NCBI GenBank assembly: GCA_051439425.1 | Contig: JBFRWD010000162.1 | Location: 1-35,918, forward strand | Direction: 5' to 3' | Length of the DNA stretch: 35,918 nt | Source: Synechococcus sp. | Lineage (GTDB): Bacteria; Cyanobacteriota; Cyanobacteriia; Thermostichales; PCC-7336 | Shown here: positions 1-35,918 of the stretch, one piece after another | Position numbering within the stretch: position 1 is the stretch's first letter | How the letters are laid out: the number at the start of each line of letters is the position of its first letter | Translations under genes and position numbers: made by a program | The notes under the pieces: model-generated | Databases searched by the model: none | What the model was told of the DNA's origin: nothing | What the model saw: only the letters and a program-made list of their open reading frames with translations

Positions 1-1379
1 GTATCAATACCGTCTCCACCGGTGAGGGTGTCATTCCCTTCACCGCCCACAAGCAGGTCATTGTCGTTGCCACCATTGAGAGAATCGTTACCGGCCCCAC
101 CGATGAGAGTGTCATCGCCGCCATAGCCATACTGTTGGGTCTCGCCTGTGAAGAACTTCGCCTTAATTTTCTGGGCGTTGTTGTTGCCAAAGAGGAGCAG
201 TTGTTCGATGCTGCTGAGGGTGTCGGTGCCTTCTCCCTGGACTTCGGTATCGCTTGCCACGATATTTCCTGACGAATTAATCTGGGCCGTATCAAAACCG
301 CTGCCACCAGACAACAGGTCGTCGCCGTCATAGCCACGCAGATAATCGTTGTTGTTGCCACCGTAGAGGCTGTCGTTATTGATGGTTCCGTAGAGGTTAT
401 CGTTGCCGCCGTAACCGTAGAGGCGGACGCGGCCACTGAAGCCGCTTGCGTTCATGGTTTGGTTGGCGTTACCACCATAGGCATAAACTCGCTCAACGTT
501 ACTGATGTTGTCAGTGCCCTGACCGGTGACCTGGGAGTTGGTGATTGAGACATTGCCAGTGGCATTGATGCTAACGATGTCGTTGTCGCCAGATCCACCA
601 TTCATAGAATCGTTACCGGCGCCGCCGACCAAGTAGTCGTTGCCACTACCGCCTAGCAAAGTATCGTTGCCGCTACCGCCGTAGAGGTTGTCGTTGCCGC
701 CACCACCGCTTACATAGAGGCGACCGCTGAAGCTGGAGCCGTTGAAGGTTTGGTTGTTGTTGCTGCCGTAAACATTGACTTGTTCAATGCTGGTAATGGA
801 GTCAGTCCCCTGGCCGGTGATTTGACTGTTGGTGATGATGGCATTGTTGTTGGCATTGATGGATGCGGTATCCGTGCCAGAACCGCCGTCGATAGAATCG
901 TTTCCGTTGCCGCCTCGAATGAAATCGTTACCGCTTCCACCGAGCAGGGTGTCATTGCCGTTGCCACCGTAGATAAAGTCATTGCCACCGTAGCCGTTGA
1001 TGTAGACAACACCATCGAAGTTGCTAGCATTAAGCGTTTGACTGCTTCCGTCTCCAAAGACGTTGACGCGCTCTATGTTGCTAATGCTGTCACTCCCTTG
1101 ACCGTAAATATTGGTGTTTGTGACAGTGGCGTTGCCAGATGCATTGATGGCAGCCGTATCGAAACCAGAACCACCATTCATGGTGTCGTTACCGGAGTCG
1201 CCGAACAGATAATCGTTGCCGCTACCTCCGGACATGAAATCGTTGCCCGTACCGCCGTTCATGAAATCGTTGCCGCCATAGCCGTAGAGGGTGTCGTTTC
1301 CACCTAGGCCGCTGATAGAATCGGCGCTACCGGTTCCGAGCAGAATATTGTTGTTGCCGTCGCCGTTGATGACTGCCAT
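1..1379 (-). CDS. RTX (hemolysin-type Ca2+-binding repeat) secreted protein, 3' end outside the window
   Basis: Manual translation from ATG at 1379 (GGAG RBS upstream): MAVINGDGNNNILLGTGSADSISGLGGNDTLYGYGGNDFMNGGTGNDFMSGGSGND..., with GGxGNDxL nonapeptides down to position 1. Absent from the ORF track, consistent with its stop lying outside the window. Confidence 0.92.
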   Translation of the reverse strand, partial: MAVINGDGNNNILLGTGSADSISGLGGNDTLYGYGGNDFMNGGTGNDFMSGGSGNDYLFGDSGNDTMNGGSGFDTAAINASGNATVTNTNIYGQGSDSISNIERVNVFGDGSSQTLNASNFDGVVYINGYGGNDFIYGGNGNDTLLGGSGNDFIRGGNGNDSIDGGSGTDTASINANNNAIITNSQITGQGTDSITSIEQVNVYGSNNNQTFNGSSFSGRLYVSGGGGNDNLYGGSGNDTLLGGSGNDYLVGGAGNDSMNGGSGDNDIVSINATGNVSITNSQVTGQGTDNISNVERVYAYGGNANQTMNASGFSGRVRLYGYGGNDNLYGTINNDSLYGGNNNDYLRGYDGDDLLSGGSGFDTAQINSSGNIVASDTEVQGEGTDTLSSIEQLLLFGNNNAQKIKAKFFTGETQQYGYGGDDTLIGGAGNDSLNGGNDNDLLVGGEGNDTLTGGDGID

Positions 1380-1480
1380 GGTTCAAGGTCTCCAGTCGCT
1401 GAATGGTTTTTTTGGAGAACCTCTTGTTGGGAAGAGATCCGTTATGAGTCGTTTATAAGGCTGGTCATAGGTGGCTCTCA

Positions 1481-1494
1481 GCGATCGCGATCGC
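1481..1494. repeat. HIP1 octamer GCGATCGC (two overlapping copies here; recurrent through the window)
   Basis: GCGATCGCGATCGC at 1481-1494; further copies at e.g. 2159, 3144, 4091, 4837, 5235 and many more. Hallmark of cyanobacterial genomes. Confidence 0.9.
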
Positions 1495-1741
1495 ACTCCT
1501 CCGCCCCACTAGGTATATGTGTAAAACTTTACAATGCCAAATGCACGCAAATCGACGTTTGTTATGCTTGTTTGCGTTTTTTATAGGTCGATTGACAGTT
1601 TTTGATATTTGGAACCATTTCGACTGAAGCGGTTGAGGCGCGATGGTTGTCACATTCATCCCATTCATCAGTAATCTGCATCGCCGGTACGACCATAGGT
1701 TTTTACAATGGGGACTACTTGGCCGTTACGTTTGAAAACCC

Positions 1742-4570
1742 GTGAGCGAAGCAAACTCTACTGGTGTTGACTACAAAAGCACCCTCAACCTGCCTCAAAC
1801 GCAATTTTCGATGCGGGCGAATGCGGCGCAAAAAGAGCCTGAAATTCAGAAGTATTGGGCAGATCGCGAGATTTACGAAACCCTCGCCACGGACAATGCT
1901 GGTGAGCCATTTGTCTTGCATGACGGCCCTCCCTACGCCAATGGCGACATCCACATGGGACACACCCTGAACAAAATTCTCAAGGATGTCATCAATAAGT
2001 ATCAGATGCTGCAGGGGCGCAAAGTCCGTTACGTGCCTGGTTGGGACTGTCACGGATTGCCCATCGAGCTCAAAGTGCTGCAAAGTATGGACCCCGAGCG
2101 GCGGGAAGCTCTGACACCAATTAAGTTGCGGTACAAGGCACGGGACTTTGCGAAAAAGGCGATCGCCCGTCAGATGTCTGGTTTCAAGCGCCTGGGGGTG
2201 TGGGGAGACTGGGAGCATCCTTATATGACGTTGCAGCCGGAATACGAAGCGGCCCAGATCGAAGTATTTGGCAAGATGGCCCTGAATGGCTACATCTATC
2301 GCGGCCTCAAGTCCGTCCACTGGAGCCCCAGTTCCCAGACTGCACTGGCAGAAGCGGAGCTGGAATATCCCGAAGGCCACAAGTCTCGCAGTATCTACGT
2401 TGCCTTCCCCATCCAAGAGCTAACCCCGGAAGCAGAGAAGCATTTGGGCGAGTTCATGCCCGGCTTGCGGGTAGCCATCTGGACAACGACACCGTGGACG
2501 ATTCCCGCCAACTTGGCACTGTGCTTCAATGGCGACCTCACTTACGCCGTGGTCGAGTCTGCCAGCTTCGGGCATTTCATCATTGCTGCCGACCTCAAAG
2601 ACAGCATGGAAGCCACCTTTGGTGAATCCTTGACCGTCAAAACCACCTTCCCCGGCAAGGTGATGGAGCGATGTACCGGTAAGCACCCCCTCTACGATCG
2701 CGTCAGCCTGTGCGTTTTGGGCGACTACGTCACCACCGAATCGGGAACCGGTATTGTTCATACCGCCCCCGGCCACGGTCAAGATGACTTCAATACCGGC
2801 AAAAAGTACGGTCTCGATATCCTGTCGCCTGTGGATGCTAACGGTAAGTTCACGGAAGAAGCAGGCGAGCGGTTTGTCGGGCTAGACGTACTTTCGACGG
2901 ATAAGGAAACAAGCGGTAATCAAGCATCGATTGACGCTCTGAAGGAAGTAGGGGCGTTGATGAAAGAGGAGGCTTACGGCCACAAGTATCCCTACGACTG
3001 GCGCACCAAGCAACCCACCATCTTCCGCGCTACTACTCAGTGGTTTGCTTCAGTCGAAGGATTCCGCGATGCTGCTCTGGACGCCATTAAAGAGGTGAAA
3101 TGGGTGCCTGCAGTTGGCGAAAATCGGATTACGCCCATGGTGAGCGATCGCTCCGATTGGTGCATCTCCCGTCAGCGCTCTTGGGGGGTTCCTATCCCCG
3201 TGTTCTATGACGAGGAAACGGGCGAAGAACTACTGAACGAAGCCACCATCAACCACGTGCGGGACATCTTCCGCGACCAGGGATCGGATGCCTGGTGGAA
3301 GCTATCCGTGGAGGAGCTGCTGCCCGAAGAGTACCGAGATAACGGTCGTACTTACACCAAAGGTACCGACACGATGGACGTGTGGTTTGATTCCGGTTCT
3401 TCGTGGGCGTCGGTGGCTAACCAGCGGGATGAATTGCAATATCCGGTCGATCTCTACCTAGAAGGGTCCGATCAACACCGGGGCTGGTTCCAGTCCAGTT
3501 TGCTCACCTCGGTGGCTGTGAACAACTGCGCTCCTTACAAATCAGTGCTGACCCACGGATTTGTGCTGGATGAAAAGGGGCAAAAGATGAGTAAGTCTCT
3601 CGGCAACGTGGTCGATCCGTTGGTGATCATCAACGGCGGCAAGAACCTTAAAAAAGAGCCCGCCTACGGTGCGGACGTGCTCCGTCTGTGGGTATCCAGC
3701 GTCGATTACAGCGGCGATGTGCCCATCGGCAAAACCATCATTAGCCAAATGTCCGACGTCTACCGCAAGGTACGCAACACGGCTCGCTTCTTGCTCAGCA
3801 ATCTGTACGACTTTAATCCAGCGACTGATGCGGTTGCTTACGATAACCTATCCGAACTCGATCGCTATATCCTGCACCGTCACCGCGAAGTGTGCCTGGA
3901 AATCACCGATGCATTCGAAACCTACCAGTTCTTCCGCTTCTTCCAGGCGGTACAAAACTTCTGCGTGGTTGACCTGTCCAACTTCTACTTAGATATCGGC
4001 AAAGATCGTCTCTACATCAGCGCTCCGAATGTGGAGCGTCGACGCCAATGCCAAACGGTGCTGGCTCTGATTCTGGAAAATCTGACCAAAGCGATCGCCC
4101 CCGTTCTCTCCCACATGGCGGAGGATATCTGGAAGCATTTGCCCTACGAGATGCCCCAAGAATCGGTTTTCCAGGCTGGTTGGCTAAATGTGCCCGAGCA
4201 ATGGAATCAGTCCGATTTGGCGGAGGATTGGGTGCTGTTACGCCAGGTTCGGGATGAGGTGAACAAGGCTCTTGAAGCAGCCCGCAGCGACAAGCTGATT
4301 GGCGCTTCTGCCGAAGCGAAGGTGCTACTTACGATTGGGGATAGTCATCTGTACGAGTTGTTGAGCGATCGTGCGGATTTCTTACGCTACCTGTTCATCA
4401 CCTCCCAAGTGGAACTATTCCAAGGGGGTAGGGGGATTGAGGTTGAAGTCCAGAAGGCAGAGGGCACCAAGTGCGTCCGCTGCTGGAACTATTCGACTAG
4501 AGTGGGAGAGTTCAGCGACCACCCCGATCTGTGCGAGCGTTGTGTCGATGCTCTGGACGGTTCTTTTTAG
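1742..4570 (+). CDS. ileS: Isoleucine--tRNA ligase (bacterial type 1)
   Basis: YKSTLNLPQT N-terminus, HDGPPYANGDIHMGH (HIGH), GWDCHGLP, WCISRQRSWG, EGSDQHRGWF, KMSKS, C-terminal Zn site CVRCW...CERC. Confidence 0.99.
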   Translation: MSEANSTGVDYKSTLNLPQTQFSMRANAAQKEPEIQKYWADREIYETLATDNAGEPFVLHDGPPYANGDIHMGHTLNKILKDVINKYQMLQGRKVRYVPGWDCHGLPIELKVLQSMDPERREALTPIKLRYKARDFAKKAIARQMSGFKRLGVWGDWEHPYMTLQPEYEAAQIEVFGKMALNGYIYRGLKSVHWSPSSQTALAEAELEYPEGHKSRSIYVAFPIQELTPEAEKHLGEFMPGLRVAIWTTTPWTIPANLALCFNGDLTYAVVESASFGHFIIAADLKDSMEATFGESLTVKTTFPGKVMERCTGKHPLYDRVSLCVLGDYVTTESGTGIVHTAPGHGQDDFNTGKKYGLDILSPVDANGKFTEEAGERFVGLDVLSTDKETSGNQASIDALKEVGALMKEEAYGHKYPYDWRTKQPTIFRATTQWFASVEGFRDAALDAIKEVKWVPAVGENRITPMVSDRSDWCISRQRSWGVPIPVFYDEETGEELLNEATINHVRDIFRDQGSDAWWKLSVEELLPEEYRDNGRTYTKGTDTMDVWFDSGSSWASVANQRDELQYPVDLYLEGSDQHRGWFQSSLLTSVAVNNCAPYKSVLTHGFVLDEKGQKMSKSLGNVVDPLVIINGGKNLKKEPAYGADVLRLWVSSVDYSGDVPIGKTIISQMSDVYRKVRNTARFLLSNLYDFNPATDAVAYDNLSELDRYILHRHREVCLEITDAFETYQFFRFFQAVQNFCVVDLSNFYLDIGKDRLYISAPNVERRRQCQTVLALILENLTKAIAPVLSHMAEDIWKHLPYEMPQESVFQAGWLNVPEQWNQSDLAEDWVLLRQVRDEVNKALEAARSDKLIGASAEAKVLLTIGDSHLYELLSDRADFLRYLFITSQVELFQGGRGIEVEVQKAEGTKCVRCWNYSTRVGEFSDHPDLCERCVDALDGSF

Positions 4571-4592
4571 CTTGGTACTGTCCCCACGCTGT

Positions 4593-4910
4593 CTATCCAT
4601 CTAAGGCAGATCGGCTTGGTACCCGTCGATGTTGGTGCCAAAGATCATCAATAGCGTTTCGATGGAGATGCCCGATCGTACTCTGTGTGGCTGACGTATC
4701 GAACAGAGCCACCTTCGCCAACGTGAGGTTAGCTCTGCAATATTCATCAGACATTTCCGATTTGTCGATGAATGTGTCCGATTGCTCCGAATTTGTGGAA
4801 ATCATCGGTCTATAGTGCTGTCTTGGTGCTGGATTGGCGATCGCCAGTTCGATTCGAGTCCTGCTATCTGTCTGCTGCTGATATTCCTGCAGCAGCGTAA
4901 CCCAATCCAC
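4593..4910 (-). CDS. Hypothetical protein (uncertain)
   Basis: 105-aa ORF filling the ileS-vanZ gap; no recognisable motif. Confidence 0.3.
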   Translation of the reverse strand: MDWVTLLQEYQQQTDSRTRIELAIANPAPRQHYRPMISTNSEQSDTFIDKSEMSDEYCRANLTLAKVALFDTSATQSTIGHLHRNAIDDLWHQHRRVPSRSALDG

Positions 4911-4937
4911 AGCACTTGCGGTTTACCCATTTCCCCC

Positions 4938-5390
4938 ATGAAAGCTCCCAGCAATCCACGCTCCGAGAGCGTCAACTTAACCCTGACCGTTTTAGCAGTC
5001 TCAGCCACGCTCATCACCATATTGTTGTGCTCTCTCCCCAACAGCACCATCGAGCCACTGTACGATCTGCTGAGAATGGTGGTGCGAGCATTTGTGGGAG
5101 GTGGACGAGGTCACGGTGGAGATTCCCCGATCTCGACCGACAAGCTGGCTCACTTTGGTGTGTTTGCCATTGTCTCTGCATTGTGGATGCTGCGGTTCCG
5201 GTCTCCTAAGGCCAATTTTTGGGTGTTGATTGGGGCGATCGCATTGGGCGCTGGTATCGAACTCGAGCAGGGGTTGTGGTTAGAAGGTCGTTCTGCCGAT
5301 TTGTGGGATTTGATGGCGGATACGGTGGGAGCGCTGTTTGGCATTAATTGCGTAGGTCTTTATCGATATGTGATGTGGAACCGGCAGTAA
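4938..5390 (+). CDS. VanZ-family membrane protein
   Basis: DKLAHFGVF, GIELEQ...GRSADLWDLMADTVG motifs with TM segments; start moved to ATG 4938. Confidence 0.85.
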   Translation: MKAPSNPRSESVNLTLTVLAVSATLITILLCSLPNSTIEPLYDLLRMVVRAFVGGGRGHGGDSPISTDKLAHFGVFAIVSALWMLRFRSPKANFWVLIGAIALGAGIELEQGLWLEGRSADLWDLMADTVGALFGINCVGLYRYVMWNRQ

Positions 5391-5437
5391 CAGTCTCGGC
5401 AACGCTAATGGCAGTCTGTTTTTATCCCATTATCTAG

Positions 5438-6043
5438 CTAGTGGTTGGGCTCGCCGAACGTTTGCTCCCTGCCGTGGTCGAATGCCCAGGGCTCGTCCTC
5501 TACATCGGGGTCGGGGGAAGGATCAGGAGTGTCATATTCATCGTCGTAAGCATCTGGATCGGTGAACTCAACAGTTTGACCCATTACACGCATTGCTAAT
5601 TCGCTTTCGTGCTGCCTTTCTGGAAACAATACTTCCAGCAGAAAATCGAGCGTGCGTTGAGTAATCCAACCGTGCATGACTGCCAGCGAGCCCAAACGCA
5701 CGCCACATTGTCGTTGTTCTTTCAGCAAATTCTCCACCTGTTCGGTCGTCAGCAGGTGGGCCAAAGTGAGGTACTCTCCAATTGGGAGGCGGGAGGGCGT
5801 TGTGGCCAACTTTGGCAGGATATCGACAAAGAAATCTGTGGTTTCTTGCGCGACCCAACCCCGCATCGCCAGAATTTCTCCAGTTCTATACTGGTCATCG
5901 GACATATTTTTATCCAGCAGAGCGACTTGTACTTTGGCCTCTGAGAGCAGCCCGGCTGCCACCAAAAGCTCACCGATTTTCAGCTCTGCAATGTTGGGCA
6001 CTGCATTCATGATGGCGTTGAGATAGTGAAAACCTGAATCCAT
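5438..6043 (-). CDS. Stand-alone protein with tandem MshEN-like (putative c-di-GMP-binding) repeats and an acidic tail
   Basis: Four RLGxxLxxxGxx-type motifs: KIGELLVAAGLLS, RTGEILAMRGWV, PIGEYLTLAHLLT..Q, RLGSLAVMHGWIT. Confidence 0.75.
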   Translation of the reverse strand: MDSGFHYLNAIMNAVPNIAELKIGELLVAAGLLSEAKVQVALLDKNMSDDQYRTGEILAMRGWVAQETTDFFVDILPKLATTPSRLPIGEYLTLAHLLTTEQVENLLKEQRQCGVRLGSLAVMHGWITQRTLDFLLEVLFPERQHESELAMRVMGQTVEFTDPDAYDDEYDTPDPSPDPDVEDEPWAFDHGREQTFGEPNH

Positions 6044-6284
6044 CGAGAAAGGCGAGGTGAGTTTTAGATTTAATAACTAGTATAGATTTTCCGGCTCATA
6101 CTTTGCCATATGTAACGAAAAACCTATACGAGTAGCATCAAGGCGCACCGGGTTCTGCTGCCCAGAGATTGCTTTAGTTGATTGCTGAGATAGGCAGGTT
6201 ACCGGAATGGACAGCGGCAAAGCTAGGTAGACTGCCGACCGTTACAATAGGTGTCCGACTTGCACCACATTGCTATCAACACTT

Positions 6285-7307
6285 GTGTCCAACCATTTAT
6301 CGCTTGCCGAGTTTTTAGATGCTCCTGGCCCGATTTTAGACGTGCGCAGTCCGGGGGAATTTGAGCAAGCCCACATTCCAGGAGCTATCAGTTTTCCCTT
6401 ATTTAGTAACGAAGAACGGGCGGTTGTTGGTACCTGTTACAAGCGCAAGGGGCGAGAACAGGCGGTAGAGCTGGGTTTGGAGATTGTGGGGCCAAAGCTG
6501 GCGGGATTTGCGAAGCGGGCTAAGCCGCTAGCTGTCGATCGCAACGTTCGCATTCATTGCTGGCGGGGAGGGATGCGTAGTGGGTCTATGGCCTGGTTGC
6601 TGCAGACTGCAGGCCTGGATGTGTCTGTGCTGGCTGGCGGATACAAGGCCTTTCGGCGCTGGTGCTTGCAGCAATTGGAGCTGCCTCGCAAGGTTGTGTT
6701 GTTAGGGGGGATGACAGGTTCTGGAAAAACCTACATTCTGCAAGCGTTGGCCGAACGCGGCGAACAAACCATCGATCTGGAAGGGTTGGCTAACCATCGA
6801 GGCAGTAGCTATGGGGCTCTTGGATTACCCGATCAGCCTTCAACGGAACAGTTTGAGAATAAGTTAGCCCTGGAATGGCAACAGCTAGACCCCGATCGCC
6901 GAGTGTGGCTGGAGGCGGAAAGTCGCAATGTCGGGTGCTGCCGTATTCCGGTAGGTGTCTTTCATCAGATGGAAGCCGCGCCCGTGTTTCGCGTACAGCG
7001 ATCGCGTCAGGAACGCGTCGAGACCATCTCCAAAATGTATGGCGAAGCAGATTTAGAAGGGCTGATGGCTGCGACCCAGCGAATTAAGAAGCGTTTGGGA
7101 AGCGAGCGAACTCAGCAGGCGATCGCTCATTTGGAGCAAGGCGATACTGTTGCGGCGATCGAGCTGATTTTGCCCTATTACGACAAAACCTACACCTACG
7201 ACTTGGAGCGGCGTGATAGTGCCAGCGTGGAGGTGGATATCATTGGGATGACGCCTGCAAATAGTGCAGCCGCGCTCGTCCAGCAAGCGAATACCCTATC
7301 GCTTTAA
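6285..7307 (+). CDS. mnmH: tRNA 2-selenouridine(34) synthase / geranyltransferase
   Basis: Rhodanese domain (DVRSPGEF..AHIPGA, HCWRGGMRS) plus P-loop GMTGSGKT and DLEGLANHRGS; GTG 6285 is the likely start. Confidence 0.95.
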   Translation: MSNHLSLAEFLDAPGPILDVRSPGEFEQAHIPGAISFPLFSNEERAVVGTCYKRKGREQAVELGLEIVGPKLAGFAKRAKPLAVDRNVRIHCWRGGMRSGSMAWLLQTAGLDVSVLAGGYKAFRRWCLQQLELPRKVVLLGGMTGSGKTYILQALAERGEQTIDLEGLANHRGSSYGALGLPDQPSTEQFENKLALEWQQLDPDRRVWLEAESRNVGCCRIPVGVFHQMEAAPVFRVQRSRQERVETISKMYGEADLEGLMAATQRIKKRLGSERTQQAIAHLEQGDTVAAIELILPYYDKTYTYDLERRDSASVEVDIIGMTPANSAAALVQQANTLSL

Positions 7308-7343
7308 GTACTGGCAATCACTACCGATACTTGGGAGCTAGAA

Positions 7344-7793
7344 ATGACTGCCGATCGCACTCCCCCAATGGTTGAAGCGGATGTAGATAGTGCCGCTGAA
7401 ATTACAACAGTCCGCCCGGATTCAGAAACGTTTACTCGGCAGAAGTTGCCTTACTTTGTGGGGATCTCTGCTGATACTGTAGGTGCGCGGGGATTGTCCA
7501 TGAACTTGGTGGTGATTCCTCCAGGAGGTTCGGCAGAGCCCCATTTTCATCGCGACTACGAAACCGCGATCTATATCTTGGAAGGGCGAGTGAAGACACT
7601 CTACGGAGAGGGGTTGACGCGATCGCAAATTAACGAAACAGGCGATTTCCTGTTCATCCCTCCTGGCGTCCCTCATCAACCGTTTAACCTCAGCCATACG
7701 GATGCTGCGAGGGCGATTGTGTCCCGTAACGATCCAAACGAGCAGGAAAACGTAGTTCTTTACGAACCAACTGAAGGGCATACCGACACATGA
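7344..7793 (+). CDS. Cupin domain protein
   Basis: PPGGSAEPHFH..YETAIYILEG and GDFLFIPPGVPHQP cupin motifs. Confidence 0.9.
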   Translation: MTADRTPPMVEADVDSAAEITTVRPDSETFTRQKLPYFVGISADTVGARGLSMNLVVIPPGGSAEPHFHRDYETAIYILEGRVKTLYGEGLTRSQINETGDFLFIPPGVPHQPFNLSHTDAARAIVSRNDPNEQENVVLYEPTEGHTDT

Positions 7794-7846
7794 CGTCAAT
7801 CGAAGATTGTCAACAATGATAGATAGAAAACCATCGGTGAAATGAC

Positions 7847-8245
7847 ATGGATAAGAAAGTGGCTGCTTTTCTCGAACGCTATGCTGCTGGAGAGCGAGAC
7901 TTTTGTGGCATCAATTTGCGAGGAGCAGACCTGAGCGAAGCTATTCTGAGCGATAGCGACTTGGGTGGTGCGGTTCTGAAAGGGGCAGAGTTGATGGGGG
8001 CTGATTTAAGTCAAACCTGCTTGAAACAATCCAATTTGCGAGGGGCAGATTTGAGTGGAGCACTGCTAAATGACTGCAATCTTGAAGGCGCAGACCTGCG
8101 GGGATGCGAGCTGATGGGGGCGGATCTGAGAGGGGCCAACCTGTTAGGAGCTCGACTGGACGCCGCAGATTACGATCGCTTTACCCGCTTCGATACCGCC
8201 GTTGACCCTAACCGCTTGGGGCTGATCGAGGTGGTGCACCACTAA
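7847..8245 (+). CDS. Pentapeptide repeat protein
   Basis: YAAGERDF N-cap followed by A(D/N)LxG pentapeptide repeats. Confidence 0.93.
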   Translation: MDKKVAAFLERYAAGERDFCGINLRGADLSEAILSDSDLGGAVLKGAELMGADLSQTCLKQSNLRGADLSGALLNDCNLEGADLRGCELMGADLRGANLLGARLDAADYDRFTRFDTAVDPNRLGLIEVVHH

Positions 8246-8267
8246 TAGAGGTTTTGGTAGAAGCAAA

Positions 8268-8774
8268 TTAGCTCGTGAAATCGGGTAAAACGCCAAGGTT
8301 TTTGGTCGCTCGTTGCAATTGAGGATCGGGTGTTGAACGAACAGCGGCAATAGATGCGATGTATCGCTCTGGGAATTGGTGCAGCTTGGCTCCAGCGATG
8401 ACGAGCTGTTTGTACCAATGGAAGGGGGTCAAGTTTGGATCGATGTACTGAGCTTGAGCAATATAACCAAAGGCTTGTAGCGTAGCTGTTGCAGTCGCAA
8501 CAGACAGAATTTCGCGATCGTAACCCGCCCCTAACGCCTCAAATTTGTCAAGTGTGGGGATGTCCCGTTGGTCTAGCCGATACAAGGCACCAAATACTGT
8601 TGATTCTGGGGTTTTAGCGAGGAGAGCATCGCATTTCGCCGAGCCATCTTTTCCGATTTTGTGAAAGACCAATTGGCGACCCCGAATGCATCCGGTTGTT
8701 ATGAATTGCGCCGATGGGGTGCGATCGCGTAACCGGGCGGGGTGAAGGTTAGAGCCATACGCAAAATAAAGCAT
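8268..8774 (-). CDS. Gamma-glutamylcyclotransferase family protein
   Basis: YFAYGSNL N-terminal motif, LDKFE..G..Y, and PFHWYK..VIAGA. Confidence 0.9.
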   Translation of the reverse strand: MLYFAYGSNLHPARLRDRTPSAQFITTGCIRGRQLVFHKIGKDGSAKCDALLAKTPESTVFGALYRLDQRDIPTLDKFEALGAGYDREILSVATATATLQAFGYIAQAQYIDPNLTPFHWYKQLVIAGAKLHQFPERYIASIAAVRSTPDPQLQRATKNLGVLPDFTS

Positions 8775-8775
8775 G

Positions 8776-9252
8776 TTAGCGCTCGGTGCTGTCTGATGAA
8801 TTTTGTGACCAGTATTCCTTCAATGCAACAGTAATTAATTGGCGATCGTACTCGTAGCAATCGCTGGCCAAGCACCACCCTAGAAATAATGCGATTACCG
8901 ACTTCTGCGGATCGGTCAGTGTTGCCAGCTTTTGCCGTTTGTAATCATCTAAGCCAGTGAGATGGAAGACGAGTTGATCGAACTTGCCATCTATTTCTGC
9001 CAATAAAAACGCTGGCAAGTGAAACCGCATACCGTCAGCATCAAAAAAGCAGAGACTGGAATAACAGCGCCCGAGATCGTTGTGTGAGATGGCCTGCCAA
9101 TCGGATGTCTCATCATCTCGTCGTTTTTCCGCTCGGACGAAGTCGGTTTCGTAGTCATCAATTGCCTGAGCTTCCCACAGGCCAATCCCATCTCCAAGCG
9201 TTACCCCCTTGAATGCATTGGAGATCGCTACCTTTAGTTCTTCAGCATCCAT
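8776..9252 (-). CDS. Hypothetical protein (DUF6714-like)
   Basis: AFKGVTLGDGIGLWEAQAIDDY and LCFFDADGMRFHLPAF resemble DUF6714 (from recall); 1-nt gap to the GGCT gene. Confidence 0.7.
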   Translation of the reverse strand: MDAEELKVAISNAFKGVTLGDGIGLWEAQAIDDYETDFVRAEKRRDDETSDWQAISHNDLGRCYSSLCFFDADGMRFHLPAFLLAEIDGKFDQLVFHLTGLDDYKRQKLATLTDPQKSVIALFLGWCLASDCYEYDRQLITVALKEYWSQNSSDSTER

Positions 9253-9323
9253 ATTCGATGGCGACCAACGTTTTGTGAGGTTAACCTCGGAGGACTAATT
9301 GCGATCGTAAATCCAGCTTCTGT

Positions 9324-9374
9324 AGACATGCAAGATGGGTGAAGAAACGTCATTCTTTCTCCATTTGCATGTCT
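9324..9374. terminator. Long stem-loop downstream of the Spy/CpxP gene
   Basis: AGACATGCAA(9324-9333)/TTGCATGTCT(9365-9374) with inner ATGG/CCAT and GAAGAA/TTCTTT pairing. Confidence 0.55.
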
Positions 9375-9391
9375 CAGCCAGATAAATAGTT

Positions 9392-9925
9392 CTAGAAATT
9401 GTCACTCAGAGGAGTGAGATTGTCCTCTCCAGCAAGACCACGTCGATGGCGTTCATGCCGACGGTGCATTTGACGCCTCCAGCTGTTGCGGCGGCGACCT
9501 AAGTTTTCCACCAACATACTGCGTTGCTCGGGCTCTAAAATGTCCCGCATTGCCAGCATGTTTTCAAATTGGTCGGTAGCCAGCTCTTGTCGCAGTGCTT
9601 GTAACTGCTCGAACTGCGAACGCACCTCCTCCTCAGACGCCGTGCCTCCCAGCAATTCCGCCAGAGTCTGTTGTTCCTGACGCAGCTCCTGTCGACGGTC
9701 GTGGTGATTCGCTTGTGCTTGCTCCCGTAATGCCCGAATCTGTTCGAGTTGCTCGTCACTCAAATCCAACTCCCTCAGGGCATCTCGTCGCATCTGCCCC
9801 TGTCGCTCGGAAGGGAACCGAAATGTACTATCTTCCTGAGCACGGGCGGGAAGGAACGGAAGAGTGACGGCAATGGCCAAGGCAGCAACCGATAAAGCAA
9901 GCGTCTGTTTGCGTTGAAGAGTCAT
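9392..9925 (-). CDS. Spy/CpxP-family periplasmic chaperone
   Basis: Signal peptide (ARA-Q), LDLSDEQ and ILEPEQR LTxxQ-like motifs, helical Gln/Arg-rich body. Confidence 0.88.
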   Translation of the reverse strand: MTLQRKQTLALSVAALAIAVTLPFLPARAQEDSTFRFPSERQGQMRRDALRELDLSDEQLEQIRALREQAQANHHDRRQELRQEQQTLAELLGGTASEEEVRSQFEQLQALRQELATDQFENMLAMRDILEPEQRSMLVENLGRRRNSWRRQMHRRHERHRRGLAGEDNLTPLSDNF

Positions 9926-9993
9926 TGGGATTGTCCTTTTGTCAGTGTTTCTGGTGAATGTGCGAGGGGAGTATTCGAAATAGACGGGCGATC

Positions 9994-10380
9994 CTAAAAC
10001 TCGTCAAACCAATCGGGATCGCCATCTTCCAACCAGTCATCCAGTGGATCGGTTTCGATGGTGGTACCAACCGTCCAACTAGAGATGAGATACATTTCCA
10101 ACTCCAACCGCTCGTCAGCGGTCAGCATTGATGGTCGAGGCCACAGCCAATTGGCCAACATGGCTACCGCGATCGCGGCAGGCACCAACCACCACCCTTG
10201 TAACCGTCTTGGCGACGAGTGAGGATGGTTAGCAATCTCCATCAGAATTTGACTGCGCAGTGCCGTATCTGCTGGAGGTGGGGCTGGCGCGTTGGATTGC
10301 AGAAAATCCGTCAGCGATCGCTCGGCCTTGAAATCAGAACTGTCACGGGAGGCAGAACTGTCATGGGGGGGATGAGTCAT
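9994..10380 (-). CDS. Putative single-TM anti-sigma factor
   Basis: Starts MTHPPH at an ATGA overlap with the sigma stop; LTDFLQSNAPAPPPA..L..QI, TM WWLVPAAIAVAMLA, then LEMYLISSW. Confidence 0.75.
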   Translation of the reverse strand: MTHPPHDSSASRDSSDFKAERSLTDFLQSNAPAPPPADTALRSQILMEIANHPHSSPRRLQGWWLVPAAIAVAMLANWLWPRPSMLTADERLELEMYLISSWTVGTTIETDPLDDWLEDGDPDWFDEF

Positions 10381-10985
10381 AATTCCACTCCTCGGCTGAC
10401 GAGATAGCGCTTGATGGATGTGCGGGCGTTGTGCAATCGCGATTTGACGGTGCCCACAGGAATTCCCAGAATCTCTGCCACCTCTTTTTGCGGGAGGTCT
10501 TCCAGGTCGTGCAACACCAACACACTGCGGTGTTCCAGACCGAGCTGCTGCAACCCGTCTTGCGCCAACTGCTGGTGATGAAGCTGGTTCAGCCCCCCCG
10601 AACCCTGCGGCGTTGCACTGGCGAACGTTTGGGTGAGTACCTGTCGCTGCTGCCGCTGCTTTGCCAACAACTTGCGGCGATCGGAGGCAACATTCCACGC
10701 AATGCGATACAGCCAGGTGGAGAATTTAGCCTGACGGCGAAATCCCTTTAACCCCTTCCAAGCCCTGACAAATACCTCTTGAGTTAGATCGTCTAACTGC
10801 TCCTCACCACAGAGTTGAAAGAGGGTCGAACGCACCTGTTGTTGGTAGCGATCGTACAGCTCTCCAAAGCGATGATTGTGGCCCTGCAGGCAAGCGACAA
10901 CCAGGTCGGTATCTGTTACTTCGGTGTCTGCCAAATTGGTGTCTACCGGTTTGGTCTTGGGGGGAGAGGAGGATGCATCGCTCAT
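10377..10985 (-). CDS. ECF sigma-70 factor, SigH-like
   Basis: DDLTQEVFVRAW, FSTWLYRIAWN, region 4 EVAEILGIPVGTVKSRL. The sigma/anti-sigma/Spy order matches the cyanobacterial sigH locus. Start set at ATG 10985, downstream of the ECF promoter. Confidence 0.93.
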   Translation of the reverse strand: MSDASSSPPKTKPVDTNLADTEVTDTDLVVACLQGHNHRFGELYDRYQQQVRSTLFQLCGEEQLDDLTQEVFVRAWKGLKGFRRQAKFSTWLYRIAWNVASDRRKLLAKQRQQRQVLTQTFASATPQGSGGLNQLHHQQLAQDGLQQLGLEHRSVLVLHDLEDLPQKEVAEILGIPVGTVKSRLHNARTSIKRYLVSRGVEL

Positions 10986-11018
10986 GCGATCGGCACCTGC
11001 TTGACGAGATACACCCAT

Positions 11019-11046
11019 TCAGACTGCACCACTTGCAAAAAGGTTC
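11019..11046 (-). promoter_or_regulatory. ECF sigma promoter GAACCT-N16-GTCTGA (likely autoregulatory)
   Basis: Minus strand reads GAACCT TTTTGCAAGTGGTGCA GTCTGA, close to the sigmaE-type GAACTT..TCTGA consensus, 34 nt upstream of the sigma ATG. Confidence 0.7.
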
Positions 11047-11252
11047 AGACTCATTTGAATTATTCTGCTTGGCCACCCCTACATCTCGCGAGGCAGACCG
11101 GCATGCTAGTGCTTGGGACGGGATTTGGGGCCGCTTCTACAACCTGGCAAATCGTGCCGAAAGTTACTGCTTATCTAGGCAAAAAGCTCTAGAAGATAGG
11201 TCAACTACACACTGTCATTTAGATAACAATACTGAGGAGGCTGAGGACATTC

Positions 11253-12563
11253 ATGGCCATATCCGCAAAACCAACATCGCTCGAGTCTAGTACTGGCGAT
11301 CGGGCCGCATCCGAAGATTATCCTCTCAGTGCTGTTCCCTCGACAGCTCGCAAGCCCTTTTGGTCTTTATCCCTGTTATTGATGGGCTTTGCCCTCACCT
11401 CCACCACTCTGTTTGCTGGAGGCAGCATTGGGCCAGCATTCAGCTTTCCACATCTAATCGCTGTCATTCTGATTGGCAATTTTATCCTGGGCATCTATTG
11501 CGCAGCCCTAGGATATATCGCATCCCAAAGTGGCCTGACCACGGTACTGATGGCTCGATTTAGCTTCGGCAACGTGGGTTCCCGCTGGGTGGATTTCATC
11601 ATGGGCTTTACCCAAATTGGCTGGTATGCCTTTACCACGGCAGTCATCGTGCAAGTGCTGATGGAAATACTGGGCATTCCTGCTACGGGTTTCGTCAACA
11701 TTTTGCTGATTTTCTTGTTCAATTACGCTTTCTGTGCAACTGCCTATATTGGTTATCGAGCGATTGATTGGCTCAGTCGGCTGGCTGTGCCCGCCATGCT
11801 GATTCTGGTGGCGGTTAGCTTGGCTCTTGCGGTACGAGATTTTGATGCGAGCACTGTGGCAACTCCGACAGGAGCGATGGGGATTGGCACCGCGTTGACA
11901 ATTACGATTGGGACATTCATCTCTGGAGGAACGCAAGCCACCAATTGGAGCCGCTTTGCTGACTCTGGTAAGAATGCGGTTGTATCTACCTTGAGTGCAT
12001 TTACTCTAGTCAACGGCCTACTCGTCTTTGCCGGTGCATTTTGCACGCTGGTGTATGGCTCTGAAGACTTGATTGCAGCAATGGCAACTCAGGGCATTCT
12101 GGCTGCCGGGGTCGTGCTGCTCATCTTGAATGTCTGGACCACTCAAGACAACACGATTTACGCCTTTTCTGTCGCTGGCGCCAACATGTTCCGCACCCCC
12201 AAACGGCACGCATTTGTATTGGGTGGTGCAACTCTAGCCCTGGTTCTTACCCTGTCAGGAATTTACGATTTGCTGCCGACCTATCTCATTTTTCTCGGCA
12301 CGGTGATTCCTCCTGTCGGCGGCATCATCATGGTTGACTTTTGGCTACGTCATCGCGGGCAGTTTCCGGCGCTATCCTCTCCCCTACCTGCGGTGAACTG
12401 GGCTGGGGCGATCGCCTACCTCATTGCTTCAGTGGTCGCGTACACAACGGGTCAAGCAGAAATTGGGATTGGTCCCGTTAACGGTATTGCGATCGCTGCG
12501 ATCGCCTATAGCATCTTGTATCGTCTGATCCCCCAACCCACTAGCCATGACAATGTGCTGTAA
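11253..12563 (+). CDS. codB: Cytosine permease (NCS1 family)
   Basis: DYPLSAVPSTARK, LMARFSFGNVGS, FTQIGWY, GTFISGGTQATNWSRF, NVWTTQDNTIY; about 12 TMs; GAGG RBS. Confidence 0.88.
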   Translation: MAISAKPTSLESSTGDRAASEDYPLSAVPSTARKPFWSLSLLLMGFALTSTTLFAGGSIGPAFSFPHLIAVILIGNFILGIYCAALGYIASQSGLTTVLMARFSFGNVGSRWVDFIMGFTQIGWYAFTTAVIVQVLMEILGIPATGFVNILLIFLFNYAFCATAYIGYRAIDWLSRLAVPAMLILVAVSLALAVRDFDASTVATPTGAMGIGTALTITIGTFISGGTQATNWSRFADSGKNAVVSTLSAFTLVNGLLVFAGAFCTLVYGSEDLIAAMATQGILAAGVVLLILNVWTTQDNTIYAFSVAGANMFRTPKRHAFVLGGATLALVLTLSGIYDLLPTYLIFLGTVIPPVGGIIMVDFWLRHRGQFPALSSPLPAVNWAGAIAYLIASVVAYTTGQAEIGIGPVNGIAIAAIAYSILYRLIPQPTSHDNVL

Positions 12564-12771
12564 GGGGTTGAAAGGTTAAGTGCTCTAAGCCGAGGTGTAA
12601 AAGGTCTTGCATAGCACCCGCCGGAAGGTCTGGAGTTTGGAGATAGCGGAACCCCTTGATTGACAGGGAAAAACGATCTGGAAACTCCCCATGGCAGATT
12701 GCCAAGTAGTTTGCGCTATAAATAATTCTCCATCGTGGTTACACATGCTGACTGCTAAGCTGCTGCACTAG

Positions 12772-13845
12772 CTAGTGCCTGGCCCGCTCGATAATGGCCT
12801 CTGTCCAGCTCTGAAAATTCGTTCTCATTGCCGTGAGCGAAAAGTGTTGCTCGACCCGTTGCCGGCATGCATGGCGATCGATCGTCTCGATCTGTTCCAC
12901 TGCGTCTGCCAAAGCATCCACCCGATCGCACTCCACCACCCAACCCGTTCTCCCTGACTCGATAATTTCAGCAGGCCCTCCGCGGTTGTAGGCGATCGCC
13001 GGAACGCCGCAAGCCATTGCTTCTACGACCACCATCCCAAATGCTTCTACCCACTTGGGCGTGACCAGCAGTGCTTGCGATTGACCAACTATCTGTTGCA
13101 ACTCATCGGTAGGTAAGAAGCCGCGATAATCCAGCTGGGCCTGTGGATACTGTGTCTGAATGGCGTCCCAATACTCTGGGTCTTGCATTTTGCCCAGCAC
13201 GACAGTGGGTTGTTTCAGTTGCTGGGATAAGGCAGCAGCATCTTCCAAGCCCTTTTCAGGGGCGATACGTCCCACCCATGCCAGATAGTCTGCAGGGGTA
13301 GAAACGAAATTGTAGAGAACGGGATCGATACCGCAGGGCAGAATGTGGAATGGAGATTCCGGTAAATCGGGGAAAGTATTGGCTTGGGCCTGAGAGTGGA
13401 CGGCCACTGTGCCGGGGAATTGCTGGCGGACGCGGGCGATCGCAGAATCTAATCCTGTATTCAGAGACCCCATGCTAACGATATGGGCTATAGGGCGATT
13501 GAAAAAGGGGGTGAGATAAAATGGCAGCCAGTCAAATGCCCAGTTGACGATGATGTCAAACTCCGGAGCTAATTGCAGAGCTGTGTCCCACATATTGGCC
13601 AGCACGGAAGGTAATGGCAGTGTCACGGGGACATCGCGTTCCTCGGATTGGGCAAAGTGAGGAGGATTGCCCGAAACAGTTGTGTGAGGGATGTTGGGTA
13701 GGTGAGAGCCATCAGGTGCAACAATGTGTACCTCCTGACCGCTTTGCAGCAGTTGAGATGCTAGATTCGTAAGGTTCAGTTCTACCCCTCCACCAATACC
13801 GGAACCCAGCGGGCCCACTGGAGTTGAAACAAAAAGATAGCGCAT
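12772..13845 (-). CDS. Glycosyltransferase family 4 (GT-B)
   Basis: STPVGPLGSGIGGGVE, GRIAPEKG, EAFGMVVVEAMACGVP; start at ATG 13845. Confidence 0.93.
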   Translation of the reverse strand: MRYLFVSTPVGPLGSGIGGGVELNLTNLASQLLQSGQEVHIVAPDGSHLPNIPHTTVSGNPPHFAQSEERDVPVTLPLPSVLANMWDTALQLAPEFDIIVNWAFDWLPFYLTPFFNRPIAHIVSMGSLNTGLDSAIARVRQQFPGTVAVHSQAQANTFPDLPESPFHILPCGIDPVLYNFVSTPADYLAWVGRIAPEKGLEDAAALSQQLKQPTVVLGKMQDPEYWDAIQTQYPQAQLDYRGFLPTDELQQIVGQSQALLVTPKWVEAFGMVVVEAMACGVPAIAYNRGGPAEIIESGRTGWVVECDRVDALADAVEQIETIDRHACRQRVEQHFSLTAMRTNFQSWTEAIIERARH

Positions 13846-14072
13846 GTGTCGTGCGAGATATGGGGTCACAGTTTAAGTTTTGGCTTACGCATCAGGTTTT
13901 GCCTCGAACACGTATTGTTGAGATAGGTCGCGATTGACACCGATCTCGGTTGATACACATCGCAGTTGAGATAAATTGCATAAAGTTCCTGCTTTAGAGG
14001 TAGGCATCATTGTAGGTATGCAAACAGCGTTAGTTTTGATTGAAATGAATTCTATTGTGCGGTGACTGGCTA

Positions 14073-14333
14073 ATGCCTTCCGATAAAGAGCAATTTATCT
14101 CTCCATATCACAGCTACAAAGGTGAGGCGAAGCCACATCACATTGTGTTTGATGCCAATTTGCAAACCTTCTCTCAAAAGGTGATGTATATTTGTGCGTT
14201 GGAAAACGGCGGCAAGATATCTCCTCAAGATGCCTACGACGAGATCAAATATTTGTGGAAACAATTGAAGAAATCAAAAAAGCAGCTGCTAGATAATCCT
14301 GAGCTCAACCCCAATATCGACAGGGACAAGTAA
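14073..14333 (+). CDS. Conserved small cyanobacterial protein (DUF7219-like)
   Basis: FDANLQTFSQKV.YICALENGGKIS..AY.EIK.LWKQLKKSK motif; start at ATG 14073. Confidence 0.8.
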   Translation: MPSDKEQFISPYHSYKGEAKPHHIVFDANLQTFSQKVMYICALENGGKISPQDAYDEIKYLWKQLKKSKKQLLDNPELNPNIDRDK

Positions 14334-14350
14334 CGAATTTCAGAGTTCAA

Positions 14351-14367
14351 GGGGGTCTGCGACCCCC
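14351..14367. terminator. GC-rich hairpin between convergent genes
   Basis: GGGGGTC-TGC-GACCCCC, perfect 7-bp stem. Confidence 0.5.
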
Positions 14368-14406
14368 GAATGCAATTGACCCAGGTTTCAACTAGCAGAT
14401 CTTCAA

Positions 14407-14811
14407 TTACAGATCTTTGACATCCCGCAGCGAGCTGAGGAATAGCCCGATCCCGCCAACTCCTAAAACTACGATGGTCAACAGCTCGAAAGCGGACATT
14501 GGCTGCAGCCGAAAGCTAATGCTGGAAATCACCCCTAGTGTCAAGGCCAACAAAGAACCGAGGGAGAGCATCCAGCCAAACATATTTTTGCTGTTGTAGA
14601 AAATCATCCCGATGCCAAACAAGAACGGAATCAGCACCATACCACTGGTGACGCTGAGGTTGCCTACACGGTAGAGGCGATAGCCCAACGAAAAGTTATT
14701 CACCACTGTGATGGAGCTGAAAAACAGGTATCCTCCACCAATCATCATGGCCAACCCCATCAGGAATCGCATTATCCCGCCATTGGTACCACCTGCGCCC
14801 CGTCTAACCAT
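14407..14811 (-). CDS. Conserved hypothetical membrane protein
   Basis: GAGGT.GG N-terminus and about 4 TM helices; overlaps the GNAT stop. Confidence 0.8.
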   Translation of the reverse strand: MVRRGAGGTNGGIMRFLMGLAMMIGGGYLFFSSITVVNNFSLGYRLYRVGNLSVTSGMVLIPFLFGIGMIFYNSKNMFGWMLSLGSLLALTLGVISSISFRLQPMSAFELLTIVVLGVGGIGLFLSSLRDVKDL

Positions 14812-15286
14812 GCCGCTGTTCCTCTCGCAATCGATTTGGCTCGTAAACCATTAACAGATGGTCAATATCTGCTTCCACAAACACGTCTCCTTGTGTTGTA
14901 AAGCCCTGTTTGCGATAAAACTCTGTGGCCTGCACTTGGGCATGGAGTTTCATGCTCTCGAAGCCCCGATCGCGGGCGGTGCTCATCATGAAGGCTAAAA
15001 GCTGGTGCCCGTATCCTCGACCGCGGCACTGTTGCCGAATGGCCAGGCGTTCTAATTTGGCGTAGGGGTAAATGCAGCGAATCCGACCGGCTGCGATTGG
15101 TTCTCCCTGCTGTTCTCCCAGAATATGGATGGCTGCATAGTCTTGACCGTCGACTTCGATCGCATACGGACAATGTTGCTCGTGGATAAATACGATCGAC
15201 CGTACTGACATCACTTTCAGTAGGTCATCGAAGGTACTGGCAACTCGAAAGGTTAGGCCAGGTGGTTCTGTCTCCATCTCAGTCAC
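14804..15286 (-). CDS. GNAT N-acetyltransferase (ElaA/YjcF-like)
   Basis: VR..VFI.EQ, RGRGYG acetyl-CoA motif, LHAQ..A..FY...GF...G..F.EADI.H..M. Confidence 0.92.
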   Translation of the reverse strand: MTEMETEPPGLTFRVASTFDDLLKVMSVRSIVFIHEQHCPYAIEVDGQDYAAIHILGEQQGEPIAAGRIRCIYPYAKLERLAIRQQCRGRGYGHQLLAFMMSTARDRGFESMKLHAQVQATEFYRKQGFTTQGDVFVEADIDHLLMVYEPNRLREEQRHG

Positions 15287-15359
15287 ACATGCAAAACAGG
15301 CAACCCCATCAAATCAAACATCGTGCCGGGTGGCCGCACATGCAAGCGGAGACACTGCA

Positions 15360-16985
15360 CTAGATATCTGGGGAAAGTGTGATGAGATCGAGCGAAACGC
15401 GATCCACAGTTTCCCCCCCTCTTCGCAAGGAAAAGCTACCGAGAGGTTTGACCGCCTCAAGAGTACCTGCAGAGAGTCTGTCCAAGTCGCCAAATCTCTC
15501 AGTTGCTACGTATAGACCCGAACGTCCTCCCCAGAGACTGGGCTCGTCCCAGTAGGCAAATCCACGCGGATCGGGGCCAATGCAGATCACGGGGGCATCC
15601 GACAGAGGGGCGATGGCCATCGCCACATACCCACTTAAAAACCAGTCACCCGTTGCCACAAATTCAGCATCGTTCAGGGCCGCCTGCAAATCAGGTGAAT
15701 CTGCAATACCGCTCCGAATTTGCCGGATATCAAGCAATTCTGTGGAGGCGTCGTTCTCTACCGGTATTAATGGCAAGAAGGCTGTTGTGCTGGGAGATTG
15801 CAGCAGTCCTGCATGAATATGCATGCTTGCAACTAGCATCAGCAGGCTGCTGGTTAATCCGCTACTCCACAACCAAAACCACACGGCTCGGGGATAGCGT
15901 CGCCACCATTCCGCCGTCAACGAGCCCAGCAACAGCGTGACGCCCCAAAATCCGGGCATAGGCCAAGTGGGGAGGATTGAACGATAGCCGCCCATCCACG
16001 TAAACACGACAATGATGGGCAGCGAAACGCAAAGTAAAAACCGATATCGCAGAATGCGATCGCTATTATTTAGATCGTTTTTACCTAGATCGCCGTTCCC
16101 TCGAAAGCTAGGCTGCAGGGTGGCCCAACTGGCGCGGGAGATCGCCCACCACATCGTAAATCCAATAGTCGGGAATAGGTACGCGATACCTAACAGCCAG
16201 GTCACCAGCAAACTATCTAGCCTGTAGGGAGCATCCGAGGCTGCGCGGCCAAACTGAAACGCAAACGAAGCCCAGTCATGTTGGGCATTCCAAACCAGGA
16301 GGGGAGATATAGCGATCGCAAACAACACGAGCCCCAGTGCCACCCACTTTGACCACAGCGCTCGACGATGGCGGTGGCTGAGCAAGCAAAACAATACCAA
16401 GCCAAATCCCAACGCCGCCCCGTGATATTTGCCCAAACAGGCTAAGCCGACCAGTAGGGAGGCGATCGCCAATCGAGCTGTGGGCCGGTAGGCGTGATGG
16501 TTAGGAGATGACTCGCGCGGGAAAAATTCTTGGCTGGCAACATACAGGCACGCCGTCCAGCCCAGCATTAGCGGGCTATCGGGCAAGGTGAGGGTTCCGA
16601 ATCCGAGCTGAAAGATCGGGCTGCAGGTGGCGATCGCTAGGGTGAACCAACCCGCAGGTTTCCCAAAGAGGCGATCGCCCGTTCGATAGAGCAGCCACAG
16701 AGAGAGTGTGAAGAGTAGCAGCGAACCGAAGCGGATGCTAAACGGAGAGACATTGCCTAAGATCCAGGGGCCAACGCCGGTACTCAATGCCACCAGGGCA
16801 GGGTGGTCGAAATAGCTGAGGCTGGGATGCAAGGTGTAGGCATAATAGTATGCTTCGTCAAACCCAGCCGGTAAGTAGAGAGCCACAAGACCTCTCACCA
16901 GCAAACCGACCAACAGCGCAAGAATTGCCCATCGATGCTCGGCCCACACCCGATCTAGCATCGAATGTTGTGGATTAGCTGCCAC
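15360..16985 (-). CDS. ArnT/PMT-like glycosyltransferase family 39 (GT-C)
   Basis: DEAYYY...LSYFDHP, LPDSPL, LGKYHG, many TM helices. Confidence 0.9.
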   Translation of the reverse strand: MAANPQHSMLDRVWAEHRWAILALLVGLLVRGLVALYLPAGFDEAYYYAYTLHPSLSYFDHPALVALSTGVGPWILGNVSPFSIRFGSLLLFTLSLWLLYRTGDRLFGKPAGWFTLAIATCSPIFQLGFGTLTLPDSPLMLGWTACLYVASQEFFPRESSPNHHAYRPTARLAIASLLVGLACLGKYHGAALGFGLVLFCLLSHRHRRALWSKWVALGLVLFAIAISPLLVWNAQHDWASFAFQFGRAASDAPYRLDSLLVTWLLGIAYLFPTIGFTMWWAISRASWATLQPSFRGNGDLGKNDLNNSDRILRYRFLLCVSLPIIVVFTWMGGYRSILPTWPMPGFWGVTLLLGSLTAEWWRRYPRAVWFWLWSSGLTSSLLMLVASMHIHAGLLQSPSTTAFLPLIPVENDASTELLDIRQIRSGIADSPDLQAALNDAEFVATGDWFLSGYVAMAIAPLSDAPVICIGPDPRGFAYWDEPSLWGGRSGLYVATERFGDLDRLSAGTLEAVKPLGSFSLRRGGETVDRVSLDLITLSPDI

Positions 16986-18480
16986 CGCTCAAAATGGTCA
17001 ACGCGGCAAACGAACCCGCATTCCAGCAACTGTGCAGCAGCATGGGGGCCAGCAGATTTCGACTGCGACTATAAACAACCCCCAGCACGATGCCCAAAGT
17101 GGTGAGAGGGAGCAGATCGGAGACATTGAGGTGCACGATCGCAAAGAGGACGGCACTGATGGCGATCGCCCCCCACACCGGCATAACTCGGGTCAGGGAT
17201 GGTAGTAGAAATCCCCGAAATAAGGTTTCCTCAAATAGAGGTGCCATCACCGACACCACCAATAAGAAAATCGCCCCCGGTACCCAACCCTGGCTTTCTA
17301 AAATAATCGGCAGAATCGGGTTTCCTCCACCGGATTGAGGCAAGAGCTGTTGAGCGATAATCCCCGATAGCACGACCATTGGCAGAGCCGCAAAATAGCC
17401 TCCTAATCCCCACAGCGGCCACTGTCCTGCAATCCGTATGCGAAAGATTGGCTCTGTTTCTCCTTCATCAGGGATGGCTGCAGATTTGGATGGTTGGAAA
17501 TCGTCGGTTCCCTCCGAGCTGGATAACTCTGACCGCTGCAGGTAAGAGCGAGCGGTGGAAAACACCATGAATAATCCAATGGCGGCTCCAACAGCGTAGG
17601 TCACGGCTAGAGCGATCGCCTGCTGCACGTATCCCAAATCTCGCGGAGATGCCCCCAGCAGCGACACAAAGATACTGGGCACGAACAACCCCACCAGCAG
17701 ATAGGCAATGAACCAAATCGACATCACCACCACAGTGGTTTCGACATCCCACGGCACCGACCAGCGCTCCCCCAATGCAGGCCATTTGCTTAACACTATG
17801 CCAATGCCCCACGCCAGCAGCAGCACGAGGCCGACGACAACCCCCAACAGTGGTCCGCCTGCCAAAACGAGCAGGCGGTTGAGCGCTTGGGCTGCTATGT
17901 CTGCCTGAGCCTCCTCAAGTGCTTGCAGGGCATCCGATCGTTGCTGCTGTTCGTACAAACTCTGAAGGGCAAAGAACTCGAACCATCCGTCCAGCTCGGC
18001 CTGAATCAGTTCCTCTGCATTGGTAGGCACTTGCGATCGTCTGGCGGAAAATACACCATCCAATGCGTTGGCTATAGGCTGCAGGCTCTCTGTTTGCACG
18101 GCCTGCCAATACTCTTGCGCTTGCACATACTTCTCTTCTTTTGCCAACAGCAGACCGGCTCGCAATCTCAGTTCGTCCAGGTTGGTTTGCTGTCCAGGAG
18201 GCACGGCGTCAGAGGGAATGGCCGAGAGGCGGCTTACTGATGCGGAGATCGCTTCCTCGTAGCGCTGCGTTGCCACAGAAATTCCTTCGCTATCGAGCAG
18301 TGGGGCTGCGATGCTGGAATAGTCGGGATTATCCAGAATCGTGACGGCCTCCAGCGCCAAATTGGTTTGGGCCAGATCCAGTTTGGTTTGGGGGGGCGGC
18401 TGTGACCAACTGCCATACAGAAATATGGTCGCTAGCCCGAGAGCAATAATGGCCAGACAGACCGAAATGATTCGTCGCAT
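16975..18480 (-). CDS. CPBP (CAAX/Abi) intramembrane metalloprotease with N-terminal extension
   Basis: APLFEETLFRG, FAIVH, LLHSCWN motifs. Confidence 0.93.
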   Translation of the reverse strand: MRRIISVCLAIIALGLATIFLYGSWSQPPPQTKLDLAQTNLALEAVTILDNPDYSSIAAPLLDSEGISVATQRYEEAISASVSRLSAIPSDAVPPGQQTNLDELRLRAGLLLAKEEKYVQAQEYWQAVQTESLQPIANALDGVFSARRSQVPTNAEELIQAELDGWFEFFALQSLYEQQQRSDALQALEEAQADIAAQALNRLLVLAGGPLLGVVVGLVLLLAWGIGIVLSKWPALGERWSVPWDVETTVVVMSIWFIAYLLVGLFVPSIFVSLLGASPRDLGYVQQAIALAVTYAVGAAIGLFMVFSTARSYLQRSELSSSEGTDDFQPSKSAAIPDEGETEPIFRIRIAGQWPLWGLGGYFAALPMVVLSGIIAQQLLPQSGGGNPILPIILESQGWVPGAIFLLVVSVMAPLFEETLFRGFLLPSLTRVMPVWGAIAISAVLFAIVHLNVSDLLPLTTLGIVLGVVYSRSRNLLAPMLLHSCWNAGSFAALTILSGGS

Positions 18481-18616
18481 ACCGAGTCAAGAACTGCAGG
18501 AGATTATCACAACGATACTGGGAGGCCGGATGCTTTGGAGAGTCGATCTGTGGAGTGACGTACTGAATCCCCCCTGAATTGCTGGGATTACTCTTGATGC
18601 AACCTGAGTTCAATAG

Positions 18617-18653
18617 CCCTCATCCCCAACCCTTTTCCCGCGTTGGGAGAAGG
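18617..18653. repeat. REP-like small dispersed repeat hairpin
   Basis: CCCTCATCCCCAAC-CCTTTTCCC-GCGTT-GGGAGAAGG; resembles the CCCCTTCTCCC..GGGAGAAGGGG intergenic repeats common in cyanobacteria. Confidence 0.55.
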
Positions 18654-18729
18654 AATTGAGGATGAAAAAAGGGGAGTAATGGCGCTGGAATCGCTACCGG
18701 CTTGCTGCTTGAGCAGATCGAATGAGTGA

Positions 18730-19260
18730 TTAAAGGCGATCGTCGCGCGCGCAATACCGACAGACGTAACTGCGCTCCAGTTCGGCAGGAGGTGTGGGCC
18801 GATAACAACGCGGGCATGGATGCATGTTTTCGCTGGCTTGCACCTGCTTCATACGCAATGCCCATCGCTCGAAGGCTTCTCGTGGTGTTTCCGCTCTAGG
18901 GATAGACGGCTGCTGTGGATTTAGTCCCTGGCGTTTGGGGCGATCGCTTTGGTCTTGCAAGGCTTTCCATTGGTGCCAGGTGCCGGGGCGAAATTTGAGG
19001 CCGGAAATCTTGCGATCGAGGTGAGGATTGATTTTTTTGATAATCAGGCTGCGCTGAAAGGCCAGATTCTGCGCCCATGTGGGCGAAGATGTCGCAACGG
19101 TGAGGATGTCATTGTGCAAGCGTGTGGGTTTTGAGTTTGCTGCAACCACATCTCCCACGACCTCCTTCCACACTCGTTGAATCGCTTCGAGTTGTCGATA
19201 GTCTTTCCAGGAGGGCTGCGATTTCACAGCCTGCATTAAGTCATTTATGGAATGGAGCAC
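18730..19260 (-). CDS. DUF721 / DciA-family protein with C-terminal Zn knuckle
   Basis: W.EVVG..VA.NS.P..L....L.VATSSPTWAQNL.FQR, plus CPRC...ELER...CRYC. Confidence 0.88.
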   Translation of the reverse strand: MLHSINDLMQAVKSQPSWKDYRQLEAIQRVWKEVVGDVVAANSKPTRLHNDILTVATSSPTWAQNLAFQRSLIIKKINPHLDRKISGLKFRPGTWHQWKALQDQSDRPKRQGLNPQQPSIPRAETPREAFERWALRMKQVQASENMHPCPRCYRPTPPAELERSYVCRYCARDDRL

Positions 19261-19481
19261 GTATTGCTGTCACTGACCTTGACCGAGTTTCTCCAGGATA
19301 CCGAATGATTTTTGGAATGCGCTTACATCTCGCCTCGTAAGATCTGTAGCAAGCTTTGCGAGCTTCTACTGAATGGCGTGAGTTAGCAAAACTACTGCCA
19401 CGGATTGGTACGCAGCGTTTAAGTGTCAATTGTATGCGGCAGTGCATATCGGCAGTGAGAGTCGTGCTACTCTTTCGAGTG

Positions 19482-19639
19482 TTTAGGTGTCTGGATCGTC
19501 ATGCATGTATTGTTTTAGGCTGCATGCGATGACTCTAACGGGTTGCGCTCAGCCGGCCTGTGGGCCATCTCAAAACGGCCATCTTGCCAAGCAAGCTAAG
19601 ACCAGACGCCGCGAATCCCTCAGTTTTTGGATACCTAAA
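19482..19639 (+). promoter_or_regulatory. Structured rbp 5'UTR sequestering the translation initiation region
   Basis: TTTAGGTGTCTGGA(19482-95) pairs with TTTGGATACCTAAA(19626-39); inner hairpin 19498-19533; extended -10 TGcTACTCT at 19465-19473. Confidence 0.65.
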
Positions 19640-19640
19640 G

Positions 19641-19886
19641 ATGACTATTTATGTTGGCAATTTGTCGTTTCGGGCAACTGAAGCCGATGTATCTGACGTA
19701 TTTGCCGAATACGGCACTGTCAAACAAGTGAAACTGCCCACCGATCGCGAAACGGGCCGAGTGCGCGGGTTTGCCTTTGTAGAAATGTCGTCCGATGAGG
19801 AAGAAAGTAAGGCGATTGAAGAACTCGATGGTGCTGAATGGCTGGGCCGTGAAATGCGTGTCAATAAAGCGAGACCTCGCACCTAA
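19641..19886 (+). CDS. rbp: RRM RNA-binding protein (Rbp family, no Gly-rich tail)
   Basis: MTIYVGNLSF (RNP2), RGFAFVEM (RNP1), LDGAEWLGR.MRVNKA; 81 aa from ATG 19641. Confidence 0.95.
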   Translation: MTIYVGNLSFRATEADVSDVFAEYGTVKQVKLPTDRETGRVRGFAFVEMSSDEEESKAIEELDGAEWLGREMRVNKARPRT

Positions 19887-19904
19887 CCGATTGTCGGACT
19901 GACG

Positions 19905-19933
19905 GTACTAGCAATGTTACTTCTTGCTAGTAT
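19905..19933 (+). terminator. Hairpin after rbp
   Basis: GTACTAGCAA / TTGCTAGTAT inverted repeat. Confidence 0.55.
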
Positions 19934-20009
19934 TCGTTCACACTTGGTCTGTTGCCACTGGCCCGCGCATGTCACAGTAGCTGTGGTAAGTCGCTGAAAG
20001 GTCTAGATA

Positions 20010-20357
20010 GTGGGAAATACGCCGCAGAAGCAGCAACCTCAATCTTCCCCAGCCGCAAATCCCGAAGACTACACCAACGGGATGCGAATTGCTGGAGGAA
20101 TGATTTGGGGAACGGTGCTGTCGTTAACTGTGGGGTCAGGGATGGTGCTGCTGCCCCAAGTGCCGCGCCCTTGGTTATGGGGGGTGCCGGTGCTATGGGT
20201 GAGTCTATCTGCTTTGGGGATCTGGCTGCAGTGGTCTGTGGCTCGTGGGAAATGTCCCAAATGCGGTCACGAACAGTCAGTAACTCGGCTGGGTAAGCGC
20301 TGTCCGCAATGTCGTACGTTCTTGCAGGCGAGCAATCGTAAGATTGTGCGTATCTAG
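20010..20357 (+). CDS. Small membrane protein with a C-terminal Zn ribbon
   Basis: Two hydrophobic segments followed by CPKC-x12-CPQC. Confidence 0.7.
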   Translation: MGNTPQKQQPQSSPAANPEDYTNGMRIAGGMIWGTVLSLTVGSGMVLLPQVPRPWLWGVPVLWVSLSALGIWLQWSVARGKCPKCGHEQSVTRLGKRCPQCRTFLQASNRKIVRI

Positions 20358-20375
20358 CTAGGAACAATCCACGCA

Positions 20376-21389
20376 CTACAGCTGAAAGACGGTCAGTAAT
20401 GCAGCGTGGTCGGAATCTGGAAACTTGAGATTCTGGCGATCCGGATTGGCTGAGTCATGCAGATCTTGATTGAAGATTTGGCAGGAAGACAGTTGTTGAT
20501 ACAGCGATCGCGATGCCAGCAGATGATCGATTGTTGCCCGTCGACCTGCGTAGAGGTGGGTGAATCGCCGCTCGTCAGCCACCAATTGCTCGCACGCGGC
20601 TAGCTCCTGACTGACCAGTTGTGGATTTCGCACCCGAGAAAACCGTCCCATGATGGTTCGCACCGGCAGCTCGTTAATTTCGGCATTGAAGTCCCCGCAG
20701 ACAACAATTGCAGCCTTGCTGTCCCGCTCGAAGATGCGATCGACGACCATACGGATCTCCAATGCTTGACCCGCACGCTTGAGATCCGACAACAACTCGC
20801 TTTCTGCCCTGCCGGCTAAACTTCGCCACATTCCGTCTTCCGATCGCTGCCCTTCAATGTCACTCGGCAGTGGCGATTTGAGATGCACGTTAATCACGTG
20901 CAGCGACGACCGGTTCGGCAGTTCTAGCTCTACATGTAAACAGGGTCGATGCCACGCAATTTCTTCGGTTTTCCTAGTCGCTGAGGTTCTGGGTAGGGCC
21001 GTGTTTTGCCGAAACGGCATCTGCACTAGATCATTGTAGTACTGCTGCGCCTGCTTAACGGGAAATCGACTCAGGGTGACGACATTGCGATAGTCCAGAG
21101 CCTGTTCGGGGCCACCCTCGGGATCGTGAGTGCCGATCGCCTGATAACTCCTATATTGTGTATCCTCCAGCAATTCCTTCAGTGCCAGAAACCGACGGTG
21201 GCCACAAGATTCCTCCACCTGGCCGTGAATTTCCTGCAGGCAAAGCACGTCAGCATTGAGCTGGGTTAACTGCGATCGCAATGTTGGTATGCGCTGAGAT
21301 AAAGGAGGATTGGTGGAGTCGGCCTCAAATTCTAGATTTTCAACATTGAACGTTGCAACTCTCAGCTCCACCGTTGCCTCTCCCGTCAC
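20376..21389 (-). CDS. Endonuclease/exonuclease/phosphatase (EEP) family protein
   Basis: ATFNVENL, ADVLCLQEI, HLKS, CGDFN, IDHLL, SDHA motifs; AGGAGAGG RBS. Confidence 0.93.
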   Translation of the reverse strand: MTGEATVELRVATFNVENLEFEADSTNPPLSQRIPTLRSQLTQLNADVLCLQEIHGQVEESCGHRRFLALKELLEDTQYRSYQAIGTHDPEGGPEQALDYRNVVTLSRFPVKQAQQYYNDLVQMPFRQNTALPRTSATRKTEEIAWHRPCLHVELELPNRSSLHVINVHLKSPLPSDIEGQRSEDGMWRSLAGRAESELLSDLKRAGQALEIRMVVDRIFERDSKAAIVVCGDFNAEINELPVRTIMGRFSRVRNPQLVSQELAACEQLVADERRFTHLYAGRRATIDHLLASRSLYQQLSSCQIFNQDLHDSANPDRQNLKFPDSDHAALLTVFQL

Positions 21390-21866
21390 GCAACTTTGCC
21401 TCTCCTTAGAGTAGGCCGATAGACATTAAACATTTTGAGAAGGAGCTGGCCGGAGGGTCGTTGGCGCAATGCTATGACCGTCTCCTGCCGTTCAGTGTAG
21501 ATCGCAGGAAGAAATGGGTCGGGAGCCCCCAGTTTTTTTCTTTTGAGCTGCAGGACACCGTATGTCATTCTTGTTTGAACTCTAACCCGTAGCAGCTGCA
21601 CGGCCCAACGAGCCAGTGCGCATCCAGTGCTAGGGGGAATGACAGTATCCCCACCCCTTTAGAGCTTCGTTCGTTGCGGTCGCTCACTCCTCTTGCGGCT
21701 ATCTAGAACTATTGTCGCCAGTTGGCAGGATGCGAGTGGAAAGAATGCGGTGCTCAAATGCTAACCATGTCCCAAGCAGTCTTGGCCGCTGCGATCGCAT
21801 GGTTTACCAGATCCACCGAGCGAGAGCTTGTGCAAACTACCGATTGCCACAAGGAATCTCTATCCT

Positions 21867-21910
21867 AAGAATAGATCTAAGTCTATTCTTGTACGACAAC
21901 AAATAGATCT
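21867..21910. promoter_or_regulatory. LysR (NdhR/CmpR-type) operator ATAG-N8-CTAT
   Basis: AAGAATAGA-TCTAAG-TCTATTCTT perfect 9-bp inverted repeat (21867-21890); AATAGATCT repeated 32 bp downstream. Confidence 0.65.
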
Positions 21911-22035
21911 CTTGCGCATGTTCTCAAAATCAAGTCATAGTTAGTGTCAGATGCAACCTTAGACAAACCCGATCGCCCTCTAAAATCGGTGCATTCTTCC
22001 CCCTTTTTTCCCTATTGCTAGCGAGGTACCTGCCC

Positions 22036-24234
22036 GTGGTCGCGACATCAACTTCAACTCCCGCGTTCTGCGAGGGCATTCAGTACTTTGCCGAATCCGT
22101 CTCCGGTTTCGATACCTACGGCCAAACGCCAGCGATTGCTGAGGGGGCTAAAGCGGTTACCGATCCCGGCAATCCGACAGCAGCCTATCAAAGCATGTTG
22201 ATGTCCGATGCGTTGCGGTATCTCATCCTGCAGATGACCGCAAGTAAGGCGTCCGGCCACCCCGGTGGATTTGCTAGCCAAGCGGAAGTCTATGCTGCGC
22301 TGGTGATGCAGGGATATAAGAATATCGTGACGGAGGTGGGGCATCACGCTCCCGGTTTCTACGCGGCCATGTTTATCGATCGCTCGCTAGAAACCATGGG
22401 GATTGCGACCGTTCAAGAGTTACGCGATCGCTTCCGGGAAAAGCACGGCTTGTTGGGCCACCTGTCAGGCTATATTCCTGGTATCCTGGCCCCCGCCGGC
22501 CCCCTCGGCCAAGGTCAACACTTTGCAATGGCTGCAGCGCTGCTCAACCGAGATACTCTCTATCCATGCACTATTGGTGACGGCGGGTTAGGAGAGCCCT
22601 ACGTCATGAGCGCGATCTCCCACTTCCACACCGCATTCCCAGACGTGACCAACTTCCTGCCCGTCTTGGTTTGGAATGGTTACAGCCAAGAGCACCACAG
22701 CATGGTGTCCACCCAGTCTAATGACGCCATGTTGAACTACTGGTACGGCAATGGTGTGGATGAAGTCGTGTTGATCGATGCCAAAGACTACGACGATCGC
22801 GACCAAGCCGGGGCTTTTGTTGACAGCACGGCGTTTAGCTTCGAGCAGCGCTTGGCCTTCAATCAAGCTGTCATGCAAGCCGTCGAGCAGGCAGCCGCTT
22901 CAGCGATGGGTGGTAAGCTAACCGTCTTGATTATCAAGCAACTGAAAGGGGCAGGGGTTCACGCTCGTGGTTCAAAATCCCATAACCTCTACGGATTCCA
23001 CACGTTAGATAACGAGGATATTGTCAGCGCCCTCAGAGACCTATCCTTAACCCCCGCTGCTTGGGACTTGGTTCGCACCAATGCCGTTCGAGCGGCTGGC
23101 GGTCCTGCTGCTACAGTGGCCACCACCGAATCTGTTCGTGCTCTACCCAAGCTTGGCGCTTTGCCCCTATCCGAGATTGCGATCGGGGAGTCTGCGGTTG
23201 CGACAACATCCATGGGGCAATTGGTCGCTGCTGTCGGTCAAGCTGACCCTGCCTTTCTGGTCACCAATGCGGATGGAAATGCTGCTTCCGGCATTGGCAA
23301 CATCAACAAAGCGCTAAAGATTATCCACCCCACCTCTGATAGCCTGTACGACCAAGGTCCGCAGGGGCAAGTGTACGAGCCTTTGAGTGAAGATGCCTGC
23401 GCGGGCATGGCGGCGGCCCTCTGTTTAATGGGGGGGCGCAGTCTCTGGTGCTCTTACGAATCTTTTGCGATCAACGGTCTCCCCATCTGGCAAACCGTGA
23501 CTCAAGCGATGGCAGAATTGCGTCGCCCAACCCCCTCTACCATTACCCTGTTCACGGCAGGTGCCCTAGAGCAGGGGCGCAATGGCTGGACGCACCAGCG
23601 TCCGGAGGTCGAAAACTACTTTGCCGGCATGATGCGCAACGGCAACATTTTCCCCCTCTTTCCTCTCGATTCCAACAGTATCCAAGTGTCGTACGACTGG
23701 GCGTTGACCACCCAGAATAAAGGGGTTGTCATCACTGCAAGTAAGTCTCCATTGCCTATACGTACTACTTTCGAGCAATCTCGTAAGGGATTGGAAACCG
23801 GCGGAATTGTCTTGCACGAATCTACCGGTTCTAAAACCATCGTGCTGGCTGTTATTGGAGATATGACCCTGATCCCTGCGTTTGCAGCGGCAGAAATTTT
23901 GGAGGCACAAGGTTATGGAGTGCGAATTGTCTCTGTCATCAGCCCTCGCCGCCTCTATCGGCCTACCGACGTCGCCTGGGATACCTGTTCGCAGCCTGAT
24001 GGTGGCTTTGTTGACGACGCAACCTTTGCGGCAATGTTTGATGGCGATGCTCTGATTGGAATTACCGGTGGAGCCAGTGGAATGCTGGAGCCGATTATGC
24101 TGCGCAGTTCTTGCAAGCGGGACACGTTTGCCTGGAAGCGTGGCGAGACGACTGCCTCGCCAGCAATGCTGATGGAATTTAACGGTTTGGAAGCCAAGGC
24201 GATCGCCGCTCGGGCCAGCCAATTACTAGCCTAG
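22036..24234 (+). CDS. Phosphoketolase / transketolase-like TPP enzyme (cyanobacterial Sll0529-like)
   Basis: SKASGHPGG, GPLGQG, TPP motif GDGGLGE...WNG, LSEDAC, SYESF, NGWTHQRP; GTG 22036 with GAGG RBS. Confidence 0.88.
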   Translation: MVATSTSTPAFCEGIQYFAESVSGFDTYGQTPAIAEGAKAVTDPGNPTAAYQSMLMSDALRYLILQMTASKASGHPGGFASQAEVYAALVMQGYKNIVTEVGHHAPGFYAAMFIDRSLETMGIATVQELRDRFREKHGLLGHLSGYIPGILAPAGPLGQGQHFAMAAALLNRDTLYPCTIGDGGLGEPYVMSAISHFHTAFPDVTNFLPVLVWNGYSQEHHSMVSTQSNDAMLNYWYGNGVDEVVLIDAKDYDDRDQAGAFVDSTAFSFEQRLAFNQAVMQAVEQAAASAMGGKLTVLIIKQLKGAGVHARGSKSHNLYGFHTLDNEDIVSALRDLSLTPAAWDLVRTNAVRAAGGPAATVATTESVRALPKLGALPLSEIAIGESAVATTSMGQLVAAVGQADPAFLVTNADGNAASGIGNINKALKIIHPTSDSLYDQGPQGQVYEPLSEDACAGMAAALCLMGGRSLWCSYESFAINGLPIWQTVTQAMAELRRPTPSTITLFTAGALEQGRNGWTHQRPEVENYFAGMMRNGNIFPLFPLDSNSIQVSYDWALTTQNKGVVITASKSPLPIRTTFEQSRKGLETGGIVLHESTGSKTIVLAVIGDMTLIPAFAAAEILEAQGYGVRIVSVISPRRLYRPTDVAWDTCSQPDGGFVDDATFAAMFDGDALIGITGGASGMLEPIMLRSSCKRDTFAWKRGETTASPAMLMEFNGLEAKAIAARASQLLA

Positions 24235-24394
24235 TCCTCGTGCCGCTTGCTCTTGTCTCCCCAGTCACCCAGGCTCAAGAGTCGTGGGGGCTGGGGGTCG
24301 TGTGCAATGGGTGAGCGGAACGATAGAGTTCGAGTCCTCCTACAACCAGGAGCTCGGTATCGTTGCGCTCTATTCGCAGTGAGGGGACGCATAA

Positions 24395-26551
24395 CTAAGC
24401 GATACCGAATCCGACTGCTGTTTTCGATAGGTCGCGACTGAACTCACTGGCAGAGCGGGGTTTCGAGAAGAAGTATCCTTGCATCAAATTACATCCCAGT
24501 TCTTGCAAGTGTTCGTATTGTTGGAGCGTTTCTACTCCTTCGGCGATCGCATCAATATTCATCGCTTGCGCCAGTTTCAGCACCACTTCAACAATCTGAG
24601 AGTTGATCGGGTCTGTCAGAAGTTTAGATACAAAACTCTTATCGATTTTCAACGCATCGATGGGAAGGTTCTGGAGATAACTCAAGGAAGAGTAGCCTGT
24701 TCCAAAATCATCGATATAAATCTTGATTCCAGCATTCCTGAGTTGTTGAAGCTTACCGGATGCCATTTCGCGATCTTTTAGAAAAAGATTTTCGGTGATT
24801 TCTAGGCGGATTTTGGATGTATCGATCTGATATTTGTCGAAGATGTCCAGAATCTTGCTGTCAAAGGATGGCTGTGCAATATATTTAGGGCTTATATTTA
24901 CGTTGATATAAAATGAATCATCTACCAATCCTGCTTCAGTCCACTCTTTGATTTGTAAACATGACTGTTGAAGAACGAAGTCTGAAATCGGAACAATTAA
25001 TCCAGCGTCTTCCGCTACATCAATAAACCGTCCTGGTCCGCGGATACCATCCTGAGGAGAATTCCAACGCACTAAAGCTTCGCATCCAATAAAACTCCTG
25101 CATCCACAGGCGTAAATAGGCTGATAGTGCAGTACAAATTCCTTATTCAAAAGAGCGTGACGCAGCTCTGTTTCTAATTTCATGCGAGTGGAGATTTTCG
25201 CATGCATGTTGCTATCAAAGATTGCATATTGCAGTTCAGGCTTAGCTTTAGCCTCATACATAGCAATATCAGCGTCTCTCAGAATACTGTCGGCATCGCC
25301 ATATTGCCCTTGGCAAAAAACCACACCAATACTAGTTGACGTGAAGATTTCATGTCCATCCACTTGAATTGGCTTCGCAATGGATTCTGAAATCCGATCG
25401 ACAACATACAAGAGTTCTTCGATATGATTGGTATCCTTTAAAAGGACGATAAATTCATCGCCGCCGAGCCGAAAGACAGTATCTGACAGGCGAATGGCAA
25501 GTTGTATCCGCTGTGCCACGATGACTAGCAGACGATCTCCAACATTATGGCCTAAACTATCATTGATTTGTTTGAATCTATCTAAATCTAGAAACAGTAA
25601 CCCAAACTTGTTTGTTTGATGGGAATTCCTGCTGGATAGAAGCTTCTCTAAAATATGATTGAGGTTTTTACGATTGGGTAGACCCGTGAGTTCGTCATGA
25701 AATACAGCTTTGAGAAGCTGTGAATTCACTTTTTTAATTTTATCAATGTCTGTTATCGAACCTGCCATTCGATAAGCACTTTTCTGCTTGTTGCGAATAG
25801 CCATCCCGCGACATAAAACCCAGCGATACTCGCGATCAGAACATAAGATCCTATGCTCGTTTTCAAGAAAAGGCGTTTGTCCGTTCAGATGTAGAACAAT
25901 TTGCTGCTTGAGGCGATCGATGTCGTCGTGATGGACGCGATCGAACCATTCGTCGAGCACGCTAGCAATATGATTCTCCTCATACCCCAAAATGCTTTTC
26001 CAGCGGGGAGAGTAGTAAATCTCGTTGGAAATTAAACTCCAATCCCAGATACCGTCGTTGGTTCCCCTCAGGACTAGTTCGTAGCGTTCCTGAGTTTCAT
26101 TCAGCTCTTTGGCGATGGTCTCGAAGGATGACTGGGTCGGTGTGAGGGTTTTCCGATACTGCTCGACAATATCTAGAGACGTTGTCTCATTTGCCCGACT
26201 CTGCTCGGGAGCGACTTCTGTGTAAACAGCTGAGGAGTTAGGGCCAAACTTAATTGCATCGCCAGATTGCAGAATGCAGGCTTTTATCTTGCTACCGTTT
26301 ACCTCGACGCCATTTCGGCTAGCTGATGCGCCCGCCACGCCATCCTCAATCCGGTAGACAAATCCAGACGCAGAATCGGCATCCTCGACTAAAGAGAGAG
26401 TGGCATGATGTTTTGAAACAAATTTGTCTGTCAGTCGAATTGAATTGTCAAACTTTCTTCCAATGGAATAAGTGGTATCACGCAGAAGATACGTTCTGCT
26501 GATGCCACCATCAACCACAGTCAATTTAGAGAATGAGCCCGGTTGTCTCAT
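24395..26551 (-). CDS. FHA-PAS-GGDEF-EAL diguanylate cyclase/phosphodiesterase
   Basis: FHA (IGR..N, VSKHHA, SRNG), PAS (DGIWDW..YSPRW), GGDEF with RLSD I-site, EALVRW, DDFGTGYSSL. Confidence 0.96.
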   Translation of the reverse strand: MRQPGSFSKLTVVDGGISRTYLLRDTTYSIGRKFDNSIRLTDKFVSKHHATLSLVEDADSASGFVYRIEDGVAGASASRNGVEVNGSKIKACILQSGDAIKFGPNSSAVYTEVAPEQSRANETTSLDIVEQYRKTLTPTQSSFETIAKELNETQERYELVLRGTNDGIWDWSLISNEIYYSPRWKSILGYEENHIASVLDEWFDRVHHDDIDRLKQQIVLHLNGQTPFLENEHRILCSDREYRWVLCRGMAIRNKQKSAYRMAGSITDIDKIKKVNSQLLKAVFHDELTGLPNRKNLNHILEKLLSSRNSHQTNKFGLLFLDLDRFKQINDSLGHNVGDRLLVIVAQRIQLAIRLSDTVFRLGGDEFIVLLKDTNHIEELLYVVDRISESIAKPIQVDGHEIFTSTSIGVVFCQGQYGDADSILRDADIAMYEAKAKPELQYAIFDSNMHAKISTRMKLETELRHALLNKEFVLHYQPIYACGCRSFIGCEALVRWNSPQDGIRGPGRFIDVAEDAGLIVPISDFVLQQSCLQIKEWTEAGLVDDSFYINVNISPKYIAQPSFDSKILDIFDKYQIDTSKIRLEITENLFLKDREMASGKLQQLRNAGIKIYIDDFGTGYSSLSYLQNLPIDALKIDKSFVSKLLTDPINSQIVEVVLKLAQAMNIDAIAEGVETLQQYEHLQELGCNLMQGYFFSKPRSASEFSRDLSKTAVGFGIA

Positions 26552-26907
26552 CTACCACTTTCCCTGGCAAGATAGTGCCTGGCAATGCCGCTCTCGCTCG
26601 ATCGCGTCAACAATTGCTTGGTGTGCCGCCACTCGTAAACAAATATTTAATATTGTACCCTGCGGCATTCTCGTTGTATACAAAAAATACAATCTATTTT
26701 GAATAGTTCTTGAAGGTTGCGCTTGCTTAAGATTTTTTGGCCTGCGTTACTCTTCGAAACAGTCTAATTTTGAATCTATGGATTCTGAAGGATTTAAGGG
26801 AATAAAGTCATAAAGACATAGGTATTTTTAGCTTTCAGATGGTGTCATTTAAAGATAGGAAAATTTGATTTTAGCTTGGTAATATATCAATCTGGTTTTC
26901 CATTTGT

Positions 26908-28440
26908 CTAATTTCTGCTTAATATAAAACCAAATGTATATTTGGGCTCAGAAGCAACGAGACTCGTAATGCTTTCTGATGAAAGAGAACCTGAGGTGAT
27001 GTAGATATCTCCCTCTGATTGGGCAAACCCTGTCAGATTGATATCTCCATTTAACTCAATGTTTCCTCTGCTTTGTAGCCCTGCTCTCAAAAGAGGTATG
27101 TCTGCATTCACTTGAATGACTCCATCACTGATAATCGTCAAATCCTCATGAGATCGTATTGCACTGTTGCTTAGATATACGCCAGTGGAGTCTCCCTCTC
27201 CAGCCAGCGTGCTGACACCTCGAAAATCTACTGCCCCCGAAACAAAAATTCCATCAGATGCAATCGCTGATGAATTATTAAAAACGATATTATTACCTTC
27301 AAGAATAATATCGCCATTCTCCGTGATTATATGAGTGTTTTCTAAGCTGCTATTCGAATTTATTCGTATCGAACCAGCATTCACAATCATTTTTGTGTTG
27401 CTTAAATCAACTCCTTCCGGAAAGACAATATCTTGAGCGGAAGGGACAACAACAAAAGAACCTGGTTCAACAGCTAATTGATTTTCAAAGCTACGGCTAT
27501 CAGTTGCGGAATTTAGTTGTGTTGCAGTGACGTATTCACCTTCGGTTAAGGAAACTTTGGGTAAGCCGTTATTTTCGATTTCAGTCTCTCTATAAGACCC
27601 CGTTTCATTAGCACCTTCAATTTCAATCTCTATCTCAGAACTCGTAGCATCGATTTCAAGAATTTCGGCTCCCATAACAGTCGTTCTGAGTGAAGAGGTG
27701 CTTGTTATATCTATAGATTGACTATTAATTATATTCGGAGGACACATCACAACGCCTCCTCCACGACAAACACTATAGCCTTCGGAGGCAGTAATACCGG
27801 GCTCTCCATTGACGGTAGATAACGTCACTTGTGGATTGATCGAAAAACCGTAGTTTCCATGCGCAATAACATCGTCGTATGGCTGTGTCGTACCACCGGT
27901 TAAATCAACGCCAGCGCCCAAGTCAATAATGCCATTGGCAAGGAGTTCAATCGGGGGAGAAGATGAAGAGTTGGGCGACAATCGAATAGTGGCCTCAGCT
28001 ACATATTCAGCGTTGGTAATCGGATCCCCGGCGATTGCGTTAATGGTGATTGTTTCCGGAGTCCAACGGTTAACCGTCACACAGGGGGTTCCGGTGTCAG
28101 AACTGTACGGACAGTTCGATATGTCGCCAAAAAACGACAGGTTATTGGCTTCGGCAACCAACGCATCGATTTCGGCATTATCTAAGAAGCCGGAGGCATT
28201 GCTTTGGAGATAGGCGATCGCCGTATCGACGCCTGCTTCGGCCCGATAGCGGGTCGTTAAATTGGTTTCGACGTTCTTAGAAATGGTGATGTTCGTGAGG
28301 CTCAAAAAGCCCGCCGCCGACCCTAACATCAAAATGACGCTCATCATCAGTAAAGAGACCACCAAGATGTGACCCCGAGTTACTAGAGCCAGCTTGAGGC
28401 GAGGGCTGTATTGAAAGGTAGAATTGCTAACTTGTTTCAC
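26908..28440 (-). CDS. PilX/ComZ-like large minor pilin with predicted beta-solenoid
   Basis: RG|HILVVSLLMM class III leader lacking Glu5, RYRAEAGVDTAIAYL PilX-N motif, C-terminal (N/S/E)GxIxL/V repeats. Confidence 0.78.
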   Translation of the reverse strand: MKQVSNSTFQYSPRLKLALVTRGHILVVSLLMMSVILMLGSAAGFLSLTNITISKNVETNLTTRYRAEAGVDTAIAYLQSNASGFLDNAEIDALVAEANNLSFFGDISNCPYSSDTGTPCVTVNRWTPETITINAIAGDPITNAEYVAEATIRLSPNSSSSPPIELLANGIIDLGAGVDLTGGTTQPYDDVIAHGNYGFSINPQVTLSTVNGEPGITASEGYSVCRGGGVVMCPPNIINSQSIDITSTSSLRTTVMGAEILEIDATSSEIEIEIEGANETGSYRETEIENNGLPKVSLTEGEYVTATQLNSATDSRSFENQLAVEPGSFVVVPSAQDIVFPEGVDLSNTKMIVNAGSIRINSNSSLENTHIITENGDIILEGNNIVFNNSSAIASDGIFVSGAVDFRGVSTLAGEGDSTGVYLSNSAIRSHEDLTIISDGVIQVNADIPLLRAGLQSRGNIELNGDINLTGFAQSEGDIYITSGSLSSESITSLVASEPKYTFGFILSRN

Positions 28441-28502
28441 AAAAAATGGTTAAGGCTAAGGAGTATGACCGATGGCTCGGTGTATATTAATTTACTTACG
28501 TA

Positions 28503-28511
28503 AGTATTCCC
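28503..28511 (-). promoter_or_regulatory. SigJ/SigF-type extended -10 box GGGAATACT
   Basis: Exact GGGAATACT on the minus strand about 63 nt upstream of the pilX-like GTG; overlaps palindrome TACTTACGTAAGTA (28493-28506). Confidence 0.6.
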
Positions 28512-28520
28512 TTTCGGCGA

Positions 28521-29924
28521 TTAAATTGTGCAAGTTTCGCTAGCAGATCCCAGATACACGCCCTGTAGGTTGTTTTGAGTAGATCCTGGAAGTAGCAAGA
28601 TGCGAGCAAAGCCAACGATTGTGTAATTCAAGTCTTGTGCAGCTCCTTCGGCTTTATTCCAGACAGGAGCCAGTACTACTTGATTTTCATATTGGGATAA
28701 CGCTACATTCCCCGGCGTTCTGTTGCCAGGCAGCCCCTCGACTGTACTTCCCACTTGCAAGGTGTGGCGGGCCGGCTCGTCAATGTCTGCTACGGTCGGG
28801 TCGGTATAGGTTGTCCTGGATAGCTCGGGAAAGTTCAAAGAATTCAACAACGCTGGTGTGCTGTTATCTCCGTTCCAAGTCACCCAGCCAAAGTTGCCGG
28901 GGCCAGGGGTGGCATTGCCAGCATGATTGGCAACGATCGCTTGGTTTCTTGCGTTGGGGATGCTATCCACAGGCCAAGCTAGCGGAAGCTGATTGCAGGG
29001 TTGGCTGTTGACTAAGCTAATTTCAAGTACCTTTTCCTGGCGACGAAAGGCATCGTCGTAGGGCTGCACTGCGGGCACACCGATATCCGACCATTGGCTG
29101 ATTGGGGTGCCGTCTTGCAGGACGCCGCGGGGGAGTTCTGGGGAATTTGGATAGATCTCAGAATCTGTGAAATTGGGATCTGCAAGAGTCGCTCGCAAAC
29201 GCATGTAAATCCCAACACTTGCCACGCTGCTGATATCGGCAGGTAATTCAGAGGTATAAACTGGCAGGCCAGATTGCGTACGATTCAGTTTGAAGAAGGC
29301 GTGAAAAGATTCCAACCCTTCGATCGCCACGTCATTCCCACTGTTTGCCCCACTGAGTCGGCAACTAGAGTTACTTCGCACAGGCGCTGAACAACTGAGA
29401 GATTGTTGGAGGCGAGTCAGGTTGCCGTTGGTTGAGCCGTAGCTGACGTATTCCAGAGCGTACGTATCCTGAGTGGAATTCTCATCAATTCCGATCACCC
29501 TCACGAGCCCTAGCACATCGGAGTCAGCATCACTGCCTGGTACGTACACGACGGTGGGCAGTGGAGATTCGGCGATGCCAGAAATATCTTCAATGCCGAG
29601 CAGTCCGCTATTAGATGCTGCCGTAAAGTCAATCGTGAAGGGCCAGCGAACGATATTCGTGAAATGCGCTGCCTGCTGGTCATTGGGAGAACTCCCCCCA
29701 AACGAAGTCACGTTACCCCCTCGGTAGCCAGCACCTTGGAGGTCGCCTTGTAATATTGCTGCGGCTAGTTCGGAATTTTGGAATAGCGATGTGCCCTGCT
29801 GATTGACTCGATTGGTTCTCACCGAGGCAGAAAAAATGCGGCCGATCAGTAGGATCAATACTCCGGAAATGACAGAGCCGATCAACAGTTCCACAAATGT
29901 CATGCCGCGATCACTTCGTCTCAT
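28521..29924 (-). CDS. PilW-like minor pilin with an extra C-terminal TadG-like domain
   Basis: RG|MTFVELLIG prepilin site, DLQGAGY PilW motif; C-terminal PGNFGWVTW...APVW...YTIVGFA. Confidence 0.82.
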   Translation of the reverse strand: MRRSDRGMTFVELLIGSVISGVLILLIGRIFSASVRTNRVNQQGTSLFQNSELAAAILQGDLQGAGYRGGNVTSFGGSSPNDQQAAHFTNIVRWPFTIDFTAASNSGLLGIEDISGIAESPLPTVVYVPGSDADSDVLGLVRVIGIDENSTQDTYALEYVSYGSTNGNLTRLQQSLSCSAPVRSNSSCRLSGANSGNDVAIEGLESFHAFFKLNRTQSGLPVYTSELPADISSVASVGIYMRLRATLADPNFTDSEIYPNSPELPRGVLQDGTPISQWSDIGVPAVQPYDDAFRRQEKVLEISLVNSQPCNQLPLAWPVDSIPNARNQAIVANHAGNATPGPGNFGWVTWNGDNSTPALLNSLNFPELSRTTYTDPTVADIDEPARHTLQVGSTVEGLPGNRTPGNVALSQYENQVVLAPVWNKAEGAAQDLNYTIVGFARILLLPGSTQNNLQGVYLGSASETCTI

Positions 29925-30334
29925 TGGGAAATAGCCTTGATTGTCGTGATTTCTAGGGTCTCGGCTGTTGACTCAGCAGTGACGGTGACATTGATTTGAC
30001 AGGCTGGGTTCGTATCTGTGCAGTCTGTACTGGTCGAGCATGACAGCTCTGTCCCCATAAATTCGCACCCCAATACCTCAACGCTGCGAGAAATACCGGC
30101 TTCCGATATCACCGGAACATCAGTGGGTAAGGGCAACGACCGTTGCCGTTCCATTTCGGCTTGGGCTATCGCCGTCAAACTGCCACTGTCCTGGGCATCT
30201 CTGGTTGTATTCAGAGACGCATTCATGGAGGCTACAGATGCCGAAACCCCAACAGCAAGAATGACTGTTGCTGCCATGACTTCGACCAAAGTGAAGCCCT
30301 GGATTCCACGTATGCGATCGCGATTGAAAGGCAC
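29921..30334 (-). CDS. PilV-like minor pilin
   Basis: QG|FTLVEVMAATVILAVG, AQAEMERQR, Cys-containing C-terminus; ATGA overlap with the pilW-like gene. Confidence 0.85.
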   Translation of the reverse strand: MPFNRDRIRGIQGFTLVEVMAATVILAVGVSASVASMNASLNTTRDAQDSGSLTAIAQAEMERQRSLPLPTDVPVISEAGISRSVEVLGCEFMGTELSCSTSTDCTDTNPACQINVTVTAESTAETLEITTIKAISQ

Positions 30335-30532
30335 AAAGGTATAGATAATGACATATACGATGCCTATGTTGCCCTAGAAAATACCGATCGATTACGTTTT
30401 CGAATGAAATGCTACAGAACTATACCGATTTGAGTTATGCGTCGATTTACTTATATGTTTGAAATCCTGATGGGCTTGCTAGCTCTCTTGCCAACTAATA
30501 AGAGTCAGAGGTTTTCCGAACGGGCGCGATCG

Positions 30533-31135
30533 TTAGTCTAAGAATTGCATGCTGATTCCTCCTCCCAGAGAAATCTCAATGTCAATATTTCGCGCGCCGC
30601 TAGGTATTTCATCGAACCTGACTTCGAGGGTGTTTCCCCCCGTCCCTTCAAAATTGTTGCAACTAGCCGTCAAGCCGTTTACCTTCCAAGCGATCCCCTG
30701 CTCGCTGACAAACGTCCCTTGAATGTCGATCGCGTCGCGCAATCCAGGGGGGTCGGGCAGCAATACTGGGGCGAGTGCCAGATCTCCATTGTCGATATCG
30801 CAGCCGGCATTGGTGGGGCTTTTGACAACGGTTTGAAATGATTGCTGGTCCGAGTCCCAGAAAAAGACCACAACCCGATTGCGCTTGATCGCCTCAAATC
30901 GCGATCGCTGTAAACCCGCTTGTACTTTGTGGGCAAAACCGTTGATTTCCAATCGGTTTGCCAGTGGTCTCCATCCCAACATGGCTAGCCCCGAGACCGC
31001 TGCCAGCAATGTCATTGCCATGACAAGCTCTAGCATGGTGAATCCCGCATGACGAGATCCTCGCTGCTGCTGCCACTGTGCGATTCGGTGGGGCAAGATG
31101 TGCGCTGGTCGGCTTTGGGGATTCATAAACATCAT
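30533..31135 (-). CDS. FimT/FimU (GspH-like) minor pilin
   Basis: AG|FTMLELVMAM prepilin site, LQRSRFEAIKRNR.V FimT motif, C-terminal I.ISLGG. Confidence 0.85.
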   Translation of the reverse strand: MMFMNPQSRPAHILPHRIAQWQQQRGSRHAGFTMLELVMAMTLLAAVSGLAMLGWRPLANRLEINGFAHKVQAGLQRSRFEAIKRNRVVVFFWDSDQQSFQTVVKSPTNAGCDIDNGDLALAPVLLPDPPGLRDAIDIQGTFVSEQGIAWKVNGLTASCNNFEGTGGNTLEVRFDEIPSGARNIDIEISLGGGISMQFLD

Positions 31136-31340
31136 GAAACATCATGCGATTGGGTAGTTTTACGTAACTATCCTGTTTCTCATGATGCCTATTGCACCCT
31201 AAAATCCTTCACCTTCGACAGATTGATTGGCTGGCCGCCAATGACGAGCAGTGTTTGCAGCCAAAAGCACGGTCTGTCGGTGGGGGAAAGAGGACCGTCC
31301 GGATCGATCTGGCTGAAAAGTCGCAACGGAAAAGGCGCGA

Positions 31341-32222
31341 TTAGTTGCCTCCAATGCCAGACGATGTTGAGGAGCTAGCGGTTGGTGTTTGCATGGCAAC
31401 CGCTAAGAGTCTGAGCTGCTCGCTGACATCCATCGCTAACCAACTGCCAGATTCGCGACTCCAATACTCAAAGTGCAAATGTGGTCCGGTGGAACGTCCA
31501 GTAGAGCCCACATAGCCAACAATGGTTCCCTGTTCCACCCACGTGTTTGGCTGTACTGCAATGCTAGACATGTGTCCGTATCGGGTTCGTCGGACTTCGT
31601 CATGGGCAATCACCACCGCATTGCCAAGGTTTCCTGCAGGTCCTGCAACAATCACTTGACCCGAATACGCTGCCAGAATGGGCGTCCCGGTAGGTGCTGC
31701 GATATCAATACCCTGATGGAAGCTGGATAGCCCCGTGATGGGATGAACTCTCATGCCAAACCCCGAAGAGATCGGGGCCGCGGTGGCTAATGGATATCTC
31801 AGGCCCTCAAAACGAGCCCCCTGAACGAGTGACGGAGGTAGTACCAATGCAATGTCTTGGCCGGGATTGAGGATAAATTGCTGCCCGCTCGATCGCTCTT
31901 GCAAAATGACCATCGAGGGTGGAGCTGACTGGCGAACCACACTATCGTCGTCGTTGATGCGATCGATATTCAGGCGATCGACCAAGACATCTTGACCCAG
32001 CTCGACACTAACGCTGCTACCGCTGTCTCCTCGGCGGCTGCCCGAGCGATTGAGCCAGCCGGGCTGATTGTCTGTATCGGGCAACGGGCTTTGAGAGTCT
32101 TGTGCGTGGGATGCTGTCGCAAAGACGCAAAATACTGCCAAGATGCTGCCAAAGAGTGACACAGCAGCGGTCGTTCGAGTTGTGCGTTTGAGACTTGGAT
32201 TCACGCGTTTACTCCCACACAT
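31341..32222 (-). CDS. Secreted M23-family metallopeptidase
   Basis: Signal peptide ending ASHA-Q; ISSGFGMRVHP, HQGID, YGHMS, GSTGRSTGPHLHFE; start moved to ATG 32222. Confidence 0.92.
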   Translation of the reverse strand: MCGSKRVNPSLKRTTRTTAAVSLFGSILAVFCVFATASHAQDSQSPLPDTDNQPGWLNRSGSRRGDSGSSVSVELGQDVLVDRLNIDRINDDDSVVRQSAPPSMVILQERSSGQQFILNPGQDIALVLPPSLVQGARFEGLRYPLATAAPISSGFGMRVHPITGLSSFHQGIDIAAPTGTPILAAYSGQVIVAGPAGNLGNAVVIAHDEVRRTRYGHMSSIAVQPNTWVEQGTIVGYVGSTGRSTGPHLHFEYWSRESGSWLAMDVSEQLRLLAVAMQTPTASSSTSSGIGGN

Positions 32223-32437
32223 GTTTGTCCGTATCCGTTCTGGTGATGTTTGCTTGCGAGCGCTCTTGCCAGCCATGCTGGCTAGCTGAGAGGCTACATC
32301 ACCCTTTGTCTCAACTTCGAAACAAACACCTTTGCATACAGTAAAGAAAATCGCGGTCGCCGCCAAGGGGGGGTCGATCGTCATCTCTTTTCTTTGATGC
32401 CCCTTAAAGCATGCCCAAAAAGATAGTTGAGTTTGGA

Positions 32438-33580
32438 CTAAATAGTAGATTCGAGCGCCGTACATAGGGCATCCAATTGACTAACAGTGTGGATGGCCGA
32501 TAGAGATATGCGTAAGCGGGCAGTGCCATTGGGAACGGTAGGAGGACGAATTGCCTGTACCCAAAAGCCTTTCTGCTCGAGCTGGTGCGAGGTTGCTAAG
32601 GCGCGATCGGAGGTTCCCTGGATGATTGGCACAATCTGGCTATGGGTCTGAATGCCCAAGCGTTTTTCTAGATAGGATCGGTGAGACTGTAGCTGTTGTT
32701 GGCCATCGCGATGGTGGTGAAGGTAGGCGATCGCTGCTTGAGTTGCGGCCAACGTTGCTGGTGGTAACGCTGTTGTGTAGATGAAACTGCGGGCTCGGTT
32801 GCGCAGCAATTCTGCAATCGGATGGCAGCAGGCGATGTATGCACCGAAGCTACCCAGAGCTTTACCGCAGGTGCCAATCTGAATTAAACAATCGTCGTGC
32901 AGCTGTAGTTGCGCGCACAGACCGGCTCCATTCGGCCCCACGACACCAACGGAGTGGGCCTCATCCACAATCAGCAAACAATCGTATGTCTTGGCGAGCT
33001 GTAACAAGTGCGGCAAGGGAGCGATATCGCCGTCCATCGAGAAGATGCTTTCCGTCACAATCACCCTTAATCCCTGGGTGGTGTGCTGGTTCAGGAGGGT
33101 TTCCAGATGGGCGGTGTCGTTGTGGTGAAACTCGTGGGCGCTTGCTCTGCTGAGGTCGATTCCATCTCGCAAGCTGGCATGGGCCAGAGCATCGTAGAAA
33201 ATGCAATCCCCATGCTTAGTTAAGGCGGCTAATACACCACAATTCGCCTGATAGCCCGAATTGAACAGAATGGCTTCATCGGTGGATTTCCAATTAGCAA
33301 TAATGTTTTCCAGCTTGCGAAACCGATCCGAGCTGCCGGTGACGAGGCGGGAGGCCCCACTCCCCGTTCCCTGTTGCTGAGTTGCTGCCATCGCAGCTGC
33401 TTTGAGGTCAGGGTGTTGTGCCAAGCCCAGGTAGTCGTTACTGGAGAAATTCACTAGCCAGCGATCTCCGTCCACTTGTACCCTCATGCCATCGCAAGCG
33501 TAGTGGGTACGGGGCTTGCGATACAGATTAAGGCGATGAACTTGAGCGAGTCGAGCTTTGATGAAATCGAGAGCAGGCAA
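32438..33580 (-). CDS. bioF: 8-amino-7-oxononanoate synthase
   Basis: NFSSNDYLGL, GSGASRLVTG, HASLRDG, SMDGD, DEAH, GTCGKALG (PLP Lys), AIRPPTVP. Confidence 0.95.
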   Translation of the reverse strand: MPALDFIKARLAQVHRLNLYRKPRTHYACDGMRVQVDGDRWLVNFSSNDYLGLAQHPDLKAAAMAATQQQGTGSGASRLVTGSSDRFRKLENIIANWKSTDEAILFNSGYQANCGVLAALTKHGDCIFYDALAHASLRDGIDLSRASAHEFHHNDTAHLETLLNQHTTQGLRVIVTESIFSMDGDIAPLPHLLQLAKTYDCLLIVDEAHSVGVVGPNGAGLCAQLQLHDDCLIQIGTCGKALGSFGAYIACCHPIAELLRNRARSFIYTTALPPATLAATQAAIAYLHHHRDGQQQLQSHRSYLEKRLGIQTHSQIVPIIQGTSDRALATSHQLEQKGFWVQAIRPPTVPNGTARLRISLSAIHTVSQLDALCTALESTI

Positions 33581-33815
33581 TGGAATTATGGTGAGAAGGG
33601 CAAGATTTGGAACACGGCTACAGCTTCAAGCCGTATGTGGTGAAATAAATTATAGATACTGACTACCGAGCGATACTAGCGATGAAAGCGTTCAAGATGC
33701 TCCAAGCTAGTTTCTTGCTTCGTTTTGAGGGATGAGATCGGTGCAGAAGGATGAGATGAGTGGTGTCATACCAGGCCAAGTTGATGCCCAACATTCCGAT
33801 GGCAGGGGCGGGGGC

Positions 33816-34922
33816 ATGTCGACAATCTATATCGCAATTTCGTCCCACGGATACGGCCATGCGACTCGTATGGCGGCGGTTGTTGATTGTTTGTTACAAC
33901 TTAACCCCAATATCCTGCCAGTGATTGTTACTGCGGCCCCGCGTTGGTTGCTAGAGAAGTATATTGTTTCGGGCAAGTTTCTGCATCGACCCAGGCCTCT
34001 AGATTTCGGCGTGATTCAGTCCGACAGTTTGACCCTCGATCTCGACACTACGGTCAAACGGTTGAACGAGCTACGATCCCAAGCCAATGACATAATCAAA
34101 GCTGAAGTTGACTTCATTCGACTCAATCGCATCTCGCTGGTTTTCGGAGATATTCCGCCGTTAGCTTGTGCGATTGCCAAGGCGGCAGGAGTTCCATGTT
34201 GGATGGCGGGTAACTTTAGCTGGGACTTTATCTACCGCGATTACGGTAGTTTGTTTGACTCCTATGCAGACTGGATTGCCGAATTGTACGGGGAATGCGA
34301 CCGTCTCTTCCGCTTGCCTTTTCATCACAATATGGAGGCATTTTCGGAGATCGAAGATGTTGGTCTCACAGGGGCTACACCCCAGTACACTGCAGATGAC
34401 GTTTGTCAGAAACTTCAGCTCGATTCCGGGCGTCCTACCGTCCTGCTTACCTTTGGCGGCATGGGGATTGACGATATCCCATACCGGAATGTGTCGGCAT
34501 TTCCCGATTGGCAATTTCTAACCCTTGACGCATCAGCACCGAGAGATATTCCCAACCTGCGGGTCTTGAACGGAGAAGAATGGAGGCCAGTCGATATATT
34601 AACGGCATGCGATCAAGCCGTTGTTAAACCAGGGTATGGCACTTTTGCCGAAGTTCTGAGGCTGGGGGTTCCGGTACGATGCATTACCCGTCCGAACTTT
34701 GCGGAAGCGGCACTCTTAATGGATGGCTTGCGTCGCCATGGACACCATCAAATACTCGAAAATGATCGTATCAAAGGGGATTCGTGGTCTTGGCTGAAAG
34801 AAAAATTTGTTGAGCCGATCGATACCAAGCCGATCGATACCAATGGCAACTCAACCATTGCCCGTGAACTAGAGGCAGAATTGATGTCCCGAGCATGTCC
34901 GAGATCTGGACTTGCTGCGTGA
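33816..34922 (+). CDS. GT-B glycosyltransferase-like protein (resembles the L-arabinokinase N-terminal domain)
   Basis: ISSHGYGHATR, GDIPPLA, NFSWDFIY, LTFGGMG, KPGYGTFAE; start at ATG 33816. Confidence 0.85.
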   Translation: MSTIYIAISSHGYGHATRMAAVVDCLLQLNPNILPVIVTAAPRWLLEKYIVSGKFLHRPRPLDFGVIQSDSLTLDLDTTVKRLNELRSQANDIIKAEVDFIRLNRISLVFGDIPPLACAIAKAAGVPCWMAGNFSWDFIYRDYGSLFDSYADWIAELYGECDRLFRLPFHHNMEAFSEIEDVGLTGATPQYTADDVCQKLQLDSGRPTVLLTFGGMGIDDIPYRNVSAFPDWQFLTLDASAPRDIPNLRVLNGEEWRPVDILTACDQAVVKPGYGTFAEVLRLGVPVRCITRPNFAEAALLMDGLRRHGHHQILENDRIKGDSWSWLKEKFVEPIDTKPIDTNGNSTIARELEAELMSRACPRSGLAA

Positions 34923-35061
34923 TCGAACAGTTTGGCGGCATGACTATACCGGCTTGCCTCAACTCCTATGGGACAAATTCGCAGGCTAGGCTAACGTTCG
35001 CTACCTGGCGAAATCTTCAGCTTTTGTCAATTGATTGTTCGGGAGAAAGCTTCATAGTGCT

Positions 35062-35918
35062 TTACGAGAAGGCACTTGAAGAAGAGGATCGCGTAGCTGC
35101 GCTGGAGGCTAATGCTTTTCCCTCGTCGAGGAGAAAGGCCAGAAATGTTTCGGCAATGGTAGAAAGTTGGCGATTGGCAGAGTACACGACATTCCACTGT
35201 AGGGGAATGGGGAAGTGCTGAACATTCAGCTCTGTGATTTCAGTCGTTGCTCCCATCAATGCAAGGGTATGACGCGAGAGGACAGACAGCCCCAACCCTC
35301 CAGCAATGGCCTGCTTAATAGCTTCGTTGCTGCCCAACGACATGCGTACTTTGACTGATAAGTCGCGTTCTTGAAATAATTTTTCCACGGCCTCGCGAGT
35401 TGCCGATCCTGGCTCTCGCATGATAAATGGCTCTTCAGCTAATGCCTCTAGAGAGACCTCCTCTTGTTTCGCCAATGGGTGATTGGAGGGAGCCATAACC
35501 ACCAATGGATTTTCTAAGAAGGGCTGACAATGGATATCGAGATGTTTGGGAGGGCGGCTGAGGATATACAGGTCGTCAGCATTGTCTACGATTCGCTCCA
35601 ATAGTCCTTCGTGGTTGGTTACCTCTAATGACACATCAATGCCGGGGTATCGCTGGCAGAAGGTTCCGAGCAAGCGGGGGGCAACGTATTTGGCAGTGGT
35701 GATGACTGCCAGCCTGAGGCGCCCTTGCTTCATTCCCTGTAGATCCGAGACCTTCATCTCGAATCGTTCGAGTAAGTCGAAAATTTGCTTGCAGGTGCTG
35801 TACAGTTCGGAACCTGCTTCGGTGAGATAGAGACGCTTACCGATGAGTTCGAATAATGGGGTGCCGGCGGTTTTGGCCAACTGTTTCATTTGCATGGATA
35901 CAGTTGGTTGAGTCAGGT
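35062..35918 (-). CDS. LysR/CbbR-family regulator, NdhR(CcmR)/CmpR-like; 5' end outside the window
   Basis: Reads LTQPTVSMQMKQL at the window edge, then LRLAVITTAKY..PRLLG, MREPGSATR, LGSNEAIKQAIAGGLG. Confidence 0.93.
   Translation of the reverse strand, partial: LTQPTVSMQMKQLAKTAGTPLFELIGKRLYLTEAGSELYSTCKQIFDLLERFEMKVSDLQGMKQGRLRLAVITTAKYVAPRLLGTFCQRYPGIDVSLEVTNHEGLLERIVDNADDLYILSRPPKHLDIHCQPFLENPLVVMAPSNHPLAKQEEVSLEALAEEPFIMREPGSATREAVEKLFQERDLSVKVRMSLGSNEAIKQAIAGGLGLSVLSRHTLALMGATTEITELNVQHFPIPLQWNVVYSANRQLSTIAETFLAFLLDEGKALASSAATRSSSSSAFS

Follow-up and report, generated by a model that had tools for sequence, protein, structure and literature searches.

A probable complete minor-pilin set of the Com lineage, with an extended PilW, beside a GGDEF-EAL gene in a marine cyanobacterium of the Synechococcus sp. 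PCC 7336 group

A run of genes on the minus strand of a contig from a marine member of the cyanobacterial group around Synechococcus sp. PCC 7336 very probably encodes a complete, vertically inherited core minor-pilin set of the Com lineage. The window that we analyzed, a stretch of 35,918 nucleotides, carries five co-oriented ORFs in the places and on the strand given in the preliminary description, in the order FimT-like, PilV-like, PilW-like, PilX-like, and then FHA-PAS-GGDEF-EAL. The reading of the first four as a FimT-PilV-PilW-PilX set is borne out by family matches, signal peptides, and fold matches. The new element here is a domain at the C terminus of PilW, about 160 aa long and without classification, that also occurs in giant surface proteins from other phyla. 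The set had been described as lacking a major pilin, PilY1, and an assembly ATPase, and we likewise found no major pilin, no PilY1/PilC-type Pfam match, and no T2SSE ATPase among the 30 ORFs of the window covered by the profile scan (ORFs of at least 120 aa that are not antisense shadows; shorter ORFs and shadow ORFs were left out). Taken as a whole, the earlier observation was confirmed in part, and the interpretation built on it was supported in part.

The fimT-like gene (30533 to 31135, minus strand) encodes a 200-aa protein of the GspH/FimT family. It matches the Pfam N_methyl model at 22.7 bits (cutoff, 21.2) and GspH (PF12019) at 21.0 bits, right on the cutoff of that model (21), and its NCBIfam matches (PRK10506, GspH, and ComGD) are all subthreshold. 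It is 70% identical to its orthologue in the closest genome (L001) and 48% and 33% identical to those in L002 and L003, two loci of a related MAG, which themselves score 26.3 and 29.9 bits against GspH. The pilV-like gene (29921 to 30334, minus strand; 137 aa, GspI/PilV family) overlaps the start of pilW by 4 nt. Its product scores 26.8 bits against N_methyl and 25.3 bits against TIGR02532, above the cutoff of the latter, with subthreshold matches to TIGR02523 (PilV), ComGE, and GspI, and its four cysteines are invariant in an alignment of four sequences. The glycine at −1 and the Glu5 of a class III signal peptide can be read from the sequences of FimT, PilV, and PilW, which places cleavage after G31 (before FTMLE), G13 (before FTLVE), and G7 (before MTFVE), respectively.

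The pilW-like gene (28521 to 29924, minus strand) ends 80 nt before pilX and encodes a 467-aa protein of the GspJ/PilW family whose N_methyl score, 20.6 bits, lies slightly below the cutoff of 21.2. Its structural model has a mean pLDDT of only 61.7 and is poor across residues 28 to 202, falling below 50 in residues 28 to 131. With that low confidence, its top PDB match is TTHA1219 of Thermus thermophilus (5g23; E = 2e-4, probability 1.00, TMt 0.32), followed by EpsJ, GspJ, and XcpW. A word search of 5.8 billion proteins returned only five relatives of PilW.

The length of PilW, against 300 to 360 aa in Synechocystis, is due to the extra C-terminal domain (28521 to 29012, minus strand; about residues 305 to 467), which carries the motif GNFGWVTW; a domain of this kind goes unmentioned in the available sections of the study that defined the cyanobacterial sets (PMC13759059). 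It matched no Pfam or NCBIfam family at E ≤ 1. A pattern search of GTDB genomes did find the domain elsewhere, with 168 of 211 matches confirmed by tblastn and 11 invariant columns in the alignment. Among the loci inspected (42 of 80), it occupies the ends or the interior of very large surface proteins and also occurs in TadE-like pseudopilins (L023 and L080) and in another cyanobacterial pilin (L075). On PilW it is probably displayed at the pilus tip, and this widespread module without a family might define what the tip binds.

The pilX-like gene (26908 to 28440, minus strand) has a GTG start and encodes 510 aa; the protein had no family match. Its upstream start is backed by conservation with L002. 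The N terminus reads RG23 followed by HILVVS, so that mature position 5 is valine and PilX lacks Glu5. In the predicted model (pLDDT 76.9), a helix (residues 13 to 81) and a closing strand (501 to 509) form a pilin fold that is interrupted, ahead of its last strand, by a beta-solenoid (strands in residues 329 to 487; 26980 to 27456, minus strand). Among PDB structures the model comes closest to ComZ (6qvi; E = 2.9e-4, probability 0.99, TM 0.23), with a PL6 lyase and ice-binding proteins behind it; at the profile level there are weak matches to tapirin and antifreeze proteins. PilX_N was seen in 17 of 32 scanned PilX homologues and scored above its cutoff in three. The idea that bulky pilin domains stand in for PilY1 is supported by the modeled solenoid of PilX and by the extra domain of PilW, and a beta-solenoid of PilX as replacement for PilY1 has already been proposed for cyanobacteria (PMC13759059).

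Core minor-pilin sets of FimT, PilV, PilW, and PilX were described for cyanobacteria in general in October 2026, and a role of homologous sets in pili has been shown genetically in Synechocystis and Thermosynechococcus (PMC13759059). In that work the HpsA sequence profile maps solely to PilXEPS (799 aa in Synechocystis), and the PilXCom proteins of Synechocystis span 482 to 611 aa (Table 1 of PMC13759059). At 510 aa, our PilX falls inside the latter range, and the HpsA profile (NF038301) did not match it at E ≤ 1; the same library detected HpsA in a 656-aa protein of L003 (15841 to 17811) at E = 5.4e-18. Since PilX is without the HpsA signature, we assign the set, on sequence grounds, to the Com lineage, by profile and size where PMC13759059 used structural clustering. 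Com examples include PilA5-8 with PilX1-3 of Synechocystis, tll2333-35 of Thermosynechococcus, and PilA3/PilW/RntA/RntB of Synechococcus elongatus (PMC13759059; PMC12288463). Like them, the locus brings together the four families without PilY1, and its PilX lacks Glu5 and carries a beta-solenoid before the last strand. It differs in having a GGDEF-EAL gene after pilX and in keeping all four pilin genes contiguous, whereas the PilX genes of Synechocystis are placed elsewhere (PMC13759059). The four-pilin priming set, the solenoid PilX in place of PilY1, and the use of alternative sets on one machine are all in print, so that the locus itself is no surprise. Its value is as a complete, contiguous example of the newly defined sets in a poorly studied marine lineage.

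All full-length relatives of the pilins are cyanobacterial and belong to the Synechococcus PCC 7336 group; none pointed to the Deinococcota or proteobacteria, the other sources that had been considered. The pilins, whose novelty had been left open in the preliminary description, prove to be ordinary orthologues of a set already known from cyanobacteria, and the grounds that the description gave for rejecting its own model largely apply. The order bioF-M23-fimT-pilV-pilW-pilX is common to the window and L001, and the pilins are 70 to 81% identical to their L001 counterparts, compared with 77 to 82% for the flanking genes. Values of dN/dS against L001 are 0.09 to 0.19 for all pilin genes, and the pilins are therefore vertically inherited rather than a swapped-in cassette. 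We found no signs of a mobile element: no flanking repeats, tRNA, or integrase.

The fifth gene (24395 to 26551, minus strand) encodes a 718-aa protein in which Pfam recognizes FHA (residues 28 to 103), PAS_3 (178 to 265), GGDEF (284 to 437), and EAL (462 to 698) domains, far above their cutoffs. The protein has an RxxD I-site (RLSD-x5-GGDEF) and the motifs GGDEF, EALVR, EITE, DDFGTGYS, KID, EGVE, and QGY, and its FHA domain carries GR...SxxH. Judged by these motifs, both catalytic domains are apparently intact and the enzyme appears active in c-di-GMP turnover, with the FHA domain as its putative phosphothreonine-binding input. Orthologues of the same architecture are 88, 79, 77, and 71% identical to it. 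FimX, which has degenerate catalytic motifs, is a c-di-GMP receptor acting on PilB; unlike FimX, the enzyme here keeps every catalytic motif that we checked and has an FHA input. The two proteins are alike as multidomain GGDEF-EAL proteins, and FimX is a regulator of pilus assembly tied to type IV pilus function (PMC5595344; PMC8389850).

According to the preliminary description, the locus is a swappable tip kit, conferring a new surface specificity on the host pilus, and is co-regulated with a dedicated FHA-PAS-GGDEF-EAL switch. We consider this model unlikely. In its favor, pilX and the enzyme gene are adjacent and co-oriented, and no terminator-like site was found on the minus strand of the 356-nt spacer between them (26552 to 26907). 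In addition, orthologues of PilX and of the enzyme lie on contigs of equal size in three further assemblies (9,324, 11,911, and 106,208 bp), which suggests that both genes sit on one contig in each of these assemblies; the 9,324-bp contig also holds a PilW orthologue. (The two shorter contigs are too short for the arrangement seen in L002.) On those contigs PilX diverges faster than the enzyme, with identities of 58 versus 88%, 54 versus 79%, and 50 versus 71%, and the related MAG has at least three sets, one in L002 and two in L003, of which one is Com-type and the other HpsA/HpsC-type. Finally, Synechocystis is known to switch its minor-pilin sets by c-di-GMP, whose level decides, through Cph2 and CdgR-SyCRP1/2, which set is expressed, a high level repressing pilA5-6 and pilX1 and favoring pilA9-12 (bioRxiv 10.64898/2026.03.27.713163; bioRxiv 10.1101/2020.12.15.422378). 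The enzymes responsible are encoded elsewhere and act in trans in that organism; the gene here lies in cis.

Against the model, the enzyme gene of L002 lies about 8 kb away, beyond an inverted block of about 7.7 kb and on the opposite strand. It is still convergent there with a phosphoketolase-like gene, and the truly conserved pair is that of the enzyme and phosphoketolase-like genes. Synteny of the pilins with the enzyme gene is apparently kept in some close relatives but was lost in L002 by inversion; the L001 sequence ends 287 bp past pilX. The spacer, with a GC content of 0.32 to 0.42 and an RNA fold z-score of 0.16, yielded no Rfam match or riboswitch, and its two promoter-like sites are no excess over shuffled sequences. 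CRP-like sites numbered 16 against 16.5 expected, and none stands out. The pilins, moreover, are conserved like the flanking genes relative to L001 and are under purifying selection, with none of the mobile-element signs mentioned above. The swappable kit is left without direct support, its sole hints being that PilX diverges faster and that the region is locally AT-rich, and the dedicated, co-regulated switch is made doubtful by the 356-nt gap, the lack of an Rfam riboswitch in it, and the broken adjacency in L002. Given this gap, the three apparently shared contigs, and the L002 inversion, coupling between the pilins and the enzyme is possible but unproven. The enzyme gene probably has its own promoter, and we prefer to regard the enzyme as a neighbor that may contribute to the known control by c-di-GMP over which minor pilins are used, rather than as an established dedicated partner. 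A functional link is kept alive by the shared orientation, the spacer free of terminator-like sites, the two GGDEF-EAL genes that lie 1.6 to 4 kb upstream of the paralogous set in L003, and the AT-rich composition common to pilX and the enzyme gene.

That composition is more local than had been thought. All five genes had been placed in an AT-richer block still containing HIP1 sites, but the block (about 24550 to 27990; GC 0.37 to 0.47) covers the GGDEF-EAL gene and residues 151 to 510 of PilX and leaves fimT, pilV, and pilW outside. The window contains 36 copies of the HIP1 sequence GCGATCGC, where 0.94 would be expected. Four of these sites do fall in 24395 to 31200 (at 24543, 28214, 30314, and 30901); the interval from 24551 to 28213 has none, so that the AT-rich part holds a single site at its very edge. 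GC3 is 0.44 in the GGDEF-EAL gene and 0.41 in pilX, the two lowest values of 29 genes (0.479 ranks third), compared with 0.53 in pilW, 0.52 in pilV, and 0.59 in fimT. Within pilX it falls from 0.60 (residues 1 to 150) to 0.33 (residues 151 to 510), with 0.17 to 0.40 per 30-codon block in the solenoid.

One way to account for this pattern is that the AT-rich segment, made up of the GGDEF-EAL gene and all but the 5' third of pilX, recombined in from an AT-richer relative, exchanging the tip-exposed part of PilX. The abrupt drop in GC3 within pilX, continuing at 0.44 through the enzyme gene, would fit such an event, as would the zero HIP1 sites in 24551 to 28213, where about three are expected at the window density of about one per kb, and the low GC3 of pilX in L001 (0.41) but not in L002 (0.555). 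We nevertheless find recombination doubtful. PilX aligns colinearly with its L002 homologue from end to end, without gaps in L002, and a 171-nt fragment of the enzyme gene in L002 is likewise AT-rich (GC 0.44), so low GC may be a property of the enzyme gene itself; no donor was identified, and neither flanking repeats nor a tRNA or integrase were found. A simple vertical history, on the other hand, has the break in composition within pilX against it, which L001 shows and L002 does not.

The competence pilin genes of Thermus thermophilus run in the order pilA1-pilA2-pilA3-comZ, and we know of no c-di-GMP gene linked to them. The parallel with Thermus drawn in the preliminary description was upheld by the fold searches, in which TTHA1219 (5g23/5g24) and ComZ were the best PDB matches of the PilW and PilX models; ComZ, too, is a pilin with a large beta-solenoid. 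Thermus belongs to a different phylum, however, and identities are 12 to 15%, with TM-scores of only 0.15 to 0.33. The fimU-pilVWXY1Y2E priming complex of Pseudomonas aeruginosa matches the set in its four roles and their order and in a PilX devoid of Glu5 (PMC13759059), but there PilX is small and the adhesin PilY1 is a protein of its own; signaling to c-di-GMP runs via SadC, which is encoded elsewhere (PMC4324313; PMC5979040). That the four genes instead encode a type II secretion pseudopilus tip, GspH-I-J-K, is very improbable: the gene order is the same, weak subthreshold matches to GspH, GspI, XpsI, and GspJ-type models occur, PilX homologues weakly match GspK, and EpsJ, GspJ, and XcpW appear in the PilW fold search, but all of those profile matches are far below curated cutoffs, the structural searches rank Thermus competence-pilus proteins first, no GspD, E, F, or G is present among the scanned ORFs of the window, and homologous cyanobacterial sets serve pili (PMC13759059).

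For the minor-pilin set, family knowledge suggests a likely mode of action. The host prepilin peptidase would cleave the pilins, after which PilV and PilW would pair, and PilX, without Glu5, would cap the pair with its ComZ-like beta-solenoid and so do the job of PilY1 in proteobacteria. FimT would join the complex to the major pilin, and the whole would prime a filament on the single type IV pilus machine of the host. A bolder and quite tentative reading is that the Com set of the PCC 7336 group recruited both the GNFGW domain on PilW, as a tip-displayed binding module, and a cis-encoded, FHA-gated GGDEF-EAL switch, which would turn Ser/Thr-kinase signals into a local change in c-di-GMP and choose between this set and an alternative one, as in L003, for the shared pilus machine. 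Outside PilW, the GNFGW domain occurs in giant proteins resembling adhesins and in TadE-like pseudopilins from the Chloroflexota, Verrucomicrobiota, and Acidobacteriota. The FHA-PAS-GGDEF-EAL neighborhood, recurring but breakable, offers a possible handle on the c-di-GMP-dependent choice among tip complexes.

The five co-oriented genes named in the preliminary description lie on the minus strand and are borne out by their open reading frames (ORFs), by Pfam and NCBIfam matches, and by prepilin cleavage sites. The fimT-like gene (30533-31135) encodes a protein with N_methyl and GspH matches and the cleavage site G/FTMLE, and the pilV-like gene (29921-30334) encodes one with N_methyl and weak PilV, GspI, and ComGE matches and the site G/FTLVE. 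The pilW-like product (28521-29924) matches N_methyl near threshold and has the site G/MTFVE. The pilX-like product (26908-28440) has no Pfam or NCBIfam match, and its site, RG/HILVV, is followed by a sequence without Glu5. The fifth gene (24395-26551) encodes a 718-amino-acid enzyme with FHA, PAS_3, GGDEF, and EAL domains. pilV and pilW overlap by 4 nt, and the remaining spacers measure 80 nt (pilW-pilX), 198 nt (fimT-pilV), and 356 nt (pilX-enzyme gene). None of the 30 nonshadow ORFs of at least 120 amino acids scanned in the window encodes a major pilin, PilY1/PilC, or an assembly ATPase, again as first described. A second pilin set, considered at 14.4 to 19.3 kb on the basis of similar ORF sizes, was rejected: the genes there are of the GNAT, PMT_2, Rce1-like, and DciA types. 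The fimT start codon lies within 2.5 copies of a 10-nt repeat unit (31123-31146), so that several ATGs are in frame. The 31-residue FimT leader is unusually long and is conserved in L001, a related locus from a scan of GTDB genomes.

The set is a further member of an already described type of minor-pilin set. The available text of PMC13759059 sorts cyanobacterial pilins into FimT, PilV, PilW, and PilX families that make up "Com" and "EPS" sets, maps the HpsA profile to PilXEPS only, and cautions that lineage does not determine function. PilX of the window gave no match to the HpsA profile at an E value of ≤1; as a positive control, a 656-amino-acid protein of L003, another locus from the scan, matched HpsA in the same library (E = 5.4e-18). 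Because of the missing HpsA match and the 510-amino-acid size of PilX, we would assign the window set to the Com lineage. A search of the PMC13759059 supplement for PCC 7336 and two accessions gave only chance numeric matches.

At E ≤ 1e-3, PilX had only 44 relatives among 1.84 billion representatives searched. PilX_N was matched by 17 of the 32 relatives scanned, in 3 cases with a score over the gathering cutoff. A structural model built from 28 sequences (pLDDT, 76.9) has a long helix at the N terminus, a beta-solenoid spanning residues 329 to 487, and a closing strand. Among PDB structures, it best matched ComZ of Thermus thermophilus; a PL6 lyase and ice-binding proteins came next. The PilX sequence profile weakly matched tapirin and antifreeze proteins. 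The PilW model was weaker (pLDDT, 61.7) and matched TTHA1219 first and GspJ-type pseudopilins second. Both models agree with the picture of cyanobacterial PilW and PilX in the available portion of PMC13759059, where the PilX solenoid is proposed as a substitute for PilY1. PilX contains an acidic EIEIEIE stretch (27586-27660; residues ~261 to 285) within a loop modeled with low confidence. This stretch is longer in P0127, an 82%-identical protein in the PilX alignment A3, so that its length varies among close relatives.

The last ~160 residues of PilW (28521-29012; residues 305 to 467) form a separate, extracellular domain marked by the motif GNFGW[VL][TS]W and often opening with C..YPIAL. Neither Pfam nor NCBIfam has a model that matches it. 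The best score in an Atlas search with the domain was 0.87, under the 0.9 level for more than a lead, and a PDB sequence search with a profile of the domain (alignment A4) found no solved relative, returning TTHA1219 alone at an E value of 0.39. The motif and a second pattern together located 211 stretches in GTDB genomes, and tblastn confirmed 168. The host phyla of the domain are mainly Chloroflexota, Verrucomicrobiota, and Acidobacteriota. We read the contexts of the domain in 42 of the 80 loci of the scan, where it sits C-terminally, N-terminally, or internally in proteins of up to more than 4,000 amino acids. Its carriers include two TadE-like pseudopilins (L023 and L080), an Oscillatoriaceae pilin with DUF4842 (L075), and two small secreted proteins (L035 and L036). 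The domain is not generally found beside pilin genes, since a regular expression for prepilins matched in just 7 of the 80 loci, and two of these (L032 and L067) look spurious.

A word search returned only five relatives of PilW (81, 63, 63, 63, and 46% identity), and the genome scan, queried with the PilW alignment, yielded three full-length cyanobacterial loci. L001 belongs to the metagenome-assembled genome (MAG) Cyanobacteria bacterium J06642_12, and L002 (contig JBFRWN010000021.1) and L003 belong to one Synechococcus sp. MAG. Named relatives of PilX come from Cyanobacteria bacterium J06597_1, the Synechococcus MAG of L002 and L003, and Synechococcus sp. PCC 7336. The order bioF-M23-fimT-pilV-pilW-pilX is common to L001 and the window, and the pilins are 70 to 81% identical between the two, comparable to bioF (77%) and M23 (82%). 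Against L002, pilin identity (47 to 64%) falls below that of the phosphoketolase-like gene (85%) and DciA (76%) and is near the 64 to 66% of Exo, Rce1, and PMT2. Diversifying selection was considered and rejected, with pilin dN/dS values of 0.09 to 0.19 against L001; dS was saturated against L002. The history of the pilins appears to be one of ordinary vertical descent, with surface proteins evolving somewhat fast. In L001 (11494-12974), pilX matches fall in two frames (amino acids 1 to 72 and 78 to 510), owing to a frameshift or else to an error in the assembly; the deposited protein has 403 amino acids.

The preliminary description placed the genes in an AT-richer block that still contained HIP1 sites. 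The block is real (~24550-27990) but narrower than that, with normal GC3 values for fimT (0.59), pilV (0.52), and pilW (0.53). The enzyme gene (0.44) and pilX (0.41) have the two lowest values among 29 genes, and GC3 breaks within pilX near codon 150, from 0.60 upstream to 0.33 downstream. Low pilX GC3 is common to the window and its closest relative, L001, but is not seen in the next relative, L002. A strong excess of HIP1 is typical of cyanobacteria, and the window has 36 sites against 0.94 expected; the AT-rich stretch has none inside it, with no site in 24551-28213. No repeats, tRNA genes, or mobile-element genes were found at the block edges, and a search of the flanks for repeats and mobile elements gave only short low-identity repeats and trivial tandem repeats.

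The pilin set had also been proposed to be a swappable pilus tip cassette coupled to a dedicated c-di-GMP enzyme. The enzyme retains the I-site, the FHA signature, and every catalytic motif checked. Orthologues of the same architecture are 88, 79, 77, and 71% identical, with the next matches at ~46%, and FHA-PAS-GGDEF-EAL proteins are frequent in cyanobacteria among the enzyme matches listed. Adjacency to pilX on the same strand holds in the window but not in L002, where the two genes are separated and on opposite strands. There, pilX is followed by an inverted PMT2-Rce1-DciA-Exo-phosphoketolase-like block and then by an enzyme fragment on the opposite strand (63% identity to residues 654 to 710). 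The L002 GGDEF-EAL orthologue is missing from the protein matches and so may be incomplete there. Since the enzyme gene is convergent with the phosphoketolase-like gene in both the window and L002, the stable pair consists of these two genes, with the pilin set at either end of the block. The inversion relative to the pilin set spans 15360-26551 in the window and 13147-21404 in L002 and comprises six genes (PMT2, Rce1-like, DciA, Exo_endo_phos, phosphoketolase-like, and GGDEF-EAL). The 739-amino-acid phosphoketolase-like protein (22015-24234, plus strand), 85% identical in L002 and always encoded convergently with the GGDEF-EAL gene, matches XFP/transketolase only weakly, with scores well short of the phosphoketolase cutoffs.

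The L001 contig stops 287 bp past pilX, and these 287 bp showed no clear homology when aligned to the window spacer. PilX orthologues and enzyme orthologues are reported from contigs with matching lengths of 9,324, 11,911, and 106,208 bp, the first of which also carries a PilW orthologue. Because the L002 layout spans ~11.9 kb from pilX start to enzyme start, and more if pilW is included, the lengths of the 9,324- and 11,911-bp contigs indicate that they most likely carry the arrangement of the window. An enzyme query across the scan matched in only 2 of the 80 loci, L002 and L003; most of the 80 are noncyanobacterial.

We also searched the region for regulatory signals. No c-di-GMP riboswitch or other Rfam family matched in 23500-32500 at an E value of ≤1, and a z-score of 0.16 indicated nothing unusual in RNA structure in the 356-nt spacer. 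CRP-type sites (consensus TGTGA-N6-TCACA) numbered 16 against 16.5 expected, with none in the spacers. Scans for promoter- and terminator-like sites found 8 of each; shuffled sequences gave 10.3 and 6.5, so that the counts do not stand out and are without weight. Our literature search found no cyanobacterial minor-pilin set reported to have a GGDEF-EAL gene encoded in cis.

By analogy with their families, PilV would pair with PilW, the Glu5-less PilX would cap the complex, FimT would act as an adapter, and the set would prime a pilus on the host machine. In Synechocystis, according to the available text of two preprints (bioRxiv 10.64898/2026.03.27.713163 and bioRxiv 10.1101/2020.12.15.422378), high c-di-GMP represses pilA5-6 and pilX1 and favors pilA9-12, and the c-di-GMP receptor CdgR works via SyCRP1/2. 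A neighboring enzyme that changes c-di-GMP levels could bias the choice of minor-pilin set, and its FHA domain points to Ser/Thr phosphorylation as an input. We nonetheless consider a dedicated link between the enzyme and the pilin set unlikely.

L003 (JBFRWN010000060.1) is pilin rich, with eight prepilin-like ORFs matching the regular expression in 2417-21448. Immediately after a paralogous Com-type FimT-PilV-PilW-PilX set (8923-12854) come an EPS-type set of GspH-like, XpsI-like, HpsC-like, and HpsA-like genes (13351-17811) and additional pilin-like genes. Upstream of the Com-type set, two different GGDEF-EAL genes lie on the opposite strand; they lack FHA and are 33 to 38% identical to that of the window. 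At its left end, the window holds a minus-strand gene (3-1379) that runs off the edge and whose product has 10 matches to the RTX calcium-binding nonapeptide repeat (HemolysinCabind, E = 6.7e-53).
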